DNA from: an uncultured Myxococcales bacterium
Lineage (GTDB): Bacteria > Myxococcota > UBA727 > VGSZ01
DNA length: 64,000 nucleotides
Assembly (NCBI GenBank): GCA_964580865.1
Contig: CAZONM010000001.1
Coordinates: forward strand, 2,825 to 66,824
Reading direction: 5' to 3'
Both the position numbers and the translations under genes were made by a program. Positions 1 to 64,000 of this stretch are shown here, one piece after another; positions within the stretch are counted from its first letter, which is position 1, and each line of letters opens with the position of its first letter. The notes beneath the pieces were generated by a model that did not search any database, was not told the origin of the DNA, and worked only from the letters and a program-made list of their open reading frames with translations.

Positions 1-143
1 TCGGCGAGGCCGGCGCCAAGAACGCCGGGCTGTTCGCCGCCGCCATCCTGGCCCTCCACGACGAGGCGCTCGCCGCTCGCCTCGAAGCGCTGCGCGCCCG
101 GCAGACGGCCGACGCGCGCGCCAGCCGACCGGCGCGGGCCTGA
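1..143 (+). CDS. purE: N5-carboxyaminoimidazole ribonucleotide mutase PurE, C-terminal fragment (5' end outside window)
   Basis: Frame-1 translation ...GEAGAKNAGLFAAAILALHDEALAARLEALRARQ... matches the conserved PurE C-terminus; it sits immediately upstream of purK with an 8-nt gap, the classical purEK arrangement. Confidence 0.6.
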   Translation, partial: GEAGAKNAGLFAAAILALHDEALAARLEALRARQTADARASRPARA

Positions 144-150
144 GGCGCGC

Positions 151-1311
151 ATGGGGCGCACCGATCCCATCACCCCCGGCAAGACCATCGGCATCCTCGG
201 CGGCGGCCAGCTCGGGCGCATGTTCGCCATCGCCGCGCGCCGCATGGGCTATCGCGTGCACGCGCTCGACCCGGCGCCCGACTGCCCCACGGGCCAGGTG
301 GCCGACGTGGAGTGGAGCGCCGCCTACGACGACGTCGACACCGCGCTCAAGTTCGCGCGCGCCGTTGACGTGGTCACCTTCGAATTCGAGAACGTGCCCT
401 ACGAGACCTTGCAGCGCGTGGCCGAGGTGGTGCCCGTGCACCCGGCGCCGCTCGTCCTCGACACCACGCGGCACCGCCTGCGCGAGAAGACCTTCCTGCA
501 GACCCACGGCTTCCCGGTGGCGCCCTTCCGCGCCGTGCAATCGCAGGACGACCTGCGCGCCGCCGTGGCCCACCTCGGCACGCCGTGCATCCTGAAGACC
601 GCCACCTTCGGCTACGACGGCAAGGGCCAGACGCGCATCGACGACCCCGCGCAGTCCGACGAGGCGTGGCGGAAGCTCGGGCAGCCCATGGGCGTGCTCG
701 AGGGCTTCGTGCGCTTCGCCTGCGAGCTGAGCGTCATCGTGGCGCGCGCCCGCACCGGCGAGGTGGTGGTGTTCCCGGTGGCCGAGAACGCGCACGCGCG
801 CCACATCCTCGACGTCACCGTGGTGCCCGCACGCGTGCCCGAGGCGACGCGCCGCGCGGCCGTGGAGCTGGCGGTGGCGGTGGCGAAGTCGCTCGACCTC
901 GTGGGCGTGCTCGCGGTGGAGCTGTTCTGGCTCAAGGACGAGAGCGTGGCCGGCGCGCTCCTCGTGAACGAGCTGGCGCCGCGGCCGCACAACTCGGGGC
1001 ACTTCAGCATCGACGCCTGCGTCACGAGCCAGTTCGAGCAGCAGCTGCGCGCCGTGTGCGGCCTGCCGCTCGGCGACGTGGAGCTGTTGCGCCCCGTGGC
1101 CATGGCGAACCTGCTTGGCGACGAGTGGGCGAAGGGCGAGCCGCGCTGGGAGCGCGCCCTGGCCGTGCCCGACGTGAAGCTGCACCTCTACGGCAAGACC
1201 GAGGCGCGCCCGGGCAGAAAGATGGGCCACCTCACGGCCATGGCGGCGAGCGCCGACGAGGCGGAGCAGAAGGTGCGCGCGGCGCGCGCGGCGTTGGCGC
1301 CAGCCTCGTGA
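151..1311 (+). CDS. purK: N5-carboxyaminoimidazole ribonucleotide synthase PurK (ATP-grasp)
   Basis: 386-aa ORF; N-terminal GILGGGQLGRM Rossmann/ATP-grasp motif, a PurK-like length and NELAPRPHNSGH motif. Confidence 0.9.
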   Translation: MGRTDPITPGKTIGILGGGQLGRMFAIAARRMGYRVHALDPAPDCPTGQVADVEWSAAYDDVDTALKFARAVDVVTFEFENVPYETLQRVAEVVPVHPAPLVLDTTRHRLREKTFLQTHGFPVAPFRAVQSQDDLRAAVAHLGTPCILKTATFGYDGKGQTRIDDPAQSDEAWRKLGQPMGVLEGFVRFACELSVIVARARTGEVVVFPVAENAHARHILDVTVVPARVPEATRRAAVELAVAVAKSLDLVGVLAVELFWLKDESVAGALLVNELAPRPHNSGHFSIDACVTSQFEQQLRAVCGLPLGDVELLRPVAMANLLGDEWAKGEPRWERALAVPDVKLHLYGKTEARPGRKMGHLTAMAASADEAEQKVRAARAALAPAS

Positions 1312-1676
1312 GCTCCGGCGCCGCACGCGCGGCTCACGGTGGATCAGCGCGACGAGTGTTCATCCGCCGGGACCATCGAGGCGAGGCGCTGCGTGCAGCT
1401 CCCCGAGCTTGGCGAGGTCGCGTGCGACGACGTCGACGGGCGCTTCAGCGCGCGTGATGGTCGCTGCGCCGCGGCGGCGACGGGGCCTCCGGTGCAGCTT
1501 CGTGCTCGCCACGGTCACCGGTCCCTGCGTTCAAGGGGTGTCCACCGGCCTCGACGGTGGGTCACCATCACGGCAGCGAGGTGCCCAGCGGAGCGGCCAC
1601 CGCGGTGACCGCAGCGATGGTCGAGCCGAGCGCGGCACCCGTTGCGACGGCGGCTCGACCGCGCTCTACCCACGCG

Positions 1677-2291
1677 ATGATCGCGATGGCCCTGACGCTC
1701 TTCTTCGCGCTGGCCGCTCCTCCCGCGGCCGAGCCAGCGCCGAAGGCACCAGGACCGAGCCCCGCGGCCCCGTGGCGCGCGCCGGAGCCCGGGGACTGTG
1801 ACCGCGAGATCGGCATCGAGCCCGTCGCCGTGTACGAGGTGAGGGACCCGAAGGACCCCACCGTGAACCTGCGCCGCGATCCGAACGGCGCGGTGACCGA
1901 CGCGCTGCCCAACGGCAGCCAGGTCCTGTTGCTGGAGCGCACGAAGAGCGACCCGTGGCTGCTCGTGCTCGCGGCGCGGCCTGCGGTCGAGTCGACGGGG
2001 TTTCTGCGACGCGAGTGGATCGTGAAGGGGTCGCGCGGCCTACGCCTACAGTCGCCGTCGACGACCGTCTTCGAGCTGCCGCTGCATGGCCTCGCCGATG
2101 ACGGTGCGCCCATCGTGCGCACCGTCCGCACCGGCAGCAGCGTGACCGTGCTGCAGGAGCAGGGCGCCTGGACCCGCGCGCTCGTGCGCGAGGAGCCAAC
2201 GAACATCAAGGGCTTCATCCACGAGAGCCGCCTTCACCTCGTCCACACGCGCCCGCGCACCGGCGCGTGCGACCACGACGTCACGCCCTGA
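1677..2291 (+). CDS. secreted SH3b-domain protein (hypothetical)
   Basis: ORF 1557..2291; the best start is ATG at 1677, giving the signal peptide MIAMALTLFFALAAPPAA; bacterial SH3-like segments (VNLRRDPNGAVTDALPNGSQVLLLE; VRTVRTGSSVTVLQEQGAWTRAL). Confidence 0.5.
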   Translation: MIAMALTLFFALAAPPAAEPAPKAPGPSPAAPWRAPEPGDCDREIGIEPVAVYEVRDPKDPTVNLRRDPNGAVTDALPNGSQVLLLERTKSDPWLLVLAARPAVESTGFLRREWIVKGSRGLRLQSPSTTVFELPLHGLADDGAPIVRTVRTGSSVTVLQEQGAWTRALVREEPTNIKGFIHESRLHLVHTRPRTGACDHDVTP

Positions 2292-2360
2292 CGAACGCGG
2301 CCATCGGCCGGCGCGCACGCTCGCGACGGAGCCGAGGTGACCGAGTGGTACTAGCTCCGG

Positions 2361-2384
2361 GCACGAACGGGCGGACGTTCGTGC
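2361..2384 (+). terminator. perfect 9-bp stem hairpin (GCACGAACG-ggcgga-CGTTCGTGC) downstream of the SH3b gene; possible intrinsic terminator without a U-tract
   Basis: Inverted repeat read directly in the 138-nt intergenic region between 2291 and 2430. Confidence 0.3.
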
Positions 2385-2429
2385 GACCGCACGGATGATC
2401 GCGCGCCGGCGCTGCGCTATGCGCGGCCC

Positions 2430-3389
2430 ATGCTGTCCACCGCGCTCGCGCTCTCCCTCGCGTTCACCGCCGCCAACCCCATCACCGTCGACGTGGACGC
2501 GCGCGACATCGGCAAGCGCATCGTGCATGCGAAGGTCGTCATCCCCGCGAGCCCGGGCCCGCTCTCCCTCAGCTACCCGAAGTGGCTGCCGGGGAACCAC
2601 GCGCCCACCGGGCCGCTCAACGGCGTGGTGAACCTGCGCCTCACGAGCGGGGGCGTGCAGCTGCCCTGGCGCCGCGACGCCGTCGAGATGTTCACGCTGC
2701 ACGTGGACGTCCCCGCGGGGGCAAGCGCCGTGGAGGCCAGCTTCGACTACGTCGAGGACGCCGCCGGCTCGACCACCTTCACCGAGAACACCGCCGTGCT
2801 CCTGCCGAACACCGTGGTGCTGGTGCCCGGCGGCGCGCGCACCGACGACCTGCGCGCCCGCGCTCGCGTCACGCTGCCGGCGGGCTGGGGCTATGGCAGC
2901 GGCATGCTGGCCGTGAAGCGCAGCGGTGACGTCGTGGAGTTCGAGGAGCTCTCCCTCACGATGCTGGTGGACTCGCCCATCGCCATGGGGCGCTACCACC
3001 GCCGCATCGCGCTCGGCGACAAGCACAGCATCTTCCTCGTGGCCGACTCCGCCGGCGCGCTCGAGGTCCCGGCCGACACCATCACGCAGTGGAAGCAGCT
3101 CGTGGCCGAGGCGGGCGTCACCCCGGGCATGACGCTCGTGGCCGTGAATGGTCGGCGCGACAGCCCCGAGGTGATGGACGCCGCGCTCCTCGCCGCGCGC
3201 AAGGACAAGGCGCCCCTCGAGCTCCTCGTCGAGAACGCCGGCTTCTTTCGCACCGTCAAGGCGGACTACCACGACGGCGCGCGCTACCCGGTGCTGGCGC
3301 GGGACCCCAAGCGGCCCGACGTGCTCACGAAGATCCTGGCGCCCCGCACGCCGCACGCGCCGCGCACGCCCAAGGCCCCGAAGAAGTAG
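2430..3389 (+). CDS. M61-peptidase-like N-terminal domain fused to a C-terminal PDZ domain, with no HExxH catalytic motif (hypothetical)
   Basis: 319-aa ORF; the N-terminal ~200 aa resemble the non-catalytic N-domain of M61 glycyl aminopeptidases (LSYPKWLPGNHAPTGP...), and the C-terminus is PDZ-like (GMTLVAVNGRRDSPEVMDAALLAARKDKAPLELLVENAGF); no HExxH anywhere. Confidence 0.45.
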   Translation: MLSTALALSLAFTAANPITVDVDARDIGKRIVHAKVVIPASPGPLSLSYPKWLPGNHAPTGPLNGVVNLRLTSGGVQLPWRRDAVEMFTLHVDVPAGASAVEASFDYVEDAAGSTTFTENTAVLLPNTVVLVPGGARTDDLRARARVTLPAGWGYGSGMLAVKRSGDVVEFEELSLTMLVDSPIAMGRYHRRIALGDKHSIFLVADSAGALEVPADTITQWKQLVAEAGVTPGMTLVAVNGRRDSPEVMDAALLAARKDKAPLELLVENAGFFRTVKADYHDGARYPVLARDPKRPDVLTKILAPRTPHAPRTPKAPKK

Positions 3390-3430
3390 GGATTCTCGAC
3401 GACGCCGCGGACCCGGCGTAAGGTCCCTTC

Positions 3431-4534
3431 ATGTTGGCGCGTGGGACCGGGGTGTTGGTGGCGGCGCTCATCGCGGCCTGCGCGTCCGCGCCACCGCCAC
3501 CGCCGCCGCCGCCGCCGCCGCCCGTGCAGGCGCCCGAGCCCGAGCCCGAGCCGGACCCTGCGCCCCAGACCTGGGAGCAGGCCGTCGAGAAGTGGGGCCA
3601 CCAGTGTCCGGGGCCCTTCTTCACGCTGCCCGAGAAGACGACGGTGCAGGCGGCCGGGCGCACCTTCGAGATCGAGGGCAGCACGCTGCGCCTCGTGTCG
3701 GGCGGCGGCGCCTGGAAGGGGCCGCTCAAGATCGGCGTGCTCGGGGCCATCAAGGACGCCGAGTACAAGACCAAGCAGAACATCCAGAAGGCGGCGCGCG
3801 AGTTCAAGAAGCTCGGCGTGCACATCGTGGTGGCCAACGGCGACCTCATCGGCGACGAGGCCGGCGACCTCGCCAAGGTCGCCAAGATGCTCGGCGACAC
3901 CATCAAGGTCCCGATCTTCGTGCACTCGGGCAACTACGAGTGGACCAGCGCCTTCACCGAGACCTTCAACGGCCAAGGCGGCGCGTACCCCCACATCTTC
4001 AACATGAACCTGCTGCGCCACGTGGACCTCGGCGGCGTGCACCTGTTCTCGTTGCCGGGCTGGAGCGTGCGGCAGTTCGTCAAGCCCGCTGCCTGCTACT
4101 ACGACAGTGACGAGGTGAAGGCGCTCGAGGAGCAGCTGCGCCCCGTGGTGCAGAAGGGCGAGACCGTGGTGCTGCTGGCGCACGGACCGCCGCGCGGGCG
4201 CGGCAAGCAGTCGCTCGACTTCGCCGCCAGCGCCGGCAACGTGGGCGACGAGCACCTGCAGCGCATGCTGCGCGACGTGCCCGTGAAGTTCGGCATCTTC
4301 TCGCACATCCTCGAGGCCGGCGGGCGCGCCACTACCGACGTGGAGCGCCAGCCGCCCCTCAAGCTGCCCCTGCGCCGGCCCGTCGACAAGCTCTACATCA
4401 ACGCCGGCAGCGCCAGCGCCTTCGGCTGGCAGATGCTCGACAAGAAGACCTCGCACGGCATGGCCGCGGTGGTCGTCGTCGACGACATCGCGGGTGGCGG
4501 CAACGCGCGCGTGAGCTTCTTGAAGCTGCGCTGA
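3431..4534 (+). CDS. calcineurin-like metallophosphoesterase lipoprotein
   Basis: Lipobox LIAACAS, a P11 linker, then metallophosphoesterase motifs (VVANGDLIGD, GNYEW, LLAHGPPRG, GDEHL, FSHILEAG). Confidence 0.7.
   Translation: MLARGTGVLVAALIAACASAPPPPPPPPPPPVQAPEPEPEPDPAPQTWEQAVEKWGHQCPGPFFTLPEKTTVQAAGRTFEIEGSTLRLVSGGGAWKGPLKIGVLGAIKDAEYKTKQNIQKAAREFKKLGVHIVVANGDLIGDEAGDLAKVAKMLGDTIKVPIFVHSGNYEWTSAFTETFNGQGGAYPHIFNMNLLRHVDLGGVHLFSLPGWSVRQFVKPAACYYDSDEVKALEEQLRPVVQKGETVVLLAHGPPRGRGKQSLDFAASAGNVGDEHLQRMLRDVPVKFGIFSHILEAGGRATTDVERQPPLKLPLRRPVDKLYINAGSASAFGWQMLDKKTSHGMAAVVVVDDIAGGGNARVSFLKLR
3491..3524 (+). repeat. (CCG/CCA)11 trinucleotide tract encoding a poly-proline linker
   Basis: Seen directly in the sequence inside the phosphoesterase gene. 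Confidence 0.8.
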
Positions 4535-4540
4535 TCGTCG

Positions 4541-5443
4541 ATGCGTGGGTCACTCGCCATCGCCGGGGCCGCGTGCTTGTGGGGGCTGTGGAGTCTGTTC
4601 TATCGGAGCGCCGAGCATGCGGCGCGCGCCACCCCCGTCTCGGCCGCGGCCGAGTCGTTCGTCGTCCTCGGCGTCATGCTGGTGGCGCTGTTGCCGCGCG
4701 CCGTCCACGACGCAACGCGGGCGCCGCGCCGATCGCCACGCGCCTGGGCCGCGCTGGCGTTCGCCGGCCTGCTCGACGGCGGGAACTTCCTCTGCTTCCT
4801 CGCAGCCATGCAGAAGACCACCGTGACCATCGCGGTGCTCACCCATTACCTCGCCCCGCTCGTCGTCGCGGCGCTCGCGCCGGTGGTCCTGCGGGAGCGC
4901 TGGCGGCTTGGCACGTTCGGCGCGACCCTGGTGGCCGTGGCGGGCCTCGCGTTGCTGCTGCGCCCGTGGGCGCAGACGCTGTCGGCCGGTGACGTGACCG
5001 GTGCGCTGTTCGGCGCGGCGTCCGCGCTCTGCTACGGCGGCAGCGTGGTGGTGCAGAAGGGTCTGGCTGCGCGCTTCTCTCCCTTCGAGCTCGGTGCGTT
5101 CAGCAAGCCCCCCGCGCTGGCGGTCTCGGCGCTGGCGCTCGGGAGCGCATCCGCGCTCGCGCTCGAGCTCGAGCCGCTCGCGTGGCTGGTCGCGGGCGGG
5201 GTGCTGTGCGGCGCGATCCCCTTGGTGTTGTTCTTCACGGGTCTTCGAAGGACGGCGGCCAGCCGCGCAGCCGTGCTCACGCTCTGCGAGCCCGTGGTCG
5301 CGATGGCGGTCGGCGCGCTCGTGTGGCGCGAGCCGCTCGGGTGGTGGAGCGCGGCCGGGTCCGCGCTCATCCTGGGCGCCGCGGCGTGGATCGCGCGCGG
5401 CGAGGGCGGCGCTCAGCCGACGCCGCGCCGCGCCGTCGGCTGA
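4541..5443 (+). CDS. EamA/DMT-family membrane transporter
   Basis: 300-aa polytopic hydrophobic protein with two EamA-like halves (GLWSLFYR..., conserved G-rich TM segments). Confidence 0.55.
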   Translation: MRGSLAIAGAACLWGLWSLFYRSAEHAARATPVSAAAESFVVLGVMLVALLPRAVHDATRAPRRSPRAWAALAFAGLLDGGNFLCFLAAMQKTTVTIAVLTHYLAPLVVAALAPVVLRERWRLGTFGATLVAVAGLALLLRPWAQTLSAGDVTGALFGAASALCYGGSVVVQKGLAARFSPFELGAFSKPPALAVSALALGSASALALELEPLAWLVAGGVLCGAIPLVLFFTGLRRTAASRAAVLTLCEPVVAMAVGALVWREPLGWWSAAGSALILGAAAWIARGEGGAQPTPRRAVG

Positions 5444-5448
5444 CCCCG

Positions 5449-5955
5449 TCACTTGGTGCGGCGCCGCGAGGGCTTCTTCTCCCGAGCGCATGCCTTGGCC
5501 TGTGCCGCGACCGCGCTCGCGAAGCGCGTGAGGAAACGCTCGAGCTCGTCGATGGCGGTGGGGTCCATGTCGGCGAGCGCGACCTCCATTGCGGCCTCGA
5601 CGGTGCCTGGGGTCTTCACGTCCAAGCGCCGACCGCGCGGCGTGAGCACGATGGCCGTACGCCGCGCGTCGTCGGACGCCACGCGCCGCTCGAGGTAGCC
5701 GAGCTCCTCGAGCCGCTGGATGTGCCCCGTCATCGTGCTCGCGTCGAGGTGCAGGAAGGCGGCCAGCTCTCCCGCGGCGATGTGCGGGCGCCGTCCGATG
5801 ACGCGCAGCACGAGCCGCTGCGGGCCGGTGAGCCCGAGGTGGCTGCCCATCGCGCGCGACAGCTGTTGCATGGCGTGGTCGACGGCCCAGACCTGCCGCA
5901 GCAGCTCGAGCGCGCGCCCCAGGGGCTGCTTCTCGACGATCGGGTCGTCGAACAT
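5449..5955 (-). CDS. MarR-family transcriptional regulator
   Basis: ORF 5449..6084; the likely start is Met44 (ATG at 5955, MFDDPIVEK...); winged HTH LTGPQRLVLRVIGRRPHIAAGELAAFLHLDASTMTGHIQRLEELGYLER. Confidence 0.7.
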   Translation of the reverse strand: MFDDPIVEKQPLGRALELLRQVWAVDHAMQQLSRAMGSHLGLTGPQRLVLRVIGRRPHIAAGELAAFLHLDASTMTGHIQRLEELGYLERRVASDDARRTAIVLTPRGRRLDVKTPGTVEAAMEVALADMDPTAIDELERFLTRFASAVAAQAKACAREKKPSRRRTK

Positions 5956-6092
5956 GAGCGATCCTCCTGGCGCGGCAGGGCGCCAACGATTGCTTCGGTA
6001 CCAAAGGAACCGGTCGGCGGGAAGGCACCACTCCGAGCAGACCGCGTCGCCCGCCGCCCATCGACCAGGGCCAGCCGGCCGCACACGCCCCG

Positions 6093-7736
6093 GTGCGGCC
6101 CGGCATCGGCGAGGGTCACCGCGTGCACGCTGAGCTCGCCGTCGTCACCCTCTTCGCCGTCGCCTCCATCGTCGCGCTCATCGCCAAGCGCTTCCGCCTG
6201 CCGTACACGGTCGCGCTCGTGGTCGCGGGCTTGACGCTCGGCTCCATCGATGTCGTCGACCCGCCGCAGCTCACCAAGGATCTGCTGTACGCGGTGTTCC
6301 TGCCGGGCCTGCTCTTCGAGGCGTCCTTCCACCTCGAGCTCAGGAAGTTCTGGTCGAACCGCCTCGCCATCCACGCGCTCGCCGTGCCCGGCGTCGTCGC
6401 CAGCATCCTGTTCACGGCGGCCCTGTTCACGCCCGTCGCCGATGTGCTCCACCTGGCGGCGAACGTCCGCTTCGTCGACGGGCTCGTCTTCGCCGCCATC
6501 CTGGCGGCGACCGATCCCATCGCGGTGGTGTCGCTGTTCAAGAGCCTGGGTGCGCCCAAGCGCCTCGCCGTCCTCATCGAGGGCGAGAGCCTGTTCAACG
6601 ACGGCACCGCCGTGGTGCTGGTGGGCATCATCCTGGTGCTCGCCACCGGCGGCTCGATGTCGGTCGCGAGCGCCAGCCTCCAGTTCCTGTTCGTGGTGGG
6701 GGTGGGCGGGCTCATCGGCGCCGGCATCGGCTACGCCATCAGCCTCGTGATCCAACGGGTGGACGACCCGATGATCGAGATCACCCTCACCACCATCGCG
6801 GCGTGGGGGTCGTTCATGGTCGCCGAGCAGGTGCACGCGTCCGGCGTCATCGCCACGGTGGCCGCCGGCATGATCTGCGGCAACTTCGGCAAGCGCACCG
6901 GCATGTCGCCCTCCACCATCGTCGCCACCGAGACCTTCTGGGAGTACATCGCGTTCGCGCTCAACTCGATCGTGTTCCTGCTCATCGGCTTCGAGGTGCA
7001 CGTCGACGACATCGTGGCCAGCTGGCTGCCCATCGTGGTCGCCTGGCTCGCCGTCACGGGCGCCCGGGCCGTGGTCGTCTATGGGGTGGCCGGGCTCCTG
7101 CGCAGGACGAAGGAGCGCATGCCGTGGTCGTGGGCCGGCATCCTCGCCTGGGGCGGGCTGCGCGGCGGGCTGTCGATGGTGCTGGTCCTCTCGCTCGTGA
7201 CCGACTTCCCGCACCGGCAGTTCCTCATCACCGTCACCTTCGGCGTGGTGCTGCTGTCCATCCTCTTGCAAGGGCTGAGCATCGGGCCCGCGCTCAAGAA
7301 GCTCGGCGTCATCGGGGGCCGCGCCGATCGGCTGGAGCTCGAGGGCACCCGAGCGGCGCTCGCGGCCGCCACCGCGGCGCGCGACGAGATCGAGACGCTG
7401 ACGGCGACGCACGGCATCCCCGGCGTCGTCGTCGAGGAGCTGCGCGCGGAGTATCAGCGGCGCCTGTCGGAGGCGGACGCCAAGGTGCGTGCGTCGCACC
7501 TGGAGCAGCAGGCCGTCATCGACGAGGAGCGCCGGCGGGCGCGCCGACACCTGCTGATGGTCGAGCGCGCCCGCGTGCGCGACCTGCTGCACGAGGGCCT
7601 GCTCAGCGAGGAGGCGGCGCAACCGCTCTTGGCTGACATCGACGCACGCCTGATGGATCTGGACGAGCCGAGCCTGCCGCCGCCGCCGACCTCGTCACCC
7701 ACTCCGCCGCCGTCGGCCGCGCTCCACGCGAGCTGA
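6093..7736 (+). CDS. Na+/H+ antiporter, CPA1/NhaP type, with a C-terminal cytoplasmic regulatory domain
   Basis: 547 aa; ~12 TM helices with CPA1 motifs (FLPGLLFEASF, ATDPIAVVSLF, ESLFNDGTAVV); start codon uncertain (an alternative GTG lies near 6121). Confidence 0.8.
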   Translation: MRPGIGEGHRVHAELAVVTLFAVASIVALIAKRFRLPYTVALVVAGLTLGSIDVVDPPQLTKDLLYAVFLPGLLFEASFHLELRKFWSNRLAIHALAVPGVVASILFTAALFTPVADVLHLAANVRFVDGLVFAAILAATDPIAVVSLFKSLGAPKRLAVLIEGESLFNDGTAVVLVGIILVLATGGSMSVASASLQFLFVVGVGGLIGAGIGYAISLVIQRVDDPMIEITLTTIAAWGSFMVAEQVHASGVIATVAAGMICGNFGKRTGMSPSTIVATETFWEYIAFALNSIVFLLIGFEVHVDDIVASWLPIVVAWLAVTGARAVVVYGVAGLLRRTKERMPWSWAGILAWGGLRGGLSMVLVLSLVTDFPHRQFLITVTFGVVLLSILLQGLSIGPALKKLGVIGGRADRLELEGTRAALAAATAARDEIETLTATHGIPGVVVEELRAEYQRRLSEADAKVRASHLEQQAVIDEERRRARRHLLMVERARVRDLLHEGLLSEEAAQPLLADIDARLMDLDEPSLPPPPTSSPTPPPSAALHAS

Positions 7737-7769
7737 GCGGAAACCCAAGCGCTCGCGGGTGGAGGCACC

Positions 7770-9092
7770 TCAGGCCGGCGTGGACGGGCCCACGGGTGTC
7801 GTCGCCGCCTCGCTCGCCGGCGGAGCAGCGGTCTCGCTCCTTGGCGGAGCAGCGGCAGCTTCGCTCGCAGGCGCCGCCAGGTACCCGCGAAACAGCCGAC
7901 CGAGCGCCCGCTCGACGAAGGGACGCTCGCGAAACAGCGTCAACAGCGCCGCGAGCGTGATGGTGAACAGCACGCAGCCAAAGACCGTCGCCTCGATGGT
8001 GGCGCCCTCCACCACGCCGGCCTGGGACGGGACCGCGGCGAGCACGGCGGCGGCCAAGCCCTTTGGCACCATCGCCGCCGCGATCTTGGCGTCCGCGCTC
8101 GTGGTCGTCGACGCGCGCAAGCTGAGCCGCACCACGAGCGGCCGCAGCAGGAACATCGCCACGGTGGCGAGGCCGCCAAAGACGAAAGGCTGGTAGCCGT
8201 CGAGCTTCAGGGCTGCGCCGAGGTAGACGAAGAAGAGCACCTTGAGGAAGAACGCCGACTCCGACAGGAAGGTGCGCTCCCCTTCCGTGAGCGCGAGCTC
8301 ACGCGCGTAGGGCTTGTTGGCGGCGAAGGTGTCGACGTTGCCAAGGACGATGCCGAAGGCGAGCACGGCGATGGCGCCGAAGGTCCCCACCGCCTCTGCG
8401 GCTGCGAACACCAGGAAGACCGCGGCGCCCATGGCGAGCAGGCTGGCGCGCCGGGCGCGCAGCGCGCGCAGCCCGAACGCCCAGCCGCCCGCCGCCGCGC
8501 CGCCGATGACCACGGCGCCCACGAATGACCAGGCCAGGTCGAAGGCGATGATCTTCGGCTGCAGCTCGCCCGCGACCAGCACGCCGGTCAATGCCAGCGT
8601 GACGACGATGCACAGCACATCGGAGACGGCGCTCTCGAGGGTGAGCACGGTGCGGGTCTTTGGTTGCAGCGGTAACAGGGCCACCATGGGGATGACCACG
8701 GCCGAGGAGGTGCCGCCGAGGATCGCGCCGAGGCAGAGGGCCGCGAGCGGCCGCATGCCAATGAGCGCCCAGCCGAGCACCCCCATCACCGCCATCGTCG
8801 CCAGGAAGTTGGCGAAGGTCAGGATGGTGGAGGGCGCGAGCGCCTCGCGTAGCTCCTGCACGCGCAGCCGGCTCGCGCCCTCGAACAGGATGAGGACGAG
8901 CGCGGCCGTGGTGAAGGTGCGGTCAATGCCCTTCAGATCGGCGACGTCGAACACGCCGCTCATCGAGGCGACCAGCCCGAGCAGCAAGAGCACGAGGACA
9001 TCGGGGACGCCGGTGCGGCGAAACAGCTCCTCGAGCGCCATGCCGACGACGACGAGGCCGGCGAGGACGGCCAGGATGACGGTCGCGCTCAT
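7770..9092 (-). CDS. cation/H+ antiporter (CPA1/NhaP-like)
   Basis: 440-aa polytopic protein, Na+/H+ exchanger-like (ILFEGASRL, LESAVSDVLCIV); convergent with the preceding antiporter. Confidence 0.7.
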   Translation of the reverse strand: MSATVILAVLAGLVVVGMALEELFRRTGVPDVLVLLLLGLVASMSGVFDVADLKGIDRTFTTAALVLILFEGASRLRVQELREALAPSTILTFANFLATMAVMGVLGWALIGMRPLAALCLGAILGGTSSAVVIPMVALLPLQPKTRTVLTLESAVSDVLCIVVTLALTGVLVAGELQPKIIAFDLAWSFVGAVVIGGAAAGGWAFGLRALRARRASLLAMGAAVFLVFAAAEAVGTFGAIAVLAFGIVLGNVDTFAANKPYARELALTEGERTFLSESAFFLKVLFFVYLGAALKLDGYQPFVFGGLATVAMFLLRPLVVRLSLRASTTTSADAKIAAAMVPKGLAAAVLAAVPSQAGVVEGATIEATVFGCVLFTITLAALLTLFRERPFVERALGRLFRGYLAAPASEAAAAPPRSETAAPPASEAATTPVGPSTPA

Positions 9093-9174
9093 GACGTGAC
9101 GCCTCCCTTCACGCGAGGACGATGACGCCCTGGACAGGGGCGCGGCGGCCGGGACCTGCTCGGGACGTACCGAC

Positions 9175-9927
9175 TCACGCCGCTCCCCTCCGCAGCGCGA
9201 TCAGCCGCTCGAGCAATCGATCGACGTCCTCCTGCGCGCCCACGAAGTAGGGCGCCGCGGACCTGCGCGCGCGGCCGACCCGAGCGGCGACCAAAGGATG
9301 ATCGCCCGACAGCGCGAACACGTCCTCGTCCGTCACGTCGTCGCCGAGATACAGTGCGGCGGCTGGTTGCAGTGCGTCCCACAGATGGAGCAACGCGTCG
9401 CCCTTGTGTTGCGCGGCTGCGGGCAGCACGTTGACGACGTGGTGACCGCTCATGGTGCGCAGGTCGCGCGGCAGCACCTCGAGGGCCGCGCGGATCCGGG
9501 CGAGGGCCGCGCGCGGATCGTGCGCGTTGCGGTAGTGGATCGACAGCGAGTAGCGCTTGTCCTCGATCTCGACCCCGCGCACGCCGTGGAGCGCGCGCAG
9601 CAGCCGCTCGTGGGTCCGCGCCAACGCGCGCGGCGCGGCGACAATCGCGCCCGGACCCTCCTGCCCGTGGTTGCCGATGACGTGCTCGACGTGGGTGCCG
9701 CGCAGACGGGCCTGCACGTCGCTGCGCGCGCGCCCGGAGATGACCGCGGTCGGGTACAACCCGCTGAGCTGCGCCAGCAACGAGCGCGTGATGGCGGAGA
9801 GCGCAGCCGCATGTCGGTCCGGCACAATGGGCGCGAGCGTGCCGTCGAAGTCGAAGGCGAGCAGGCAGGCGCTGCCGGCGAGCGCCTCCAGGATGCCGGC
9901 GCCGCGGCGCCCCAACAGGTCGATCAT
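9175..9927 (-). CDS. otsB: trehalose-6-phosphate phosphatase OtsB (HAD-IIB)
   Basis: HAD motif FDFDGTLAP, GRARSDV, KGDAL, LGDDVTDEDVF; the start at Met14 (9927) overlaps the otsA stop (ATGA). Confidence 0.8.
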   Translation of the reverse strand: MIDLLGRRGAGILEALAGSACLLAFDFDGTLAPIVPDRHAAALSAITRSLLAQLSGLYPTAVISGRARSDVQARLRGTHVEHVIGNHGQEGPGAIVAAPRALARTHERLLRALHGVRGVEIEDKRYSLSIHYRNAHDPRAALARIRAALEVLPRDLRTMSGHHVVNVLPAAAQHKGDALLHLWDALQPAAALYLGDDVTDEDVFALSGDHPLVAARVGRARRSAAPYFVGAQEDVDRLLERLIALRRGAA

Positions 9928-12155
9928 GCGCGCCCGAGCGCGAGCGCGCCGCGCCATGAGCTCCACCGATCGGCCATGCGCTCCTTGCGGCGCAGCTCGG
10001 CGGCGTCGATGATCATGCGGCCGGCCCAGCGATAGACGTTGAACTCGGCGACCATGCGGCGCATCGAGTGCATCCGTTCGCGCTGCTCACTGGCCGGCAT
10101 CTCCAGCGCGTGCGCCAGCGCCTCGGCGCTCTCGCCGATGTCGTAGGGGTTCACCACCAGCGCCTCGGTGAGGTCGCGCGCCGCGCCGGTGAACTGGCTC
10201 AGCACCAGCACGCCGAGCCCGTCTTCTCGCGCGGCGACGAATTCCTTCGCCACCAGGTTCATGCCGTCGTGCAGGCTGCTGACGAAGCACAGGTCGGCTG
10301 CGCGGTAGAAGCGAAACACGGTCTGCGGCTCGTGGTGCGCTTGCAGCAGGCGGATCGGCTGGTAGCCGTCACCGCCGAGCCGCGCGTTGATCGCCTGCAC
10401 CTGGGCCTGCACGCGCTCGTTCAGCTCGCGATAGCGCGGGATCTTGACGCGGCTCGGCGCCGCGAGCTGCACGAAGACGAAGCGGCCGCGCAGCTCCGGG
10501 TGGCGCAGCAACAGCTCCTCGACGGCCGCGAAGCGCTCCTCGACGCCCTTGGTGTAGTCGAGCCGATCGACACCGACGCCGATCAGGGTGTCCGGCGGCA
10601 GGCCCAGCTCCTCGCGCACGCCGCGCCGACACTGCGCCGCGTCCGGGATCTCCCCCAGCCAGTGCACCGGCCACTCGATCGAGATCGGGTAGGGGCGCAC
10701 CAGCGTGCGGCGCTCCCCTTGCACGATGGCGGTGGCCTCGCGATCGATGCGGCTCTCGAGGAAGGCGTCGGCCGAGTCGATGAAGTTCTTGCAGTGCTGC
10801 GCGGTGTGAAAGCCGAGGATGCTCGAGCCGAGCAGGCCGTTCAGCAGCTCTTCGCGCCAGGGGCAGATGCCGATGCGCTCGGCGTTCGGCCAGGGGATGT
10901 GCCAGAAGGTCAGGATGGTCGCGCGCGGCAGGCGCTTTCGGATCATGCGGGGCGCGAGCGCAAAGTGATAGTCCTGCACGAGCACGATGGGCTCGTCGGA
11001 GTCGATCTCGTCACAGACCGCGTCGGCGAAGCGCTGGTTGACCCGCTGGTAGTGGGCCCAGTCCTCGGCCCGGAACTGCGGCCGCTCGTGGGCGATGTGG
11101 CAGAGCGGCCACAGGCCCTCGTTGGAGAAGCCGTAGTAGTAGCCGTTCTCCTCCTCGTCGCTGAGCCAGACGCGGCGCACCAGATACGACTCCTCGCCGG
11201 GCGGCACGCGCACGCGATCGTGCGCGTCGACGGTCTGCCGGTCGGCGCTGCCGCTGCCGTGCGCGACCCATACGCCCGAGCACGCGCGCATCACCGGCTC
11301 GAGCGCGGTGACCAGGCCGCTCGCGGGGTGCTGCACGCGCACGTCCTCGCCGACCTTCTCGTGGATGTAGGGCTCGCGGTTGGCGAGGATGACGACGCGC
11401 TCTCCCTGCAGGTAGCGCTCGAGCGTGTCGTGCAGGCGGGTGGGGCTCCAGGTGCCGGCGCGCGCCTCATGGGCCGCCTCGTCCGCCAGGCGCTCGACGA
11501 GGGCGCGCACATCGCGCACCAGCGGTTGGAACTCGCGGCGGCCCTCGCCGCTCAACGCGCGCAGCATCTCGCGGCGCCACCTGCGCCAGGCGAAGCGGGC
11601 GCCGAGCAGCGTGACGATCGAGGTCAAGAGCGCCAGCACGAAGTACGAGCCGATCAGGAACGCGCGCGTCGTCGCCTCGCGGCGCTGCACGAAGCTCAGG
11701 TCGTGCACCAGCACTACGTCGCCGAGCCGCGCCTCGCCCTCCGTCACGCCGAGCACGCTCAACAGGACCGGCCCGGAGGGCAGCTCGGAGCGCTGGGTCC
11801 AGTGCTGGAGGTCGCCGTCGTCGCGCACGCGCGCCTGCTGGATGGCGCGGCACGAGAACTCCAGGGGGTAGAGCTCCGTGCTGGTCAGCGCCTTGCCGCC
11901 GGGATGGCAAGCGGCGGCGGCCATGATGCGGTCGTCGCGCGTGATGTTGCGCAGCACGGCGCCGAGGCGCTCGACGTCGGCCCCCCAGTGCTGCACCAGG
12001 CTGTCGCGCGCCGACTCGACCGCGAGCCGCGCGCGCAGATCGAGGTCGCGCTCGAACCAGCGCCGGGTGGTGTCGCGCATCACCACGTCGCCGACGACCG
12101 CGAGCCCCGCGAGCATCGCCAGCAGCCCGAGCAGCAGGATCAGCGTCCGCGGCAC
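9924..12155 (-). CDS. otsA: trehalose-6-phosphate synthase OtsA (GT20) fused to an N-terminal ~260-aa two-TM membrane/sensor-like extension
   Basis: The C-terminal ~480 aa carry the GT20 signature ([53 protein letters not shown]). The N-terminus has TM1 [18 protein letters not shown], a ~160-aa loop, then TM2 [23 protein letters not shown] start. Confidence 0.85.
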
Positions 12156-12164
12156 GGTTACGGG

Positions 12165-12187
12165 ATAACATCAAATGCTTTGATACC
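12165..12187. promoter_or_regulatory. 15-bp perfect palindrome ATCAAATGCTTTGAT in the otsA / GH15 divergent promoter region (coordinates approximate +/-2)
   Basis: Read directly in the AT-richer 59-bp intergenic region between otsA (start 12155) and the GH15 gene (start 12215). Confidence 0.45.
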
Positions 12188-12214
12188 CAAGCAAGCCGTG
12201 CTAGCCCGAAGCTC

Positions 12215-13984
12215 ATGCAGCTCGCGGAGCTCGGCCTCATCGGCAATTGCCAGTCGGCCGCGTTGGTCGCGCGCGACGGCGCCATCGTCTGGTCGTGCCT
12301 GCCGCGCTTCGACTCGCCGCCGGTGTTCGCGTCGCTGCTCGACGGGGCGGCGGGCGGGAGCTTCCGGATCGGCGCGCCCGACGGCCGGCCGGGGACGCAG
12401 CGCTACCTGCCGAACACCAACGTGCTCGAGACGCGCTTCGAAGATGCCAGCGGTGCCTTCCGTGTGCTCGACTTCATGCCGCGCTTCGTCCAGCACGGCC
12501 GGACCTTCCGCCCTACCAAGATCGTGCGCATCGTCGAGCCGCTCTTCGGCACGCCACGCATCAACGTCACCTGTGACCCGGTGCTCGGCTGGACGCGCGC
12601 CGCGCCGAGCCGCGAGGCGGGCTCGCACCACCTCGCGTGGCACGGCTTCTCCGCACACCTGCGCCTCACCACCGACGCGGCGCTGTCCTACCTCGACGCG
12701 GGCCCGTTCGCGCTCACCGAGCGCAAGCACTTCGTGCTCTCGTGGGACGCGCCGGTGGAGGAGCCGCTCGAGCCACTCTGTCAGCGCTTCCTCGAGCAGA
12801 CGCAGCGCTACTGGGTCCAATGGGTCAAGCACTGCGACGTGCCGCCCGCCTACCAAGAGCAGGTGATCCGCTCCGCCCTCGCGCTCAAGCTGCACTGCTT
12901 CGAGGACACCGGCGCCATCGTCGCCGCCGTCACCACGTCGCTACCGGAGGCACCCGGTGCCGCACGCAACTGGGACTACCGCTACTGCTGGCTGCGCGAC
13001 GCCTTCTACACGCTGGGCGCGTTCCGCCTGCTCGGCCACTTCGAGGAGCGCGAGCAGTTCCTCGACTTCCTGCTCAACGTGGCCTCGTCCACCCCCGACC
13101 TCGACCTCGCCCCGCTCTACCGCGTCGACGGCAAGAGCGACCTGACGGAGCAGACGCTCGAAGCGTGGCCGGGCTACCAAGGCAACCGGCCGGTGCGCGT
13201 CGGCAACGGCGCGGCGCTGCACCGGCAGCACGACGTGTTCGGCGAGATGGTGCTCGCGTTCACGCCGCTCTTCCTCGACGCGCGCTTTCGCGACCACGTC
13301 ACGCCGCCGGTGCTCGACCTGGTGGCGCGCCTGACCGACAAGGCCATCGCCGTCGCCGGTCAACCGGACGCCGGCATCTGGGAGGTGCGCAACACCTGGC
13401 GGCCGCAGACCTTCAGCACGCTGATGTGCTGGGCCGCGGCCGATCGCATGAGCCGCATCGCGGCGGCCCACCGCCCTGGTGCCGCCGCGGGCTACGCCGC
13501 CGCCGCGGCGAGCCTGCGCACGCAGCTGCTCACCCAGGCCGTGCACCCGACGCGCGGCTGCCTGGTGGCCGACCACGGCGGCACCGAGGTGGACGCCGCC
13601 TTGCTGCAGGCCATCACCCTCAACTTCCTCGCACCTGCCGATCCCATCGCGGGCCGCACCATCGACGCCGTGCGCGCCGACCTCGAGCACCACGGCTGGC
13701 TCAAGCGCTACCGCGTCGACGACGGCCTCGGCACGCCCAGCGTGGCGTTCACGCTGTGCACTTTCTGGCTGGTGGAGGCGCTCGCGCGCGTCGGGCGGCT
13801 CGACGAGGCGCGGGCGATCATGGCGCGCGTGCCGGAGATCCACTCGCCGCTCGGCCTGCTCTCGGAAGACCTCGACCCGCAAAGCGGAGTCATGTGGGGC
13901 AACTTCCCGCAGGCCTACTCGCACGTCGGGCTGATCCACGCCGCGTTCGCCGCCTCGCCGCCGTGGTCGGAGCTGGGCGCCTGA
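12215..13984 (+). CDS. glycoside hydrolase family 15 protein (glucoamylase/trehalase-like)
   Basis: 589 aa; the GH15 (alpha/alpha)6 core WDYRYCWLRDAFYT and ELGLIGNCQSAAL N-terminal motif resemble GH15-type trehalases, and the gene is divergent from otsAB. Confidence 0.8.
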   Translation: MQLAELGLIGNCQSAALVARDGAIVWSCLPRFDSPPVFASLLDGAAGGSFRIGAPDGRPGTQRYLPNTNVLETRFEDASGAFRVLDFMPRFVQHGRTFRPTKIVRIVEPLFGTPRINVTCDPVLGWTRAAPSREAGSHHLAWHGFSAHLRLTTDAALSYLDAGPFALTERKHFVLSWDAPVEEPLEPLCQRFLEQTQRYWVQWVKHCDVPPAYQEQVIRSALALKLHCFEDTGAIVAAVTTSLPEAPGAARNWDYRYCWLRDAFYTLGAFRLLGHFEEREQFLDFLLNVASSTPDLDLAPLYRVDGKSDLTEQTLEAWPGYQGNRPVRVGNGAALHRQHDVFGEMVLAFTPLFLDARFRDHVTPPVLDLVARLTDKAIAVAGQPDAGIWEVRNTWRPQTFSTLMCWAAADRMSRIAAAHRPGAAAGYAAAAASLRTQLLTQAVHPTRGCLVADHGGTEVDAALLQAITLNFLAPADPIAGRTIDAVRADLEHHGWLKRYRVDDGLGTPSVAFTLCTFWLVEALARVGRLDEARAIMARVPEIHSPLGLLSEDLDPQSGVMWGNFPQAYSHVGLIHAAFAASPPWSELGA

Positions 13985-13987
13985 CCA

Positions 13988-14923
13988 TCAGCGCGCGATG
14001 AACGCGAGCCCGGCCACGGCGAGCACGATCAGCGCCGCCCCGCTCCACCGGTTGTGACGGCCCACCAGCACCACCACGAGCGCGGCGCCCACCCCTGCGC
14101 CCGCGACGAGGATGGCCTCATGCGTCGCCGCCGCCGTCACCGCGGTCGGGAACAGCAGCGGCCCGAGGGCGACCGAGATGGTGGAGTCGGCCACGGACGC
14201 CCCGAGCAGATCGCCGGCCGCGAGCTGGGTGTTGCCCTTGCGCGCCGCGGTGAGCGCGACCACCAGCTCGGGTGCCGAGGTGCCGATCGACGCGCCGATG
14301 AACCCGACCACCAACGGCGGTGCGTCGAGCGCGGTCGCACCCCGCAGCACCCCATCGACCAGGAGAGCCGCGCCGCCGATGAGGCCGGCGAAGCCGACGG
14401 CGATGGTCAGGAGCTCACGCCCAATCGAGCGCGCTTGGGTGGCGCTCGACGGTGGCGCACGCTCGTCCCCAGACGGGCGCAGCGCCACCGCCATCGCCAC
14501 GACGAAGAGCGCGAGCAGGAGCGCGGCGTCGAGCCGGCCGAAGTGACCGTCGGCCAAGAGCCAGGCGCCCACGCCGAGCGCGACGAGGGCGATGCCGAGT
14601 TGGAGCGCGGGCAGGCGTCGGCGCAGCACCAGCGGCGCGCCAACGATGGGCACGAGCGCGAACGCGAGCGTGATCTGCACGAACACCGAGCCATACGAGT
14701 CGCCCACGTTGATGTCGCCCTGGCCTCGGTAGGACGCGACGACGGAGTTGGCGATCTCCGGCAGGTCGGTGCCGATGGCGACGAGCGTGAGCCCGATGGC
14801 GAAGGGCGAGAGCCCCAGGCGCGCCGCCAGCGCGATGCTGCCGCCCACCACTGCGTGGCTCGCCCACGCGGCAACCGCCACGCCGGCGCCGGCAAACAGG
14901 AGCGCAACGACCAGATCGGGCAC
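13988..14923 (-). CDS. Na+/Ca2+ exchanger (CaCA family, YrbG-like)
   Basis: 311 aa; two alpha-repeats (GLTLVAIGTDLPEIANS and GFIGASIGTSAPELVVAL), ~10 TM helices. Confidence 0.8.
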   Translation of the reverse strand: MPDLVVALLFAGAGVAVAAWASHAVVGGSIALAARLGLSPFAIGLTLVAIGTDLPEIANSVVASYRGQGDINVGDSYGSVFVQITLAFALVPIVGAPLVLRRRLPALQLGIALVALGVGAWLLADGHFGRLDAALLLALFVVAMAVALRPSGDERAPPSSATQARSIGRELLTIAVGFAGLIGGAALLVDGVLRGATALDAPPLVVGFIGASIGTSAPELVVALTAARKGNTQLAAGDLLGASVADSTISVALGPLLFPTAVTAAATHEAILVAGAGVGAALVVVLVGRHNRWSGAALIVLAVAGLAFIAR

Positions 14924-15207
14924 GCGCGCAGCCTACCCTTCCTGCCGGCAAGGGGCAGGGCGTTCGCGCGCAAGCTGCTCGGGCCCCCCATGTCTTCCCC
15001 GCGGGCGTCGGTCGCGCTCAGCCTCCTGGCGTCACCGATCGCACCGGTGCTCGCGCTCGCCCTACGGCGCCGCCCGTTCCTCGCCGCCGGCCTCGACACC
15101 TTCGTCCTCGTCTCCGTCAGCGGCGTGGCGGCGGAGGGCGCGAGCCCCAGCACCGGGGCGCGCACGTTGGAGGGTTTGCGCCGCCCTCCAACATTGCCAC
15201 AGTGCCG

Positions 15208-15533
15208 GCGTGTCCACCGTCGTCGTCTCCCGCGCCAAGCTCTGGCTCTACCGCGCCGTCGCGGTCCACCTCGCCGTCACCGCGCTCACGGGCCTCGCGC
15301 TCTACGCGCGTCCCCTCGACGATCGCCCCGGCTTGTACGGCGAGGTCGTCAAAGAGTGGCTCGTGATGATCCACAACGGCGAGTGGATCGGCCATCTGCT
15401 CTTCGGCAGGCGCTGGCTCACCGGCGTCGCGATCGGCGCCGCGCTCGCCTGGCCGCTGCTCCGGCACGCGCGCCGCGCGCTGGCCCCCGCCGCTAACCGA
15501 TCCGACGTCCTCGACGACGCACGCCCCGGCTGA
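15208..15533 (+). CDS. small His-containing membrane protein (hypothetical); possibly the 3' part of a frameshifted gene that begins at 14977
   Basis: GTG-start ORF with hydrophobic helices (VAVHLAVTALTGLALYA; WLTGVAIGAALAWPLL); an upstream ORF in another frame (14977.., MSSPRASVALSLLASPIAPVLALAL...) is separated from it by the hairpin at 15167..15191. Confidence 0.3.
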
Positions 15534-15597
15534 CCGGTTGGCCCTCCTCGCCCCGCACGACCTTGACAGCGCGCGTTCGGTGCCGTACAACGACTAC

Positions 15598-15616
15598 GAT
15601 AACGATTATCACAATC
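15598..15616. promoter_or_regulatory. Fur-box-like operator GATAACGATTATCACAATC (15/19 match to GATAATGATAATCATTATC) 30 nt upstream of the 15645 gene
   Basis: Seen directly in an AT-rich patch within otherwise >70% GC DNA; core inverted repeat GATAA-CGA-TTATC. Confidence 0.45.
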
Positions 15617-15644
15617 ACAACACGATCGCCACCACGGGACCCGC

Positions 15645-16457
15645 ATGCGCAGCCGCCGTCGCCACCTCCTCGCCGCCGCCCTCGTCGTCGCCACGGCGCT
15701 CCCGCTGGCGCAGGCCGCCCCCGCCACCGCCAGCGGCCGGCGCTTCACGTACACCTACGAGTCGCTGGTGCTCGCGCCCGGTCAGCTCGAGCTCGAGCCC
15801 TGGACCACCTTCCGCGGCGGGCGCGAGGAGCTGTACCTGCGCTTCGACGAGCGCATCGAGCTCGAGGTGGGCGTGATCGAGAACGTGCAGATGGCGTGGT
15901 ACCTGAACGCCAAGGCCGTCACCGAGGCCGCCGGGCCCGCGCTCAAGAAGGAGCTCGAGTTCACCGGGGTGTCGAACGAGTGGAAGTGGAAGATCCTCGA
16001 CCCCGTGGCCGACCCCGTGGGCCTGGCGCTCTACGGCGAGTGGACGGCGGCGCCGTCCGAGGCCGAGCTCGAGGCCAAGGTCATCGTCGACAAGCGCTTC
16101 GGCGACCTCATCGCCGCCGTGAACGTGGTGGGCGAGGTGGAGTGGGAGCTCGAGGAGCCCGGCGAGGTGGAGCAGGAGCTGGTGCTCGAGGTCGACGCCG
16201 GCCTCGCGTACCTGATCACGCCCGCCTTGGGGCTCGGCCTCGAGCTCGTCGACCACACCGACTTCGGCGGCGAGGGCTTCGAGCACTCCGCCGTCTTCGC
16301 CGGGCCCACCATCAGCTACGCGGGCGAGCGCTTCTGGGCCGCCGTCAGCGTGCTGCCCCAGGTGGTCGACCTCGGTCGCCTCGGCACCGCCGAGCTGCAA
16401 GACCTCCATCACCACGAGCGCATCAGCGCGCGTGTGCTGCTCGGCTTCGAGCTGTAA
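15645..16457 (+). CDS. secreted protein, acidic and beta-rich (possible small outer-membrane protein), hypothetical
   Basis: Signal peptide MRSRRRHLLAAALVVATALPLAQAAPA; alternating hydrophobic beta-strand pattern; C-terminus ...RVLLGFEL; preceded by the Fur-like box. Confidence 0.6.
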   Translation: MRSRRRHLLAAALVVATALPLAQAAPATASGRRFTYTYESLVLAPGQLELEPWTTFRGGREELYLRFDERIELEVGVIENVQMAWYLNAKAVTEAAGPALKKELEFTGVSNEWKWKILDPVADPVGLALYGEWTAAPSEAELEAKVIVDKRFGDLIAAVNVVGEVEWELEEPGEVEQELVLEVDAGLAYLITPALGLGLELVDHTDFGGEGFEHSAVFAGPTISYAGERFWAAVSVLPQVVDLGRLGTAELQDLHHHERISARVLLGFEL

Positions 16458-16475
16458 TCGCGAGGAGCGCGCACC

Positions 16476-16844
16476 GTGGCAGCACCGTCACCGTCGACCC
16501 GAGCAGGCGCCATCGCCCTGGCGGCGCTGGCGCTCGTCGTGGCGACGGCGTGCGCCACGCTGGCCGAGCCCACGCCCGTGGACGCGGCGTGGGCCGCGAC
16601 GCGCTGGCCCGACGCCACCGAGGATGAGCTCCGGCGTGGGCGCGCGCTCTACGTCAAGCGCTGCGCGGGCTGTCACGCGCTGCGCCTGCCCGAGCGCTAC
16701 CCGTCGAGCACCTGGGCCGAGCACGTCGATGAGATGGCCAAGCGCGCCAAGCTGCCCGGCGACGAGCGCGAGGTGATGCTGCGCTACCTCGTGACCATGA
16801 GCCGGCCCGATCGGCCCACGGAGGTCACCGCCTCGTCGCGCTGA
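16476..16844 (+). CDS. mono-haem c-type cytochrome lipoprotein
   Basis: Lipobox VATAC; single haem-binding CAGCH motif; 122 aa. Confidence 0.7.
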   Translation: MAAPSPSTRAGAIALAALALVVATACATLAEPTPVDAAWAATRWPDATEDELRRGRALYVKRCAGCHALRLPERYPSSTWAEHVDEMAKRAKLPGDEREVMLRYLVTMSRPDRPTEVTASSR

Positions 16845-16982
16845 CCGGTGCGGCGCCTTGCCACAGCGGCAGATCACCGCGGCGTTCGGCCGCGCCGGCG
16901 TCGACGACGCCTGCGCGTCCGAACGCGGCGCCGGAGGCCTCCGTTGCCGGTCGGCAAAACGCCGCGCCTGGCGCCGTGCGGT

Positions 16983-17000
16983 TGTAAGTAGCGTGTAAGT
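16983..17000. promoter_or_regulatory. direct repeat TGTAAGT-N4-TGTAAGT in an AT-richer patch ~90 nt upstream of the dihaem cytochrome/nar operon
   Basis: Read directly (gtTGTAAGTagcgTGTAAGTcgcc); it lies in the 240-bp intergenic region. Confidence 0.35.
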
Positions 17001-17086
17001 CGCCGGTGTTACCCACCGACCGTCAAGCCAGCGCTCCATCGCGTCCACCACGGGCGCGAGCAGGCGGCGCCGGAGGTCTGGTGGGT

Positions 17087-17965
17087 ATGACCAAGCACAG
17101 CACCAAGCACAGCCTTCTTCCACGGCGACTCACGGCCCTCGCGGCCGCGGCGGTCGCATGCGCGTTCTCGGCCCCGGCCAACGCGGCCACGGGCGAGGAG
17201 AACTACGCGAAGATCTGCGCCGCCTGCCACTCCATCGGTGGCGGCAGGCTCGTGGGCCCCGACCTCGCTGGCGTGACCACGCGCCGCTCCGAGGAGTGGC
17301 TCGTCAAGTTCATCAAGTCGCCGAAGGCCATGATCGACGCCGGTGACGCCGACGCCGTGGCGCTGTTCAAGGAATACAACCTGGTGATGCCCGACCCGCA
17401 GTACACCGAGGCGGAGATCAAGGACATCGTCGCGTACCTCGCCACCAAGAGCGGCGCCGCCGCCGTGGCGCCCACGCCGCCGCCGCCGCCCAAGGAGGCG
17501 TCGCCGGCCGAGATCGCGCGCGGCCAGAACCTGTTTCAGGGCCTCGAGCGCCTGAAGAACGGCGGCCCCGCCTGCAACTCGTGCCACCACGTCAAGAACG
17601 ACGCCGTCATCGGCGGCGGCGTCTTGGCCAAGGAGCTGACCACGGTGTTCAGCACCATGGGCACGCCCGGCATCAACGCCATCCTCGGCAAGCCGCCCTT
17701 CCCGGTGATGGCCGCCGCCTACGCCGAGCACCCGCTCACCGACGACGAGTCGGCCGCGCTCGTCGGCTTCCTGCAGGACGCCGACAAGAAGCACGAGCTG
17801 CAGCAGCCGCGCGACTACGGCTTCCGCCTGGTGTGGAGCGGCGCCGCCGCGCTGGTGCCGCTCATGGGCCTGTACTCGCTCATCTGGCGCAAGCGCAAGG
17901 TGCGCCCCGTGAACGAGAAGGTCTTCGATCGTCAGGTCAAGGGCGGCGACGACGTCGCGCAGTAA
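17087..17965 (+). CDS. dihaem c-type cytochrome with a C-terminal membrane anchor (NarC-like, nitrate-reductase-associated)
   Basis: ORF 17006..17965; ATG at 17087 gives the signal peptide MTKHSTKHSLLPRRLTALAAAAVACAFSAPANA; two CxxCH motifs (CAACH, CNSCH); C-terminal TM AAALVPLMGLYSLIW; 56 nt upstream of narG. Confidence 0.75.
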   Translation: MTKHSTKHSLLPRRLTALAAAAVACAFSAPANAATGEENYAKICAACHSIGGGRLVGPDLAGVTTRRSEEWLVKFIKSPKAMIDAGDADAVALFKEYNLVMPDPQYTEAEIKDIVAYLATKSGAAAVAPTPPPPPKEASPAEIARGQNLFQGLERLKNGGPACNSCHHVKNDAVIGGGVLAKELTTVFSTMGTPGINAILGKPPFPVMAAAYAEHPLTDDESAALVGFLQDADKKHELQQPRDYGFRLVWSGAAALVPLMGLYSLIWRKRKVRPVNEKVFDRQVKGGDDVAQ

Positions 17966-18021
17966 CCGTCCCATCGCGTTCGCTTCGATTTCCCAGGAAC
18001 GAGAGCTGAAGAGGTAGTGCC

Positions 18022-21000
18022 ATGAGCTGGATTCAGGACATCATCTCGCCCGAGACGCGCCAGTGGGAGGAGTTCTACCGGAACCGCTTCCAGCACGACC
18101 GCATCGTGCGCAGCACCCACGGCGTGAACTGCACGGGCGGTTGCTCGTGGCAGATCCACGTCAAGGACGGCATCGTCGTGTGGGAGACGCAGCAGCTCGA
18201 CTACCCGCTGCTCGAGGACTCGCTGCCGCCCTACGAGCCCCGCGGCTGCCAGCGCGGCATCTCGTACTCCTGGTACTTGTACAGCCCGCTGCGCATCAAG
18301 TACCCGCTGATCCGCGGCGCGCTCCTCGACGCGTTCGAGAAGGAGAAGGCGGCCGCCAAGGGTGACGCCGTCGTCGCGTGGGAGAACCTGCAGAAGGATC
18401 CGAAGAAGCGCCAGAGCTACCAGACGGCGCGCGGCAAGGGCGGCTTCCGCCGCACCACGTGGGACACCGTGCTCGAGCTCATGGGCGCGGCCAACATCTA
18501 CACCGCCAAGAAGTACGGCCCCGATCGCGTGTTCGGCTTCTCGCCCATCCCGGCGATGTCGATGCTCTCCTACGCGGCGGGCGCGCGCTTCCTGCAGCTG
18601 TTCGGCGGCGTCAACCTGAGCTTCTACGACTGGTACTGCGACCTGCCCACGGCGTTCCCCGAGATCTGGGGCGAGCAGACCGACGTGTGCGAGAGCGCCG
18701 ACTGGTACAACTCGAAGCTCATCGCCGACATGGGCGCGTGCCTCAACATGACGCGCACGCCCGACTGCCACTTCTTCGCCGAGGCGCGCCACAACGGCAC
18801 CAAGGCGGTGGTGTTCTCGCCGGACTTCAGCCAGGTCTGCAAGTACGCCGATCAGTGGGTGCCCCTGCACGCCGGCAGCGACGCGGCGTTCTGGATGGCC
18901 ACCACGCACGTGGTGCTCAAGGAGTTCCACCACGACAAGGCCACGCCGTACTTCATCGACTACTGCAAGAAGTACACGGACAGCCCGTACCTGGTGCACC
19001 TCGACAAGGAGGGCGATCACTACAAGCCCGGTCGCCTGGTGCGCGCCAACGAGATCGCCAAGTGGAAGGATCTCGACAACGGCGACTGGAAGTTCCTGAA
19101 CATCGACGGCAAGTCGAACGAGCTCGTCATCCCCAAGGGCAGCATGGGCCACCGCTGGGACAAGACCCAGGGCAACTGGAACATGCTCCACGAGAACGCG
19201 GCCGACAACAAGCCGTACGACCCGATGCTGACGCTGCTCGGCAACCGCGACGACACGCTCGCCTGCGAGTTCACCGAGTTCGGCCTCGACAAGACCGTGC
19301 TGCGCAACGTGCCCGTGCGCATGCTCGAGACCGCCAACGGCAAGGTGCCGGTCACCACGGTGTACGACCTGATCATGGGTCAGTACGGCGTGGGCCGCGG
19401 GCTGCCGGGTGACTACCCGAAGGACTACACCGACAAGAACCAGGCCTACACGCCGGCGTGGCAGGAGATCTTCACCGGCATCGACTCGAAGACGGTGCTG
19501 CAGTTCGCGCGCGAGTGGGCCAACACCGCCGAGACCACGCAAGGCAAGTGCATGGTCATCGTCGGCGCCGGCATCAACCACTGGTACCACGCGAACCTGA
19601 TGTACCGCTCGGCGGCCATGGCGCTGATGCTGTGCGGCTGCGTGGGTCGCAATGGTGGCGGCCTCAACCACTACGTCGGGCAAGAGAAGCTGGCGCCCGT
19701 CGACTCGTGGGCGTCCATCGCGTTCGCCAAGGACTGGCAGGGCCCGAGCCGCCTGCAGCAGGCGCCCCTGTGGCACTACATCAACACCTGCCAGTACCGC
19801 TACGACGGGCAGTTCTCCCGCTACAACGCCGTGCCGAAGAACGAGCGCACGTCGATGCACACGGCGGACACGATCTTCCAGTCGGTGCGCAACGGCTGGA
19901 TGCCCTTCTACCCGCAGTTCGAGGCTAGCCCCATCGAGCTGTGCAAGGACGCGGAGAAGGCCGGCGCCAAGAGCGACGCCGACATCGTCAACCACGTGGT
20001 GGGCAAGCTGAAGGACAAGTCGCTCGGCTACTCGGTCGGCGACCCCGACAGCGAGAAGAACTTCCCGCGCGTTTGGTACATCTGGCGCGGCAACGCGATC
20101 ATGGGCTCCATGAAGGGCCACGAGTACGCGCTCAAGCACTACTTGGGCACGCACTCGAACGCCATCGGCAAGGACAGCGACGAGCACCCGAAGGAAGTGA
20201 AGTGGCACGACGTCGCGCCCACCGGCAAGATGGACCTGATCGTCGACCTGAACTTCCGCATGGATTCGTCGGCGCTCTACTCCGACATCGTGCTGCCGGC
20301 GGCCTCTTGGTACGAGAAGGCCGACCTGAACTCGACCGACCTGCACTCGTTCATCCACCCGCTCTCGGCCGCCGTCGCCCCCGTGTGGGAGTCGAAGTCC
20401 GACTGGGAGATCTTCAAGGCGCTCGCCAAGGCGACCTCCGACGCCGCCAAGGTGCACCTGCCCGGCGTGCAGAAGGACATCGTGGCCACGCCGCTGTCCC
20501 ACGACAGCGCCGATGAGATCACGCAGCCGCGCATCAAGGATTGGTATCGCGGCGAGTGCGAGCCCGTGCCCGGCAAGTCGATGCACAAGCTCGGCGTGGT
20601 CGAGCGCGACTACACGAAGCTGTACGAGAAGTACGTCACGTACGGCGAGGGCGTCCGCAAGAGCGGCCTCGGCGCGCACGGCACGCACTACCGGTGCGAG
20701 GAGGAGTACGACCAGCTCCTCTCGTCGAACCACTTCCCGAAGGAGACGTTCAACGGCAAGGTCTATCCGTCGCTCAAGGAGGACAACCAGGCGGCCAACG
20801 TGCTCCTGCACATGTCCACCCTGACCAACGGCGCCTGCACCGTGAAGGCGTACCAGGAGATGGAGAAGAAGACCGGCCTGAAGCTGGTCGACCTCGCCGC
20901 CGGCTCCGAGGACGTGCGCATCACCTACGAGGACCTGCAGGCGCAGCCGCGGCGCTACAACACGGCGCCGGCGTGGTCGGGCCTGATGAACAACGGCCGC

Positions 21001-21639
21001 GCCTACGCGCCCTACACGTACAACTACGACAAGATGGTGCCGTGGCGCACGCTGACGGGCCGCCAGCACTTCTACCTCGACCAGGATCTGTACCTGGCCT
21101 ACGGCGAGCACCTGCCCACCTACAAGCCCTCGCCCAAGCCCGAGGCTTACGGTGACCTGAAGGAGACGTTGAAGGGTGGCCAGGCGCTGGCGCTCAACTG
21201 CCTGACGCCGCACGGCAAGTGGCACATCCACTCGACGTACATGGAGAACCACCGGATGCTCACCCTGTCGCGCGGCTGCGAGCCGTGCTGGATGAGCGAG
21301 GTGGACGCGCAGCAGCTCGGTATCCAGGACAACGACTGGGTCGAGGTCTACAACGACCACGGCGTGTACTGCACGCGCGCGTCGGTGAGCTCGCGTATCC
21401 CGCGCGGCGTGTGCATCGTGTACCACGTGCCCGAGCGCACCGTGGGCATCCCGAAGTCGCAGGTGCGCGGCAATCGGCGCGCCGGCGGTCACAACAGCTT
21501 TACGCGTATCCACCTCAAGCCCAACTACTTGAGCGGCGGCTACGGGCAGTTCAGCTACCACTTCAACTACTGGGGTCCCATTGCGCCGCAGCGGGACACG
21601 CACGTGGTCGTGAAGAAAATGACCAAGGTCGTCTTCTGA
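18022..21639 (+). CDS. narG: respiratory nitrate reductase alpha subunit NarG
   Basis: 1205 aa; N-terminal [11 protein letters not shown] Fe-S motif and molybdopterin-oxidoreductase domains along the full length. Confidence 0.97.
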
Positions 21640-21652
21640 GGAGAGGTGAGAG

Positions 21653-23203
21653 ATGGATATCAGAGCGCAAACGGCGGTGGTCTTTCACCTCGACAAGTGC
21701 ATCGGCTGCCACACCTGTTCGATCGCGTGCAAGAACATCTGGACCGATCGTAAGGGTGCCGAGTACCAGTGGTGGAACAACGTCGAGACCAAGCCCGGCA
21801 CGGGCTATCCCGGCAAGTGGGAAGACCAGAGCATCTACAACGGCGGTTGGGTCAAGGACGCGAACGGTCGCATCCAGCTCAAGGGCGCCGGCAAGAAGAA
21901 GGGCCTGCTCAACATCTTCCACAACCCGTCGTTGCCGACGGTGGAGGACTACTACGAGCCCTTCACGTACAACTACCTGAACCTGATCGAGGCGCCCCCG
22001 GGCAACGATCAGCCCACGGCGCGCCCGGTCTCGCTCATCACCGGTGAGCCCATCGACGTGAAGATGGGTCCCAACTGGGACGACGACCTGTCGGGCACGC
22101 CCGACTATGCGCGGAACGACCCGAACCTCGCGGCGCTCACGCCCGCCGAGCGCCAGGCGATGTTCCAGCTCGAGCGCATGGCGTTCTTCTACCTGCCGCG
22201 CATCTGCAACCACTGCCTGAACCCGGGCTGCGTGGCGTCGTGCCCGTCGGGCGCCATCTACAAGCGCGGTGAGGACGGCGTCGTCCTCATCAACCAGAAG
22301 GTGTGCCGCGCCTGGCGCATGTGCGTCACCGCGTGCCCCTACAAGAAGAGCTACTACAACTGGCACACCGGCAAGTCCGAGAAGTGCATCCTGTGCTACC
22401 CGCGCATGGAGGCGGGCTACGCGCCCGCGTGCATGCACTCGTGCGTCGGTCGCATCCGCTACATCGGCGTCATCCTGTACGACGCCGACAAGATCGAGGC
22501 GGCGGCGTCGGCGGAGCCGAAGGACCTGGTGGCCCGTCAGCTCGACCTGTTGATGGACCCGTTCGACGACAAGGTGATCGCCGCGGCCAAGGCCAACGGC
22601 ATCGCCGACTCGACCATCAAGGCCGCGCAGAACTCGCCCACCTTCAAGTTCATCAAGCAGTGGGGCATGGCGCTGCCGCTGCACCCCGAGTTCCGCACGC
22701 TGCCGATGCTGTGGTACGTGCCCCCGCTCCTCCCCGTCATGGCGTCGGTCACCCAGACCGACGGCGCGCAGAAGGAGAAGCTCAACCCCATCGCCAAGAC
22801 CTGGACCGACAACTGGCTCTACGACACCTCCACCGAGGAGCTGTGGGGCACGGTCGAGCAGGCGCGCTTCCCGCTCAAGTACCTCGCGAGCCTGTTCGCG
22901 GCGGGCGAGACCGGCGAGGTCTCGATGCGCCTGAAGAAGCTGATGGCGGTGCGCATCTACCGTCGTTGGAAGACCGTGGGCGACATCCCCGAGGCGCGCA
23001 TGACCAAGGCGCTCAAGGAGACGGGCCTCACGCAGGAGTCGGCCGAGGCGATCTTCTATTTGACCGCGCTCGCCAAGTTCAACGATCGCTTCGTCATCCC
23101 GCCCGCGCACCGCGAGCAGGCGATGGAGATGCTCGAGTTCACCGGCGACGTGAAGGGCTCCACGGGCTTCGGCTTCCGTGAGAAGCCCGAGCGAGGCATG
23201 TGA
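21653..23203 (+). CDS. narH: respiratory nitrate reductase beta subunit NarH
   Basis: 516 aa; four Cys clusters (CIGCHTCSIACK, CNHCLNPGCVASCP, CRAWRMCVTACP, CILCYPR...). Confidence 0.97.
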   Translation: MDIRAQTAVVFHLDKCIGCHTCSIACKNIWTDRKGAEYQWWNNVETKPGTGYPGKWEDQSIYNGGWVKDANGRIQLKGAGKKKGLLNIFHNPSLPTVEDYYEPFTYNYLNLIEAPPGNDQPTARPVSLITGEPIDVKMGPNWDDDLSGTPDYARNDPNLAALTPAERQAMFQLERMAFFYLPRICNHCLNPGCVASCPSGAIYKRGEDGVVLINQKVCRAWRMCVTACPYKKSYYNWHTGKSEKCILCYPRMEAGYAPACMHSCVGRIRYIGVILYDADKIEAAASAEPKDLVARQLDLLMDPFDDKVIAAAKANGIADSTIKAAQNSPTFKFIKQWGMALPLHPEFRTLPMLWYVPPLLPVMASVTQTDGAQKEKLNPIAKTWTDNWLYDTSTEELWGTVEQARFPLKYLASLFAAGETGEVSMRLKKLMAVRIYRRWKTVGDIPEARMTKALKETGLTQESAEAIFYLTALAKFNDRFVIPPAHREQAMEMLEFTGDVKGSTGFGFREKPERGM

Positions 23204-23898
23204 TGCTGCGCGTATCCCTCTACGACGCGCTCGCCGCGGTCTTCGCCCACCCAGGTCCGAGCTACCTCTCGGACCTGGCGCGGGCCATCACCGCGCTCGA
23301 GCACGAGTACCCCAAGGCCGCGGAGCAGCTGCGCGAGCTCGAGCGCCTCTTGCCCAAGGGCAACGCGCTCGCGCTCGAGGAGCTGTTCACCCGCACGTTC
23401 GACGTGCAGCCCATCACGTCGCTCGACGTGGGCTACACGCTGTTCGGTGAGGACTACAAGCGCGGCGCGCTGCTCGCAAACCTGAGCCGCGAGCACACGG
23501 TCGCGAAGAACGACTGCGGCGCCGAGCTGGCCGACAACCTCGGCAACGTGCTGCGCCTCTTGCCCCGCTGGACCGACGCCGCCGTGCGCGACGAGTTCGT
23601 GCACGTGCTGCTCGGCCGAGCGGTGGCGGAGATGATCCGCGAGTTCGAGCCCGCGCGACTCGCGAAGAAGGAAGAGATCTACAAGAAGCACCACAAGACC
23701 ATCATCGAGACCTTCGAGGGTGAGACGCGCGTGGCGTACCGCCACGCGCTCGGTGCGCTGTTCACGGTGCTCAAGGCCGACTTCGGCGTGAAGGTCGGGC
23801 TGCCCGTCGCCAACGAGTCGACGTTCGTCGCCGCCGTGGGCGCCGAGATGGGCATCGAGGGCGACGAGAGCTGCAACTCCTCCTGTGGCGTGAAGTGA
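23200..23898 (+). CDS. narJ: nitrate reductase molybdenum cofactor assembly chaperone NarJ
   Basis: 232 aa; start overlaps the narH stop (ATGA); NarJ/TorD family in the canonical position between narH and narI. Confidence 0.85.
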   Translation: MMLRVSLYDALAAVFAHPGPSYLSDLARAITALEHEYPKAAEQLRELERLLPKGNALALEELFTRTFDVQPITSLDVGYTLFGEDYKRGALLANLSREHTVAKNDCGAELADNLGNVLRLLPRWTDAAVRDEFVHVLLGRAVAEMIREFEPARLAKKEEIYKKHHKTIIETFEGETRVAYRHALGALFTVLKADFGVKVGLPVANESTFVAAVGAEMGIEGDESCNSSCGVK

Positions 23899-23905
23899 GA
23901 GGTAC

Positions 23906-24637
23906 GTGATGGAACTGTCGAACGTCTTTCTGTTCGTGGGCTTGCCCTACGCCGCGATGGTGATCTTCCTCCTGGGGACCATCCAGCGCTACCGCAACAA
24001 GGGCTTCAAGGTGTCGTCGTTGTCCTCGCAGTTCCTCGAGGGCAGGGCGCTGTTCTGGGGCATCGTGCCCTTCCACTTCGGCATCCTGGTGCTGTTCCTC
24101 GGCCACCTGTCGGCGTTCCTGCTGCCTGGTCCCACGCTCATGTGGAACGCCGACCCGATGCGGCTCATCACGCTCGAGATCACGGCCTTCGCCTTCGGCC
24201 TGTCCACGCTCGTGGGCTTGGCAGCGCTGTTCGTGCGCCGCCTCACCAACGTGCGCATCAAGATGGTGACGACGAAGATGGACATCTTCCTCGAGCTCCT
24301 GCTCTTGGTGCAGGTGGTGTTCGGCCTGTGGGTGGCCGTGGGCTATCGCTGGGGCTCGTCGTGGTTCGCCGCCGACCTGACTCCCTACCTGTGGTCGCTG
24401 TTCAAGGCCGACCCAAACATCCTGGCCGTGAGCGCCATGCCGTGGCCCATCAAGGTCCACATCGTGGGCGCGTGGCTCATCATCGGCATCTTCCCCTACA
24501 CCCGCCTCGTGCACTTCCTGGTGGCGCCGCTGCACTACATCACCCGTCCCTACCAGCGCGTGATGTGGAACTGGGATCGCAAGGCCATCCGCGACCCGCG
24601 CACGCCGTGGAGCGCGATGCGCCCGAAGAACAACTGA
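23906..24637 (+). CDS. narI: respiratory nitrate reductase gamma subunit NarI (dihaem cytochrome b)
   Basis: 243 aa; 5 TM helices with conserved His residues (HFGILVLFLGH, ...HIVGAWL...HFL). Confidence 0.9.
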   Translation: MMELSNVFLFVGLPYAAMVIFLLGTIQRYRNKGFKVSSLSSQFLEGRALFWGIVPFHFGILVLFLGHLSAFLLPGPTLMWNADPMRLITLEITAFAFGLSTLVGLAALFVRRLTNVRIKMVTTKMDIFLELLLLVQVVFGLWVAVGYRWGSSWFAADLTPYLWSLFKADPNILAVSAMPWPIKVHIVGAWLIIGIFPYTRLVHFLVAPLHYITRPYQRVMWNWDRKAIRDPRTPWSAMRPKNN

Positions 24638-24656
24638 CGACCAAGGCCATGCCGAC

Positions 24657-25343
24657 GTGAGCGATCTGATCCAGATTGGCGATAAGGGCGGTGATCCCGT
24701 CCGTCGGCAAGAAGAGCGGGGCTGCGACCAGCCCGACGGTCTCAGCCCCATGGACCCGCCCGACGCGTACGCGCCGCCGGGCGAGGTCCCGGGCGACGAG
24801 GCCGACCTCGCGAAGCGCCATGGCTACCTGCGCGCGCTCACGGGTGACCACGCGCGACTGATGGAGGCCATGGCGCTCGTCGAGGAGAAGCTCGCCAACG
24901 TGAGGGAGACGGGCTTCACGCAGGCCGCCGACGTGGCGGTGATGCGCTTTCTGGAGACCTTCGACCGCGAGTTCATCGCGCACAGCCGCGAGGAAGAGGC
25001 GCGGCTGTTCCCGCTCTTGCACGAGCGCCTCATCGCCGCCGGTGAGCACAGCAAGAGCCGCGTGATCACCACGGCCATCGACGTGATGAAGGACGAGCAC
25101 CTGAAGGCGGTGCAGCTCGCCGCCGTGGTGCTCAACCTGGTGCGCGTGGCGTCGGTGCTGCCCGACGAGAAGTCGGCGCAGCTCGTGGTCAACGCCGCGC
25201 TCGGCGAGCTCACGAAGCTCGTCGAGCTCTTGCGCCTGCACATCTTCCGCGAGGACGGCATCGTCTTTGCTCGTGCGCAGGGCCTGCTCTCCACCGCCGA
25301 GCTCGACGCCATGGGCGCCGCCGGCAGGAGACGCGACGGGTAG
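24657..25343 (+). CDS. hemerythrin-like (HHE cation-binding) domain protein
   Basis: 228 aa; H-x-x-x-E / HxE spacing (AHSREEEARLFPLLHERL, MKDEHL); embedded between narI and narK. Confidence 0.6.
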   Translation: MSDLIQIGDKGGDPVRRQEERGCDQPDGLSPMDPPDAYAPPGEVPGDEADLAKRHGYLRALTGDHARLMEAMALVEEKLANVRETGFTQAADVAVMRFLETFDREFIAHSREEEARLFPLLHERLIAAGEHSKSRVITTAIDVMKDEHLKAVQLAAVVLNLVRVASVLPDEKSAQLVVNAALGELTKLVELLRLHIFREDGIVFARAQGLLSTAELDAMGAAGRRRDG

Positions 25344-25358
25344 AAGAGGTCCTGCGTC

Positions 25359-26876
25359 ATGGAAGAAGTCGCGAGCGCCAAGTCACACAAGGCCCTGGTG
25401 CTAAACACCCTCGCGTTCACCGCCTGCTTCGCGGCGTGGATGCTGAACGGTGTGTTGGTCACGTTCCTCACCAACAACCAGGTGTACCCGTGGGGGCCCG
25501 TCGAGATCGGCTGGCTCATGGGCATCCCCGTGTTGACGGGCTCGCTCTTCCGCCTGCCTGCCGGGCTCCTCACCGACAAGTACGGCGGCAAGCCCGTGTT
25601 CACGGCCATGCTGATGTTCTGCGCGGTGCCCATGTACCTGCTGAGCACCGTCGACTCCTTCCTCGGCTTCGCTCTGTGTAGCTTCGGCTTCGGGCTCACG
25701 GGTGTGGGCTTCTCTATCGGCATCGCGTTCACCTCGGTGTGGTACCCGAAGAAGAACCAAGGCACGGCGCTGGGCATCTTTGGCGCCGGCAACGCCGGCG
25801 CGTCGCTGTCGACGCTGTTCGCGCCCACGCTGCTCAACCGCTTCACCAACGGCGGCGTCGACCTCGAGGGCTGGCGCATGTTGCCGAAGGTGTACGCGGC
25901 GATGCTGCTCGGCATCGGCGTGTTGTTCCTGATCTTCTCCACCAACAAGAAGCCGACCGCGACGAAGCTGACCCTCAAGCAGCAGCTCGAGCCCCTCAAG
26001 TCGGTGCGCGTGTGGCGCTTCGGCCTCTACTACTTCCTGGTGTTCGGGTGCTTCGTCGCGTTCTCGCAGTGGCTGGTGCCGTACTTCGTCAACGCCTACT
26101 ACATGCCGCTCGTCACCGCCGGCATCCTGGCCTCACTCTTCAGCTTCCCCTCGGGCGTGATCCGCGCGCTCGGCGGTTGGCTGTCGGACAAGTTCGGCGC
26201 GCGCCGCGTGATGTTCTGGGTGTTCGCCACCTCGTGCATCATCAGCGCCGCCGTCATCGTGCCGAAGATGGAGATCTACTCGCCCGGCCGCGGCGTCATG
26301 GCCATGCGCCCGGGCGTGGTGAGCGAGGTGAACTACGGCAGCATCACCGTGGGTCCCGACACCTACAAGCTCCAGCCCAAGCCCACCGAGCTCAAGACCT
26401 ACGACGAGACCATGGCCATCTTCCCCGGCAAGGAGACGTGGCAGGAGCCCGCCGTGGTGGTGGGGCAGAAGGTGCAGAAGCGCGAGCTCTTGGCCAAGGG
26501 CGTCACGCGCATCTTCTTTCAAGCCAACGTGTGGATCTACGCGTTCCTGGTCATGGTCATCGGCATCATCTGGGGCATCGGCAAGGCCGGCGTCTACAAG
26601 TACATCCCCGACTACTTCCCGCAGCAGGTGGGCGTGGTCGGCGGCATGGTCGGCGTCATCGGCGGCCTCGGGGGCTTCGTGTGCCCCATCCTGTTCGGCT
26701 ACCTGCTCGACTGGACCGGCCTGTGGACGAGCTGCTGGATGCTGATGCTGGCGCTGTCGATCGCATGCCTGTGGTGGATGCTGCGCGTGGTGCGCATCAT
26801 CGAGAAGAACGCCGCGCCCCAAGTGGCGCAGAGCTTCGAGCAGACGCCCGAGAAGCCAAGCAGCAACGGTTCGTGA
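25359..26876 (+). CDS. narK: nitrate/nitrite transporter NarK (MFS, NNP family), NarK1-type
   Basis: 505 aa; 12-TM MFS with NNP signature (GFGLTGVGFSIGIAFTSVWYP, GIFGAGNAGAS). Confidence 0.9.
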   Translation: MEEVASAKSHKALVLNTLAFTACFAAWMLNGVLVTFLTNNQVYPWGPVEIGWLMGIPVLTGSLFRLPAGLLTDKYGGKPVFTAMLMFCAVPMYLLSTVDSFLGFALCSFGFGLTGVGFSIGIAFTSVWYPKKNQGTALGIFGAGNAGASLSTLFAPTLLNRFTNGGVDLEGWRMLPKVYAAMLLGIGVLFLIFSTNKKPTATKLTLKQQLEPLKSVRVWRFGLYYFLVFGCFVAFSQWLVPYFVNAYYMPLVTAGILASLFSFPSGVIRALGGWLSDKFGARRVMFWVFATSCIISAAVIVPKMEIYSPGRGVMAMRPGVVSEVNYGSITVGPDTYKLQPKPTELKTYDETMAIFPGKETWQEPAVVVGQKVQKRELLAKGVTRIFFQANVWIYAFLVMVIGIIWGIGKAGVYKYIPDYFPQQVGVVGGMVGVIGGLGGFVCPILFGYLLDWTGLWTSCWMLMLALSIACLWWMLRVVRIIEKNAAPQVAQSFEQTPEKPSSNGS

Positions 26877-26898
26877 CGCGACGAGCGCGTGTGGAGGC

Positions 26899-28341
26899 AT
26901 GATGACGACGAGCACGGCAGCGGAAGGCGCGCGGGTGGGTGGGCTTGCGGGGTGGCTGCCGGCGTGGGCGCCCGAGGACGCGCAGTTCTGGGCCGCCGAG
27001 GGCAAGAGGCGCGCGTGGCTCACGCTCACGCTCACCACGCTCGGGCTCATCGCGTCGTTCGCCACCTGGTTCGTCTTCAGCGCGGTGGCCGTGCGCCTGC
27101 CGAACATCGGCTTCACGTTCGACACCATGCAGCTGTTCTGGTTGAGCGCCATGCCCGGGCTCTCGGGCGGCTCGCTGCGGCTCATCCACAGCTTCCTCAC
27201 GCCCATCTACGGCACGCGCCTCACGGTGTCGGTGGCGACCTTCCTCAAGATCTTCCCCATGCTCTGGCTCGGCGTCGCGGTGCAGAACCCCGACACGCCC
27301 TACTCGAGCTTCCTCATCATCGCGTTCCTGTGCGGCATGGGCGGCGGCGACTTCTCGTCGTTCATGCCCTCGACGTCGATGTTCTTTCCGAAGCGCCTGC
27401 AGGGCACGGCGCTCGGCCTGCAGGCCGGCATTGGCAACCTCGGCGTGTCGATCGTGCAGTTCGTGACGCCGTGGATCATCGGCTTCCCGCTGTTGTCGGC
27501 CTTCGGCGGGCCGCAGCCCTTCGTCAAGGGCGAGGTGCACAAGGACATCTGGCTGCAGAACGCGGCCTTCTGGTACGTGCCCTACCTCGCGCTCGCGGGC
27601 GTGCTGTGCTTCATGTTCTTGCGCTCGGTGCCGGGCAAGAAGCCGGCGGTGGGCGACATGTTGAAGAGCATGGTGAGCGACCGCCACGTGTGGTTCTGCG
27701 TCATCACCTACGTCATGACCTTCGGCACCTTCTCGGGGCTCGCGGCCGCCTTCCCGCTCATGATCAAGTCGATCTACGGCGGCTTCCCCGACGCGCCCGA
27801 CCCGCTCAAGTACGCCTTCCTCGGCCCGCTGGTCGGCTCCGCCGTGCGCTTCATCGGCGGGCCGCTGGCCGACAAGTTCGGCGGCAGCATCTGGACCCAG
27901 ATCTCCGGCGCCGGCCTCATCCTCGGCAGCCTGGCGCTCATCTTCGGCGGCTACCTGACGCCCACGGGCCTCGAGCAATTCTCGGGCTTCGTGTGGATCA
28001 TGCTCTTCCTCTTCCTCTCGGCCGGCATCGGCAACTTCGCCACCTTCCGCCAGTACCCCATCGTCTTCGCGTACGACGCCAGGAAGGGTGCGCAGGTGCT
28101 CGGCTGGACGGGCGCCTGGGCCGCCTACGGCCCCCTGCTGTTCTCGTCGCTGATCGGTGCGAGCATCTCGACGTTCGGCTCGGCCAAGGCCTTCTTCTGG
28201 GGCGCTTGCGCCTTCTTCGTCGTCGGCAGCGCCATCAACTGGTGGTGCTACACGCGGCCGGGCGGCGAGCGCTGCGACTACGGCTCATGGAAGGGCACGT
28301 GGTGGGACAAGGCCAAGGACACCTGGCCCACCAAGAGCTGA
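26899..28341 (+). CDS. narK: second nitrate/nitrite transporter, NarK2-type antiporter (MFS, NNP family)
   Basis: 480 aa; MFS NNP signature (GMGGGDFSSFMPSTSMFFPKRLQGTALGLQAGIGNLG); tandem narK1-narK2 layout. Confidence 0.9.
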   Translation: MMTTSTAAEGARVGGLAGWLPAWAPEDAQFWAAEGKRRAWLTLTLTTLGLIASFATWFVFSAVAVRLPNIGFTFDTMQLFWLSAMPGLSGGSLRLIHSFLTPIYGTRLTVSVATFLKIFPMLWLGVAVQNPDTPYSSFLIIAFLCGMGGGDFSSFMPSTSMFFPKRLQGTALGLQAGIGNLGVSIVQFVTPWIIGFPLLSAFGGPQPFVKGEVHKDIWLQNAAFWYVPYLALAGVLCFMFLRSVPGKKPAVGDMLKSMVSDRHVWFCVITYVMTFGTFSGLAAAFPLMIKSIYGGFPDAPDPLKYAFLGPLVGSAVRFIGGPLADKFGGSIWTQISGAGLILGSLALIFGGYLTPTGLEQFSGFVWIMLFLFLSAGIGNFATFRQYPIVFAYDARKGAQVLGWTGAWAAYGPLLFSSLIGASISTFGSAKAFFWGACAFFVVGSAINWWCYTRPGGERCDYGSWKGTWWDKAKDTWPTKS

Positions 28342-28342
28342 C

Positions 28343-30592
28343 TCACGACCGCAGCGGCCGCGCGGCCGCGCTTGCGCGCCGCCGCTTGGCGTCTGCCCCG
28401 TCACCGCGCGCCGCCCTCTGCGCGAGCCCACGAATGCGGTGCGAGAGCGCCAAGAGCTCGGGCGACGCCTCGGCGTCGAGCTCACCCTCGAGCAGGCGGC
28501 GGTGCTCCTCGAACGCGGCCTGCGCCTCGCGCGGCCGCCCGAGCTCCTGCAAGAGCTCCATCTGCGCGATCAACAGGTCCTCGCGGAACGGGCTCGCGCG
28601 CAGCGCGCGCCGCCAGCAGGAGAGCACCTTCTCGTGGTTGCCCTGGGAGCGATGCACGCGCGCCAGGCGCTCGAGCGCGTCGATGTACGCCTCGCGCAGC
28701 GCGGCGCGCTCGGCGTCGCACCACTCGGCGAACGGCTCGTCGGCGAACAGCTCGCCGCGGTAGGTGTCGACCGCCTCCTCGAGCGCGGCCGCCGCCTCGG
28801 GCGCGCCCTCGTCGTCGCCGCGCACGCCGCGCGCCAGCGCTTGGCGGAAGCGCACCAGGTCCACGTCGATGGGGCCGCTCATGTCGAGGTAGTACAGCTC
28901 GCCGCGGTTACGCACGTACTTCCAGTCGCGGTCGGTGCGGCTCGGCTCGATCACCGAGCGCAGATCGTGCACCACGCCGTGCAGGCGGTTCGCGCCTTGG
29001 CGCGGCTCCACCTCGGGCCACAGCTGCTCGATGAGCACGTCGCGGTTGACGGGCGCGCCCGCGTTGAGCGCCAAGAGCTTGAGCAAGACGAGCGCCTTGC
29101 CGCGCGTGAAGCTCTCGGCGGGGATGGGCTGGCCACGTCGCCACACGGCGAAGGGCCCGAAGCAGCGCAGCTCGAGCTCGGGCGCCACCCCGCCGCCGAT
29201 GGCTACGAGCTCGCCGCTCTCGCCCGTCGCGCGCACCGCCACGCCGGTCGCATGCCCCTGCAGGCGGATGGCGAGCTGGCTCGCCATGCACAGGAGCGGC
29301 ACCAGGCGCGCATGCGTGTGCTCGGGCGCCGCGCGGCCGAAGTCGAGCACCACGAGCCCGTGCAGGCGCCCGTTGGCGACGAGCGGCAGGCAGCAGGGGC
29401 TGACGGCGCGCCGCGGCAGTCCACAGCGGCATGCCTCGGGCCACTCGCGGCGCCCGGGCTGCGCGGCCACGCCGTGCGCCGCGAGCAGCGACGTGCAGCT
29501 CGCGAGCGCGCCGCTCTCGGCGTGCGCGCACACGAGCGAGGCCGGGCCGGTCGACACCACGCGGCTCGGGCGATCGGTGGTGGGATCGATGAGCGCGAGC
29601 GTGCCGTACTGGGCGCCCGCCACCTGCTTCATCAGCTCCAGCACCGCGCGCAGCTGGCGGCCGCCGTCGTCGAGGTCGCCGCACACCGCGTCCACCGACT
29701 GGCGCAAGGCGGCCAGGCCCGCGCGCACCGCGCTCGCCATCGGCACCGCGGCGCGCTCCAAGAGCTCCTGCACGCGGTCGACGGGAAAATCGTCGCGCCG
29801 CGACAGGAGGTGCAACGAGCCGAGCACGCCGCGCGCGTCGGGGAGCGGCACGGCCACCAGCGAGCGGATGCCCGCCTCCACCACGCTCGTGCGCAGGTAG
29901 CGCGGATCGTCGCCCAAATTGCCCCTGCGCGCGATGGGCAGCCCCGTGGCCACCACCAAGCCCGGGTACCCTGCGCCGGCGGAGAAGCGCGTGCGTGTCA
30001 CCAGCGCGTCGTCGTCAGGGCCCGTCCACACGCACAAGAGCGGGTCGCGGCCCTCGGGCTCGCACAGGAAGATCTCGGCGTCGTCGGCGCCGGTGGCGCG
30101 CACCAACACGCGCAGCGCGCGCCGCAGCCCCTCGAGCATGTCGTCGGAGGCCACGGCCGCCGCCACCTCGCCCACGATGGCGGCGACGTTGAAGTCGCCG
30201 GCCACGTCGTCGAGGACCAGGGCGCGCTTGACCACCGTGCGCAGCTGATCGTTGGCGAACGGCTTCGCCAGGTAGTCGCACGCGCCCGAGCGCATGGCCT
30301 CGACGGCCGAGTCGATGGTGCCGTAGCCGCTCATGAGCGCGACCTTGGTGAGCGGCCAGTGCTGGCGCGCGTGGCGCAGCAGCTCGAGGCCGCTCATGGC
30401 GGGCAGCACCACGTCGCACAGCACCAGGTCGAACTCGGCCTCGCGCAGGCGCTCGAGCGCGTCCTCGGCGCTGTGCACGGCCTCGGCGGCCACGCCCTCG
30501 AGCGCCAGGCGCTCCACGATCACGGCCGCGACCTCGTGGTGATCGTCGACGACGAGGAGGCGCGCGGGGCGGGGCGCTGGCACGAGCGGCAC
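28343..30592 (-). CDS. multi-domain regulator: receiver (REC) - GAF - GAF - OmpR-type winged helix - BTAD (SARP/AfsR-like)
   Basis: 749 aa. REC: LLVVDDHHEV...DLVLCDVVLPAMSGLELL...KPF. Two GAF-like segments at ~150-450. wHTH: LRCFGPFAVWRRGQPIP...GKALVLLKLLALNAGAPVNRDVLIEQLWPE. BTAD/TPR-like tail: VDTYRGELFADEPFAEWCDAERAALREAYIDALERLA. Confidence 0.8.
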   Translation of the reverse strand: MPLVPAPRPARLLVVDDHHEVAAVIVERLALEGVAAEAVHSAEDALERLREAEFDLVLCDVVLPAMSGLELLRHARQHWPLTKVALMSGYGTIDSAVEAMRSGACDYLAKPFANDQLRTVVKRALVLDDVAGDFNVAAIVGEVAAAVASDDMLEGLRRALRVLVRATGADDAEIFLCEPEGRDPLLCVWTGPDDDALVTRTRFSAGAGYPGLVVATGLPIARRGNLGDDPRYLRTSVVEAGIRSLVAVPLPDARGVLGSLHLLSRRDDFPVDRVQELLERAAVPMASAVRAGLAALRQSVDAVCGDLDDGGRQLRAVLELMKQVAGAQYGTLALIDPTTDRPSRVVSTGPASLVCAHAESGALASCTSLLAAHGVAAQPGRREWPEACRCGLPRRAVSPCCLPLVANGRLHGLVVLDFGRAAPEHTHARLVPLLCMASQLAIRLQGHATGVAVRATGESGELVAIGGGVAPELELRCFGPFAVWRRGQPIPAESFTRGKALVLLKLLALNAGAPVNRDVLIEQLWPEVEPRQGANRLHGVVHDLRSVIEPSRTDRDWKYVRNRGELYYLDMSGPIDVDLVRFRQALARGVRGDDEGAPEAAAALEEAVDTYRGELFADEPFAEWCDAERAALREAYIDALERLARVHRSQGNHEKVLSCWRRALRASPFREDLLIAQMELLQELGRPREAQAAFEEHRRLLEGELDAEASPELLALSHRIRGLAQRAARGDGADAKRRRASAAARPLRS

Positions 30593-30595
30593 CGG

Positions 30596-31615
30596 TCAGC
30601 CCCCGATCCGCGACATCCCGATGGTGGTGATGGCGCCTTCGCTCCACGCGTGGCCCATGGGCTTGAGCGCGGCCGCGCTGGTGAAGCGCGCCTCGATGAG
30701 CGCCTCGTCGCGCGCGCGCGCGGCGTCGCGCAGGGGCACGCTCACCTCGTAGGCCAGGCACGGGCGCAGCTCGCCGGTGGAGGTGAGGCGGAAGCGGCTG
30801 CACGAGTCGCAGTAGCGATCGGAGATGGGCGTGATGAACCCCACCACGCCGAGCGCGCCCGGGATGCGCCAGTAGCGCGCCGGCCCGTTGCCCGGCAGGC
30901 CGCTCGTCGACACTAAGCCGTAGTCGGCCGTGAGCCGCTGGCGCACCTTGGTGAGGTCGACGTAGCGCTCGGCGAGGTTCTGCGCCGCGCCCTCGCCCAC
31001 GGGCATGAGCTCGAGCAGGCGCACCACCAGATCGTGCTCGCGCGTCAGCTCCACCCAGGCGTCGATCTCGTCGTCGTTCATGCCCTTCAAGACCAGCACG
31101 TTGATCTTGAGCGGCCGCAGGCCCGCGCCGGCGGCCTTGCGCACGCCGCGCCACACGTCGTCGAGGGAGCCGTTGCACGTGATGGCGCGGAAGCGCTCGG
31201 GCTTGAGCGAGTCGACGCTGACGGTGAGGCGATCGAGCCCGGCCGCGGCCAGCTGGTCGACGTGGCGCTCGAGCAGCATGCCGTTGGTGGTCATGGCCAC
31301 CTCGCGCACGGTGGTCTCGCGCTTGAGCTGGGCGATGAGGTCGGGCACGCCGGCGCGCACCAGCGGCTCACCGCCGGTGATGCGCACGCGGTTGACGCCG
31401 AGGCGGCTCGCCACGCGCACGATGGCGGTGATGTCGTCGAACGACAGCAGCTCGTCGGGCCGCTCGAAGGCGTGCAGCCCGCGCGGCAGGCAGTACTCGC
31501 AGCGCAGGTTGCAGCGATCGGTCACCGAGATGCGCAGGCTCTTGACCGTGCGGCCGCAGCTGTCGGCCAGCGTGGCCCCGCCACCCGTGCGCCCCGTTGC
31601 GAGCTCACCCGCCAT
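30596..31615 (-). CDS. moaA: GTP 3',8-cyclase MoaA (molybdenum cofactor biosynthesis, radical SAM)
   Basis: 339 aa; radical-SAM CNLRCEYC cluster and C-terminal CDSCSRFRLTSTGELRPC cluster; GGEPL motif. Confidence 0.93.
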   Translation of the reverse strand: MAGELATGRTGGGATLADSCGRTVKSLRISVTDRCNLRCEYCLPRGLHAFERPDELLSFDDITAIVRVASRLGVNRVRITGGEPLVRAGVPDLIAQLKRETTVREVAMTTNGMLLERHVDQLAAAGLDRLTVSVDSLKPERFRAITCNGSLDDVWRGVRKAAGAGLRPLKINVLVLKGMNDDEIDAWVELTREHDLVVRLLELMPVGEGAAQNLAERYVDLTKVRQRLTADYGLVSTSGLPGNGPARYWRIPGALGVVGFITPISDRYCDSCSRFRLTSTGELRPCLAYEVSVPLRDAARARDEALIEARFTSAAALKPMGHAWSEGAITTIGMSRIGG

Positions 31616-31733
31616 GCGCGCTCCTCGAGAAAGGTCGACGACCCGTTGGTCTTGGCGCCTAGAACCTAGCGGGTCAACGGTGTCGGCGCGGATCCGGGTG
31701 CGGCAAAAAGCCGCCCGCGATCACCCGGCCCGC

Positions 31734-33419
31734 TCAGTAGCGCCACGCCACCGACAGCTCGGCGTAGTGAGCCCAAGCGCTCGCCCCGGCGACGAGCCCC
31801 GCGTTGTCTCGCGCCTCGAAGGTGTAGCGCGCCGTGGCCGTGACGCCCCCGAGGCCGCGATCCCAGCCGGCGCTCGAGAGCCGGCCGCCATCGACCGTGA
31901 AGGCCAGGCCCACGCCGAGCTGGAGCGTGTGCTCGATGACGGGCTGCGTGAGGAAGCGCGTGAACGGCTGCCCCGTGGGATCATCGAAGGGCGGCTGGAA
32001 CGTGGGCTCGCCGTCGAGGTAGCCGTCGTCGAGCACCGAGCCGTCGCGCCCCGGGATCACGCCCGCGCTGGCGTTGCCGTGCCGCACGAGCGCGGCCGAG
32101 GCCTCGAGATCCAACAGGCCGCGCTCCACGTCGTCGCGCGCGCGCACCAGCGCGCGCAGCTGCACGCGGTCCGAATTGGGCGGCAGCGCGGGGCCGAAGC
32201 TCTGCCCCGCGTTCGTGTAGTTGAACCAGTTGAGCCCGCCGCCGCCGTCGCCGATGTGCGTGTACATGTACGGCATCACCGCGGTGTAATCGACGGTGAC
32301 GAGGCGCAGGCCCTGGTGGAGCCCCGGGCGCCCGCGCCCCAGGAGCGCCGCCGGCGACAGCGCGGCGCCCACCTGCGCGGCCAGCTTGTACTTGGTGTCG
32401 AGCTGCAGGCGCGCCAGGTCGTTGAAGCTCGCGTCGTCGAGGAAGACCACGCCCTTGAGGTCGAGCCCGGCCAGCGGGCTCACGCGCGCGTCGACGCCCA
32501 CGAGCGCGTTGTCGGCGAAGCCGCTCAGCCCCTGGCTGTGAAAGTACGTCGCCACGGGGATGAAGTAGAGCAGCTCGAAGCGCCCACCCGAGACCACGGC
32601 CTCGAAGGCGCCGAGGTCGAGCCAGGGTGCCGCGTGGAAGTCGATGGCGTGCAGGTGCAGGTGCTTGCCGGTGATGGCGCCCTGGCCCGCGTCGTCGGTG
32701 GCGGTGAGCTCGTAGAGCGCCAGCTGCGCCGTCACGAGCGGCCGGCGCAGCACCAGCGAGAACGCGCCCGCCTGCGGGGCCTGCTGCCCGATGACGACGC
32801 CGTTGTGCCAAAAGGGGCCCGCGCGGTGGCGGCCGAGGCCGGCTTGGAACAACAGCTCGCCGTTGCCGTCGCCGATGCCCACGGAGCCGTGGGAGGTCTG
32901 GCGCAAGAAGAACGTCTGCCCGCCGAGGTCGAGGTCGGCGTCGTCGTAGATCAGATCCTCGCGCGCGCCCGAGTACGCCGGCAGCGCGAGCCCGTCGTCG
33001 GTGCGCACGGCCATCAGCTGGTAGCGCGCGGCGCCGCCGAGCCAGCTCGTCGCCATGCCTTGGAGCGACGGCTCGACCGTGGCCTTGAAGAACGGCCCAC
33101 CGGCGTCGCTCGCGCGGCGCTCCTCCATACGCAGCGTGAGGTGCAGCGGGTCGTCGAGCTGGCTGAGCAGCCAGGCGGCGCGCGCCCGGTCGGCGGGCCA
33201 GGCGGCGTGATTGCCCGCGACGTCCGCGAGCAGGCGGCGCACCATCTGCAACGGATAGGGCTGCAGCGACGGCAGCCGGCGCAGCAGGCCTTGGGCCTCC
33301 CACACCTCGAGCTCGGTGTAGAGGACGTCCGTGGGATCGGCGACGGCCTGCGCGCGCAGCGGGCCGGCCGCGAGGGCGAGCGCGCCAGCGAGCGCGCGCG
33401 CCCACCGGCCGAACGTCAA
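31734..33419 (-). CDS. outer-membrane beta-barrel protein (candidate polysaccharide-export porin, Wzp/PgaA-like), hypothetical
   Basis: The listed 867-aa ORF has an implausible Arg-rich N-terminal extension. An in-frame TTG at 33419 gives the signal peptide (M)TFGRWARALAGALALAAGPLRAQA and overlaps the stop of the upstream WecA-like gene (TTGA); the body is an amphipathic beta-strand protein ending ...SVAWRY. Confidence 0.6.
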   Translation of the reverse strand: MTFGRWARALAGALALAAGPLRAQAVADPTDVLYTELEVWEAQGLLRRLPSLQPYPLQMVRRLLADVAGNHAAWPADRARAAWLLSQLDDPLHLTLRMEERRASDAGGPFFKATVEPSLQGMATSWLGGAARYQLMAVRTDDGLALPAYSGAREDLIYDDADLDLGGQTFFLRQTSHGSVGIGDGNGELLFQAGLGRHRAGPFWHNGVVIGQQAPQAGAFSLVLRRPLVTAQLALYELTATDDAGQGAITGKHLHLHAIDFHAAPWLDLGAFEAVVSGGRFELLYFIPVATYFHSQGLSGFADNALVGVDARVSPLAGLDLKGVVFLDDASFNDLARLQLDTKYKLAAQVGAALSPAALLGRGRPGLHQGLRLVTVDYTAVMPYMYTHIGDGGGGLNWFNYTNAGQSFGPALPPNSDRVQLRALVRARDDVERGLLDLEASAALVRHGNASAGVIPGRDGSVLDDGYLDGEPTFQPPFDDPTGQPFTRFLTQPVIEHTLQLGVGLAFTVDGGRLSSAGWDRGLGGVTATARYTFEARDNAGLVAGASAWAHYAELSVAWRY

Positions 33420-34915
33420 TCGAGCACCGCGCGTCCGGCGGGCTGCGCGCTCGGGCTCCACAGCGCGGGCGTGCTCGCGGGATCGAGGGCGGGCCGGTGC
33501 TGACGGCGGCGCACGTCGCTGAGCGCCACGTGCAACGAGCGCAGCGCCTTCTTGCGGGCGGCGTGCATGGGGGCCGTGATCGGGCGCCCGTCCCACTGCA
33601 CCTCGAGCTCGCCCACGGTGTCGCGCCGGCCGATGGGCAGGCGCAGCACCGAGCGTCCTGCGTCGGGGGGCGCGCGGCGCTCGCCATCGTGCCAGGCGAG
33701 CACGCGCGTCGCGTCGTGAGCGTCGCGCACCTCGAGCCGCACCGCGTTGCAGCCGAGGGTGGGCAAGAGGGCCTCGATCTCGCGCCAGGCGCTGTCGAGG
33801 TTCGGCGCGGCGCGCACCTGCGACGCGGCCGTGCGCGCGCGCACCACGAGCCTCTTGCCCGACATGGGGACCACGCCGAAGAGACCCACGCGCCGCACCA
33901 GCAGCGCGCCGATGGCGGCCGCGGCCACCAGCGCCACCGCGCGGCGCACCGGGTTGTCGTCGAGCAGCTCCAGGCCGGCCAGGCCGAAGACGGCGGCCAC
34001 GCCCCAGAGCGTCAGCACCGCGCCGCGGTGCGTGAGGCCAAGCGCCATCAGGCGGTGGTGCAGGTGCTCGCGATCGGGCGAGAACGGGTTCTGCCCGCGC
34101 GCCATGCGGCGCACGATGCACAGCGTGGTGTCGAGGAGCGGCACCGCCAGCGCCAAGAGCGGCACCAGCGTGACCGTGAGCGCGGCGTTGGCCTTCTGGT
34201 GCGTCCACAAGGACGCCACGGCCAGGAAGAAGCCGAGGAAGAGCGAGCCCGAGTCGCCAAGGAAGATGCGCGCGGGGTTGAAGTTGAAGATCAGGAAGCC
34301 AACGAGGGAGCCGGCCAGCGCCACCATCAGCAGGCACAACAGCACGTGGTCAGCCGCGAACGCGACGCCGGCGAGCACCAACGTGGCGGCCAGCGCGATG
34401 CCCGCCGCGAGCCCGTCGAGCCCGTCAATGAGGTTGACGGCGTTGACCACGCCCACGATCCACAAGAGCGTCACCGGCATCGAGAGCAGCCCGAGCTCGA
34501 CCATGATGCCCATGGATCCGCCGAGGTGCTCGATGCGGAAGCCCACGGCCCACATGGCCGCGGCCACGGCGAACTGCACGACGAACTTCTGCCGCGCGCG
34601 CATGCCGCGCAGGTCGTCGTAGATGCCGAGCGCGACGATGGCGACACCGCCGCCGATGAACCCGAGCGTCAGGCGCAGGTCGGCGTAGACCGCGTTGGCG
34701 ACGTCGTTGTCGTGCAGCGCCAGGGCGATGACGGGGGTGAGGAAGGCCGCGGCCACCGCGATGCCGCCCAGGCGCGGCACGGCGCGACCGTGGAGCTTGC
34801 GGATCGCGTCGGGTTGGTCGAGCAACCGCCGCTTGCGTGCGAGCAGGGCCACCAGTGGCGTCAGCGCGGCGGCCACGAGCAGGGCGAGCAGGAACGCGAC
34901 GACGTAGGTTAGCAC
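33416..34915 (-). CDS. initiating UDP-HexNAc:undecaprenyl-phosphate HexNAc-1-phosphate transferase (WecA/WbpL/MraY family, GT4 PNPT) with a C-terminal cytoplasmic extension
   Basis: ORF 33416..35077; GTG at 34915 is preceded by an AGGGAGG Shine-Dalgarno; PNPT motifs VNAVNLIDGLDGLAAG, NPARIFLGDSGSLFLGF, and the N-terminus LTP...DQPDAIRKLHGRAVPRLGG. Confidence 0.8.
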   Translation of the reverse strand: MLTYVVAFLLALLVAAALTPLVALLARKRRLLDQPDAIRKLHGRAVPRLGGIAVAAAFLTPVIALALHDNDVANAVYADLRLTLGFIGGGVAIVALGIYDDLRGMRARQKFVVQFAVAAAMWAVGFRIEHLGGSMGIMVELGLLSMPVTLLWIVGVVNAVNLIDGLDGLAAGIALAATLVLAGVAFAADHVLLCLLMVALAGSLVGFLIFNFNPARIFLGDSGSLFLGFFLAVASLWTHQKANAALTVTLVPLLALAVPLLDTTLCIVRRMARGQNPFSPDREHLHHRLMALGLTHRGAVLTLWGVAAVFGLAGLELLDDNPVRRAVALVAAAAIGALLVRRVGLFGVVPMSGKRLVVRARTAASQVRAAPNLDSAWREIEALLPTLGCNAVRLEVRDAHDATRVLAWHDGERRAPPDAGRSVLRLPIGRRDTVGELEVQWDGRPITAPMHAARKKALRSLHVALSDVRRRQHRPALDPASTPALWSPSAQPAGRAVLD

Positions 34916-35255
34916 GTAGGCCTCCCTACGACACGCACCCACATCTTCGAGGTCCACCCCGATGCGTCGACTCTTCCGTCGAACAAGACCGGCTGCGCAA
35001 TCACACCAGCCTCCCAAGGAAATCCAACAACATGGCGCCGGGTCCCCGCCCGGAGCGCTTGGAAGAATGCCTGACAAATGGGACTTTCACCAGTCGATTC
35101 CCCATCGGGAGTGATCCGTACCTCTTCGAGACAGGTCGCCGGCCTCGGGGCCCACCCGACCAGGCCGAAAGGGTCGAAAAACTGGACACCCGAGCCCGTG
35201 CCCGATACCAACGGCGTCACCGGTGTGGGGCCCGTTACCGCCCCCGCACGGCTTG

Positions 35256-37673
35256 ATGATGCGGCGTGTCTTTGCCTGTTTCCTGGCGTTGACGGCAGCC
35301 AGCCTTGGCGCAGCCCGCGTGCGTGCCCAGGACCCGGCCGACCTGCAAAATTCGAGCGTCCTTGGCGCCGCCATGGGATCGCCTGACGGGTCGGAGGCGT
35401 TGCTGGGCAGCCACGAGGCTGGCGTCGGCGCGCGATCGCGGCGCTACGGCCTCGGCTTGCCGCTCGGCGAAAGCCCCAGCGGCGAGCCCTCGGCGCCCAC
35501 CCCGCACGTCAGCACACCGAAATCAAAGAAGAACCTTGGCCTGACCGGGTTCCAGCGCTTCGTCGAGGGCAGCGTGGGGCGCCTGCTGCCAATCGCGGGC
35601 ATGGAGGCGTTCGAAGGGGCGCCCAGCACGTTTGCCCCGCTCAAGAACCCCCAGGTCCCGGGCGACTACGTCATCGGCCCCGGCGACGAGGTGGTGGGCC
35701 ACATCACGGGCGTCATCGACCAAGGGCTCGCCCTGACGGTGGACGCGAGCGGCAGGGTTGCGATCCCCAAGGTCGGCACCGTCGTGCTGGCCGGCGTGCG
35801 CGCGGCGGACCTCGAGGCCTTCCTCACCAAGGAGCTCAGCCGCAGCTTCCGCAACTTCACGCTCTCGGCCACGCTCGGCCGGCTGCGCGCCGTCGAGATC
35901 TACGTCGTGGGCCAGGCGCGCGCGCCGGGCAAGTACACCGTGAGCGGCCTCTCGTCGGCCGTCAACGCCGTGTTCGCGAGCGGCGGTCCGTCGGAGCATG
36001 GTAGCTTGCGGCGCATCCACGTGTTGCGCGGCGGTGTCGTGGCGGCGCAGCTCGACCTGTACCGCTTCCTCACCCTTGGCGATCACACTGGCGACGTGCC
36101 GTTGCAGAGCGGTGACACGCTCGTGTTCCTTCCGGCCGGGCCGCGGGTGGCGCTGGTGGGGCAGGTGGCGCGCGAGGCGATCTTCGAGCTCGCCCACGAC
36201 GACGAGCCGCTCGGCGATCTGCTCCAGCTCTCGGGTGGCCTGCCGCCGGTGGCGTCGCGGCACCAGGCGACGCTCGAGCGCATCGACCCCGGCGCCAAGG
36301 TCGCGCGTCGCCTGCAGCACCTCACCAGCGACAGCGGCGGCTTGCAGACGCCGCTGCGCGACGGCGACATCGTCACGTTCTTCCCCATCAGCCCCGCGTA
36401 CGACAACGCGATCACCTTGCGCGGCAACGTGGCGCAGCCGATCCGCGTGCCCTTCGCACCCGGCATGCGGGTGAAGGACGTCATCCCCGATCGGCAGGCG
36501 TTGATCACGTTCGACTACTACAAGAAGCGCAACCTCCTGGTGCAGTTCGAGGAGCCGCCGCTGCCGCAGAAGCCCACCTACGGCCCCCTCGGTCAGCTCG
36601 AGGAGCCGCCGCCCCAGAAGACGCCGTTTTGGCGCGACCCGGCCGCGGCCTCGCTGGCCGACGTGCAGGCCGACGCGCGCCAGACCCTCGACACCGTCAA
36701 CTGGCAGTACGCGCTGATCGAGCGCCTGAACACCGCCACGCTCACCACCGAGCTCATCCCCTTTCACCTCGGCAAGGCGGTGCTCGAGGGGGATCGCAAG
36801 GAGAACATCGAGCTCCATGCCGGCGACGTCATCACGGTGTTCGGCGAGAGCGACCTGCAGGTGCCGCAGGCCAAGCGCACGCGCCTGGTGCGCATCGAAG
36901 GCGAGGTGTCGGCGCCCGGCGTGTACCAGCTCGGCCCCGGTGAGACGCTGCCAGCACTGATCGCGCGCGTCGGCGGCTTCACCGAGCAGGCCTACGTCTA
37001 CGGGCTGTCGCTCAAGCGCGCCAGCGTGCGCGAGGCGCAGACGCGCACCCTCGAGACCGTGGCTCGCCAGCTCGAGACCCAGATGCGCGAGGGCTTGGCC
37101 GCGCGGCAGGCGAACATCGGCGGCGGCACCGATTCGGGCACGATGGTGGCCCTGCAGGCACAAACACAAGCCGAGGAGCGCCTGGTCCGCGAGCGCGTCG
37201 AGCGGCTGCGCGCCCTGCGCCCCGAGGGGCGTGTGTCGCTGGAGCTCGATCCCCGCCGGCCGCAGGTGCCCGACGTGCTGCTCGAGGCCGACGACGAGAT
37301 CTTCGTGCCCGCCGTGCCGTCGTTCGTGTCCGTGCTCGGCGCCGTACACAATGAGAACAGCCTGCTGTGGAAACAAGGGCGCACCGTGGCGCAGTACATC
37401 GACATCGCGGGTCTCACCGAGTCCGCAGACGCCGAGAACCTGTTCGTGCTGCGCGCCGACGGCAGCGTCGATGGGCGCAACCGAGGCTTCTGGGCGTTCT
37501 TGGGACCGCAGCCCATCGACACGGAGCTGCAGCCCGGCGACGTCATCGTGGTGCCCGAGCGCGTCGACCTCGAGACGGGCTACACCGTCTTCATGCGCGG
37601 GCTCAAGGACTGGACGCAGATCCTCGCGAACATGGGGCTGGCGGCGGCGGCCATCGCGGTGTTCGCGCGATGA
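35256..37673 (+). CDS. outer-membrane polysaccharide export (OPX) protein, KpsD/Wza-like (Poly_export + SLBB domains)
   Basis: ORF 35223..37673; Met12 start gives the signal peptide MMRRVFACFLALTAASLGAARVRAQ; Poly_export motif PGDYVIGPGDEVVGHITGV...DASGRVAIPKVGTVVLAGV; repeated SLBB-like segments; hydrophobic C-terminal helix ILANMGLAAAAIAVFA. Confidence 0.8.
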   Translation: MMRRVFACFLALTAASLGAARVRAQDPADLQNSSVLGAAMGSPDGSEALLGSHEAGVGARSRRYGLGLPLGESPSGEPSAPTPHVSTPKSKKNLGLTGFQRFVEGSVGRLLPIAGMEAFEGAPSTFAPLKNPQVPGDYVIGPGDEVVGHITGVIDQGLALTVDASGRVAIPKVGTVVLAGVRAADLEAFLTKELSRSFRNFTLSATLGRLRAVEIYVVGQARAPGKYTVSGLSSAVNAVFASGGPSEHGSLRRIHVLRGGVVAAQLDLYRFLTLGDHTGDVPLQSGDTLVFLPAGPRVALVGQVAREAIFELAHDDEPLGDLLQLSGGLPPVASRHQATLERIDPGAKVARRLQHLTSDSGGLQTPLRDGDIVTFFPISPAYDNAITLRGNVAQPIRVPFAPGMRVKDVIPDRQALITFDYYKKRNLLVQFEEPPLPQKPTYGPLGQLEEPPPQKTPFWRDPAAASLADVQADARQTLDTVNWQYALIERLNTATLTTELIPFHLGKAVLEGDRKENIELHAGDVITVFGESDLQVPQAKRTRLVRIEGEVSAPGVYQLGPGETLPALIARVGGFTEQAYVYGLSLKRASVREAQTRTLETVARQLETQMREGLAARQANIGGGTDSGTMVALQAQTQAEERLVRERVERLRALRPEGRVSLELDPRRPQVPDVLLEADDEIFVPAVPSFVSVLGAVHNENSLLWKQGRTVAQYIDIAGLTESADAENLFVLRADGSVDGRNRGFWAFLGPQPIDTELQPGDVIVVPERVDLETGYTVFMRGLKDWTQILANMGLAAAAIAVFAR

Positions 37674-38779
37674 GCGACGCTCCCGGCGACCCGGTGGCAC
37701 CCGGCGCTTCCCCGGAGCTCGACCTGGTGGCGGCGGTGCGCGTGCTGCGCGCGGGCTGGCGCCTGTGGGCGCTGGCACCGCCGGTGGTGGGCCTGCTCAC
37801 GTTCGGCATCGCATCGGTGTGGCCGAAGACGTACACGGCCTCGGCGTTGGTGATGCCGCCGGCTCAACAGAGCTCGTCGGCGCTGGCGGCGCTGGCGAGC
37901 CAGCTCGGCGCGCTCGGTGGGCTGGCCGGCGCGGCGGCGGGCGCCAAGAGCCCGATCGACCAGCATGTCGCGCTCCTGCGCAGCCGCAACGTCACCGACG
38001 CGCTCATTCGCCGCTTCGACCTGCGCCAAGTGTACGGCAAGGCGCTGCTGGAGGAGGCGCGCCTGGCGCTGGCGGCGCGGTCCTCCATCAGCGCCGGCAA
38101 GAAGGACGGCCTCATCGTCATCGCGGTGGACGACCACGACCCGCGCCGCGCCGCCGACCTCGCCAACGGCTACGTCGACGAGCTGCGCCGGCTCCTGGCC
38201 GAGGTCGCCGTGGGCGAGGCGTCGCAGCAGCGCGCGTTCTTCGAGGGCCAGCTGAAGGACGCGCGCACCGCGCTGACGACGGCGGAGGAGGCGCTCAAGG
38301 CCGCGCGCGTCTCCGAGACGATGCTCAACGTCACGCCGCAGCTGGCCGTGGCGGGTGTGGCGCGCCTCAAGGCGCAGATCACGGCGCAAGAGGTCAAGAT
38401 CGCGGCCATGCGCGGCTTCGCGGCCGACGACAACCCCGACCTGCGGCAGGCTCACGCCGAGCTCGCGGCGCTGCGGGCCCAGCTCGCGGGCACGGAGGAC
38501 CGGGCCGGCGCCGTGGAGTCCGACTACCTCAAGCTCTATCGCGACTTCAAGTACGCCGAGATGCTCTTCGAGCTCATCGCCAAGCAGTATGAGCTGGCCA
38601 AGATCGAGGAGGCGCGCGAGGGCTCCGTCATCCAGGTCATCGACGCCGCCATTCCGCCAGAGCTGAAGTCGAGGCCCAAGCGGCTCCCCATCGCCGCCGG
38701 CGCGGCCGCCGCTGCCCTCATCGCGGCAGTCGCGTGGCTGCTCGCCGGGCCCCGCGTCCTCCAGGTGCTGCGCGGCTGA
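37670..38779 (+). CDS. polysaccharide co-polymerase (PCP; Wzz/chain-length-determinant-like) with no kinase domain
   Basis: Start overlaps the OPX stop (ATGA); N-terminal TM LWALAPPVVGLLTFGIASVW, long coiled-coil periplasmic region, C-terminal TM AAGAAAAALIAAVAWLLAG; 369 aa. Confidence 0.7.
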   Translation: MSDAPGDPVAPGASPELDLVAAVRVLRAGWRLWALAPPVVGLLTFGIASVWPKTYTASALVMPPAQQSSSALAALASQLGALGGLAGAAAGAKSPIDQHVALLRSRNVTDALIRRFDLRQVYGKALLEEARLALAARSSISAGKKDGLIVIAVDDHDPRRAADLANGYVDELRRLLAEVAVGEASQQRAFFEGQLKDARTALTTAEEALKAARVSETMLNVTPQLAVAGVARLKAQITAQEVKIAAMRGFAADDNPDLRQAHAELAALRAQLAGTEDRAGAVESDYLKLYRDFKYAEMLFELIAKQYELAKIEEAREGSVIQVIDAAIPPELKSRPKRLPIAAGAAAAALIAAVAWLLAGPRVLQVLRG

Positions 38780-38833
38780 TCGCCCGCATGACGCCTTCCC
38801 CAGGCCGTGCAAAGGCGCTAGTCCGACGGCGCC

Positions 38834-39892
38834 ATGCGGACCTACCGAGTCATCACCGACCGCCCGTTGCGCTTCGCCCTGGCCGGGTGCGGCCGTATCG
38901 CAGAGAGCCACTTCGAGGCCATCAAGAAGCATGCGGGGCGGTGCGAGCTGGTGGACGTGTGCGATGTCTCGGCCACGGCGTTGGAGGCAGCGGCGACGAA
39001 GACGGGCGCGCGTCCGCACCGCTCGTTCACCGGCATGCTCGCCGCCACCAACGCCGACTGTGTGGTGCTCACCACGCCGAGCGGGTTGCACCCCGCGCAG
39101 GCCATCGAGGCGGCGCGCGCGGGCTTCAACGTCATGACCGAGAAGCCCATGGCGACCCGGTGGCACGACGGCCTCGCCATGGTGAAGGCGTGCGACGACG
39201 CCGGCGTTCGGCTGTTCGTGGTCAAACAGAACCGCCGAAACCAGACGCTGCAGCTGGTCAAGCAGGCCGTCGAGCGGCACCGCTTCGGGCGCATCTACAT
39301 GATCGGCGTCAACGTCTTCTGGACCCGGCCGCAGTCGTACTACGACAGCGCCGCGTGGCGCGGCACGTGGGAGTTCGACGGCGGCGCGTTCATGAACCAA
39401 GCGAGCCACTATGTGGACCTGCTCGATTGGATCGGCGGCCCGGTGGAGAGCGTCATGGCCTACACCGGCACGCTGGCGCGCGACATCCAGGTCGAGGATA
39501 CGGGCGTCGCCGCCCTCAAGTGGCGCAACGGCGCCATGGGGACGCTCAACGTCACGATGCTGACCTACCCGAAGAACCTGGAAGGCTCGATCACCATCCT
39601 CGGCGAGAAAGGATCGGTGCGCGTGGGGGGCGTGGCGGTCAACGAGATCCAGCATTGGCAGTTCGCCGACCCCGACCCCATGGACGCCACCATCAAGGAC
39701 GCCAGCTACCAGACCACGTCGGTGTATGGCTTCGGCCACCCGCTCTACTACGACAACGTCATCAGCACGCTGCGCGGTGAGGCCGCTCCAGAGACCGACG
39801 GCCGCGAGGGCCTGCGCTCGCTGGAGCTCTTGATCGCCATGTACCTCTCGGCGCGCGACGGCAAGCGCGTCAGCCTGCCGCTCTCCTACTAG
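38834..39892 (+). CDS. Gfo/Idh/MocA oxidoreductase, WbpB-like UDP-N-acetyl-2-amino-2-deoxyglucuronate 3-dehydrogenase
   Basis: 352 aa; Rossmann N-terminus [15 protein letters not shown]; followed directly by WbpD- and WbpE-like genes. Confidence 0.75.
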
Positions 39893-39894
39893 CC

Positions 39895-40488
39895 ATGCCC
39901 GTCACCATCCACCCCTCCGCCATCGTCGACGCGGGCGCCGTGCTCGGCGACGGCTGTCGCGTCTGGCACTTCGTCCACATCAGCGGCGGAGCGCGTATCG
40001 GCGCGCGCTGCTCGTTCGGGCAGAACGTCTATGTCGGGAACGACGTGGTCATCGGCGACAACGTCAAGATCCAGAACAACGTCTCGGTCTACGACGCGGT
40101 CACGCTCGAGGACGACGTGTTCTGCGGTCCGAGCATGGTGTTCACCAACGTCATGAACCCGCGCTCGGCCGTGGTGCGCAAGAACGAATACCGGCGCACG
40201 TTGGTGAAGCGCGGCGCCACGCTCGGTGCCAACTGCACCGTCGTGTGCGGCCACACCGTGGGCGCACACGCGTTCGTGGGCGCGGGTGCGGTGGTGTGCC
40301 ACGACGTGCCCGACTTTGCGTTGGTCATGGGCGTGCCGGCGCGCCAGGTCGGGTGGATGAGCCGATTCGGCGAGCGGCTGCGCTTCCCCGCCGGTGGCGG
40401 CGAGGCGGTGTGCCCTGCCACTGGCGATCGGTATCGCCTGGTCGACGGCGCGGTCGCGCTGGTCGAGGAAGCGGGCCCTCGGCCATGA
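39895..40488 (+). CDS. hexapeptide-repeat N-acetyltransferase, WbpD-like (UDP-2-acetamido-3-amino-2,3-dideoxy-glucuronate N-acetyltransferase)
   Basis: 197 aa; left-handed beta-helix repeats ([33 protein letters not shown]). Confidence 0.75.
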
Positions 40489-41603
40489 GCAGCACGACGA
40501 CGCTCGAGTTCATCGATCTCAGGTCGCAGTACGCCGCTCTGCGCGACACCATCAACGCGCGCATCCAGCGCGTGCTCGATCACGGGCAGTTCATCCTCGG
40601 CCCCGAGGTCAAGGAGCTCGAGGAGAAGCTGGCGGCGCTGACCGGCGCGCGTCATTGCGTCACCGTGGCGAGCGGCACCGAGGCGATCCTCATCTCGCTG
40701 ATGGCGCTGGGGCTCAAGCCCGGTGACGAGGTCATCACCACGCCCTTCACGTTCGCCGCCACGGCCGAGATGATCGTGTTGCTCGGTGGTCGCCCGGTGT
40801 TCGTCGACGTCGAGGACGACACCTGCAACCTCGACGCCCGGCAGGTGGAAACCGCCGTCACCTCGCGCACGCGCGCCATCATGCCGGTGTCGCTGTATGG
40901 GCAGTGCGCCGACATGGCGGAGCTGAACGCCATCGCGGCGCGACACGGCCTGCCGGTCATCGAGGACGCGGCCCAGAGCTTCGGCGCCACGTATCGAGGC
41001 ACGAAGAGCTGCAACCTCTCCACGCTCGGTTGCACCAGCTTCTTTCCGTCGAAGCCGCTGGGCTGCTACGGCGACGGCGGCGCCGTGTTCACGAGTGACG
41101 ACGCGTTGGCGCAGGCCGTACGAGAGCTGCGCGTGCACGGACAGAGCCAGAGGTACACCCACACGCGCGTGGGCGTGGGTGGTCGCATGGACACGCTGCA
41201 GTGCGCGGTGGTGCTCGGCAAGCTCGAGCGGTTCTCCTGGGAGCTCGAGCGGCGGCGCGCCCTCGGCGACCGCTATCGCGCTCGGCTCCGCGAGCTCGGC
41301 GTGGCGGCCACGCCGATTGCGGTGCGCGCCGACCGTGACTGCGTGTGGGCGCAGATGACGGTGCTCGTCGACGAGCGCGATCGCGTGCAGGGGCGGCTCA
41401 AGGAGCTCGGCGTGCCCACGGCCGTCCACTACCCCAAGGTGCTCCATCACCAGCCCGCCTACGCCGGCCTGGCGCCGCCCACCGCATGTCCGAACGCCGC
41501 GCACGCCGCGTCCCGCGTGATGAGCCTGCCCATGAGCGCCGATCTGACCGATGCGCAGCTCGAGCGTGTGGTGACGTCGCTGGCGCAGGCGACGCAGCGC
41601 TGA
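40485..41603 (+). CDS. DegT/DnrJ/EryC1/StrS-family PLP aminotransferase, WbpE-like
   Basis: Start overlaps the wbpD-like stop (ATGA); motifs [40 protein letters not shown]. Confidence 0.8.
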
Positions 41604-41649
41604 CTCACGAGGCTTCCGAGGAACCGTTGGCACGACACACCGCGCGCTG

Positions 41650-43300
41650 CGGAATCGATCGTACATGTAGAATCATCGTACATCCTCGCCGCGTCGGTCC
41701 TCACAGCCGAGCAGACCCGTGGCCGAGCAAGTTGGTCGACGCGTCCACCCACTCGCCCAGCGTCGAGCACGCGACCCGGAAGCCTCGCGCTTGAAGATGC
41801 CCTCCTGCCGGTGCAGCGGGATGTTGTCGCAGAACTTCACCACCAGCACGAGCGCCAGGAACCCGGGCTCCACCATCGACTTCGAAATCGTGCGCTCCGG
41901 CATGTCGGCGATGAAGACGCGGGTGGCGGCACCAAGCAGCGGCGGCAGCGACGTCGGCGATTGCGCCGGCTGCGACGGCGCCGCGTCCGCCCGCGCAGGT
42001 TCCGGCGCTGTGTACTCCTCGCGCACCAGCTCGATCCTCACCTTCGACGCCGTGATCCGCTCGATGAGCTGCGTCTTCTCTTCGCCGATCTTGACGAGCC
42101 GCTCACCACCGGGCGCGAGCCGCTCTGGGGGGACGAGCACGAACCGACGAGGTGGCAGATCCTCGAGCGCGAGCTTGCGCCGGCCGCGCGGCGACGGCTC
42201 CTTGTTCGTGCTCGCCGACCGCCCCGCCTTCGCACCGGCGATCGCCTTGGCGGCCTGGTCAGCCGCCCGCTGCGCCTCGTCGAGCGCGCCCACGTCGCCG
42301 GCCCGCATGCTGCCGATCGTCGCCAAGAACTCGAACAGCGGCAGTTACGCTTCCTCGTGCCGCACCCGCTCGGCCTTCTGCCCGAACGCCAGGCGCTACA
42401 ACAGCTCGTGCTCCAACAGGAGCTTGTCGTACGCCGTGCATCAGTGCGTCGAGCATCGCCACGGTCTCGAGGTGGCGGGCACGCAGTGTGTTGACGTCGG
42501 CGGGCTCCTCGTTCACGTCGTCATCTATCGACTCCCCGAGGAGGTTGGGGAGGAAATCGGCACGCGCGTACGCTGTTGGCGAGGGCGTTGACCGCGCGCT
42601 CGGTGGCCACGTCCTGCTTTGTTCGCACGGCGACGGCGCCCACCAGGCACCAAGCCGTCCATTGAGCAGGGCATGTCGATGGGTTCGAGCGCAGCCAGGG
42701 TCCGTCGTCCGCTGGGGACCATACGCGCTCCAAGGCTGCGAAAACGCGGATGAGCTCGGCATCGATGAACGCGGGCGGCACTCGCACGACGCGTCCGTTG
42801 GCGAGCGCGACTTGATGCGCTCGCGCTCCAGGTGGCCGGTGACAGCCGCCACTACCTCGACGAAGGTCCCTTCCACTTCAAGAGTGCGGCCGACCCCGAG
42901 CGCGATCTCGGCGACCCGAGGAACCATCGCCACCAGGCGAGCGTCGCCGGCTTCACGCGCCCGCACGCCGCGAACGCGTCCCGCGACGGGCCGCTCCTCG
43001 AACACCGCGCCCCTCGGCGCGCCACACGTCGCTGGACTCCCTCGCCATGCGTCACCTCCGCGCGCGCCACCACGCGGCGCGGCGGCGCGGGTCACTACGT
43101 GGTTGTCGGTTGTAGACGGGCACGCGCACGACTCCGGCGAGGCCAGGCGTGACGACCAGTACTGCCGCTCCCCACGGTGGGCACGGATCGTCAGCTGCGG
43201 GCCGACCGGAGCGGCGAAGATCATGCGACCAGCTCTACCGCCCCGCACGCGATCAGTTCACCCACCCGTTGACATCCCGCTGAGCGCGACAGCCTCCCAG
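41650..43300 (-). mobile_element. degenerate IS66-family insertion sequence remnant (frameshifted and truncated; no intact transposase)
   Basis: Broken ORFs only. The 41673..42326 reading frame is clearly TnpC-like; a direct repeat ATCGTACAT...ATCGTACAT lies at 41658..41683 at its truncated end; the region sits exactly at the GC-content transition. Confidence 0.5.
41673..42326 (-). pseudogene. IS66-family transposase (TnpC) N-terminal fragment, inactivated
   Basis: LPPRRFVLVPPERLAPGGERLVKIGEEKTQLIERITASKVRIELVREEY corresponds to the TnpC zinc-finger region but has lost the CxxC cysteines; PGFLALVLVVKFCDNIPLHRQEGIFKREA matches the conserved PGLLAHVLVSKYADHLPLYRQ block; the DDE catalytic domain is absent because the frame ends at the wbpE-like gene. 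Confidence 0.5.
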
Positions 43301-43401
43301 CGCTTCGCGAAGGCGCCTCCACTGGACATCGACGCCGTCGATGATATCGACGAACCCGGCTGCTGGGATGGCCAGCGATGCCTGGCTGGAGGTCGCCTCC
43401 C

Positions 43402-44571
43402 ATGATCAAGCGTGATGTTGTCCGACAGTACAACCTTCCCCTCGAGGTCAAGTACTGCAAGAAGTGCACGGTAAGCAACCAGAGACCACGCATCACCTTC
43501 GACGGCGACGGCGTCTGCTCAGCATGTCGGTTCGCGGACTTCAAGCGTCAACAAATCGATTGGGCCGAACGCGAACGTGAGCTGGTCGACCTCTGCAACC
43601 GGCATCGGCGCGGCAACGGAGACTATGACGTTATCGTTCCCTGCAGCGGTGGCAAGGATGGTGGGTTTGTCGCTCACCAACTCAAGCATAAATACAACAT
43701 GAATCCGCTGACCGTGACATGGGCCCCACTCCGAGCAACGGAGATTGGACGACAGAACCTCGACGCGTTCATTGCCAGCGGGTTTGACAATGTCTTGGGA
43801 ACGCCGAATGGCCGTCTCACGCGCAAGCTGACGAGGCTCTCGACGCAATACCTAGGTGATCCCTTCCAGCCGTTCATCTATGGCCAAACCAATTTTCCGC
43901 TCCATATGGCCGTGAAGCACCACGTGCCACTCATCATGTACGGCGAGAACGGTGAGGTCGAGTACGGCGGCGATATGAAGAATGCCTTTCGGCCAACCCG
44001 TGACATCCAAGACCACGATAGGCACTATTTCTCGGGCATGCCGCCAGAATTTTGGATTGAGCACGGCATTGGCACCGGAGACCTGAAGCCGTTCATGGCG
44101 CCGCCATACGAAGAGATTGCGGCGAACAAAACAGAGATCCACTTCCTGGGCTATTACAAGTTTTGGGATCCTCAGGAAAACTTCTATTACTGTCGCGAGC
44201 ACACTGGCTTTACCCCGAACCCAGAGCGCTCCGAGGGCACCTATTCCAAGTACGCAAGCCTCGATGATCGCGTTGATGGCTTCCATTACTTCTTGGGCTA
44301 CATCAAGTTCGGGATCGGTCGCACAACCTCCGACGCCGCGCATGAGATTCGCGACGGAAAGATCGACCGCGAAGAAGGTATTGCGTTGGTCAAACGGTAC
44401 GACGGTGAATTTCCGCAAAAGTACTATCCCGAGTTCCTTGAATACATCGGCCTTTCCGACGATGAGTTTCAGGAGGTCGTTGACAGTTGGCGCTCGGACC
44501 ACCTTTGGCATCGTACAGCAACTGGTTGGGAGCTGCGGCATGCGGTCTGGCACGAGGCGCACCGCCAGTGA
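43402..44571 (+). CDS. N-acetyl sugar amidotransferase (WbpG/WbuX/PseA family, PP-loop ATP pyrophosphatase)
   Basis: ORF 43378..44571, start at Met9; N-terminal CxxC...C zinc ribbon (CKKCTVSNQRP...CSAC); PP-loop SGGKDG; lower GC than the flanks. Confidence 0.8.
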   Translation: MIKRDVVRQYNLPLEVKYCKKCTVSNQRPRITFDGDGVCSACRFADFKRQQIDWAERERELVDLCNRHRRGNGDYDVIVPCSGGKDGGFVAHQLKHKYNMNPLTVTWAPLRATEIGRQNLDAFIASGFDNVLGTPNGRLTRKLTRLSTQYLGDPFQPFIYGQTNFPLHMAVKHHVPLIMYGENGEVEYGGDMKNAFRPTRDIQDHDRHYFSGMPPEFWIEHGIGTGDLKPFMAPPYEEIAANKTEIHFLGYYKFWDPQENFYYCREHTGFTPNPERSEGTYSKYASLDDRVDGFHYFLGYIKFGIGRTTSDAAHEIRDGKIDREEGIALVKRYDGEFPQKYYPEFLEYIGLSDDEFQEVVDSWRSDHLWHRTATGWELRHAVWHEAHRQ

Positions 44572-44585
44572 GCGGAGTGCCACTC

Positions 44586-45389
44586 ATGACGTCACGGCAC
44601 GCCCAGATGCTGCATCACGGCGGAGCAGGATCCCATCGGGTCCGCCTAATCCCGCGCCTCGATATCAAGGGACCCAACCTCATCAAGGGCGTCCAGCTCG
44701 AGGGGCTGCGTGTGATAGGGAGCCCGCAGCTGTATGCATCGAGGTACTACGAGGCGGGTGCGGATGAACTCCTCTATGTCGACGTTGTCGCGAGCCTCTA
44801 CGGTCGCAATAGCCTCCACGAGATCATTCGCCGTGCGGCCGAAGATGTCTTTGTGCCGCTGACCGTGGTCGGCGGACTACGAAGCGTCGATGACGTTCGT
44901 GATGCGCTGCGCGCCGGCGCCGACAAGGTTGGCATCAATACCGCTGCCGTGAAGCGGCCCCTGCTCATCGCTGAGGTCGCGAGGGCCTTCGGTTCGCAGT
45001 GCATGGTTCTTTCGATTGAAGCCAAGCGCATCGGACCCGGTCAATGGGAGGCCTATACCGACAACGGTCGTGAGCGAAGCGGCCTGGATGTCGTGGCATG
45101 GGCCCGTCGTGGCGTTGAGCTTGGAGCGGGCGAGATCGTATTGACGTCTGTTGACCGAGAAGGTGGTCGCCAGGGCTACGAGTTGGAGTTGATCTCGGCC
45201 GTTGCTTCTGCGGTAGATGTTCCAGTGATCGCAAGCGGTGGGATGGGCAAACCGATGGACCTCGTTGACGCAGTGGCGGCGGGAGCGAGTGCTGTAGCAA
45301 TGGCCGATATCCTCCATTACGAACGCGCCACACTCTCTCAACTCCGTGAGGCGGCGCGTGGGGCTGGGATTGAAGTAAGGCATCCATGA
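44586..45389 (+). CDS. imidazole-glycerol-phosphate-synthase cyclase-subunit homologue (HisF-like; WbuZ/HisF2) partnered with the sugar amidotransferase
   Basis: ORF 44487..45389, start at Met34; (beta/alpha)8 HisF motifs RLIPRLDIKG, VPLTVVGGLRSVDD, VIASGGMGK. Confidence 0.8.
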   Translation: MTSRHAQMLHHGGAGSHRVRLIPRLDIKGPNLIKGVQLEGLRVIGSPQLYASRYYEAGADELLYVDVVASLYGRNSLHEIIRRAAEDVFVPLTVVGGLRSVDDVRDALRAGADKVGINTAAVKRPLLIAEVARAFGSQCMVLSIEAKRIGPGQWEAYTDNGRERSGLDVVAWARRGVELGAGEIVLTSVDREGGRQGYELELISAVASAVDVPVIASGGMGKPMDLVDAVAAGASAVAMADILHYERATLSQLREAARGAGIEVRHP

Positions 45390-46018
45390 AGGCCGTCACG
45401 GTTGTCGACCATGGCAGTGGCAATCTGCTCAGCGTCGCGCGTTCGCTAGAGCGAGTCGGCGCCACGGTGACGTTCTGTTCTGATACGGCCAGTCTTCTTC
45501 GCGCGGAGCGCCTAGTCCTTCCTGGGGTCGGCGCGTTTGCGACAGGAATGCAGGGGCTATCCTCCAGAGGGCTCGTCGACGCTCTACGGTCGTATTCGGA
45601 AACCGGGCGGCCGATCCTAGGCATTTGCCTCGGCATGCAGTTGCTCGCTGATGTGAGCGAGGAGTTTGGCGCACACGAGGGGCTACGGCTTATTCACGGG
45701 CGTGTTCAAATGATCCCGCGGCGAGACGTGGACGGTAATGCATTGCGGGTTCCGTTTGTCAACTGGGCGGAGCTGCAGCCGTCCCAATCATGGGAGTCAT
45801 CGATTCTCGCCGATGTCCCAACTGGAAAGGCGTTCTATTTTGTGCACTCGTACCACCTCGTAGTCGACAATCCCGCACACGAATTGGCCCACTACGTCTA
45901 CGGTGGGCGGAAGATCGCAGCCGTTGTCCAGGCTGGCGCCGTTACCGGCTGCCAGTTTCATCCGGAGAAGAGCGGGCCGGCCGGGCACGCGCTTCTCGCG
46001 CGCTTTCTCGCCGGTTGA
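45386..46018 (+). CDS. class-I glutamine amidotransferase, HisH-like (WbuY/HisH2)
   Basis: 210 aa; catalytic GICLGMQLL Cys and the HPEKS C-terminal motif; ATGA overlap with the preceding gene. Confidence 0.8.
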   Translation: MKAVTVVDHGSGNLLSVARSLERVGATVTFCSDTASLLRAERLVLPGVGAFATGMQGLSSRGLVDALRSYSETGRPILGICLGMQLLADVSEEFGAHEGLRLIHGRVQMIPRRDVDGNALRVPFVNWAELQPSQSWESSILADVPTGKAFYFVHSYHLVVDNPAHELAHYVYGGRKIAAVVQAGAVTGCQFHPEKSGPAGHALLARFLAG

Positions 46019-46033
46019 CGAGGACGATCCTCC

Positions 46034-47509
46034 TTGGCGCGCCTGGGCAGCATCGACGACCTCCTATCGATCGAGGACGATCCGGCGATCCTCGGTTTCC
46101 GTTGCCCGGCTACGGGACTACTCCTTTGGCCACTCGTTCGGGTTGCGTTCCTGCGAGAAATCCTCGGTGAGGTGTTCTACGGCGGCGCGACGGCCCCAGC
46201 GCTTTCGGGATATTCCTTACGCGCGGTCCAGTCCTTGGCGAAGGCAGCTTGGCACGATTTTCGGCATTCGCCGAATGGTGCCGACGTTGTAGTCATGGCC
46301 TCCGGTGCGGGCCGGGTGATGCGGAGCGGCCAGTCGTACAATCGCCTTGCCGATCCATTCGTCGACGTCTTGCCAAAGGGCACGATCCTTATCGAGGATC
46401 TCTTTGGCTGGCAGTGGCCAGTGCTACGCCCAGGGTCAAGAGTGCTATTCCACACGCCGTTTCAGGTCGCCGCGAGCGTCGCCGGGCGGTGTTTGGTTCG
46501 TAGCCGTCACCGGTCGCTCGCCGATCAACTGATCGCATTCGTCGTCGATCGGGCGGGTAAGTCGCTCGGCTGGGCACCTCGTCCGATTCGACAGGCCAGC
46601 GTTGCCAGGATGCTTGCTCACAAGATGGCGGCGCTGCCGGTTCTTCAGCATGGGTACCGACAATTGTTCGAGAGGGTCCGTCCACGGCTTCTCTTGAAGG
46701 AAGAGGCCTGCTATGGCCCGTCGGCAATGCTGATTTCGGTTGCTCGCGAGTTTGGCATAATAACGGCTGAATACCAACACGGCGTTGTAGCGCCTGGTCA
46801 CGATGCGTACAATTTCGCCCCGACGCTTTGCGCATCACCCGCCTGGAGGGCAATCCTGCCAGATTGGTTCCTCAGCTACGGGCAATGGTGGGACGACCAA
46901 ATTAACGCACCGATCAAGCGGCGTGTGATTGGCAATCCGTATCGCAGTCTGTTACTAGAGGGATCCGGAACGGGGTCAATGACGTCTCGCCAGCATCGTG
47001 AGGTATTGGTACTCGGTGACGGCATTGAGACCAACGCCTATGTTGGCCTTGCTCGCGCGCTTGCGCAGGCGCTACCAACATGGCACGTCGTATTTCGGCC
47101 CCATCCACTCGAGCGGCAGCTCGTGTCGGACCGGCACCCGAATGGCATTCCTGTCGACGACGGTCGATTTTTGGAGGTCGATTTGCAGGGGGATCTCTAT
47201 CGTTCCTTCAAGCGGTCGACGGTCGTCATTAGCGAGATGTCAACGGGCCTGTTCGAAGCTATGGGATTGGTACAGGTACCGCTGCTTTGGGACACACCGA
47301 AGTCGCGGTTCACCTTGCCAACTCACAGCTTTGCCTCGTTTCGTACGGTCGATGAGTGCGCGGAGATTCTACGGAACCATGTCGGCGATGATGCTTGCCG
47401 GGACGACGCCGGCGCCATCTGGGCACCGGATTGGCAGTCAAGGTACCGCGCATTTCTCAACGACGTTCTTCAAGGCAATAATGCTCCTCTGGTCGAGAAT
47501 GTTGTGTAG
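46034..47509 (+). CDS. hypothetical protein of the island (491 aa) with a C-terminal GT-B/Rossmann-like domain (putative glycosyl- or glycerophospho-transferase-like)
   Basis: No named family recognised; C-terminal segment VLVLGDGIETNAYVGLARALAQALPTWHVVFRPHPLE...STVVISEMSTGLFEAMGLVQVPLL; paralogous to the C-terminal half of 49835..50737. Confidence 0.55.
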   Translation: MARLGSIDDLLSIEDDPAILGFRCPATGLLLWPLVRVAFLREILGEVFYGGATAPALSGYSLRAVQSLAKAAWHDFRHSPNGADVVVMASGAGRVMRSGQSYNRLADPFVDVLPKGTILIEDLFGWQWPVLRPGSRVLFHTPFQVAASVAGRCLVRSRHRSLADQLIAFVVDRAGKSLGWAPRPIRQASVARMLAHKMAALPVLQHGYRQLFERVRPRLLLKEEACYGPSAMLISVAREFGIITAEYQHGVVAPGHDAYNFAPTLCASPAWRAILPDWFLSYGQWWDDQINAPIKRRVIGNPYRSLLLEGSGTGSMTSRQHREVLVLGDGIETNAYVGLARALAQALPTWHVVFRPHPLERQLVSDRHPNGIPVDDGRFLEVDLQGDLYRSFKRSTVVISEMSTGLFEAMGLVQVPLLWDTPKSRFTLPTHSFASFRTVDECAEILRNHVGDDACRDDAGAIWAPDWQSRYRAFLNDVLQGNNAPLVENVV

Positions 47510-48241
47510 CGGGGCGCTGATGTCTGGTGGCCGATCTTTTTCGCGCGCCCGGTGTGGCCGGCGTCCAAGGGTGCTGGTGGTTCTGAGCGAGCGAATGAGG
47601 TGGCTGCGCACGAAACGGCTGGGCATGAAATGTAGTCGCTCCCGCCGTAGGCGCTGCGCTATCGCCATGCCGAAGTCGCGGCCTGGTGAAACAGGGACGA
47701 AGAGGACGGATGCAAGGGCTACATCTCTCATTCAAGACGACTCGTTCCACACGAAGTCGACGCGTCGTGGGAACGGTATTTCGGACCGATCGTTGAGCCA
47801 GCAGATACAGCAAGCTCACGCCGGCGTCGCCACGCGGCGGATCGTGCCCGGAAAGCGGATCGCTTGCATCGGCCCGTTGTGTCGTCGTGCTGGAGGTTTC
47901 CTGGCCAACGCACTTGCCACGACATCGCCGTCGCTCTGTTGGTTTGACAGTGGGCCGGTAGGGCCTTGCGCGTTATCTGCAAGGGCGAACGGTTGCGTTG
48001 CTGCTTCGCCACCCTCGGTCTTTGCCAGGGTCCCGGCGTCGCGTCGTGGGTTCATGGAGCGAAGCACGGAGCTCGGGTGGCCTTTGATCTCACTGCAACT
48101 TGCGGCGTCCGGCTCACTCAATGCACCTGCTCGCCGCTATTGCAGGTACCAACTCTCCAGCGTTGCGCGCCACGGTCCGCATCGGGACGATATCTGGGTG
48201 GTTCTGTCCGCTTTGCCGGCGATGTCCGCCGCCTGGCGGTC

Positions 48242-49534
48242 ATGATGCTGAAAAGTGGGTTCATATACCTGGCAGCGAATGTCGCCTCGTCGGCTGTACC
48301 GTTCTTCTTGCTGCCCGTCCTGACGAGAGCGTTGGCGCCTGAGGCCTTTGGAGCGATCGTCGGGTTTTCTTTGGTGGCGACCATTGTGGCACCAATCGCT
48401 GGACTAAATGCTCATGGCGCGGTTGGCGTCGCATGGTTCAACCGTGACCGGGAGCATCTCCCCAGTTATGTCGGCGCAGCTGTCCTTGTTGCTTTCACAA
48501 GCACAGCGGTATGGGCGACTATCGCCGCGTTCGTCGTTTCGCAGACACCGATCGTGGACGCCGTGCCTGCCGAATGGGCGGCCGCAGCCGTTGTCATGGC
48601 TGGCGCCCAGGTCGTTCTCCAGATGCGGTTGGTGCTTTGGCAAAGCCAGAAGCGGCCGATGCCGGTCGCGACCATGCAATTCGCAGGTAGCATCGTACAT
48701 ATTGGGCTCGCGCTCGTGGCAGTGCTTGTTCTTGGACTCGAAGCACCGGGCCGAAACGGCGCGGCGGTTGTTGCAGCGGTCTTGTTTGCCGTTCTTGGAG
48801 TAGCTGCGCTGGCATGGGACGGCAATCTGACGTTGCGGGTTCGGCGCGACGACATTTTCGGGGTGGTGCGGTTCGGTGGCTTGCTCGTACCGCACGCGTT
48901 GGGCGGGGCCCTGACAGTCACCGTTGATCGAGTGGTCGTGGCAGCATGCTTGGGGCCTGATGCACTTGGAACCTACGGGGCCGCCGCCCAACTAGGCGCT
49001 GTCGTCGCCATCGCTGCAGATGCTTTCGGCAAGGCGTACAGTCCATGGCTGTTTGAGCGACTCGCGGCTGACGACGAGTCGGAGCGGCTCGTTGCTGTCG
49101 GCGCCATGTATGCTCTTGCCCCCCTTGCCATACCCGCCGGCGGCGTTGCCGCTGTTGCTCTGACAGCTCTCAGTAGCGTCGCTCTGGGCCCTGAATATGG
49201 CGCAGCCGCTGAACTCTTGCCATGGTTCATCGTTGGAGGGGTCGCGACGATCATCTACTTGTTGGTATCGCCGTTGTTTTTCTTTCACGACCGAACCGCT
49301 CGCCTGAGCTCCACAACGCTACCCTGCGCCGCCGTAGGGGCGCTCTGTACCTTCGCGCTAGCAAGAATCGACGGCGCTCGCGGCGCGGCCGCGGGCTTCG
49401 CGTTGACGCAGACGCTCCTGACGACGGGCGTGTGGGTCGTTGCTTTCCACACGTTCGACCTGCCATGGAGAAAACCATATCTTGCATTGCGGACTTGCTG
49501 GCGCCTTCTTCGGAATGTTGACGCCAAACCCTGA
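48242..49534 (+). CDS. wzx: Wzx-type polysaccharide flippase (MOP/PST family)
   Basis: ORF 47966..49534, first ATG at 48242 (MMLKSGFIYLAANVASSAVPFFLLPVLTRAL, the typical PST N-terminus); ~12 TM helices. Confidence 0.7.
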   Translation: MMLKSGFIYLAANVASSAVPFFLLPVLTRALAPEAFGAIVGFSLVATIVAPIAGLNAHGAVGVAWFNRDREHLPSYVGAAVLVAFTSTAVWATIAAFVVSQTPIVDAVPAEWAAAAVVMAGAQVVLQMRLVLWQSQKRPMPVATMQFAGSIVHIGLALVAVLVLGLEAPGRNGAAVVAAVLFAVLGVAALAWDGNLTLRVRRDDIFGVVRFGGLLVPHALGGALTVTVDRVVVAACLGPDALGTYGAAAQLGAVVAIAADAFGKAYSPWLFERLAADDESERLVAVGAMYALAPLAIPAGGVAAVALTALSSVALGPEYGAAAELLPWFIVGGVATIIYLLVSPLFFFHDRTARLSSTTLPCAAVGALCTFALARIDGARGAAAGFALTQTLLTTGVWVVAFHTFDLPWRKPYLALRTCWRLLRNVDAKP

Positions 49535-49834
49535 CTCGGCCGGCCATGGTGCATGCGATCTCGATCCTGGCGCAACGCTGAGCTCGTTTCCACAGGCCCT
49601 CGCGCACGGTGGCAGGTTCCGCGCTCGCCGTCCGGACGCTGTTGGGCGGCTGGATGCCTCAGCCGAGCGGTGCAGCATCAACAACGTCGGTCACGCCGCC
49701 CATCAGGATGTCGGTGGTCGCCGGAGAATCGGCGATACTCACGGGATGACGGCGCGCATTCGCCAGCTCGAGAGCATTGGCTACCTTTCGCGGGACGTTG
49801 GCGCGCGAATGCGCCAAGCGGGAGCGAGCGCTTC

Positions 49835-50737
49835 ATGAGCGAGCGGCGCGCCTCTGAACTGATGGCCAAGCGCGAGCGCGTCGACGCGCGCTCCTCCGTG
49901 CCTAGGAGGCACGCACGTGACGAGGCGGTGTGGCCGATGGTCCTGCACTCGTTCGTCGACGCACCTCGTCTCGCCTTCCCGGGCGCGCCGCCGAGCCGGG
50001 CGGTGCGCGCATGGGCCGTCGCGCGGCGACGGCAGCAGGGAGCCTCCGGACGCCCAAAGCGGTGCGCGCGCGCCGCCCGTATCGGTGCGCCCAGTAGGCT
50101 GCCTCGTTCCGAAGATGTGTCGTTCGCGCGCGTGGGGGCTCGTGCCATCGTCGGCGGCAACCCGTGGCTGTCCTTGTGGTCGTCCGCCGGCGCCGACGCC
50201 GACGTCGAGGACGCGCGCGCCGCAGCCGCCGCGCTGCGCCGCCGCGCCGGCGCGTGCCCCGTGGTGCTGGTGACGCTGCAGCCGGGGATCACCGATGGCG
50301 CCGAGCTCGCGCTGGTGCAGCGGGTGGCACGCGCCACACAGGGCCGGCTCTGGTTCTGGATCCGCTTGCATCCCGCCATGCTCGAGCGCCTCGACGAGGT
50401 GCGCCGGGCCTTCGCCACCCTCGAGCACTGCACCGTCGACGAACCCACCGAGCTGCCGCTGCCCGCGCTGCTCGGTGCCTGCGACGCGCACCTGACCCAC
50501 AGCTCTTCGACGGTCATCGAGGCGGCGCAGTTCGGCGTGCGCTCCGTCGTCACCTCCGTCTACGGCGCCGAGCTCTACCAGCGCCACATCGACGACGAGC
50601 GGCTGACGCTCGCGAGCGGGGGCGCTGACGTCGTCGCCGCGGCGGTGCTGCAGGCGACCAAGCGTGGTCGTGCGGGCACGTCGCACACGGGCAGCATCGA
50701 CGTGGCGCTGGCGCAGGTGCTCGGGGAGGCGCGGTGA
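49835..50737 (+). CDS. hypothetical protein, truncated paralogue of the 46034..47509 protein's C-terminal GT-B-like domain; start uncertain
   Basis: CPVVLVTLQPGITDGAELALVQRVARATQGRLWFWIRLHPAMLE...SSTVIEAAQFGVRSVV aligns to the island protein's VLVLGDGIETNAYVGLARALAQALPTWHVVFRPHPLE...STVVISEMSTGLFEAMGLVQVPLL; the first ~100 codons are Arg-rich and may be non-coding. Confidence 0.35.
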   Translation: MSERRASELMAKRERVDARSSVPRRHARDEAVWPMVLHSFVDAPRLAFPGAPPSRAVRAWAVARRRQQGASGRPKRCARAARIGAPSRLPRSEDVSFARVGARAIVGGNPWLSLWSSAGADADVEDARAAAAALRRRAGACPVVLVTLQPGITDGAELALVQRVARATQGRLWFWIRLHPAMLERLDEVRRAFATLEHCTVDEPTELPLPALLGACDAHLTHSSSTVIEAAQFGVRSVVTSVYGAELYQRHIDDERLTLASGGADVVAAAVLQATKRGRAGTSHTGSIDVALAQVLGEAR

Positions 50738-51891
50738 CGGCCACCATCGTCACCTCGCCCGCCCCGCGCACGGAGCGCCGCACGCTGCGCTTGGGCGTCG
50801 CGTTGGTGCTGCTGTGCGCCATCGCGGTGGGCGGCGCGGTGTTTCTTGCCACCATCGGTATCGACGCGCTCGAGGGCAAGAACGAATTCCAGTTCTTCGC
50901 GGACTCCGGCACCTATCACGCGGTGGCGCGCGGCGACGTCGTCGGCATCGAGGAGCTCAACGAGCTCATCGGCATCGTCGGCAACTTCCTCGGGCCGCTG
51001 ATGATCGTGAAGCTCGCGGGTGGCAACTACTACGCGATCTTGGTCATCAACTGCGTGCTGTTCTTCTGGTCCTTGGTCCTCATCACGCGCGCCCTGAGGA
51101 TCGACGCCCCGCGGCTCATGCTCTTCCTCTTTCTCAACCCGATGACGGTCTCGAGCCTCCTGTCGGTCAACAAGGAGATCCTCTCGATCGTGTTCGTCGC
51201 ACTCCTGGTGAGCGCCCTGGCGCGTCGATCGCTCGTAGCGTTGGCGCTGGCTGCGGCGCTCTCGGTGCTCGTGCGTTGGCAGCTCACCCTCTTCATCGTC
51301 GGTCTCCTGGCGACGATCTCACCGCTCAACCCGCTGCGCGCGCGCCGCGGCTGGACCATCATCGCGATACTGGTGACGTTGTCGGCGCTCTATGCCGCGA
51401 CCCTCGACGTGATCGAGCCGGTGCGCATGACCTTCGAGTCATCGGCGGAGGAGTACGAAGGGTCTGGGTTCTACGCGGCGCTGGTGGGATATCAAGATCG
51501 TGGCCTGTACTGGCTGATCTTCCCGGCCAAGGCGGCGAGCTTGTTGTTCGCGCTCGGGTTGCGCATCGATCGCCTGGTGGCGCCCGACAACATCTACAAT
51601 GACGTTTGGCAGCTGTTGCACTCCACCACCATGCTGGTGACCTTCGTCCTGGTCTGGCGTCGTCGGCGCCTCACCCTGGCAAACGATCTCGTCTTCGTGT
51701 CGGCCGTGTACATCGCGCTCTTCACGCTCTCGCCCATCTACACGCCGCGCTACTTCTACGCGGCGTTCGTGCTGTGGGCCATCGCGCTCGCCGCCGACAG
51801 TGACCGCCCGCCGCTGTTCGCGCCGCGCGCGTCACGGGCGGCCACGCGAGTGTCGGTATCGACGACGCCAGAGGCCCCGGCGCATGCGTGA
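50734..51891 (+). CDS. polytopic membrane protein, candidate O-antigen/EPS polymerase (Wzy-like)
   Basis: 385 aa; 10-11 predicted TM helices, no named family recognised; sits with Wzx/Wzz/OPX genes; GTGA overlap with the preceding ORF. Confidence 0.45.
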   Translation: MTATIVTSPAPRTERRTLRLGVALVLLCAIAVGGAVFLATIGIDALEGKNEFQFFADSGTYHAVARGDVVGIEELNELIGIVGNFLGPLMIVKLAGGNYYAILVINCVLFFWSLVLITRALRIDAPRLMLFLFLNPMTVSSLLSVNKEILSIVFVALLVSALARRSLVALALAAALSVLVRWQLTLFIVGLLATISPLNPLRARRGWTIIAILVTLSALYAATLDVIEPVRMTFESSAEEYEGSGFYAALVGYQDRGLYWLIFPAKAASLLFALGLRIDRLVAPDNIYNDVWQLLHSTTMLVTFVLVWRRRRLTLANDLVFVSAVYIALFTLSPIYTPRYFYAAFVLWAIALAADSDRPPLFAPRASRAATRVSVSTTPEAPAHA

Positions 51892-53524
51892 CCGCGTCGC
51901 CGTCCTCGCGCTGGTGGCGCTCGGCGCGGCGGCCGCGCCCGTGCGCGCGGCGTCGCTGGTGTTCCCCGACGACCCCGCCCTCGCCGTGGGGCGCGCGACG
52001 CTGTTGCTGGCGCAAGATGCGCGCGGCCTCGGCATGTACCCGCTCTCCGATCGCGAGCTGCGCGCGCGCGGCGTGCTCACCGCGCCGCCCGACCCCACGG
52101 GCGCACGGCTGCACCTCGTGTGGCGCCCGCAAGCGAGCGCCTGGCGCGGCCTGTCGCCGGCGCTACGCGAGGGGACGCTGTGGTACGACGCTATCGCGCC
52201 CTTGGCCGAGCTGGGCGCCAACGTGAGCGACGGCGAATGGCTCGGCGCGCACCTGCGCCTCGACCTCAGCTCGGTCCGCCGCGACTTCACGGGCGATGGG
52301 CTGGCCGCACCGTGGACGCTCGACAGCTACGCGAACCTCGACTTCCCGCGCGAGTCGTGGGCGGTGGTCGCCACCGAGCACCTGCTGGTGGCGGCCGGCC
52401 GCTTCCGCAGCGGCATCGGGCACGGCGTGTTCGGCAATCCGTTCTTGAACGGGCGGGCACCCTGGTACGACCAGGTGCAGGCCGAGTGGCACGACGACCA
52501 CTTCCGCGCGCGGTGGCTGCTTGGCACCTCGTCGTCGTTCTTGACCGCCGCCGAGGCCGCGGTGCAGGGCTACGGCACCGCCGCACCGCCGCGCGGTGGC
52601 TTCGACCCCGTCAACAACTATGACAGCGCGCGCTTCGACGCGCCGGCCAAGTCCTTCATGTACCGCTGGTACGAGTGGGCGCCCTGGCCGTGGCTGGTGC
52701 TGGGGGCTGGGGAGATGGGCGTGGTGGGCGGCAAGCAGCCCGACCTCTCGCAGCTGTTGCCGATGGTGGTGTGGCACAACGCCTACGCGCCCGGCAGCAC
52801 CAACGTCATGCTCGGGGTGAGCGCGGCCGTGGCGCCGCTGCCCGGCCTGCTCCTCTTCGGTGAGCTCGTGGCCGACGACGTCGCGACCAGGAACGAGGCG
52901 GATGGGCAGAAGCCCACCTCCTTGGGCTGGCAGCTCGGCGGCCGGTGGGTGGCGTCGGTGCACGCAGACGTGCTCGCCGAGGTCGCCGTCGAGTACACCC
53001 ACGTCGATCGCTGGACCTATCAGCGCTGGCAGCCGTACCTCGTCATGCAGCAGCGACAGATCGTGCCGTGCGGCTGCAACTTCGTCGACGTGCCGCTCGG
53101 CTACCCGTGGGGCGGCGACCTCGACGCCGCGGGCGCGCGCCTACGCGCGTTCGCCCCCGACGGGCTCGAGCTGTCACTGGGGATCGAGGGGATGTGGCGG
53201 GGGGCCATGCGGCTTGGCGCCATCACCGGATCCCCGCTGCTCGACGACCAGGGGGCGCCGGTGCTCGACCGATTCGGCGAACCGGTGCGCGCGCCGCTGT
53301 ACTACGACCTCGACGCGTGGGCGGGTCCGGGCGCGCTCGACGAGTACACGCAGCGGCCGCGCGAAGCTCGGGTCACCATCTCGCTGGGGGCGGACATTCC
53401 GATAGCGCCGCACGTGAGCGCGAACGCCATGGTGCTCTGGAGCGCGCTCGACAACGTCGAGAACGCCGCGGGCGTGCGCGCGCAGCGCTGGCTGCTGCAC
53501 GGCGGCATGCGCGTCGCGCTGTAG
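51884..53524 (+). CDS. secreted/outer-membrane protein (hypothetical, 546 aa), translationally coupled to the Wzy-like gene
   Basis: ORF 51800..53524, ATG at 51884 overlaps the upstream stop; signal peptide MRDRVAVLALVALGAAAAPVRAAS; Trp/Tyr/Gly-rich beta-rich protein. Confidence 0.55.
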   Translation: MRDRVAVLALVALGAAAAPVRAASLVFPDDPALAVGRATLLLAQDARGLGMYPLSDRELRARGVLTAPPDPTGARLHLVWRPQASAWRGLSPALREGTLWYDAIAPLAELGANVSDGEWLGAHLRLDLSSVRRDFTGDGLAAPWTLDSYANLDFPRESWAVVATEHLLVAAGRFRSGIGHGVFGNPFLNGRAPWYDQVQAEWHDDHFRARWLLGTSSSFLTAAEAAVQGYGTAAPPRGGFDPVNNYDSARFDAPAKSFMYRWYEWAPWPWLVLGAGEMGVVGGKQPDLSQLLPMVVWHNAYAPGSTNVMLGVSAAVAPLPGLLLFGELVADDVATRNEADGQKPTSLGWQLGGRWVASVHADVLAEVAVEYTHVDRWTYQRWQPYLVMQQRQIVPCGCNFVDVPLGYPWGGDLDAAGARLRAFAPDGLELSLGIEGMWRGAMRLGAITGSPLLDDQGAPVLDRFGEPVRAPLYYDLDAWAGPGALDEYTQRPREARVTISLGADIPIAPHVSANAMVLWSALDNVENAAGVRAQRWLLHGGMRVAL

Positions 53525-53539
53525 CGTGGCGGTCGCCGC

Positions 53540-54640
53540 TCACGCGGCGCGTCGGCCACCCCGGAGCCGTCGGTAAGCGCCGGCCGCGAAGTTCCACAGC
53601 CAGCGCTCGCTCGGGTACGCGTCATGCGCCTTCCCCGGACGCGCGAGGTAGGCGTCGAGCTCGCCGCGCGTCCAGCCCATCTTGTTGAGGAAGTACTGGA
53701 TATCCGCCTCGAGCGCGTCGGCGTCGGGGTACGGGCTCTGCTGCAGGAGGCGCAGCGCCTCGTCGCGGGTCATCTGCCCCGCCACCACCAACGTCGACAA
53801 GTGGAGGCGCCGCTTGTCGATGCCGAACTTCTTCGGCAGCAGGTAGCCCTGATAGAAGCGCGTGAACACCGACTCGTAGTGCTTGTAGGGGTAGGGCTTG
53901 TAGCTCATCTCGGCCACCAGCACCTCGAGCGCGCGCGCCTTCTGGTAGTCGAAGAAGTCGAGGAAGCTCTCCCACCGAATGCCGCGGACGTGCTCGCACG
54001 TGATGTAGTCGACGACGCCGATGAGCGGGAACGTCTGCAGCGGACGCCCGTTGCCGAACGTCCGCCACAGCGCGCGGATGTTGGTGGCGTCGAACTTGAA
54101 CCAGTTCCACCCCTTCGGCATCGCCATGCCCTCGGTGGCCGTGTTGGTGCCGCCGAGGATGTGCTTGATGCCCCACTGCTTCGCCTGTCGGTAGTTCACC
54201 GCCAGCATCGCGTTGTCGTACAGGAGCTCGACGTCGATGACGTCGGCGCGGAAGAACGCGTTCATCAGCTCGCGGTATTCGTCCCAGTTGATGACGTGCG
54301 TGTAGTAGTCGACGCCGAGGCGATCGACCAAGTTCTCGATGTTGTTCTGCGCGAGCTCGGTGTTCCAGCCGTTGTCCATGTGCACGGCGAGCGGGCGCAG
54401 GCCGTGCTGCTTGGCCAGGTACAGCACCCAGGAGCTGTCGACACCGCCCGACAGGCCCACCACGCAGTCGTACGCGCGGCCCCGGCCATCGGCCTTCACG
54501 CGCTCGAGGTACGCGTCGCGGCGGCGCGCGCGCTGAGCCTCGTCCATGAAGAGCACGTGGCGCTTGCTCGCCAGGAAGTCACGGCAGTAGTTGCACACCC
54601 CGAGAGCATCGAAACTGATGTCGCGCGCGCTGGTGTCCAT
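53540..54640 (-). CDS. second N-acetyl sugar amidotransferase (WbpG/WbuX/PseA family paralogue) in high-GC DNA
   Basis: ORF 53540..55060, the likely start is Met141 (54640: MDTSARDISFDALGVCNYCRDF...); PP-loop VVGLSGGVDSS; the upstream 140 codons are Arg/Pro-rich and not conserved. Confidence 0.75.
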   Translation of the reverse strand: MDTSARDISFDALGVCNYCRDFLASKRHVLFMDEAQRARRRDAYLERVKADGRGRAYDCVVGLSGGVDSSWVLYLAKQHGLRPLAVHMDNGWNTELAQNNIENLVDRLGVDYYTHVINWDEYRELMNAFFRADVIDVELLYDNAMLAVNYRQAKQWGIKHILGGTNTATEGMAMPKGWNWFKFDATNIRALWRTFGNGRPLQTFPLIGVVDYITCEHVRGIRWESFLDFFDYQKARALEVLVAEMSYKPYPYKHYESVFTRFYQGYLLPKKFGIDKRRLHLSTLVVAGQMTRDEALRLLQQSPYPDADALEADIQYFLNKMGWTRGELDAYLARPGKAHDAYPSERWLWNFAAGAYRRLRGGRRAA

Positions 54641-55028
54641 CACGCAGCGCGCGCAGGTCGTGGGGTTCGAGCTTGACGATGCCACTGGTTCACCCGCCGG
54701 CCGCACCGTGGGCGGCACCCTCGTGTCGTGTTCGCCATGTCCGCGCGCGACGCCGCTCGACGGTCTCGGCGACGGCGTCGTCGCGGCGCTCGACGCATGG
54801 GCGCGCCATGCTCGGTCGCCACGCGGCGCCCTCGCCGGCACCACCGGCACGCGCTCATCGGCGGACGTGTCGCGCGCCAGCCTACTGCCCCACGCTCGAG
54901 GTTCGTAGCGGGAAGTGTGCGGCGACCCTCCGTTCCGCTCGCCGCCGGTCCGCCGGCAACCGACGTGGCCGCGAGCAGCGGGGTCGAGCGCCTTGACAGC
55001 AGGCGCGGGGTCCGCGACACCGAATGCG

Positions 55029-56114
55029 ATGTCGCGCACCGCGCTGATCACGGGCGTCACGGGCCAGGACGGCGCGTACCTCGCGGAGCTCTTGCTCGAT
55101 AAGGGCTACCAGGTCCACGGCATCAAGCGGCGCAGCTCGCTGTTCAACACCGACCGCATCGATCACCTCTACCACGACCCCCACGTGGCCGGGCGACGCT
55201 TCACGCTGCACCACGGTGACCTCACCGACTCGTCGAGCCTGATCCGTATCATCCAGCAGACCCAGCCCGACGAGATCTACAACCTCGCGGCACAGAGCCA
55301 CGTCGCGGTGAGCTTCGAGGAGCCTGAGTACACGGCGAACTCGGACGCGCTCGGCCCGCTGCGCGTGCTCGAAGCGATCCGCATCCTGGGCCTCGAGAAG
55401 AGGACGCGCTTCTACCAGGCGTCGTCCTCGGAGATGTATGGGCTCGTGCAGGCGGTGCCGCAGAACGAGCACACGCCCTTCTACCCGCGCAGCCCCTACG
55501 CCGTCGCCAAGCTGTACGCTTATTGGATCACGGTCAACTACCGCGAGGCCTACGGCATCTACGCCTGCAACGGCATCCTGTTCAACCACGAGTCGCCGCT
55601 GCGCGGCGAGACGTTCGTAACGCGCAAGATCACGCGCGCGCTGGCCCGCATCAAGCTGGGCATCCAAGACTGCCTGTGGCTCGGGAACCTGAACGCGCGC
55701 CGCGACTGGGGCCACGCGCGCGACTACGTCGTGATGCAGTGGCTCATGCTGCAACAAGACGCGCCCGACGACTACGTCGTCGCTACGGGTGTGCAGCGCT
55801 CGGTGCGCGAGTTCGTCGAGGCGGCGGCGCGCGAGTTGGATATCGAGCTTCGCTGGCAAGGCACGGGCGTCGACGAGAAGGGCTATGACCGCAGCGGCCG
55901 CTGCATCGTCGCGGTCGATCCACGCTACTTCCGCCCCACCGAGGTCGACACGCTGCTCGGCGACGCGTCCAAGGCGCGTGCCAAGCTCGGCTGGGCGCCC
56001 ACCGTCTCCTTCGAGCAGCTGGTCGCGGAGATGGCCAAGGAAGACCTCATCGCCGCGGAGCGCGATGAGCTGATCAAGCGCCACGGCTATCGCGCGCTGC
56101 TGCGGCATGAGTAG
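55029..56114 (+). CDS. gmd: GDP-mannose 4,6-dehydratase
   Basis: [37 protein letters not shown]...; SDR YxxxK ([10 protein letters not shown]); 361 aa. Confidence 0.93.
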
Positions 56115-56120
56115 CCGCCC

Positions 56121-57071
56121 ATGAGCGACCGCGTCCTCGGCCCCGACAGCAAGATCTACGTCGCCGGTCACCTCGGCATGGTGGGTTCCGCGCTGCTGCG
56201 CCGGCTGCGGGCCGGCGGGTATCGCAACCTTGTGGTCCGGTCGCGCGCCGAGCTCGACCTGTGCGACCAGGCCGCCACCCACCGCTTCCTCGCGGACCAG
56301 CGCCCCGACGTCGTCATCGTGGCGGCGGCGCGCGTCGGCGGTATCCACGCGAACGACACCCTCCGCGCGCAGTTCCTGTACGACAACCTAGCCATCGCCA
56401 CCAACGTCATCGACGGCGCCCACCGCGCTGGGGTCGACCGGCTCCTGTTCCTCGGCTCGAGCTGCATCTACCCGCGCGACTGCTCGCAGCCGATCCGCGA
56501 GGAGTATCTGCTCACGGGCCCGCTCGAGCACACCAACGAGCCCTACGCCATCGCCAAGATCGCCGGGCTCAAGCTGTGCGAGGCGTACGCCGCGCAATAC
56601 GGTCGCCGCTACATCTCGGTGATGCCGACGAACCTGTATGGCCCCAACGACAACTACGACCTGGCGTCGAGCCACGTGCTGCCGGCGCTCTTGCGCAAGG
56701 CCCACGAGGCGAAGGCCGCGGGTGCCCGTCAGCTCGCCGTCTGGGGCAGCGGGGCGCCGCGCCGCGAGTTCCTGTTCGTCGACGACCTCGCGGACGCCTG
56801 CGTGTTCTTGCTCGAGGCCGGCTACGGTGGGTCGTGGGTCAACGTCGGCACGGGCAGCGACGTGACCATCGCGGAGCTGGCGCAGCTCGTCATGCGCACC
56901 GTGGGGTTCGCCGGCGAGCTCGTGTTCGATCGCACCAAGCCCGACGGCACGCCGCGCAAGCTCCTCGACGTCTCGCGCCTGCAGGCGCTCGGGTGGCGCG
57001 CCCGCACGTCGCTCCACGACGGTCTGGCGCGCACCTACCAGGACTTTTTGAACGCGCCTCCCACGGGATGA
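56121..57071 (+). CDS. fcl: GDP-L-fucose synthase (GDP-4-keto-6-deoxy-D-mannose 3,5-epimerase/4-reductase)
   Basis: 316 aa; [15 protein letters not shown] and [15 protein letters not shown] motifs; directly downstream of gmd. Confidence 0.9.
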
Positions 57072-57862
57072 AGATCACCGTCGTCACCGTGGCCTTCAAC
57101 GCCGAGAAGACCATCGGCGACACCCTGCGCTCGGTGGCGGCGCAGCGGCACCCGGCGGTGGAGCACCTGGTCATCGACGGCGGCTCGCGCGACGCCACCA
57201 TGGAGGTGGTGCGGGCCCACGCGCACCGCGGGCTGTGCGCACAGAGCGAGCCCGACCGCGGCCTGTATGACGCGATGAACAAGGGCCTGGCCCAAGCGAC
57301 CGGCGACCTCGTCGGCTTCCTCAACGCCGACGACTTCTTCGCGCGCACCGACGCGCTCACGCTGATCGCGCGTGCCGCCGCGGAGCACCCGGCGGCCGAC
57401 GCGGTGTGCGGCGCGGTGGCCTTGGTGGAGCCAGAGCGCCCCGATCGTGTGCGGCGCCACTACCGCGCGCGCGGCTTTCGGCCATGGATGATGCGCTATG
57501 GCCACATGCCGCCGCACCCGGGCTTTTATGTGCGCCGCGCCGCCGCCGCCGCCGTGGGACCCTTCGACCTCGATCTGCGGGTGGGCGCCGACTTCGAGTG
57601 GATGCTGCGCTTCTTCCACGTCAAGGCGCTGCGCATGGAGCCTCTCGACGAGACCTTGGTGGGGCTGCGCCTGGGCGGCGTCTCCACGCGCGGCCTCGCC
57701 AGCATGCGCGTCATCAACGCGGAGGCGGTGCGCTCGTGCCGTCGCTGGGGTGTGCCCACGAGCCCCGCGCGCGTGTGGTCGAAGTACCTCGCCAAGGGCC
57801 TGCAGCTCGTGCGACGGCCGGTGGACTTCCCGCGCGGCGCGGACACTGCGTGGCTTCCCTGA
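57068..57862 (+). CDS. family-2 glycosyltransferase (GT-A)
   Basis: [16 protein letters not shown]...LVIDGGSRD...DAMNKG...FLNADDFF; ATGA overlap with the fcl stop. Confidence 0.8.
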
Positions 57863-58639
57863 TCAGCGCGCGCTCGCGCTCGCGCACAGCTCGTCGCGCT
57901 GCGCCTGGCTCGGGTAGTTGATGAGCACGGCGCGGAACGGCCCCTTGAACACGAACAGGCTGCCGGCCGCGGCCCCCACCACACCGCACGTGGTGACGAG
58001 CGCGCGCAGATCGGCGAGCGACCCGGCGCCGCCGAGCACCGTGAGCGGGATGCGCACGGCCTCCCGCACCGCGCGCGCCAGCGTCAGGTCGTAGCCCTTC
58101 ATCAGACCGTCGTTGTCGATGGAGTTCACCACCAGCTCGCCAGCGCCGAGCGCTGCCATCTCCGCGGCCACGTCGACGGGCGCGCGCTTGGTGTTGCGGG
58201 TGCCGTTGTGCGTCCACACCTCGGCACCGCCCAGCAAGCGCTTCTTGACGTCGAGCACCACCACCACGCTCTGGCTGCCGATCTCCTCGGCGATCTGACG
58301 CACCAGCGCGGGCCGCTCGATGGCCGCGGAGCTGAGCGCCACCTTCTCGACGCCGAGCCCCACGATCTGGCGGGCGTGCGCCGCGGTCTTGACGCCGCCG
58401 CCGTAGCACAGCGGCATGCGGCACTCCATCGCCAGCGAGGTGATGAGCTTGAGGTTCGGCTCGGCCGCGCGCACGCTCGCGTCGATGTCGAGCACGATCA
58501 GCTCGTCGGCCTCCTTCTCGTTGAAGATCTTCACCGCGTTGATGGGATCGCCGACGTACTTCGGCTCCTTGAAGCGCTGGGTCTTCACCAGACCGCCGTC
58601 GTGGACCAGCAAGCACGGGATGACGCGAGGACGGAGCAT
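57863..58639 (-). CDS. HisF-like cyclase subunit (HisF2/WbuZ), second copy
   Basis: MLRPRVIPCLLVHDGGLVKTQRF...; ORF 57863..59710 with start at Met358 (58639); the upstream part of that ORF is an alternative frame of the hisH-like gene. Confidence 0.8.
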   Translation of the reverse strand: MLRPRVIPCLLVHDGGLVKTQRFKEPKYVGDPINAVKIFNEKEADELIVLDIDASVRAAEPNLKLITSLAMECRMPLCYGGGVKTAAHARQIVGLGVEKVALSSAAIERPALVRQIAEEIGSQSVVVVLDVKKRLLGGAEVWTHNGTRNTKRAPVDVAAEMAALGAGELVVNSIDNDGLMKGYDLTLARAVREAVRIPLTVLGGAGSLADLRALVTTCGVVGAAAGSLFVFKGPFRAVLINYPSQAQRDELCASASAR

Positions 58640-58644
58640 GCGCC

Positions 58645-59262
58645 TCAAAGCTCCGCGAAATTCTTGAGGAGCGCCGCACCGTAGTGGTGGCTCTTCTCGG
58701 GGTGAAACTGCACGCCGTAGACGTTGTCGGCGTGGACGGCGCAGGTGAACTCCCCACCGTAGGTGGCTGTGGCCGCCGTGTCGTCGGCGCGTTCGGCTTC
58801 GAAGAAGAATGAGTGCAAAAAGTAGAAACGCGCGTCGCGCTCGAGCCCGGCGAACAACCGCTCGCCGGCGCGCGGCGTGACGTCGTTCCAGCCCATGTGG
58901 GGCATGGGCAGCCGCGCCGCCGGCGGCCAGTCGCGAAAGCCGCGTACCCGCCCGGGGATCAGCTCCAGCCCCGCGCGCGTCCCCTCGTCGCTCGAGCGCG
59001 CCAACAGCTGCATGCCCACGCACACGCCGAGCAGCGGCACCTTGCGTGTGTGCACCAGCTCCACCAGCGTCGGCTTCATGCCCGAGGCCTCGAGGCGCTC
59101 GACGGCGTGGTCGAAGGCGCCGACGCCCGGCAGGATGACCTTGGTGGCGCCCGCGAGCTCGTCGGCGCTCCTCGCCACGGTGCACGGGAGGTTGAGTCGC
59201 CGATAGACGTTGGCGAACGCCAAGACATTGCCGAGCCCGTAGTCGATGATCGCGACCGTCAT
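58645..59262 (-). CDS. HisH-like glutamine amidotransferase (HisH2/WbuY), second copy
   Basis: MTVAIIDYGLGNVLAF...GVCVGMQLL...FHPEKS; 205 aa. Confidence 0.85.
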   Translation of the reverse strand: MTVAIIDYGLGNVLAFANVYRRLNLPCTVARSADELAGATKVILPGVGAFDHAVERLEASGMKPTLVELVHTRKVPLLGVCVGMQLLARSSDEGTRAGLELIPGRVRGFRDWPPAARLPMPHMGWNDVTPRAGERLFAGLERDARFYFLHSFFFEAERADDTAATATYGGEFTCAVHADNVYGVQFHPEKSHHYGAALLKNFAEL

Positions 59263-60557
59263 CGCGCACCCGCGCTACGCACGCTCGGCCGTCCGCCGTC
59301 GCGCGTGGGCTGGTCGAGCACGCTCGAGGCCGTACGCCCGAGCACGCGGCGGTACACATCGAGCACGCGCCGCGCGTTCGTGGCCGGGTCGTAGTTGCGG
59401 TGTGCCAGCGCGCGGGCCGCGGCGCCCATGCGCGCGACCTCGTCGCGCCGGTCGGCGAAGTAGCGAATGGCGTCGGCGAGCGCCGCGGGGTCGCGCGCCG
59501 GCACCGTGAGGCCGGTCTCACCTGGCACCAGCGTGTCGGGCCGCGGCGCCGACACGGCGGCGATGCACGGCACGCCCGAGAACGCGGCCTCGAAGATCGG
59601 GCGCCCGGGCGCGTCGAAGTGCGACGCGAAGCACAGCACGTCCATGCGCTGGTAGATGCGCTGGATGTCGGTGGTGGGACCGAGCAGGTGCACACGGTCG
59701 CGCAGGCCATAGCGCTCCACGCGCTCGCGCACCTCCTGTTGGACGTCCTGCAAGAGCCCGAGCTGCGCCAGCGCCCACGCGCGCGGCCCGCGCTCCCCGC
59801 GCGTGGCCCCGCCCACGATGAGGTACTCGACGTCGCGCCCCGACTCCTGCACCAGGCGGGCCGCGTCGATGAGCTCGAGGATGCCCTTGGAGCGGTGCAG
59901 GTTGCCGACGAAGCCGACCTTCAGGCTCTCGGGGCGCAGCAGCGACAGGCGGCGCTCCATGGCCAAATCGGGCGTGGCCACAACGGCGGCGAACGAGTTG
60001 TGGATGACGTCGACGTGGACGTCAGCAGGGAGCGTGGCGCGCACGTTCTCGTCGATGGCGATGACGGCGTCGACGTCGTGGCGCAGGCGCTCGGCGAGCC
60101 AGCGCGCGCGCCGAGAATGCGGCGCTACGCGGTTGAGCGCCCGCGCGTGCACCACCACGGGAACGCCGAGGAACCGCTTGGCCAGGAGCGCCGGGATGAT
60201 CTCGGTGTACTCGTTGACGTGGATGAGATCGAGGTCGGGCCAGCGGCGCCGCACCTCGCGCAGGGCGGTCAGTGTCGACGGGAGGTGTGAGAGCTCGCGC
60301 AACACTACCAACCACCGCGCCCCGCGATAGTGGCTGTAGTGGGTGTTGTCGAAGCGCGCGAGGCCACCCGTGACCACGATGTCGTCAGTGATCTTGCGGA
60401 ACACGTCGAGCGCCGTGCCGTCCACGGCGAGAAAGCACGGCGCGACCTCGCCCTCGGGCATGGCGCGCAACGACTCGAACAGGCTGCGCGCAGAGCCGCT
60501 GAAGGGCCCCACGCCGCACACGTACAGCACTCGCAGGGGCCTGGTGTCGCGCGCCAT
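59259..60557 (-). CDS. family-4 glycosyltransferase (GT-B, GT4)
   Basis: ORF 59259..60629, the likely start is Met25 (60557); EX7E-type C-terminal domain (FASHFDAPGRPIFEAAFSGVPCIA); ATGA-type overlap with the hisH-like start. Confidence 0.75.
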   Translation of the reverse strand: MARDTRPLRVLYVCGVGPFSGSARSLFESLRAMPEGEVAPCFLAVDGTALDVFRKITDDIVVTGGLARFDNTHYSHYRGARWLVVLRELSHLPSTLTALREVRRRWPDLDLIHVNEYTEIIPALLAKRFLGVPVVVHARALNRVAPHSRRARWLAERLRHDVDAVIAIDENVRATLPADVHVDVIHNSFAAVVATPDLAMERRLSLLRPESLKVGFVGNLHRSKGILELIDAARLVQESGRDVEYLIVGGATRGERGPRAWALAQLGLLQDVQQEVRERVERYGLRDRVHLLGPTTDIQRIYQRMDVLCFASHFDAPGRPIFEAAFSGVPCIAAVSAPRPDTLVPGETGLTVPARDPAALADAIRYFADRRDEVARMGAAARALAHRNYDPATNARRVLDVYRRVLGRTASSVLDQPTRDGGRPSVRSAGAR

Positions 60558-60645
60558 CCGTCCTCGCCCGTCGCGGCCGTCGCGCCAAGTCGGGCACGCA
60601 CGGATGCCGCGCCGACGCGCATTGTGCAAGGCGTGACGGCGTGGC

Positions 60646-62964
60646 TCATGGAACCAGGGCCGGCTCGCGCGGCACCATCAGCACCACGCGGTCCACGCGC
60701 AGGGCGCGTCGTGCGTCGGTGGGCCCGCGTGGCGCGAGGTACACCGTGGTGTCGTCGCTGAGCGCATGCACACCGGCGCTCACCTCGTGGTAGGCACCGT
60801 CGTCGCGAGGGGCGGACAGCAGGGTTGGCGCGCCAAACGCACGCAGCTCCTCGCCGAAGGTGGCGACGGCCACCACGGGCTCGGCCGCCGCGCACCCGTC
60901 GCAGCGCATACGCACGACCACCTCGGCGCGCGCCATGCCGTCCACGTCGAAGGGGCCGAGCGCGAACTGCACGGCCCAGACCCCCGCCGGTCCGCTCACG
61001 AGCACTGCGCGCCCGCCGATGGCCTCGGGATCGTTGGCCAGCACGGCGGAGCCGCCGGCGAGCTCCGCTCGCTCGACGCGCAGATCGCGCCACGAGCCGT
61101 GCGGCCGCGGTAGCGCCAGGGTCGGCACGGCGAGGCGCGCGAGGTCGCCATCGCCCACGAGCGCGCGGTGTAGCGCACGCTCGTCGAGCTCGAGGCGCTC
61201 ACGGACGAACGGGTTCCCCGAGGCGCGCGCGCGCTCGGCGTACGCGCGCGCCGAGAACGGGCGAGGCGCGCCGCCGGCCTCGATGACCGCGCGCCGCACC
61301 TCGAGCGGCGCCTGCGCCCACGCCATCTCGACGGCCAGGCGCTGCACCTGCACGCGGTCGCGCAGCGCGGGGTCGTCACCCACCGCGCCCTCGGCGTCGT
61401 CGAACGCGGCGAACGCCCGCCGGAACCACGCGGCGTCAGCCCACCCCGCGCGCCGCGCCGTCCAGCGCAGCGGGAGCGGCGCGGCCACGGCGGCCTCGGT
61501 GAGCAGGTCGACGTAGCGCGCCAGGTGCGGGCCCGCGGGGCCATAGACTGCGTGGAGGAACTCGCGCGTTAGCGCCGCCGGGTCGCGGTCGGGCCGCCAC
61601 AGGAGCTGTGCCGTCAGCCAGAGCTTGAGCTCGCGGAGCGCGACGCTCGCGTTGGTGAGATCGCCCTGCACGTGCACGCCCCCGACGCCGAGGTCGCGAT
61701 ACCAGCGCAGGTTGGGCGCCAGTACGTGGGTGGCGGGAAACGGCACGTGGAGGTTGCCGAAGCCCGCGTCGTAGTCCCACACGTGCATGCGCGGCGCAGC
61801 GGCGCGCCAGGCGAGGAGCTGCTCGCGCACCGCCGTGTTGGCCGGGGCGCTCAGCGGCCGCGCGAAGTCGGCGTCGATGGTGCTGAAGCGCAGCAGTACG
61901 TTGCTGCGTGCGCGCACCGTTCGCGGCGGCTCGGCATACGTGCGGTAGGCGAGCGTCTCGATGAGCACGCTGGGCCGCGCGCGCTCCACGGCAGCGGCCA
62001 CGTCGTTGACGAACGCCAACAGGACGTCCCCGTGGTTGCCGAGCGCGGCCGCGGCCGCGCGACAGCGCTCGCAGCCGCAAGGCGCGCCGCCGTCATTGGG
62101 CGACACCGAATAGTAGGCGGCGCCCGGGTTCGCGTCGATGACCGCGAGCAGCGCGCGCGTCAGCTCGGCCTTCAGGGCGTCGTTGGTGAGGCAGAGCTGG
62201 CCCTGCCCACTGCCCCCCACCCGCTGGCCATCGACCAGGCTGAACCACTCGGGGTGCGCCGCGAGGTGCTGGTGCGCTGGCACCAGCTCGTCGAAGGTGT
62301 GCACGTAGCCCGGCACCGTCAGGTGGCCGCCAAGCTCGTCGGGGATCGGGTGGTAGTGGCCGTTGAGCCGCAGGCGCGTGAGGAACGGCGCCGCGGCTTC
62401 CTCGGCGGCGCTGCGCTCGGTGACCTCGCGGTACCCAAACGGCGGCGTGTAGACGGCGGCTTGCTCGGCCACCACCGCCTCCGTGAGGCGCGGCACCACG
62501 CTCACGCTCGGCGTGTACCACCGCATGCCGAGCTGCTCGAGCAGATCGACGACGGCGTACAGGGTGCCACGGGGGCGATCACCGGCGACCACCAGGTCGC
62601 GACCCACGGTGAAAATCAACGTGCCGTCCGGGCCGAGCGCGCGCCACGCGCGCGCCGGGACGTGCCGTCGCGCCTCGCGCGTCGCGCCCACGAAGACGCG
62701 CGCGGTGGTGGTCCCCGCCGGCGCATGCTCCACGATGGGCACGCGGACGCCTGTCAGCCGGGCGATCCCGTCGTGGAGCTCGTGCGCGGCATGTCGCTCG
62801 GCCGTCGTTGCGTCGCGTCCTGCCACGATGACGGCGCGGGCGGTCCCGTCGGCGACCAAGGTCACGCCGGCGCGCGCCTCGTCGGCGACGCCGGCCACGG
62901 CGAGCGCCACCACGAGGAGCTCCCGCAGGACGCCGCGCGGGACCGCCGCCGCGCCGAGCTTCAC
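60646..62964 (-). CDS. large secreted DUF4838-like protein (putative glycoside-hydrolase-like / polysaccharide-processing enzyme)
   Basis: The listed 1047-aa ORF is extended artefactually over the kinase gene in another frame. A GTG start near 62964 (VKLGAAAVPRGVLRELLVVALAVAGVADEARA, signal-peptide-like) overlaps the kinase stop (GTGA). The region ADGTARAVIVAGRDATTAERHAAHEL...GTLYAVVDLLEQLGMRWY resembles the N-terminus of DUF4838/GH20-like proteins; about 772 aa. Confidence 0.5.
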   Translation of the reverse strand: MKLGAAAVPRGVLRELLVVALAVAGVADEARAGVTLVADGTARAVIVAGRDATTAERHAAHELHDGIARLTGVRVPIVEHAPAGTTTARVFVGATREARRHVPARAWRALGPDGTLIFTVGRDLVVAGDRPRGTLYAVVDLLEQLGMRWYTPSVSVVPRLTEAVVAEQAAVYTPPFGYREVTERSAAEEAAAPFLTRLRLNGHYHPIPDELGGHLTVPGYVHTFDELVPAHQHLAAHPEWFSLVDGQRVGGSGQGQLCLTNDALKAELTRALLAVIDANPGAAYYSVSPNDGGAPCGCERCRAAAAALGNHGDVLLAFVNDVAAAVERARPSVLIETLAYRTYAEPPRTVRARSNVLLRFSTIDADFARPLSAPANTAVREQLLAWRAAAPRMHVWDYDAGFGNLHVPFPATHVLAPNLRWYRDLGVGGVHVQGDLTNASVALRELKLWLTAQLLWRPDRDPAALTREFLHAVYGPAGPHLARYVDLLTEAAVAAPLPLRWTARRAGWADAAWFRRAFAAFDDAEGAVGDDPALRDRVQVQRLAVEMAWAQAPLEVRRAVIEAGGAPRPFSARAYAERARASGNPFVRERLELDERALHRALVGDGDLARLAVPTLALPRPHGSWRDLRVERAELAGGSAVLANDPEAIGGRAVLVSGPAGVWAVQFALGPFDVDGMARAEVVVRMRCDGCAAAEPVVAVATFGEELRAFGAPTLLSAPRDDGAYHEVSAGVHALSDDTTVYLAPRGPTDARRALRVDRVVLMVPREPALVP

Positions 62965-64000
62965 GTCACGAGCCCCAGCCGCCCGAGCGCCGCCACCAGG
63001 TCCGGCACGGTGAACGGCTTCGGCACGAACGCCGACGGTGGCTGATCGGCGAAGCGCCGCGCCAGCTCCTCCTCGGCCCAGCCCGAGCTCAAGATCACGA
63101 TCACCGACGGGTCGCGCCGTCGCAGCTCCAAGAAGGCGGCGTGGCCGTCCATGTGCGGCATGGTCACGTCCATCAGCACCCAGCGGATGACGTTGCGTTG
63201 TTGGTCGAACAGCTCCAGCGCGCGCTCGCCGCCGTCGGCCTCGAGCACGTCGAAGCCGAGGGAGCGCACCAGCATCGACAGGCTGCGGCGCACCGTGGCC
63301 TCGTCGTCGACCACCAGCACGGTGCCGCTGCCGCGCGCACCGGTGACCGCGCGCCGCGCGGCGGCGGGCGTGTGCGTGGCGGCGGCCGGCAGCGCGACCA
63401 GGAACGTGGTGCCGTGGCCGGGCGCGCTCGTCAGGTGCACGCCGCCCTGGTGGGCGCGCACGATGCCACGCAGCGCCGACAGCCCGAGCCCGCGGCCCGA
63501 GGCCTTGGTGGAGAAGAAGGGCTCGAAGATGCGCGCCTGTAGGTCGGGCGCCATGCCCACGCCGGTGTCGGTGACCTCGAGGCACACCACTGGGCCCGGC
63601 CGCAGCCCCTGGCCGAGGAAGTCGCGCCCGACGTCCTGGTCGGTGAGCGTGGTGGCGAACACGCGCACCGTCAACGATCCCGCGTGCGTCCCGATGGCCT
63701 CGCCGGCGTTGGTGACGAGGTTCAGGACCACCTGCTGGAGCTGCGCGGGGTCCGCCTCTACGGTGACGCGCTCGCCCTGCAGCGCGCACGACACCTGCAC
63801 CCCCGGCGGCAGCGAGATGCGCAACAGGTCCACCAGCTCGCGCACCAGCGCGGACACGTCGACGTGCTCCTTGGCGACCGTGCCGTGGCCGCCGTATGCC
63901 AACAGCTGACGCGTCAGGCTGGCCGCGCGGCTCACGGCGTGCTCCACGTGCGTGACGTGCTCGACGACGGCCGCGCAGCTCGCCTCGAGGTCGACGCTGC
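62961..64000 (-). CDS. hybrid sensor histidine kinase (HATPase_c + C-terminal receiver), 3' part; N-terminus outside the window
   Basis: HATPase N/G1/G2 boxes (VVLNLVTNAGEAI, DTGVGM, GRGLGLS) followed by REC (VLVVDDEATVRRSL...VLMDVTMPHMDG...KPF). Confidence 0.8.
   Translation of the reverse strand, partial: SVDLEASCAAVVEHVTHVEHAVSRAASLTRQLLAYGGHGTVAKEHVDVSALVRELVDLLRISLPPGVQVSCALQGERVTVEADPAQLQQVVLNLVTNAGEAIGTHAGSLTVRVFATTLTDQDVGRDFLGQGLRPGPVVCLEVTDTGVGMAPDLQARIFEPFFSTKASGRGLGLSALRGIVRAHQGGVHLTSAPGHGTTFLVALPAAATHTPAAARRAVTGARGSGTVLVVDDEATVRRSLSMLVRSLGFDVLEADGGERALELFDQQRNVIRWVLMDVTMPHMDGHAAFLELRRRDPSVIVILSSGWAEEELARRFADQPPSAFVPKPFTVPDLVAALGRLGLVT

Follow-up and report, generated by a model that had tools for sequence, protein, structure and literature searches.

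The 59-bp gap between the divergent otsA and GH15 genes is probably a compact pair of overlapping divergent promoters of the sigma-70 type, with predicted transcription starts at, or a few bases from, the two start codons and with both mRNAs leaderless. The inverted repeat ATCAAA-TGC-TTTGAT (ATCAAATGCTTTGAT) inside this gap would be a by-product of the promoter elements and probably does not serve as a dedicated binding site for a regulator. If the promoter reading is true, the region that controls trehalose synthesis and hydrolysis would measure about 59 bp without any untranslated leader, regulation would be confined to transcription initiation, and otsA and GH15 would be competitors for the same piece of DNA. 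Such an arrangement would provide a compact, testable model of the way in which myxobacteria under osmotic or desiccation stress co-express opposing metabolic activities or alternate between them.

Gene context of the otsA/GH15 gap

Within the window (the whole 64-kb stretch of DNA that was analysed), the gap at 12156–12214 extends exactly from the GTG start codon of otsA (12155, minus strand) to the ATG start codon of the GH15 gene (12215, plus strand). Its GC content is 51%, compared to 69.5% for the whole window, and 60-nt segments with a GC fraction <0.6 fall only in this gap within the region 11000–13500. This result confirms the sequence-only reading of this DNA, which had singled out the gap as the only AT-biased stretch of the region. 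The gap had also been described as the shared control region of divergent trehalose genes, and the gene assignments support this description: otsA, with a GT20 domain, and then otsB are encoded on the minus strand, and a GH15 gene with a TREH_N domain is encoded on the plus strand.

The trehalose-6-phosphate-synthase-like gene otsA (9924..12155, minus strand) encodes 743 aa from its GTG start, with the GT20 domain at residues 253–717. The trehalase-like GH15 gene (12215..13984, plus strand) encodes 589 aa from its ATG start, with the TREH_N domain at the N-terminus, and the best NCBIfam similarity of its protein was to the archaeal trehalase TreH1, below the cut-off. Both genes are predicted to be leaderless (see below). 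The trehalose-phosphatase gene otsB (9175..9966, minus strand) is located directly downstream of otsA, and its ORF as listed begins with the GTG at 9966 and shares 43 nt with the 3' end of otsA (9924–9966), indicating either translational coupling or a true otsB start that lies further downstream. About 250 residues precede the GT20 domain in OtsA; they contain two hydrophobic segments, had no Pfam match, and would anchor the protein in the membrane by prediction. The hydrophobic segments flank a region with conserved Cys (AAAACHPGG...EFSCRA) within residues 1–250 (11400–12155, minus strand), and tblastn identified the same N-terminal extension adjoining GH15 genes in Nitrospira, Burkholderiales-like, Bacteriovoracaceae, and Myxococcota loci. 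A membrane-anchored OtsA, possibly coupled to a sensor, seems to be under-described.

The trehalose genes are located within an ion-homeostasis island (5449–16457 of the window) that also contains two Na+/H+ exchangers (6093–7736, plus strand; 7770–9092, minus strand), a Na+/Ca2+ exchanger (13988–14923, minus strand), and a MarR-family regulator gene (5449–5955, minus strand). Genes of like kinds (Na_H_Exchanger, Na_H_antiport_1, Na_Ca_ex, and CitMHS) are neighbors of the pair in relatives. The MarR-family gene is the regulator gene nearest to the gap, at a distance of about 6.2 kb, and the earlier statement that no regulator gene is adjacent was thus nearly right. Based on longest-ORF starts, the MarR gene and the divergent Na+/H+ exchanger are only 8 bp apart; the MarR gene really starts at 5955, and the gap between them is then about 137 bp (5956–6092). 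This second gap contains GGTACCAAAGGAACCGGT (~5999–6016), a possible MarR site that is unrelated to ATCAAA-N3-TTTGAT.

The loci used for comparison came from species-representative genomes (L001, L002, L004, L006–L008, L012, L013, L016, L018, and L072), from metagenome contigs (L082, L083, L088, and others), and from contigs that encode the closest GH15 proteins: L161 and L173 (93% identity), L162 and L163 (85%), and L164, L165, L168, L169, L170, and L171 (~75%). The best identity was 72% in the genome scan and 67% in the metagenome scan, and the protein search yielded 93%, 85%, and 85%. L173 is almost identical to L161, and the window and L161 are 83% identical in the gap and 91% identical in the coding sequence. 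The closest genomes are metagenome-assembled genomes of Myxococcota (Polyangia-like), and the size of the gap is consistently 53–62 bp in the myxobacterial group.

Predicted divergent promoters

The GH15 promoter would drive transcription rightward from the −35 box TTGATA (12180–12185, plus strand), whose TTG is invariant in the alignment, via a 16-nt spacer (12186–12201) and the extended −10 element TGC TAGCCC (12199–12207), which ends 7 nt (GAAGCTC) before the ATG at 12215. The otsA promoter would drive it leftward from the −35 box TTGGGT (12185..12190, minus strand) via a 17-nt spacer (12184..12168) and the extended −10 element TGT TATCCC (12162..12170), which ends 6 nt (GTAACC) before the GTG at 12155. 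All features of a sigma-70-type promoter with an extended −10 (TTGNNN, 16–18 nt, TGn, and TA) are present on both strands of the window, and from them we infer the use of both promoters by RNA polymerase as well as the sigma factor involved. The T at position 6 of a canonical −10 box (TANNNT) is absent from both boxes in the window (TAGCCC and TATCCC) and present in several relatives (TAGTTT, TACGGT, TAGGCT, and TACTCT). A generic scan for sigma-70 promoters and terminators at 11900–12500 found nothing because both −10 boxes in the window lack this final T, which is a real weakness of the promoter model. The promoter consensus sequences of the sigma-54, RpoE, and SigB/SigF types were compared by eye and did not fit.

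Using the pattern TTGNNN-N16/17-TANNNN-N5-9-(ATG/GTG), we scanned both strands of the 64-kb window and found three matches, two of which end exactly at the otsA GTG and the GH15 ATG. The third (TTGGTC-17-TACCAA-9-ATG) is located at 46996–47034 on the minus strand. Among 14 loci with the same otsA/GH15 pair (GH15 identity 65–93%), the start-codon-anchored pattern was found in 23 of 28 promoter directions, compared to a mean of 0.44 and a maximum of 4 in shuffles, and in 25 of 28 when the otsA start of L161 is set to the GTG homologous to that of the window and the start of L002 to its second ATG; these counts overstate the number of independent observations because the loci are phylogenetically related. 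Two of the five misses are thus a matter of start-codon choice (in L161, an ATG precedes the homologous GTG by two codons; in L002, two ATGs are adjacent). A TG is located directly upstream of the TA in 19 of the 23 directions listed by the scan and, by eye, also in the two corrected directions. A MAFFT alignment of 12 gaps shows complete or ≥90% conservation of both −10 TA, both extended −10 TG (CA), TT.GA and CCAA of the −35 boxes, and the start codons; the spacers are diverged.

The 6–7 nt before the otsA GTG and the GH15 ATG contain no Shine-Dalgarno sequence, whereas AGGAGG precedes the nearby MarR gene. The first T of each −10 box in the window is located 12–13 nt upstream of the start codon, and the distance between the −10 end and the start codon, which is 7 nt for GH15 and 6 nt for otsA, is 5–9 nt in relatives. 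Because the −10 boxes end 5–9 nt from the starts and a Shine-Dalgarno sequence is missing, the otsA and GH15 mRNAs are both predicted to be leaderless. For otsA, the GTG start counts against this prediction, since leaderless mRNAs are more usually initiated at AUG than at GTG. Zheng et al. (2011, PMC3160421) recognize leaderless genes by a TA signal ~12 nt ahead of the start codon, and in myxobacteria, pexR has been proposed to have a leaderless sigma-A transcript (PMC12754779).

The two −35 boxes would abut or overlap in a crossed arrangement, since each is located within the spacer of the other promoter, and together they would form a conserved central dyad, with the rightward GH15 −35 box as its left half and the leftward otsA −35 box as its right half. 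A back-to-back arrangement of the −35 boxes was considered and rejected on the basis of this geometry. The −10 elements, at 12167 and 12202, would be separated by 35 bp and the predicted starts by ~60 bp, and two polymerases may compete for the shared 35 bp. In relatives, the dyad (TTGGAT/ATCCAA, TTGGATATCCAA) is located at the exact center of the gap. Its form in the window is TTTGATACCCAA (12179–12190), the equivalent of TTGGATATCCAA and composed of the two crossed −35 hexamers, inside a wider imperfect palindrome, GCTTTGATACCCAAGC (12177–12192), whose center (12184.5) is the gap midpoint. The perfect form TTGGATATCCAA is present in L001, L162, L163, L164, L168, and L170, and variant forms were found in L165 (TTGGATAGCCAA), L169 (TTGGATGTCCAA), L171 (TTGGATATCAAA), L002 (TTGGAGTTCCAA), L012 (TTGCGCGCCAA), L088 (TTGAGATATCCAA), and L161 (TTTGATGCCCAA).

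Across these forms only TTG and CAA are invariant, and positions 4–6 vary. TTG and CAA are separated by N6 in most loci, by N5 in the window, L161, and L012, and by N7 in L088, and the distance between the −10 elements is 35 bp in the window and ten relatives (by eye) and 34 bp in L012. Variable TTG...CAA spacing with a near-constant −10 distance is consistent with two hexamers that act independently rather than with a rigid dimer site. The L166 and L167 loci provide a natural control, in which GH15 is located beside an unrelated gene without a divergent otsA: the CCAA half is lost, and TTGGCC-17-TGC TACATC-6-GTG (i.e., TTGGCC-17-TGCTACATC-6-GTG) is retained. Counting against a promoter-only reading, conservation across the full 12-bp TTGGATATCCAA is tighter than is typical of a −35 box. 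In the window, TTGGATATCCAA has 9 matches with ≤3 mismatches, compared to 3.1 expected, and only one other match with 2 mismatches, at 55836.

The public GH15 call in L164 (1501–1543; 603 aa, likewise 603 aa in P0021 and P0033) begins 14 codons too early, at an ATG inside the promoter, and its protein start, MLGYPTFAWYTPRF, is the translated TTGGATATCCAA dyad. Given the leaderless layout, this early start looks like an annotation artefact.

Alternative readings of the inverted repeat and the central dyad

The inverted repeat at 12170–12184 had been reported as a perfect 15-bp palindrome centered between the two start codons. Its arms do pair at 6 of 6 positions, but the central TGC is not self-complementary, which makes it a 6-3-6 inverted repeat, and its center (12177) is 8 bp to the left of the midpoint (12185). 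Among 20,000 shuffles of the 59-nt gap, 8.8% contained at least one perfect inverted repeat with 6-bp arms and a loop of 0–10 nt, and 1.2% contained one with a loop of exactly 3 nt; there are about 40 intergenic gaps in the window. The statistical significance of the repeat is modest. Its right arm, TTTGAT, is the GH15 −35 box offset by one base, and its left arm, ATCAAA, lies inside the otsA promoter spacer, with a first base (A at 12170) that complements the T of the TGn of the otsA promoter and is the only conserved column of this arm in the MAFFT alignment of 12 gaps. According to the promoter reading, the right arm would be conserved because it serves as the GH15 −35 box, the left arm would be spacer DNA that is complementary by chance in this genome, and the repeat would have no function of its own.

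We consider it unlikely that ATCAAA-N3-TTTGAT is the operator of a dimeric, trans-acting regulator, as the sequence-only reading had proposed. A bound protein would cover the GH15 −35 box together with the spacer and extended −10 of otsA, and would most plausibly repress both genes until an osmotic or desiccation signal arrives. Overlap with core elements of both promoters is consistent with this role, as is a dyad of two half-sites at fixed spacing with 6 of 6 pairs, and inverted repeats with AT-rich arms are rare in the window (5 of 538). In addition, 5 of 6 pairs are kept in L161 and L173 (ACCAAA-TGC-TTTGAT), in L162 and L163 (ATCCATCC(G/A)TTGGAT), and in L164 (ACCCAATGCTTGGAT), and pair 4-12 differs on both sides (A:T in the window lineage, C:G in L162, L163, and L164), which represents one compensatory change. 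However, the left arm is already disrupted in the closest relative (ACCAAA in L161/L173, at 93% protein identity), and it retains only 1–4 of 6 pairs in seven of the nine more distant loci counted (L165: 4; L168: 3; L169, L170, L171, and L002: 2; L001: 1). The two half-sites are not both conserved in orthologous control regions, and the −35 role fully accounts for the conservation of the right arm.

The search for further copies of the motif that had been proposed along with the operator was run on the 64-kb window and found none with ≤2 mismatches (0.10 expected; at least one match in 10 of 100 shuffles), and a chance repeat arises in 1–9% of gap shuffles. Among the loci compared, no regulator is consistently linked to the otsA/GH15 pair: the MarR-family gene of the window is 6 kb away and has no site similar to ATCAAA-N3-TTTGAT upstream of it, a histidine kinase and an OmpR-type response regulator are located by GH15 in L168 (3218–4767), a GerE/LuxR-type gene is located by GH15 in L170 (4447–4770), and the other loci have none. 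Neither the L168 nor the L170 regulators are common across loci. The 64-kb window and the loci of relatives thus contain neither additional copies near co-regulated genes nor a linked regulator. The repeat is thus retained in a narrow clade, imperfectly and with one compensatory change, and lost in the other loci, a pattern that argues weakly for a lineage-specific site and more strongly for an incidental origin of the perfect palindrome. What stands of the operator proposal is a symmetric element at the center of the gap; the conserved one is the adjacent TTGGAT/ATCCAA dyad, and the left arm of the repeat is not conserved. For a transcription-factor site of any kind in the gap, the central dyad included, the case is possible but on balance improbable.

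A combination of both ideas appears decidedly unlikely. Here, the mirror-symmetric promoter would act as a switch between trehalose making and breaking, at which the two RNA polymerase sites are mutually exclusive (35 bp shared). The extra half-site at 12170–12175 and the GH15 −35 box would form an operator of the window lineage, through which a trans-acting regulator would shut both leaderless promoters or tilt the balance between them.

It is very improbable that the central TTGGAT/ATCCAA dyad is itself a transcription-factor site, instead of or besides the −35 boxes, with the left arm of the repeat as a third half-site. Its 12 bp are identical (12/12) in the six loci with the perfect form (L001, L162, L163, L164, L168, and L170) despite diverged spacers, and the left arm resembles the ATCCAA half-site (ATCAAA in the window, ACCCAA in L164, and ATCCAT in L162/L163). 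A like dyad is also central in the 48–51-bp gaps of a second locus group that includes Nitrospira (L013 and L018), Bacteriovoracaceae (L016), and metagenome contigs (L082 and L083). These dyads (TTTGATATCAAA, TTTGAGATCAAA, TTTGCGACCAAA, and TTTGGCCCCAAA) are very similar to the myxobacterial one, and dyad symmetry is still present in L083 (TTTCGTGAAGAAA). They are flanked on the otsA side by an invariant AGTTTAC and, 6–8 nt before the GH15 start, by a TATGGT/TATAAA box. The second-group loci do not fit the myxobacterial promoter geometry: the dyad lies within the promoter spacer and, being too near the start codons, cannot be a −35 box, so that a protein-binding role for the central dyad is still conceivable. 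However, half-site spacings of N5, N6, and N7 with TTG and CAA alone invariant are typical of −35 boxes, the second half is gone where the divergent gene is missing (L166/L167), a center at −30.5 would be unusual for an activator, and no regulator accompanies the pair consistently.

The probability that the repeat acts via structure or a nucleoid protein (a 5' UTR hairpin, a cruciform, or an IHF-like site, WATCAANNNNTTR) is negligible: the isolated 26-nt stretch folds better than shuffles (z = −4.3), and the minus strand TATCAAAGCATTT has one mismatch compared to the IHF consensus, but the hairpin has a free energy of only −1.8 kcal/mol, the minimum-energy folds of the two strands of the whole gap do not include it, the region would be untranscribed if the mRNAs are leaderless, the IHF match is lost in L161 and other relatives, and an Rfam search of the region at a permissive threshold returned only sub-threshold noise, none of it overlapping the gap. 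Neither a curated family match nor a stable conserved fold was thus found. We favor the pair of overlapping promoters, which for annotation implies that promoter elements can give rise, as a by-product, to a perfect palindrome in a divergent gap.

Comparison with known systems

No literature was found on the otsA/GH15 gap or on promoter elements of myxobacterial trehalose genes. Divergent promoters were reportedly divided by Beck and Warren in 1988 into back-to-back, overlapping, and face-to-face classes, and the otsA/GH15 arrangement is a case of overlapping divergent promoters, a class that has long been known. Like these, it would place two opposed sigma-70-type promoters in one short region, where a bound protein or RNA polymerase affects both. 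In contrast to these, the crossed, abutting −35 hexamers would form a 12-bp palindrome, both transcripts are predicted to be leaderless, and the entire control region fits within 55–62 bp. The near mirror symmetry, the crossed and abutting −35 boxes, and the predicted absence of leaders on both sides are unusual.

Regulation of otsBA in E. coli is RpoS-dependent, and sigma-S promoters often have a C at −13. The two systems are alike in that trehalose synthesis genes would be under stress-related promoter control, whereas the gene order and the divergent GH15 partner differ. Many −10 boxes in the loci compared here are preceded by TGC, which corresponds to a C at −13 and is a sequence resemblance to sigma-S promoters.

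Warman et al. (bioRxiv 10.1101/2020.01.31.928960) described bidirectional promoters with overlapping symmetric −10 elements, in which the starts are 7–25 bp apart, mostly 18 bp. As in these promoters, pseudo-symmetric DNA would drive divergent transcription, with elements that coincide on opposite strands. However, the symmetric part of the otsA/GH15 gap would be composed of −35 elements, the −10 elements are 35 bp apart and do not overlap, and the predicted starts, at a distance of ~60 bp, are outside the range of 7–25 bp.

The leaderless genes reported by Zheng et al. (2011, PMC3160421) in Actinobacteria and Deinococcus have TANNNT ~12 nt upstream of the start codon. The otsA and GH15 genes share with them a −10 box that begins with TA 12–13 nt upstream of the start codon, the lack of a Shine-Dalgarno sequence, and a GC-rich genome. 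They differ in having a myxobacterium-like host, −10 boxes without the final T, and a putative reliance on TGn and a TTG −35 box, and would thus add predicted leaderless promoters of the extended −10 type to a group in which few have been documented.

Follow-up and report, generated by a model that had tools for sequence, protein, structure and literature searches.

The Fur box is textbook biology. For the locus considered here, the closest described form is the FUR box of delta-proteobacteria, tTGAAAATCATTTTCAt, which precedes fur, feoAB, candidate porins and a cytochrome c family gene, frequently in the form of tandem sites 6 nt apart, and differs from the Zur and PerR boxes of the same bacteria (Rodionov et al., 2004; PMC545781). 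Among the myxobacteria, FurA (MXAN_3702) has been described as the master regulator of iron in Myxococcus xanthus, in a paper that contains no box consensus and nothing on a DUF6662 orthologue (PMC11388931).

A site of this type is found in the window, by which is meant the whole 64-kb stretch of DNA that was analysed, ahead of a gene for a DUF6662 protein and a gene for a small cytochrome c. Comparison with related loci makes it highly probable that an iron-sensing Fur repressor uses this site as its operator, on the promoter of the operon that the two genes are predicted to form. The box itself is ordinary in type, and what appears to be new is its target, namely DUF6662 as a consistent member of the Fur regulon in several phyla.

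The predicted box and its promoter

The predicted elements upstream of the DUF6662 gene, which starts with ATG at 15645, are as follows.

15563..15568, plus strand: -35 hexamer TTGACA of a predicted sigma-70-type promoter; TTGAC is invariant in 8 of 8 related loci
15586..15591, plus strand: -10 hexamer TACAAC, after a 17-nt spacer; its position and T-A-n-A pattern are conserved in the alignment
15597..15611, no strand assigned: predicted Fur box core, the 7-1-7 inverted repeat CGATAAC-G-ATTATCA
15598..15616, no strand assigned: the 19-mer GATAACGATTATCACAATC, in the register of the classical Fur 19-mer
15603..15617, no strand assigned: weaker second box, overlapping the first and shifted by +6 nt, in the hexamer array GATAAC/GATTAT/CACAAT/CACAAC

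An earlier note on this DNA had reported a match to the classical Fur box at 15 of 19 positions, and this match is real: GATAACGATTATCACAATC agrees with the E. coli Fur 19-mer GATAATGATAATCATTATC at 15/19 positions on the plus strand and at 16/19 on the minus strand, and the best match elsewhere in the 64-kb window, with all positions scored, stays below 13/19. When up to three mismatches are allowed, there is one match to the Fur 19-mer in 64 kb, against none in 100 dinucleotide-preserving shuffles. The GATAA-N3-TTATC core that had been claimed as well is present as a perfect palindrome (15598..15610) and is the sole copy in the window even at one mismatch, with 0.04 copies expected. In the other common register, 15597..15611 agrees with the B. 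subtilis-type 7-1-7 Fur consensus TGATAATnATTATCA at 13 of 15 positions, N being counted, and a register scan reveals a 6-nt periodicity (GACTAC/GATAAC/GATTAT/CACAAT/CACAAC).

The surroundings of the box are indeed AT-rich as claimed, with 60% GC in the 100 nt 15550..15649 versus 70-80% around them, and about 38% GC, counted from the sequence, in the 40 nt 15586..15625; the background of more than 70% GC with which this had been compared is slightly too high, the whole window having 69.5% GC. The claimed closeness of about 30 nt to the gene start also holds, since the box ends 28 nt before ATG 15645, ahead of which lies a purine-rich GGGA.

The promoter was assigned from conservation, its -10 hexamer lacking the usual final T, and on this basis TTGACA-17-TACAAC is the likely promoter of the DUF6662 gene. 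The promoter scan tool listed no promoter at the site because it demands T at position 6 of the hexamer; the relatives' counterpart of TACAAC reads TAAAAG or TAAACG. The box starts 5 nt after TACAAC, and the distance of 34 nt from the -35 hexamer to the box core is shared with one class of loci (L001, L002, L012, L034, L046, L047 and L052). Depending on the architecture class, the distance from the -35 hexamer to the box downstream of it is about 31-35 nt, as in the window's class, or about 20 nt, or the hexamer lies inside the box, and in every class the box would overlap the predicted -35 hexamer, -10 hexamer or start site.

Because it lies directly downstream of the -10 hexamer, the box would cover the predicted transcription start, spanning roughly -1 to +14 relative to that start, with the overlapping hexamers further downstream; such an overlap of box and promoter is the classical layout for repression by promoter occlusion. 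From the position of the box over the predicted start, we infer that the genes are repressed when iron is plentiful. Under these conditions, Fur dimers loaded with Fe2+ would bind the 7-1-7 box at 15597..15611, would probably spread onto the overlapping hexamer array as far as about 15621, and would block the initiation of transcription by RNA polymerase, and once iron becomes scarce Fur would leave the DNA and the operon would be transcribed. Repression under plentiful iron is the logic of iron acquisition and not that of iron-consuming enzymes, so the earlier argument from the iron demand of the neighbouring genes to Fur control runs in the wrong direction.

Conservation upstream of DUF6662 genes

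A protein search yielded 327 DUF6662 homologues, mostly from metagenome-assembled genomes of Myxococcota, for which 80 genomic loci were retrieved, with 8 more obtained via exact-protein look-ups. Most of these loci come from metagenome-assembled genomes, and their start codons were set heuristically; in five of them (L004, L010, L023, L059 and L074) the start was mis-set, and their boxes were at first counted as background and later reassigned.

For a footprint alignment, the upstream regions of 8 loci were used whose DUF6662 protein is 66-79% identical to that of the window. The only invariant elements are TTGAC, the A-rich -10 region and GA.AAC.A.TATCA, and the spacer, the 5' UTR and the DNA further upstream diverge. 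The upstream neighbours also vary, with an insertion sequence in L001 and a DUF1428 gene in L082. On the upstream side of the latter locus there is, in addition, an apparent tRNA gene, judged by eye.

Across the larger set, 46/81 loci match the core TGAnAATnATTnTCA at 10 or more of its 12 specified positions in the roughly 200 nt ahead of the DUF6662 gene. The remaining locus DNA, about 906 kb, contains 25 positions with such a match, several of which are also upstream of DUF6662 once start codons are corrected. Among the high-GC loci, 41 of 64 have this match in the 200 nt upstream of DUF6662. Upstream regions of other genes from these loci served as control, and it is present in none of the 293 (Fisher p = 1e-37), which include 68 that are equally AT-rich. 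The site in the window, which matches at 10 of the 12 positions and has C where the core has T at positions 1 and 7, is of middling quality within the family.

A position weight matrix was then derived from 42 orthologous sites with the window left out; these sites had been chosen by consensus match, a circularity that is mitigated by the 0/293 control and by the exclusion of the window. Scanned with this matrix, the window has its top score at 15593..15615 (20.6 bits), versus a mean of -44.5 and a standard deviation of 11.8 over all positions. The second-best score, 11.8 bits, belongs to the same site shifted by 6 nt (15599..15621), and the next independent match reaches 8.0 bits. The consensus of the orthologous sites reads aaatTGAaAATsATTtTCAattt. 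The earlier proposal of a Fur-family operator on the gene of a secreted or outer-membrane protein is thus supported by footprint, motif enrichment and gene context alike.

Two distant loci have a further Fur-type box immediately behind DUF6662, some 813 nt away from the gene start (L037, position 4355; L050, position 2500); in L050, this box is located just ahead of the downstream cytochrome c gene. This second box may serve internal regulation.

Target genes and the extent of the regulated unit

The two genes that would be controlled from the box are the following.

15645..16457, plus strand: target gene 1, DUF6662 (PF20367), 270 aa, with a predicted signal peptide and a modelled 12-stranded outer-membrane beta-barrel
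16476..16844, plus strand: target gene 2, small cytochrome c of 122 aa with signal peptide and a single CxxCH, separated from gene 1 by 18 nt

The DUF6662 match of the first product scores 35.3 bits against a Pfam cut-off of 27, and its homologues are precomputed as PF20367. With its predicted signal peptide and a modelled barrel of 12 antiparallel strands that resembles solved 12-stranded outer-membrane channels (COG4313-like fold), this protein fits well with the secreted or outer-membrane-like product that had been claimed. Its invariant residues include many that are spaced two apart along strands (E49/E51, R70/E72/E74, E112/K114 and E141/E143/K145), and in the model we take these invariant Glu, Arg and Lys residues to face the lumen of the barrel.

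The second product has its CxxCH at residue 63, and most members of its family carry a lipobox-type signal peptide. Its Pfam matches, to DHC and Cytochrome_CBB3, are below cut-off. Assignment as a dihaem protein (PF09626, DHC) was considered and rejected, as the score is 21.7 bits versus a cut-off of 22.2 and as the window protein, like each of the 36 family members listed, has one CxxCH. In a family profile search, the gene was found paired with DUF6662 in 72/80 loci, and because of this pairing and because it abuts the barrel gene, the two are considered to be in an operon. Opposite-strand open reading frames over the region are devoid of the GC3 signature of coding sequence.

The gene order in the window (small membrane protein, DUF6662, cytochrome c, cytochrome c, narGHJI) is also that of L001/L081. 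The earlier description, in which two c-type cytochromes are followed by the nar operon, is correct in this order. Two details of these genes have to be amended, in that the first cytochrome has one CxxCH and not two, and the second starts at ATG 17087 and not at GTG 17006. The GTG was rejected in favour of the ATG, which gives a protein of 292 aa as in L081, because the 81 nt upstream of the ATG are part of a conserved non-coding block. This block, a leader of 242 nt at 16845..17086, is 84% identical between the window and L001, the one pair compared, and contains long stretches without any difference, for example TGTAAG...CGTGTAAGTCGCCGGTGTTACCCAC; its predicted fold has -142 kcal/mol (z = -3.2 versus shuffled sequence). 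A search of Rfam with the region and with the whole window returned nothing at gathering score, and the weak matches (E 0.4-0.8) were treated as chance. To judge from its conservation and predicted fold, the leader is probably a promoter or a structured leader of the cytochrome c-narGHJI unit.

The extent of the regulated unit can be considered on this basis. The first downstream cytochrome c, the monohaem protein, is probably under the same Fur control as DUF6662, whereas transcription of the second cytochrome c and narGHJI probably starts for the most part in the leader ahead of them, separately from the Fur box. Alternatively, the Fur-controlled promoter might also drive the second cytochrome c and narGHJI in one long transcript, so that nitrate respiration would be iron-regulated, which we regard as unlikely. 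Such a transcript would be compatible with the location of all these genes on the same strand, with a terminator scan that detected no intrinsic terminator on the plus strand between 14900 and 18100, with the retention of the gene order through narGHJI in L001/L081, and with a downstream cytochrome c of 288-292 aa in the short relatives L086 and L087. However, the conserved and strongly folding segment 16845..17086 fits a separate promoter or leader, and the DUF6662-cytochrome pair occurs with a Fur box in dozens of loci without nar, linkage to nar being found, among the loci examined, in the window, L001/L081 and L002 only. Moreover, the usual logic of Fur regulons is iron-sparing under starvation, and de-repression of an iron-rich enzyme under these very conditions would oppose it. 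The suggestion that the box perhaps controls the downstream haem proteins is therefore best divided: it probably applies to the first cytochrome c, which lies 18 nt after DUF6662 and accompanies it in 72/80 loci, and probably does not apply to the second one and narGHJI, which have a 242-nt leader of their own.

Some features of this cluster and of the rest of the window may be added. In L082 and L085, DUF6662-cytochrome c-cytochrome c is followed by a convergent moaA-type gene (Radical_SAM plus Mob_synth_C; 11837..12853 and 2473..3492, respectively), with no adjoining nar genes, and in L088 an unannotated cut gene (2110..3042) occupies the same place; this hints at a link of the clade's cluster to molybdoenzyme metabolism. 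The small membrane-protein gene upstream of the box, which ends at 15533 (15207..15533), encodes a predicted membrane protein of 108 aa with no Pfam or NCBIfam match. With its counterpart in L081, which occupies the same position, it shares 79% identity, and L085 has there a 108-aa gene without a Pfam match. The protein seems to be a companion of the cluster that is specific to this clade, and its gene precedes the Fur box. The 9-mer TTGCCACAG is present just upstream of this gene (15196..15204) and again at the beginning of the nar leader (16860..16868), the leader copy being conserved in L001, and could be a shared regulatory word or due to chance.

Further away, the region of about 42300..50600 contains no open reading frames with the high-GC3 signature of the genome and no rRNA or other Rfam family, and GC falls to 60% at 44-48 kb versus about 70% elsewhere; this region may be foreign or mobile DNA. 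The nar cluster itself (18000..28000, narG to MFS transporters) has 64-67% GC versus 71-74% in its flanks, with a GC3 of 94-97%. Since the drop is in codon positions 1 and 2, it reflects protein composition and is not clear evidence of recent transfer.

Regulator, possible role and known systems

The neighbours of DUF6662 were identified by clustering the genes, scanning representatives against Pfam and searching all loci with family profiles. The families relevant to the identity of the regulator are the following.

10/80 loci: Fur-family gene, often directly upstream
13/80 loci: FeoB
5/80 loci: DtxR/MntR-type repressor
7/80 loci: FeS_assembly_P
3/80 loci: ABM monooxygenase
3/80 loci: TonB-dependent receptor

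At least one of these is present in 21/80 loci. Where fur heads an operon with DUF6662 (L074, L036 and L025), the box is at the start of fur, with a matrix score of 28.1 bits in L074, and in L034 it is located between divergent feoB and DUF6662 genes. Of the models compared, those for Fur give the adjacent Fur-family proteins their highest scores, followed by PerR and then by Zur, although all scores remain below the NCBIfam equivalog cut-offs. A profile search of the 64-kb window detected no Fur-family gene.

A different arrangement is found in the Krumholzibacteria-type loci L021, L022 and L056, where a dtxR-family gene lies directly upstream of DUF6662 and the Fur box is absent. The three loci have in common the palindrome TGTTAG-N6-CTAACT, 35-65 nt before the start, at the following positions.

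L021, about 5930..5950: TGTTAG-N6-CTAACT
L022, about 5380..5400: TGTTAG-N6-CTAACT
L056, about 1215..1235: TGTTAG-N6-CTAACT

With a dtxR-type gene and a palindrome upstream, the gene pair would be metal-regulated in these loci too, and the replacement of the Fur box by the TGTTAG palindrome looks like a swap of metal regulators that keeps the pair under metal control.

The derived consensus equals tTGAAAATCATTTTCAt and not the Zur or PerR boxes of the same study (PMC545781). This identity, the iron-linked neighbours and the apparent regulator swap together favour iron, sensed via Fur, over zinc or peroxide as the signal. Of the three signals that the earlier note had left side by side, iron is accordingly the one that the motif and the fur, feoB and dtxR-type neighbours support, and zinc and peroxide are reduced to a minor rival.

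That rival, in which the box is bound by another Fur-family paralogue (Zur, PerR or a manganese or nickel regulator) and the operon answers the corresponding signal instead of iron, is in our judgement quite improbable. The 7-1-7 plan is common to Fur-family boxes, no adjacent Fur-family protein reaches an equivalog cut-off, and many orthologous sites read TGAAAATsATTTTCA, which presumably resembles the Zur boxes of actinobacteria. Nevertheless, scans with the B. subtilis Zur and PerR consensus sequences, TCGTAATnATTACGA and TTATAATnATTATAA, found no site in the window that reaches 12/15, Fur models fit the adjacent regulators better than Zur or PerR models do, and the conserved neighbours comprise feoB, fur, dtxR-type genes and genes of Fe-S assembly, with no match to zinc-uptake or peroxide-defence families among the conserved neighbour families that were scanned. 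In delta-proteobacteria, furthermore, the same motif precedes fur and feoAB and the Zur and PerR boxes differ from it (PMC545781).

Far less likely still is an origin of the site by chance, as an AT-rich palindrome or as a mere part of the promoter or 5' UTR without a dedicated regulator. Intergenic DNA is relatively AT-rich in GC-rich genomes, the Fur consensus is AT-rich as well, and the core matches at only 10/12 positions, but at most 0.04 occurrences are expected per window, the equally AT-rich control regions contain no comparable match (0/68), and the palindrome is invariant in 8 loci, unlike its flanks. The proximity of nar in this clade could also suggest the operator of a nitrate-, NO- or oxygen-responsive nar regulator of the NsrR, NarL or FNR type, but this is very hard to reconcile with the retention of the box upstream of DUF6662 in loci without any nar genes, with its Fur 7-1-7 architecture and with the lack, on inspection, of TTGAT-N4-ATCAA at the site.

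With Fur as the preferred regulator, a role of the gene pair may be considered. A full-text literature search found no paper on DUF6662. Because a barrel with charged residues is combined with a periplasmic monohaem cytochrome partner, a Fur box and a frequent feoB neighbour, our guess is that the pair carries out an outer-membrane step of iron acquisition, for example as a cation channel that feeds FeoB together with a redox partner. A possible mechanism would be that a glutamate-lined cation channel, together with its redox partner, delivers Fe2+ to FeoB or maintains it for FeoB. More broadly, and with somewhat more doubt than confidence, DUF6662 and the monohaem cytochrome c might constitute a hitherto unrecognised outer-membrane module for iron acquisition that is under a Fur or DtxR-type repressor and that in the window's clade has become attached to a nitrate reductase cluster. 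The pair is spread over Myxococcota, Bacteroidota, Ignavibacteriota, Krumholzibacteriota, Acidobacteriota and Elusimicrobiota.

To our knowledge, the route of Fe2+ across the outer membrane to FeoB is not well defined in most bacteria, and the DUF6662-cytochrome pair provides a concrete candidate for this passage that can be tested in culturable myxobacteria. The DUF6662 gene, with its small cytochrome c partner, is among the genes most consistently associated with a Fur box across several poorly studied phyla, so the site would mark a widespread gene pair as iron-regulated. It would also set the iron control of a two-gene operon apart from the regulation of the adjacent nitrate reductase genes.

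The proposed system shares features with several known ones and differs from each of them. As to the barrel, sequence identity to the COG4313 channel (PDB 4rl8) and to other 12-stranded barrels (FapF, autotransporter beta-domains and KdgM/NanC) is 9-11%, and DUF6662 is set apart from COG4313-like barrels by a Pfam result of DUF6662 alone and by its charged invariant residues two apart. Repression of the DtxR/IdeR/MntR type, as would operate in L021, L022 and L056, places the same gene pair under metal control; however, it involves another regulator family and another operator and is absent from the window.

The delta-proteobacterial FUR box likewise has the 7-1-7 palindrome, including the TGA...TCA arms and the C/G centre, the tendency to a tandem 6-nt shift and the closeness to the start of the regulated gene, and its targets are alike, namely fur, feoAB, candidate outer-membrane porins and a cytochrome c family gene (Rodionov et al., 2004; PMC545781). 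There are also differences, as that study covered Geobacter, Desulfuromonas and Desulfovibrio but not Myxococcota, and its porin candidates were phosphate-selective porin-like and OprB-like proteins and not DUF6662 (PMC545781). In comparison with that box, the window's clade has the variant TGAkAACsAyTATCA, in which core position 7 is C. With the E. coli GATAATGATAATCATTATC and B. subtilis TGATAATnATTATCA boxes, the site shares 15-16/19 and 13/15 positions, respectively, as well as the hexamer periodicity, and it would likewise overlap the promoter. Whereas core positions 4 and 12 are mostly A/T in the orthologous sites (TGAAAAT...ATTTTCA) and not T/A as in the classical boxes, the window's own site has kept the classical T and A at these two positions.

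Follow-up and report, generated by a model that had tools for sequence, protein, structure and literature searches.

Does this locus encode a respiratory nitrate reductase of a known type, and which of the surrounding genes belong to it? The window, by which we denote the entire stretch of 64,000 nucleotides that was analyzed, comes from an uncultured high-GC bacterium, and in our reading, to which as a whole we assign a probability of roughly 0.75, it carries an intact operon for respiratory nitrate reductase of the Thermus type (or 'NarC-type'). Open reading frames and profile searches confirmed the nine genes listed in a previous sequence-only reading, all on the + strand and in the order given there:

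16476..16844, + strand: mono-haem cytochrome c lipoprotein of 122 aa ('cyt1'), with one CAGCH motif
17087..17965, + strand: narC, periplasmic dihaem cytochrome c (CAACH and CNSCH motifs; homology to Thermus NarC)
18022..21639, + strand: narG, Mo-bisPGD catalytic subunit (TIGR01580, 1455 bits; cutoff 1084)
21653..23203, + strand: narH, iron-sulfur subunit (TIGR01660, 639 bits, cutoff 524; contains Fer4_11 and Nitr_red_bet_C)
23200..23898, + strand: narJ, divergent TorD-family assembly chaperone (39% identity with the NarJ of Thermus, E 2e-21)
23906..24637, + strand: narI, dihaem b membrane subunit with the quinol oxidation site (PF02665, 196 bits)
24657..25343, + strand: hemerythrin-like di-iron protein of 228 aa (PF01814, 50.7 bits)
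25359..26876, + strand: narK1, NarK-family MFS nitrate/nitrite transporter (MFS_1, 137 bits; TIGR00886, 182 bits, below cutoff)
26899..28341, + strand: narK2, second NarK-family MFS transporter (best families TIGR00886 with 248 bits and NarU with 254 bits, neither reaching its cutoff)

The small or overlapping gaps that had been claimed for the whole series hold from narC to narK2, where they range from -4 to 56 bp and a scan found no terminator-like site, but not for the mono-haem cytochrome gene, which is separated from narC by 242 bp. All open reading frames of the locus are intact, and with values of 0.87-0.97 the GC3 of its genes is like that of their neighbors. The lower overall GC content between 18 and 28 kb originates from codon positions 1 and 2 and not from foreign codon usage.

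The locus is a complete one for a membrane-bound nitrate reductase, as had been proposed, with narG, narH and narI identified by HMM and narJ by its identity to the Thermus protein. NarG has no Tat signal, and the active site is therefore located on the cytoplasmic side. Whether NarG might lack the ligands for Mo-bisPGD had been raised as a decisive point; it does not: aligned with the structures of E. coli NarG (E = 0), it retains the 11-residue His/Cys motif of FS0 and the Mo-ligand Asp of YCDLP, the equivalent of E. coli D222. Likewise, the four haem-ligand histidines of E. coli NarI (H56, H66, H187 and H205) are all kept. The curated equivalog cutoffs are unmet by narJ (TIGR00684, 20.8 bits), narK1 and narK2; the position of narJ is kept in all related loci and that of narK1 is common to many. 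NarG is 58-59% identical to Thermus NarG, but less than 48% to all other plasmid-borne NarGs, and its N-terminus is short, as is typical for the Thermus enzyme (PMC10609526).

The cytochrome encoded directly upstream of narG had been likened to Thermus NarC, and the alignment suggested at the time bears this out. A tblastn search yielded 35% identity (E 2e-14) to a Thermus match that is itself located directly 5' of narG, and a full-length alignment gave 33% identity end to end, with C44xxC47H48, C163xxC166H167, M101P102, PFPVM208 and the C-terminal anchor all kept. The protein begins with a signal peptide, its C-terminal transmembrane anchor is followed by a short cytoplasmic tail that is also conserved, and its gene ends 56 bp upstream of narG. 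Judged by its sequence, the dihaem cytochrome is thus a true full-length NarC homologue. In a comparison set of about 160 related loci, narG directly follows the NarC homologue in all 70 of the 70 loci with room for it (median gap about 41 bp), and narI is present downstream in 50 of 51 narC-type loci. This adjacency spans MAGs of Myxococcota-like bacteria, Gemmatimonadota, Gamma- and Betaproteobacteria, Acidobacteriota and Planctomycetota. The nearest relatives of the contig are labelled only as 'Deltaproteobacteria bacterium', Myxococcales or Polyangiaceae, and narC-type operons are common in MAGs with these labels. The earlier description of the lineage as one usually viewed as aerobic finds no support in the window.

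By homology with E. coli and Thermus, NarK1 and NarK2 would import nitrate and export nitrite, while NarI would oxidize quinol at the periplasmic face and pass the electrons via its two b haems and the iron-sulfur clusters of NarH to the cytoplasmic Mo-bisPGD site of NarG. Insertion and synthesis of the cofactor would be the tasks of NarJ and MoaA. For NarC the analogy is with Thermus, where the roles of this protein and of DnrS and DnrT have been described (PMC7694296, PMC6282519). It would be anchored beside NarI with its two c haems in the periplasm, and we expect it to act as a fourth, structural subunit required for assembly. It would in addition form a side branch through which the NarI haems and cytochromes of the periplasm exchange electrons. 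The window contains no nir, nor or nos genes, so that a branch from NarC to downstream enzymes of denitrification is unsupported here.

The 242-bp gap upstream of narC also bears on transcription, together with two genes beyond narK2:

16983..17000, + strand: TGTAAGT-AGCG-TGTAAGT, a heptamer repeated directly with a periodicity of 11 bp, 87 bp upstream of narC
17010..17015, + strand: -10-like hexamer TACCCA, a putative promoter element 9 nt after the second heptamer
28343..30592, - strand: REC-GAF-wHTH (Trans_reg_C)-BTAD regulator of 749 aa, assigned by Pfam domains, a homologue of Thermus DnrS
30596..31615, - strand: moaA, radical SAM protein of molybdenum cofactor biosynthesis (Radical_SAM and Mob_synth_C)

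TGTAAGT-N4-TGTAAGT is found exactly once in the window. A search of 1.8 Mb of related loci for exact GTAAG-N6-GTAAG gave 31 sites, every one of them on the + (coding) strand. Of these, 26 precede narC by 38-119 bp, and among the remaining five there are four upstream of genes of the narK family. A 'TA' at a fixed distance past the repeat is conserved in the aligned sites of 27 loci, and a generic sigma-70 scan retrieved no promoter match. The repeat is likely an operator that marks the nar promoter, and it is the candidate operator of the SARP-type regulator, overlapping the -35 region of this promoter. From this promoter, narC-narG-narH-narJ-narI-hemerythrin-narK1-narK2 would be transcribed as one unit.

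The regulator gene is convergent with narK2, the two stop codons being 1 nt apart, and its product aligns with the GAF protein encoded beside narC in Thermus, at the dnrS position, with 30% identity over 523 aa (E 1e-39), but has an added receiver domain. Homologues flank narC operons in L008, L013, L016, L036, L084, L086-L089 and L141. The repeat motif is present in 13 of 14 loci with a GAF-wHTH-BTAD regulator versus 15 of 85 without, and in 12 to 15 loci the motif is not accompanied by such a regulator within 10 kb. Co-occurrence and the SARP-like geometry of the repeat make this pairing of regulator and operator the most likely one, and the DnrS homologue would then bind here as SARP-type activators bind heptamers with an 11-bp spacing, turning on the operon when phosphorylated (REC) and when its GAF domain receives a redox, O2 or NO signal. 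The functional nar locus runs past position 28341 to include the regulator and moaA, the latter being the right border of the block of genes that is present or absent together with nar. Regulator, moaA and operator repeat had gone unmentioned in the sequence-only reading.

What, then, is the role of the hemerythrin? Its place within the nar locus, noted before, has become a stronger case: members of this family of 622 uncharacterised homologues of roughly 220 aa are encoded directly 3' of narI in 68 of 68 loci, with narC upstream in 21 of 21, which argues that the gene is nar-dedicated and not an incidental insertion. It follows narI irrespective of a subsequent narK (8/44), and only 7 of 51 narC-type operons in the set found through NarC carry it, so that it is not essential for the enzyme. 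An N-terminal extension with an invariant SPMDPP motif precedes a four-helix bundle, placed at residues 56-227 in the AF2 model (pLDDT 84.6). H55, H65, H109, H131, H148, H195 and E199 are invariant in the family, and E113 is nearly so. The protein scores 37 bits against the RIC family (cutoff 204.7), and a profile search found no ScdA_N domain. Its nearest solved relatives, equally distant, are the hemerythrin domain of FBXL5, an iron/oxygen sensor (E 1.3e-5), and YtfE, a repair protein (E 3.6e-5). In our view the hemerythrin is a di-iron accessory protein of the cytoplasm, linked to the enzyme as such, that would most likely act in a RIC-like manner, protecting or repairing the iron-sulfur and metal centers of NarGH against NO or O2 arising from nitrate and nitrite turnover.

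A sensor function, in which binding of O2 or NO at the di-iron site would modulate the activity of Nar or the transcription of its genes, is to us the less likely alternative, with some features in its favor. It would liken the protein to the Drp proteins, whose genes come after the nar operon of Thermus, or to the hemerythrin sensor domains of FBXL5 and DcrH, and FBXL5 does provide the best match among solved structures. In addition, the invariant SPMDPP motif, predicted to be disordered, looks like a partner-binding peptide. The Thermus genes at the equivalent position, drpAB, modulate nitrate signalling, and their domains are DUF1858, which resembles the N-terminal domain of RIC, and DUF2249. 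The latter is elsewhere fused to hemerythrin (PMC6282519). However, YtfE is an equally good relative, the ligand pattern H...HxxxE...H...HxxxE fits the spacing in RIC, a Pfam search revealed no DNA-binding or signalling output domain, and the gene stays with narI whether the nearby regulator is DnrS-like (the window and L084) or NarXL (L166).

More doubtful still is a mainly reversed electron flow with respect to NarC, such that periplasmic c-type cytochromes, for example the mono-haem lipoprotein, would donate via NarC and NarI to NarGH, or that the complex would run as a nitrite oxidoreductase (NXR) like the cytoplasmic one of the Nitrobacter type. Woeseiaceae, Acidiferrobacterales and Chromatiales, lineages rich in lithotrophs, often have narC-type operons in their MAGs, and the mono-haem lipoprotein always adjoins a cytochrome with a NarC haem-1-type domain; it is a possible redox partner of the haem-1 domain of NarC. 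A review on Thermus reports a very similar cluster, NarC homologue included, for the NXR of Nitrobacter hamburgensis (PMC7694296). Against this, among characterised enzymes the nitrate reductase of Thermus, an activity demonstrated experimentally (PMC7694296), is the closest, the two NarK transporters, moaA and the DnrS-type regulator fit nitrate respiration, and genes for carbon fixation or of the nitrifier type are absent from the window.

Upstream of the promoter, the mono-haem cytochrome gene is preceded by two further genes:

15210..15533, + strand: small predicted membrane protein of 107 aa (gene call on the identical Logan contig L001)
15645..16457, + strand: DUF6662 protein of 270 aa, signal peptide present (PF20367, 35.3 bits; cutoff 27)

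The 107-aa protein matches no Pfam family and is kept in L005 and also in L164, a relative without nar; its gene is the first of an upstream module outside the nar transcription unit. The interval considered earlier starts at 15645 with the DUF6662 gene, which had not been listed; as a cytochrome it is ruled out, its sequence having no CxxCH haem motif. The protein is 65-79% identical in L004, L005, L164 and L165, and with its strand-like alternating sequence it is probably an outer-membrane beta-barrel; a single-sequence AF2 model reached a pLDDT of only 31. Nine homologues of the mono-haem lipoprotein share, without exception, the lipobox Cys26, C63xxC66H67 and M87; the family is tiny, with 18 matches, and restricted to the closest relatives. 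L164 and L165 retain the DUF6662 and mono-haem genes, while narG through the regulator are absent and moaA directly abuts the cytochrome module. Compared with L004 and L005, the nar proteins are 85-98% identical versus 74-79% for DUF6662 and the mono-haem cytochrome, pointing to strong purifying selection on the nar proteins.

The description of the mono-haem lipoprotein as a dedicated nar cytochrome is therefore not borne out: located upstream of the nar promoter and kept in nar-less relatives, it and DUF6662 are not nar-dedicated, and the two would represent a separate, older module beside nar. That they are true nar parts forming an extended periplasmic or outer-membrane electron path from NarC is improbable, for in spite of their same-strand arrangement next to nar, kept in the four closest loci (L001, L004, L005 and L084), and the exclusive association of the mono-haem family with NarC-type cytochrome domains, the pair is missing from the narC operons of all the other loci, roughly 95 in number, is less conserved than the nar proteins, outlasts the loss of nar in L164 and L165 and is set apart by the conserved operator and promoter.

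A nitrate-respiration operon with the extra c-type cytochrome subunit NarC is of a kind described so far only in Thermus. The loci compared here show that the NarC-type operon is widespread in uncultured mesophilic bacteria, where it often comes with a hemerythrin gene of its own and a conserved regulatory DNA repeat.

Gene calls in the window, whose G+C content is about 72%, were backed by third-position GC and by the gene tables of identical public contigs. They yield the following features.

15210-15533, plus strand: small membrane ORF
15645-16457, plus strand: DUF6662 protein with a signal peptide and no CxxCH motif
16476-16844, plus strand: mono-haem cytochrome c lipoprotein
17087-17965, plus strand: dihaem cytochrome c (narC)
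18022-21639, plus strand: narG
21653-23203, plus strand: narH
23200-23898, plus strand: narJ
23906-24637, plus strand: narI
24657-25343, plus strand: hemerythrin-domain protein
25359-26876, plus strand: NarK-family transporter, narK1
26899-28341, plus strand: NarK-family transporter, narK2
28343-30592, minus strand: regulator of 749 aa with REC, GAF, Trans_reg_C and BTAD domains
30596-31615, minus strand: moaA

The sequence-only reading had placed nine genes, from the mono-haem lipoprotein to narK2, in the interval 15645-28341, and gene calls and HMMs recovered all nine in the order claimed. They do lie inside this interval, but the gene that opens it at 15645 is an unlisted one, encoding the DUF6662 protein that is devoid of a CxxCH motif. 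The small or overlapping gaps described for the whole series are found from narC to narK2 (-4 to 56 bp), but not between the mono-haem gene and narC, which are 242 bp apart. Nor does the locus end at 28341, as the regulator gene (28343-30592) and moaA (30596-31615) lie beyond it on the minus strand. Note that the stop codons of narK2 and of the opposing regulator gene are a single nucleotide apart (28341-28343) with no terminator-like structure between them, so that convergent transcription could couple expression of the operon with that of the regulator. A dip in G+C content at 18-28 kb is confined to codon positions 1 and 2 and GC3 stays at 0.87-0.97, which led us to dismiss recent acquisition from a low-GC donor as its cause. 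The window contains no nir, nor, nos or nrf genes, and the source contig has its closest relatives in MAGs that bear the label 'Deltaproteobacteria bacterium'.

Directly upstream of the cytochrome genes, a series of trehalose and cation-antiporter genes looks like an osmoadaptation cluster. In the stretch 5958-13984 there are genes for two Na+/H+ exchangers, for a fused GT20 trehalose-6-phosphate synthase, with a trehalose phosphatase gene beside it, and for a GH15 trehalase-like protein; a Na+/Ca2+ exchanger gene (13988-14932, minus strand) comes next. Downstream, an exopolysaccharide cluster (Wza/Wzz, glycosyltransferases, GDP-mannose dehydratase) contains several ORFs without a Pfam family as well as an IS66-family transposase fragment (41673-42344, minus strand) beside a patch of about 60% GC (44000-50000; elsewhere about 72%); this cluster looks variable and was possibly acquired.

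Respiratory nitrate reductase is among the best-studied anaerobic respiratory enzymes, and its textbook form is the three-subunit complex of E. coli. That the locus encodes a complete membrane-bound enzyme of this kind is borne out by the scores of NarG (TIGR01580, the NarG equivalog model, 1455.6 bits against a cutoff of 1084) and NarH (TIGR01660, 639 bits against 524), and by NarI, where the four haem-b histidines align with H56, H66, H187 and H205 of E. coli. NarI itself scores just under the cutoff of its curated model (TIGR00351, 104.4 bits against 105.55) and reaches 196 bits with PF02665. NarG matches the E. coli NarG structures at E = 0 and keeps the H-x3-C-x3-C motif of FS0, whose residues we take to correspond to E. 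coli H49/C53/C57, while the aspartate of its YCDLP motif, counted on the alignment, is the Mo-ligand D222 of E. coli. The sequence-only reading had made its case depend on NarG retaining the Mo-bisPGD ligands, and with both the FS0 motif and the Mo-ligand aspartate conserved on the alignment this objection falls away. The N-terminus of NarG is devoid of a twin-arginine motif, which points to an active site facing the cytoplasm, and this predicted orientation fits the two NarK-family transporters encoded downstream. It is also short, lacking the approximately 16-residue NarJ-binding tail of E. coli NarG. The same is seen in Thermus NarG, where the missing tail has already been remarked upon (PMC10609526). 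NarG is 58-59% identical to Thermus NarG and less than 48% identical to every other plasmid-borne NarG. NarJ remained below the cutoff of its curated model (TIGR00684, 20.8 bits against 59.35) and had no Pfam match even at E 5; it is 39% identical to Thermus NarJ (E 2e-21), and its gene position is conserved.

The dihaem cytochrome had been likened to the NarC arrangement of Thermus, and this comparison holds over the full length of the protein. A MAFFT alignment with Thermus NarC runs end to end at 33% identity (tblastn: 35% over 70% of the query, E 2e-14), with conservation of M101P102, PFPVM208 and the anchor region, and the haem motifs CAACH (C44, C47, H48) and CNSCH (C163, C166, H167) are invariant in the alignment, Thermus NarC included. 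In a translated search of plasmids, Thermus megaplasmid genes were the only full-domain matches. Inspection of the sequence reveals exported haem domains and a C-terminal membrane anchor, with an N-terminal signal peptide that ends after ANA and before ATG, and a hydrophobic stretch, LVWSGAAALVPLMGLYSLIW, that is followed by RKRK. The gene is the first of the nar operon and narG follows directly after 56 bp, just as in T. thermophilus SG0.5JP17-16 the gene of the NarC homologue lies directly upstream of narG, in the narC position (cf. PMC7694296). Thermus NarC is needed for maturation and membrane attachment of NarGH and can pass electrons to periplasmic acceptors (PMC7694296, PMC10609526). 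Neither Pfam nor NCBIfam holds a NarC model, and a structure search returned no solved NarC structure; the haem-1 domain alone matches class-I cytochromes, namely ActA of ACIII (6btm) and a SCO1-cytochrome c (2l4d). Behind the anchor, the cytoplasmic tail RKRK-x2-PVN-x3-F-D-R-Q-V-K (17900-17965) shows cross-phylum conservation, albeit not clearly in Thermus, and hints at contact with a cytoplasmic partner. The locus is thus a NarC-type, or Thermus-type, nitrate respiration module; the observation of the sequence-only reading is confirmed, and its interpretation is supported in part.

The NarC family comprises more than 1,700 homologues in public data, and the window proteins were mapped onto 80 genome loci fetched with NarC as the seed. 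All 70 loci that extend 1 kb or more downstream have narG directly after narC (median gap about 41 bp), and narI follows in 50 of the 51 that provide enough room. The hosts are all MAGs, labelled as Deltaproteobacteria, Myxococcales, Polyangiaceae, Bradymonadales, Gemmatimonadota, several gammaproteobacterial orders, Acidobacteriota, Planctomycetota, Schekmanbacteria and others. In the literature searched, narCGHJI as a term occurs in seven papers, all of them on Thermus, and the four-subunit NarC form is treated there as a Thermus speciality. Some 160 relatives show it to be frequent among uncultured genomes of Myxococcota-like bacteria, Gemmatimonadota, Proteobacteria, Acidobacteriota and Planctomycetota. 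Note that three of the related loci (L092:10571-16611, minus strand; L157:7880-13074; L158:4264-9434) carry a second, distant NarG/NarH pair (43-50% identity) after a hemerythrin-bearing narC operon, and this pair may be another enzyme of the type II DMSO-reductase family, for instance a periplasmic Nar or an NXR-like one.

The protein encoded between narI and narK1 belongs to the HHE cation-binding superfamily, as judged by its score (PF01814, 50.7 bits against a cutoff of 25.3), its His/Glu ligands and the four-helix bundle of its AF2 model. We further studied its family, 622 homologues of about 215-245 aa of which none is characterised, and fetched 80 metagenome loci seeded on it. The ligand pattern is H65, H109-x3-E113, H148 and H195-x3-E199, plus H55 and H131; there is no variation at H65, H109, H148, H195 and E199, and next to none at E113. 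An N-terminal motif, D-P-x3-Q-x-E-x-G followed further on by S-P-M-D-P-P, is likewise invariant. The AF2 model has a pLDDT of 84.6 and exceeds 90 in the bundle (residues 56-227), while confidence is low at the N-terminus in spite of its conservation. A Foldseek search of the model against the PDB returned hemerythrin-like proteins as best matches, all of them weak and of a generic hemerythrin-like or four-helix-bundle type. By profile, the nearest solved relatives are at equal distance, the repair protein YtfE (E 3.6e-5) and the hemerythrin domain of FBXL5 (E 1.3e-5), the latter a sensor. As judged by profile and fold, a sensor role is as plausible as one in repair. With the RIC/YtfE model TIGR03652 the match is weak, 37 bits against a cutoff of 204.7, and is limited to the C-terminal di-iron half, and a domain search found no ScdA_N domain; the protein is not a member of the RIC family, although it may work like one.

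In all 68 loci that extend 300 bp or more upstream, narI immediately precedes the hemerythrin gene (median gap 36 bp), and narC heads the operon in all 21 that extend at least 7.9 kb; yet the protein is present in only 7 of 51 NarC-seeded loci. For the NarC-type enzyme it is hence an optional accessory, but one strictly dedicated to this enzyme wherever it is found. As evidenced by the downstream genes, with narK directly following in only 8 of 44 loci, and by L166, a related locus where the hemerythrin-bearing operon stands beside narX-narL and not beside a DnrS-type regulator, it travels with the enzyme and not with a particular regulator or transporter. We favour a role in enzyme-centred protection or repair, because the gene stays linked to the enzyme whatever the type of regulator, because the protein has no output domain, and because its ligand spacing resembles that of RIC proteins. 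In the literature searched, the only other case of a hemerythrin co-localised with nar genes was bhr-11 of Methylomonas denitrificans FJG1, which encodes a protein of 110 aa (PMC12607906).

Over 523 aa, the regulator downstream of narK2 has 30% identity (E 1e-39) with the Thermus GAF protein whose gene adjoins narC, in the position of dnrS. It shows the features of a DnrS-type protein, a GAF domain followed by wHTH (Trans_reg_C) and BTAD domains, a gene beside the narC operon, and homology, with a receiver (REC) domain added relative to the DnrS homologue. At least 14 of the fetched loci have a homologue next to the narC operon. A perfect direct repeat, TGTAAGT-AGCG-TGTAAGT (16983-17000), the sole exact copy in the window, is situated in the 242-bp gap ahead of narC. 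A scan for exact GTAAG-N6-GTAAG across 1.8 Mb from 160 related loci yielded 31 occurrences, all on the coding strand, of which 26 lie 38-119 bp upstream of narC and one at 447 bp upstream of it (L012). The other four are found in two Polyangiaceae/Myxococcales MAG loci, L008 (2866, 17670) and L013 (2194, 17696), two of them just upstream of a separate narK2-narK1 pair and two more upstream of another narK-like MFS gene. As the repeat also precedes narK-type genes, it appears to define a small regulon rather than a single promoter. Of 14 loci with a GAF-wHTH-BTAD regulator 13 have the motif, against 15 of 85 with none visible within 10 kb. At a constant distance behind the second repeat there is a conserved 'TA', such as a -10 element would show. 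Characteristic of SARP (wHTH-BTAD) activators are heptamer direct repeats with an 11-bp periodicity next to the -10 region. From this geometry, together with the conservation of the repeat and its co-occurrence with the regulator, we take the repeat as the candidate operator of the regulator and place the putative nar promoter at about 16983-17015. A search for FNR/CRP-type boxes (TTGA-N6-TCAA, one mismatch) gave 10 sites, none of them in the region 14.9-18.1 kb around narC, a generic sigma-70 promoter scan found no match, and terminator-like matches were at chance level and inside coding sequence. In three gammaproteobacterial narC loci (L052, L058, L065) the TGTAAG repeat is absent, and a different heptamer direct repeat of the same 11-bp period, TGTGTCA-N4-AGTGTCA, is found about 360-400 bp upstream of narC; these loci also encode a shorter wHTH-BTAD-type regulator, about 30% identical to residues 456-720 of the window regulator, and the two may constitute a parallel operator-regulator pair.

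The mono-haem protein upstream of narC is a genuine lipoprotein cytochrome in which the lipobox cysteine, CxxCH and one methionine are invariant. Its assignment as a dedicated nar cytochrome could not be maintained, as the family is tiny, with 18 matches, and the protein is kept together with DUF6662 in two relatives, L164 and L165, that have no nar genes. Upstream of narC the pair occurs only in the closest relatives (L001, L004, L005 and L084, of which L001 is the identical contig). Locus flanks in L164 and L165 share 70-82% DNA identity with those of the window, and their gene order is a small ORF, DUF6662, the mono-haem lipoprotein, a mono-haem anchored cytochrome of 184-202 aa whose likeness to NarC is limited to the haem-1 domain plus an anchor, and then directly moaA. 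Missing from both is the stretch corresponding to 17395-30598 of the window, comprising the second NarC domain, narGHJI, hemerythrin, narK1, narK2 and the regulator. This nar block is therefore a presence/absence unit of 13.2 kb, and the DUF6662/cytochrome pair exists without it. Its flanks contain no tRNA, integrase or Rfam element. The short cytochrome was also considered as a recent deletion derivative or recombinant of the window narC, but at 56-59% it is no closer to the window NarC than are NarCs from other phyla (54-62%), and this origin was rejected. As the mono-haem/DUF6662 pair always adjoins a NarC-type haem-1 domain, it may be a redox partner of such domains. The conserved four-gene module (window 15210-16844; L164:121-2436; L165:209-2104), present in relatives lacking nar genes, might be a small electron-transfer unit of the periplasm or outer membrane. 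DUF6662 is a probable beta-barrel; its single-sequence AF2 model had a pLDDT of 31 and gave no usable structure.

Taken jointly, these data can be read to the effect that NarC-type Nar is not a Thermus peculiarity but a major cross-phylum form in mesophilic environmental bacteria. A large subset would possess a so far unrecognised fifth protein, a nar-dedicated di-iron hemerythrin docked through its invariant N-terminal SPMDPP peptide on cytoplasmic NarGH(I) as a built-in guard against NO/O2 or a maintenance factor for metal centres. NarC would exchange electrons with periplasmic cytochromes, for instance the lipoprotein cytochrome encoded next to it or, in lineages that oxidise sulfur and iron, lithotrophic donors. 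In that case Nar would also act as a quinol:cytochrome c or a cytochrome c:nitrate oxidoreductase. We regard this reading as tentative and put its probability at roughly one in four. As far as found in the literature, a hemerythrin family dedicated to nar, a DnrS-like REC-GAF-SARP regulator and a cross-phylum direct repeat as candidate operator are new. Across phyla, as seen in about 160 relatives, a DnrS-type regulator and the sharply conserved candidate operator accompany the NarC form, and among close relatives the whole nar block is gained or lost. Operator, regulator and accessory protein are testable points of entry into the control and protection of nitrate respiration in environmental bacteria. 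They also bear on whether Nar complexes supply periplasmic cytochrome pools or draw from them, a question that affects models of denitrification and of N2O/NO release in soils, sediments and groundwater.

[quoted passage not shown] In both cases the first gene encodes an anchored periplasmic dihaem cytochrome c, and narG, narH, narJ, narI and one or more NarK-family transporters follow in this order. NarG has no Tat signal, has a short N-terminus and shows the highest identity among the NarGs compared (58-59%), a GAF-wHTH-BTAD regulator homologous to DnrS is encoded nearby, and the nar block behaves like an accessory unit, being present in some close relatives and absent from others. In the window, however, the regulator has an additional N-terminal receiver domain and is encoded convergently downstream, whereas in Thermus it is divergent and upstream. 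The window locus is without genes for the CRP-type DnrT, the nrc NADH dehydrogenase and drpAB, but has the hemerythrin between narI and narK and an adjacent moaA. Thermus narC is not preceded by the TGTAAG repeat, the two NarCs are only 33% identical, and the window host belongs to a high-GC, apparently mesophilic MAG lineage.

With NarGHJI of the E. coli/Paracoccus type (PDB 1Q16) the window enzyme shares the FS0 His/Cys residues, the Mo-ligand aspartate, the NarH clusters, the four NarI histidines, the NarJ chaperone and, as predicted, a cytoplasm-facing active site. E. coli in contrast has no NarC, its NarG is less than 48% identical and carries the approximately 16-residue longer N-terminal tail that binds NarJ, and regulation there is by FNR and NarXL, whereas the window has no FNR box near narC. 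Like the di-iron repair proteins RIC/YtfE/ScdA and hemerythrin-like sensor domains (FBXL5), the hemerythrin has a four-helix-bundle HHE domain and the H...HxxxE...H...HxxxE ligand pattern, and its gene is linked to nitrogen-oxide metabolism. What sets it apart is the absence of ScdA_N, its score on TIGR03652 (37 bits against 204.7), the family-specific N-terminal extension with the invariant DP...Q.E.G...SPMDPP motif, and the strict place after narI. With the SARP activators AfsR, ActII-ORF4 and DnrI of Streptomyces, finally, the regulator shares the wHTH (Trans_reg_C) and BTAD architecture, and its candidate site resembles SARP operators in having two heptamers with an 11-bp periodicity, 9 nt upstream of a -10-like element. 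Here, however, the repeat is TGTAAGT, REC and GAF input domains are added, and the predicted target is a respiratory operon instead of antibiotic biosynthesis.

Follow-up and report, generated by a model that had tools for sequence, protein, structure and literature searches.

How is nitrate respiration controlled in a bacterium whose nar genes stand without the usual regulators? Most of what is known of such control comes from FNR/NarXL and NreABC, and the DnrS/DnrT pair of Thermus is an outlier. The window considered here (the whole stretch of DNA that was analysed, 64,000 nucleotides from an uncultured Myxococcales bacterium) holds a nar operon, and a regulator gene that converges on it. 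The sequence-only reading of this DNA had noticed that FNR- and NarXL-type genes were missing, and indeed neither Crp/Fnr nor NarL or NarX was found among the ORFs scanned. With a probability of roughly 60%, the regulator is a DnrS-family, SARP-type activator of narC-GHJI-hemerythrin-narK1K2 that carries a phospho-receiver as an N-terminal fusion, and in which phosphorylation is combined with an O2/NO signal that is bound through cysteines, probably on an Fe-S cluster. The features on which this reading rests are collected in the table.

Features of the regulator gene, the nar operon and their flanks, with positions in the window
Feature	Position	Strand	Description
Predicted operator	16983..17004	+	Two 11-bp direct repeats, TGTAAGTAGCG TGTAAGTCGCC
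narC-like dihaem c-type cytochrome	17087..17965	+	First nar operon gene; Pfam Cytochrom_C
narG	18022-21639	+	Pfam; 58% identity to Thermus NarG
narH	21653-23203	+	Pfam
narJ	23200-23898	+	Pfam; 39% identity to Thermus NarJ
narI	23906-24637	+	Pfam
Hemerythrin-domain gene	24657..25343	+	Inside nar operon; Pfam Hemerythrin E 3e-13
narK1	25359-26876	+	MFS nitrate/nitrite transporter; Pfam MFS_1
narK2	26899-28341	+	MFS nitrate/nitrite transporter; Pfam MFS_1; convergent with regulator gene
Regulator gene	28343..30592	-	749 aa, GTG start; DnrS-family protein with added N-terminal receiver
BTAD (TPR-like bacterial transcriptional activator domain)	28367..28861	-	Residues 578-742; Pfam and PDB matches
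OmpR-type winged helix-turn-helix (wHTH)	28862..29176	-	Residues 473-577; Trans_reg_C
GAF-B	29258..29665	-	Residues 310-445; bears the cysteines
Cysteine motif C355-x10-C366-x21-C388-x12-C401	29390..29530	-	In GAF-B; predicted metal or Fe-S ligands
GAF-A	29684..30187	-	Residues 136-303; Pfam GAF 35 bits, scanned alone
Receiver (REC)	30215..30562	-	Residues 11-126; NtrC/AtoC type
moaA (GTP 3',8-cyclase)	30596..31615	-	Directly upstream of regulator; TIGR02666 331 bits
Region upstream of moaA	31616..31733	-	118 bp; probable promoter of moaA and regulator

The regulator ORF has a GC3 of 0.96 against a GC2 of 0.50, which marks it as a real frame. The public gene call (P0001) gives 726 aa from an internal GTG start, with which the acidic DD pocket of the receiver is lost; the longer, 749-aa start is preferred because homologue alignment backs it. 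At its two edges the junction sequence corrects the spacings first given, as 3 nt rather than 4 separate the TGA of moaA from the GTG of the regulator, and the narK2 stop codon and that of the regulator are 1 base rather than 2 bp apart. The domain order that had been read from the translation was recovered in full by a Pfam scan, which places Response_reg at residues 13-121 (E 6e-26), GAF/GAF_2 matches in two stretches (GAF-A and GAF-B), Trans_reg_C at residues 499-562 (26.7 bits vs a cut-off of 26.2) and BTAD at residues 577-721 (E 3e-23); the AF2 model of the protein has a pLDDT of 83.3. GAF-A carries the conserved motifs GADDxEIFLxEP, GYPG and DPRYLR, which it has in common with DnrS. The wHTH, in which the recognition-helix region ANRLHGVVHDLRSVIEP hardly varies across the family alignment, matches the SARP domain of AfsR (8hvr, E 2.6e-11; Foldseek TM 0.71) and EmbR (E 3.6e-9).

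A characterised relative of this protein exists in Thermus thermophilus, where DnrS, a GAF+BTAD protein that is sensitive to oxygen, acts as master activator of narCGHJIK; transcription from Pnar needs DnrS, and its O2-sensing mechanism was left open in the 2017-2020 papers that cite the original 2007 work (PMC5748679, PMC6282519, PMC7694296). The dnrST operon belongs to the nitrate respiration conjugative element of T. thermophilus, DnrS works with DnrT, a member of the Crp family, and nitrate is sensed by a separate system, DrpA/DrpB. In the Thermus papers DnrS was reported to change conformation in oxygen, and no active form was obtained in E. coli. When the regulator without its REC was compared by tblastn with a plasmid collection, it matched a Thermus megaplasmid 'GAF domain-containing protein' (E 1e-23 to 3e-27), with ~30% identity in an alignment that covers 80% of the query. 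The matched gene is divergent from narC-narGHJI and has a Crp/Fnr gene after it, as in the published layout of dnrST. The reverse search aligned residues 120-591 of the 601 in DnrS with the window gene (30% identity, E 2.8e-36). The homology spans GAF-A, GAF-B, the wHTH and the BTAD, the cysteine set of the second GAF-like region is common to both proteins, and both genes adjoin a narC-narGHJI-narK operon in a neighbourhood without FNR or NarXL. Since the protein without REC is a full-length homologue of DnrS, its architecture has a precedent: regulators of nar that combine GAF and BTAD were already known.

The two proteins nevertheless differ in several respects. DnrS begins with ~110 aa that contain four cysteines, whereas the window protein has its receiver there, and the second GAF of DnrS is missed by Pfam. 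DnrS is co-transcribed with DnrT, whereas the window has no DnrT match by tblastn (no Crp/Fnr domain was found in 20 further window ORFs, and the gene lists of the relative loci contain none), and it is a histidine kinase that pairs with relatives of the window protein. DnrS itself falls in a large family (217 clusters; 50% identity, E <= 1e-30) that has for the most part not been studied, and members of it are named 'two-component SAPR family response regulator' by JGI. Most relatives with an N-terminal extension have a segment with 4-6 cysteines there, called as PAS by Pfam in those scanned, whereas ~50 protein clusters, found only in MAGs, have REC instead of the Cys-rich PAS of many DnrS relatives; every member of this receiver-bearing clade comes from uncultured MAGs.

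The nar operon of the window is of the Thermus type, in that narG is preceded by the narC cytochrome gene. The narC-like product is 33% identical to Thermus NarC over residues 19-256 of 262 (E 5e-27), and the products of narK1 and narK2 match the MFS protein of the Thermus nar cluster. Pfam confirmed narGHJI, the hemerythrin gene and the two MFS (narK) genes on the plus strand, convergent on the regulator as had been described. The link to nitrate respiration, also proposed from the sequence alone, is strengthened by the relatives: nar genes adjoin a regulator relative (44-87% identity) in 10/10 readable loci, in three gene orders, and a predicted operator of SARP type is found before narC.

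This candidate operator follows the pattern YGTAAG-N5-YGTAAG, a 22-bp tandem repeat with an 11-bp period, and starts 104 bp before the narC ATG. The pattern has a single match in the 64-kb window (chance expectation 0.006 per 64 kb) and no match in ~130 kb of control flanks. The box lies upstream of narC in 5/5 readable loci, among them L003, L016/L017, L018 and L020, and further copies precede a narK-like gene in L018 and, in L016, a gene for a SLAC1-type anion channel. In known SARP sites the direct repeats are spaced by 11 or 22 bp and the 3' one lies ~8 bp from the -10 (PMC10936776), a rule that the geometry of the candidate narC box fits in all five loci; a -10-like hexamer starting with TA lies 8-9 bp past the 3' heptamer. 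No -35 element can be recognised in the narC promoter, which is expected of an activator-dependent promoter. From these features and from known SARPs, two protomers would be predicted to bind through their wHTH to the two TGTAAGnnnnn repeats at 16983-17004, at the -35 position of the narC promoter and just upstream of a weak -10, where the BTAD would recruit RNA polymerase as shown for AfsR. The TGTAAG repeat box was not found in the Thermus nar promoter, so operator specificity is not a family-wide property; the recognition helix of DnrS also differs. The likeness to SARPs (AfsR, ActII-ORF4, DnrI, EmbR) lies in the OmpR-type wHTH followed immediately by a BTAD, and in an operator predicted to be built of direct repeats with the same period and distance from the -10-like hexamer. 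SARPs are, however, mostly actinobacterial and tied to antibiotic clusters, and any extra domains that they have are C-terminal (NOD/TPR) or FHA, whereas the window protein belongs to Myxococcota-like MAGs, is predicted to control respiration, and carries its REC and tandem GAF at the N-terminus.

The clearest indication of what the protein might sense comes from GAF-B. Its cysteines C355, C366, C388 and C401 are invariant in 33/33 aligned family members (C400 is nearly so), and they are present in Thermus DnrS and in a Deinococcus homologue, where the third is one column off. Of the 128 sequences that represent the wider family, 116 have C366, 119 have C388 and 114 have C401 (89-93% for each of these three), the first cysteine, C355, aligns in only 84, and eight others, which form a subgroup, have Glu at the position of C401; Fe-S sites tolerate such a Cys to Glu ligand swap. 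The AF2 model has a lower pLDDT, 65-76, in this cysteine region. Taken with the reported oxygen sensitivity of DnrS, the four invariant cysteines indicate a redox/O2(/NO) cofactor site, and they suggest how DnrS-like regulators sense oxygen. As far as the alignments reveal, the DnrS family has a second GAF with a conserved cysteine set that was previously unnoticed. In the proposed mechanism GAF-B would hold a cofactor on the four cysteines, most likely an O2/NO-labile Fe-S cluster, and the regulator would consequently be active under anoxia only, by the same sensing device as Thermus DnrS. A precedent is provided by CSK/Hik2, in which a GAF domain binds an Fe-S cluster (PMC6949291), although the ligand cysteine of CSK has a position unlike that in GAF-B. 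The broader proposal, that GAF-B is an O2/NO sensor module of a kind not recognised before, based on Fe-S (or another metal) and common to DnrS and at least 200 uncharacterised relative clusters, and that it acts in series with the phospho-receiver in the window clade, is put forward tentatively.

The same four residues could alternatively bind structural zinc or act as a thiol/disulfide switch, in which case sensing would occur by cysteine oxidation, or these cysteines would play no part in it. Four conserved cysteines would suit zinc equally well and the position of the first varies across the wider family, but this explanation is considered rather unlikely: the Glu found at the fourth position in one subgroup misfits a disulfide switch (zinc, by contrast, would be compatible with it), and the motif sits, by comparison of helix and strand positions, at what we take to be the place where other GAF domains hold their cofactor. 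Moreover, a conformational change in oxygen together with inactivity in E. coli, the behaviour of DnrS, is typical of labile Fe-S proteins.

A different signal had been proposed in the sequence-only reading, namely that the tandem GAFs are the direct binding site of a small molecule: nitrate, as for NreA, NO held by mononuclear iron, as for NorR, or a cyclic nucleotide. The protein would then chiefly sense nitrate/NO rather than oxygen or redox state. GAF-A is well conserved, canonical and free of the cysteine motif, cNMP-binding GAFs occur among the structural neighbours of GAF-B, and DrpA/DrpB, which Thermus needs, were not found in the window, so something else must report nitrate. Yet neither NreA nor NorR appeared among the PDB sequence matches of GAF-A and GAF-B, Pfam detected no NorR-type AAA+ domain in the regulator, DnrS, the homologue that has been characterised, is responsive to oxygen, with nitrate acting via other proteins, and the most conserved feature of GAF-B is its cysteine set and not a nucleotide or nitrate pocket. 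The searches gave no sign of nitrate, NO or cNMP binding in the manner of NreA or NorR; direct sensing of this kind is judged unlikely, and the GAF-B cysteines are the strongest clue that the sequence offers. That GAF-B instead binds a tetrapyrrole (haem or bilin), possibly attached covalently through Cys, and senses O2, NO or CO in the manner of the DosS/DevS GAFs is quite improbable, as identity to DosS/DevS-type domains is <=20%, a level at which any GAF would match, no conserved His ligand stands out (H373 is Arg in many relatives), and covalent attachment needs fewer than four conserved cysteines.

Beside the cysteine-bound, probably Fe-S, signal, the receiver implies a second one, borne by a kinase, which had not been considered before. 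Its best NCBIfam matches are the AtoC and NtrC receivers, and Foldseek gives a TM of 0.9 with those of FleR and NtrX. The residues D16, D17, D60 (the acceptor), S88 and K110 are all present, and D16, D17, D60 and K110 are nearly invariant across the family alignment. A histidine-kinase gene with the architecture 6TM-PAS-HisKA-HATPase_c is found directly upstream of the regulator relative in 7/10 relative loci: it overlaps the regulator gene in six, mostly by 4 nt, and the seventh has a split kinase gene just upstream. The second input would then be a phosphate on D60 of the NtrC-type receiver, transferred in most relatives probably from this 6-TM/PAS kinase. Comparison across the family points to one clade of uncultured Myxococcota-like soil and groundwater bacteria in which the N-terminal sensor has been swapped for a receiver and a partner kinase gained. 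In the window itself no histidine kinase adjoins the regulator, the only kinase being a cut hybrid kinase at 62961-63998, so in its clade the receiver could be phosphorylated by a distant kinase or by acetyl phosphate, or not at all. A comparable chain is 6oap, a cyanobacteriochrome histidine kinase that came first among the Foldseek matches to the full regulator model, where a receiver is likewise followed by a cofactor-binding GAF and phosphorylation is joined to a second signal; it differs in its kinase output, its bilin-binding GAF, and its lack of a SARP module and of any nar link.

Where most relatives have the histidine-kinase gene, with moaA elsewhere in the nar cluster, the window clade has moaA in place of the missing kinase gene, from which it follows that the regulator and the first step of molybdenum-cofactor synthesis are probably encoded on one transcript. 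The earlier suggestion of co-transcription is thus plausible for this clade, given the short gap and the same moaA-regulator layout in L001 and L013, but linkage to moaA is not a trait of the family. The region upstream of moaA (31616..31733) contains a short GC hairpin and a TTGACC that are kept in L013; neither a sigma-70 consensus promoter nor a terminator was found in it, and no operator copy lies upstream of moaA and the regulator. It is highly improbable that moaA and molybdenum-cofactor synthesis (or some other regulon) is the main target, with the nar position incidental, or that the regulator represses nar, for although it is probably co-transcribed with moaA here and binding at -35 could in principle block RNA polymerase, nar linkage holds in every relative locus and moaA adjacency in some only, the predicted operator precedes narC and transporter genes and not moaA, DnrS and the SARPs are activators, and a narC promoter without a recognisable -35 fits activator dependence.

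If the broader proposal for GAF-B is true, its Fe-S/metal module would answer how DnrS senses oxygen, and in Myxococcota-like bacteria a single polypeptide would serve nitrate respiration both as one-component oxygen sensor and as two-component response regulator. With the TGTAAG direct repeats and the named residues this mechanism becomes directly testable, and nar regulons could be predicted in metagenomes. The proposed logic, in which a Cys-ligated, oxygen-sensitive cluster gates the genes of anaerobic respiration, is that of FNR and NreB, of which the former has a Crp fold and the latter a PAS domain; the window protein has no sequence relationship to either, nor to CSK/Hik2, and its own cluster is only predicted. 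Within the nar operon, the hemerythrin gene is kept in several of the relative loci, and its product matches the RIC family of Fe-S repair proteins weakly (37 bits vs a cut-off of 204.7).

The regulator is encoded on the minus strand (28343-30592) as a 749-aa protein with a GTG start, in a frame that carries a clear coding signature (GC3 0.96 versus GC2 0.50); this signature is missing from the long overlapping ORFs in the other frames of the region. The REC-GAF-GAF-wHTH-BTAD architecture proposed in the sequence-only reading was borne out both by Pfam domains and by a full-length AF2 model (pLDDT 83.3), which contains five folded units. In separate Pfam scans GAF-A scored 35 bits and GAF-B 28.6 bits, the latter exactly at the GAF_2 cut-off. 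The public gene call (P0001, 726 aa) takes a GTG within the gene as its start, reading V24 as M, and hence lacks the receiver's first strand and its acidic (DD) pocket of D16 and D17; alignment with homologues supports the longer form as the likely true start, and the receiver of this form is computed to be intact.

Features of the regulator protein, its GAF-B cysteines and the adjoining nar and moaA genes
Feature	Position	Strand	Support	Remark
Predicted operator TGTAAGTAGCG TGTAAGTCGCC	16983-17004		two 11-bp direct repeats	upstream of narC
narC-like dihaem cytochrome c gene	17087-17965	+	Pfam, Thermus NarC match	
moaA	30596-31615		TIGR02666, 331 bits	
Response_reg	residues 13-121		Pfam E 6e-26	
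GAF/GAF_2			Pfam	two stretches
Trans_reg_C	residues 499-562		Pfam 26.7 bits	cut-off 26.2
BTAD	residues 577-721		Pfam E 3e-23	
REC unit	residues 11-126		AF2 model	
GAF-A unit	residues 136-303		AF2 model	
GAF-B unit	residues 310-445		AF2 model	
wHTH unit	residues 473-577		AF2 model	
BTAD unit	residues 578-742		AF2 model	
C355	residue 355		Cys in register in 84/128 wider-family representatives	many others: cysteine a few residues away
C366	residue 366		Cys in 116/128 wider-family representatives	
C388	residue 388		Cys in 119/128 wider-family representatives	
C401	residue 401		Cys in 114/128 wider-family representatives	Glu in eight others ('VEVPL' subgroup)

When the regulator without its receiver was compared by tblastn with a plasmid collection, it matched 'GAF domain-containing proteins' of Thermus thermophilus megaplasmids (~30% identity over 80% of the query, E 1e-23 to 3e-27) and proteins of Deinococcus plasmids (E 4e-31). 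In T. thermophilus SG0.5JP17-16 the gene for the homologue points away from narC-narGHJI-MFS and has a Crp/Fnr gene after it; this pair is the published dnrST operon. Oxygen has been reported to alter the conformation of DnrS, attempts at its biochemistry failed, and its 'actual oxygen sensor ... is not known', being thought to lie within the GAF region (PMC5748679, PMC6282519, PMC7694296). The likeness extends to the neighbourhood: the plus strand of the window carries the narC-like gene, narG, narH, narJ, narI, a hemerythrin-domain gene and two MFS narK genes, the stop codon of narK2 being separated from that of the regulator by one base. The NarC-like cytochrome shares 33% identity with Thermus NarC over nearly the whole length, and NarG shares 58% with its Thermus counterpart, so the operon is of the narCGHJIK(T) type described for Thermus. 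A gene for a membrane-anchored dihaem cytochrome c of this type also precedes narG in L003, L016, L018 and L020 (loci of relatives), and a review of Thermus describes it as absent from the nar operons of mesophiles. The window regulator has a fused receiver, whereas DnrS carries a four-cysteine N-terminal segment; in addition, no homologue of Thermus DnrT, DrpA/DrpB or protoglobin was found in the 64-kb window. The earlier remark that FNR/NarXL-type genes are not visible there was upheld, as tblastn with DnrT and Pfam scans of 20 further ORFs, which lie outside the low-GC stretch at ~42-50 kb, gave no Crp/Fnr, NarL or NarX. The regulator had also been taken for an undescribed kind of nar regulator, and BTAD regulators for proteins that normally lack GAF domains. 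Both are only partly right and a wholly unprecedented architecture is not supported, since DnrS is itself a GAF+BTAD nar regulator; on a REC+GAF+BTAD nar regulator, a literature search found no paper. The regulator is a variant of the DnrS kind that is receiver-fused, usually kinase-partnered and known from MAGs only.

A search of 5.8 billion proteins returned about 50 full-length relatives of 47-87% identity, all from MAGs, labelled Deltaproteobacteria, Myxococcales or Polyangiaceae and in a few cases Gemmatimonadota or Acidobacteriota; below these the scores drop sharply, to receiver-less proteins. In all ten relative loci that were readable, as retrieved through exact-protein look-ups, nar genes adjoin the regulator, which converges on narK, precedes narC or follows narK/moaA. 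Nine of the ten encode the receiver-bearing form, and the receiver-less regulator of the tenth (L003, from a Gemmatimonadetes MAG) is 44% identical and lies directly upstream of narC. A histidine-kinase gene is found directly upstream of the regulator in 7/9 receiver-bearing loci, its product consisting of a PilS-like 6-TM region, PAS, HisKA and HATPase_c, and the two genes overlap in six loci, by 4 nt in most. Across the family, the receiver-bearing regulator is one partner in a two-component system linked to nar. At L018:8241-9886 the kinase gene is split into a 322-aa TM ORF and a 225-aa HisKA ORF, with HATPase_c not listed, and may represent a decaying kinase or an assembly frameshift. The two kinase-less loci form a single clade with the window (at least 82% identity), in which moaA stands in the kinase's place; the regulator of this clade hence counts as an orphan response regulator and probably shares a transcript with moaA. 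The pairing with moaA that had been proposed thus stands for this clade, which shares the layout and in the window has 3 nt between the moaA TGA and the regulator GTG, but it does not extend to the majority of receiver-bearing loci, where a kinase gene occupies that position. A cognate kinase was sought in the window, and only a generic 30-38% match was obtained, to a hybrid histidine kinase (62961-63998, minus strand; HATPase_c and REC) that runs past the window end and is not an orthologue of the nar-linked kinases.

The receiver fusion is a small clade inside a large DnrS-like family. The receiver-less query, searched exhaustively, gave 217 representatives (50% identity clusters, E <= 1e-30); among the best 150 of these, whose domains were parsed, most are GAF-A/GAF-B/SARP proteins, 54 (including the window protein and Thermus DnrS) have an N-terminal extension of ~90 residues or longer, and only three have a receiver like that of the window protein. 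One of the three, P0122 (705 aa), has a receiver at Pfam E 1e-9 without the DD pocket and acceptor aspartate (…LVLAGVPAG…), and at least this one lineage seems to have converted it to a pseudo-receiver. In most of the 54 the extension is a PAS domain with 4-6 conserved cysteines (…G.PC.EV..G.D..GRP.C...CP…; for example P0135, P0154 and P0224), reminiscent of the Cys4 Fe-S PAS domain of NreB; at the N-terminus of Thermus DnrS (L022:11596-11925) there is a similar segment with four cysteines, not recognised as PAS by Pfam. DnrS-like proteins with such an N-terminus may contain two separate cysteine-based sensor sites. On a plasmid of Deinococcus sp. D7000, a receiver-less homologue (L023:11890-13545) adjoins NarK/NasA transporters and neighbours a molybdopterin oxidoreductase gene that has Rieske and 4Fe-4S genes as partners. 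Control by the family may extend to assimilatory-type or other nitrate reductases as well.

Four cysteines, all within GAF-B and spaced C-x10-C-x21-C-x12-C (C355, C366, C388 and C401), are invariant in a 33-sequence family alignment, and C400 is nearly so. In Thermus DnrS and the Deinococcus homologue cysteines 1, 2 and 4 are in register and the third is one column off. The pLDDT of the AF2 model falls to 65-76 across this segment, as might be expected of a site that folds around a cofactor. Fe-S sensors such as Bacillus subtilis Fnr use three cysteines and one carboxylate as ligands. Binding of an Fe-S cluster by a GAF domain has been described for CSK/Hik2 (PMC6949291). Because of these precedents, and because DnrS is reported to be oxygen-labile, ligation of an Fe-S cluster would be the most economical reading of the GAF-B cysteines; a zinc site, a thiol switch or a tetrapyrrole site is the alternative. 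Comparison of the GAF-B sequence and profile with PDB sequences gave no significant match. The Cys4 GAF is a first lead, as a candidate for the oxygen sensor that has been missing from the DnrS family.

A predicted operator begins 104 bp before the narC ATG. The motif YGTAAG-N5-YGTAAG is also present upstream of narC in L003, L016/L017, L018 and L020, that is, in every locus with that region (the sequences of L001, L002, L013, L015, L019 and L021 end inside narG and are excluded from the count), and the sequence around the boxes has diverged beyond alignment among loci. In the window the narC box is the sole match with one mismatch allowed, the exact degenerate motif being expected 0.006 times per 64 kb, and a weight-matrix scan of ~130 kb of relative loci without the narC promoter gave no hit of at least 14 bits. 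A SARP site is made up of direct repeats at a distance of 11 or 22 bp, its 3' repeat being 8 bp away from the -10 element (PMC10936776); the predicted operator shows the same geometry, a TA-starting, -10-like hexamer lying 8-9 bp past the 3' heptamer. Neither a sigma-70 promoter nor a terminator was detected when the regions upstream of narC and moaA were scanned; at narC, the lack of a sigma-70 consensus is what one expects of an activator-dependent promoter. Additional boxes were detected by weight matrix 45-60 bp upstream of a narK-like MFS gene (L018:6636-6657) and a SLAC1-family anion-channel gene (L016:7319-7340), which suggests that the regulon may include separately transcribed nitrate/nitrite transport genes. 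In Deinococcus a TGTTAG…TGTAAG box (L023:4758-4779) lies 39 bp upstream of the nitrate-transporter/molybdoenzyme operon; in Thermus the box is absent, and the recognition helix departs from ANRLHGVVHDLR, which hardly varies among the other proteins. The weight-matrix scan found no copy upstream of the moaA-regulator and kinase-regulator operons, and hence there is no evidence for autoregulation. The TGTAAG operator is a second lead and, together with the nar linkage and the DnrS homology, it lends good support to the sequence-only guess of a nar activator.

In the mechanism that we propose, two protomers on the tandem repeats would recruit RNA polymerase in the manner of AfsR. Activity would require an intact cofactor on the GAF-B cysteines, signalling anoxia or low NO, and also phosphorylation of D60, for which the signal to the kinase could be nitrate, nitrite or membrane redox state; one-component and two-component signalling would in this way be joined in a single nar regulator, a third lead. 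In the window clade, co-transcription with moaA would tie the amount of regulator made to the step that begins synthesis of the molybdenum cofactor for NarG.

Several features of the surrounding DNA may be added. Horizontal transfer of the nar operon, considered for its G+C of 0.64-0.67 (versus 0.72-0.74), was rejected: its GC3 of 0.94-0.97 is as high as that of the flanks, and the lower G+C thus stems from amino-acid composition. The hemerythrin-domain gene (24657-25343) lies between narI and narK1 and is kept in L001, L002, L013, L019 and L021; its product has a weak likeness to the di-iron domain of RIC Fe-S repair proteins (37 bits versus a cut-off of 204.7) and could guard or repair Fe-S centres against NO, possibly including that of the regulator. 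Just upstream of the nar promoter region, after a DUF6662 gene (15603-16457), is a 128-aa ORF (16458-16844; GC3 0.90) with one CxxCH (CAGCH) and no Pfam match. On the far side of moaA, a 118-bp spacer is followed by a secreted-protein gene (31734 to about 33350, minus strand) and polysaccharide-export genes, which do not appear to be part of the regulator system. The former was considered as a degenerate kinase gene and rejected, its product being secreted and without a Pfam match, with GT4, Poly_export/SLBB and Wzz genes adjoining. This protein, of about 540-560 aa, is 72% identical to its 562-aa counterpart in L013, has an aromatic C-terminal residue (…SVAWRY) and may be an outer-membrane component of the polysaccharide export locus. 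An IS66-family transposase fragment (41673-42344) adjoins a stretch at ~42000-50000 of low G+C (0.60-0.66 versus about 0.71), in which zero ORFs pass the GC3 filter and which may be a mobile or foreign insert. At 9924-13984, GT20 (trehalose-6-phosphate synthase-like) and GH15/trehalase-like genes stand back to back and are flanked by genes for Na+/H+ and Na+/Ca2+ exchangers. The group resembles an osmoprotection cluster and seems to have no connection with the regulator.
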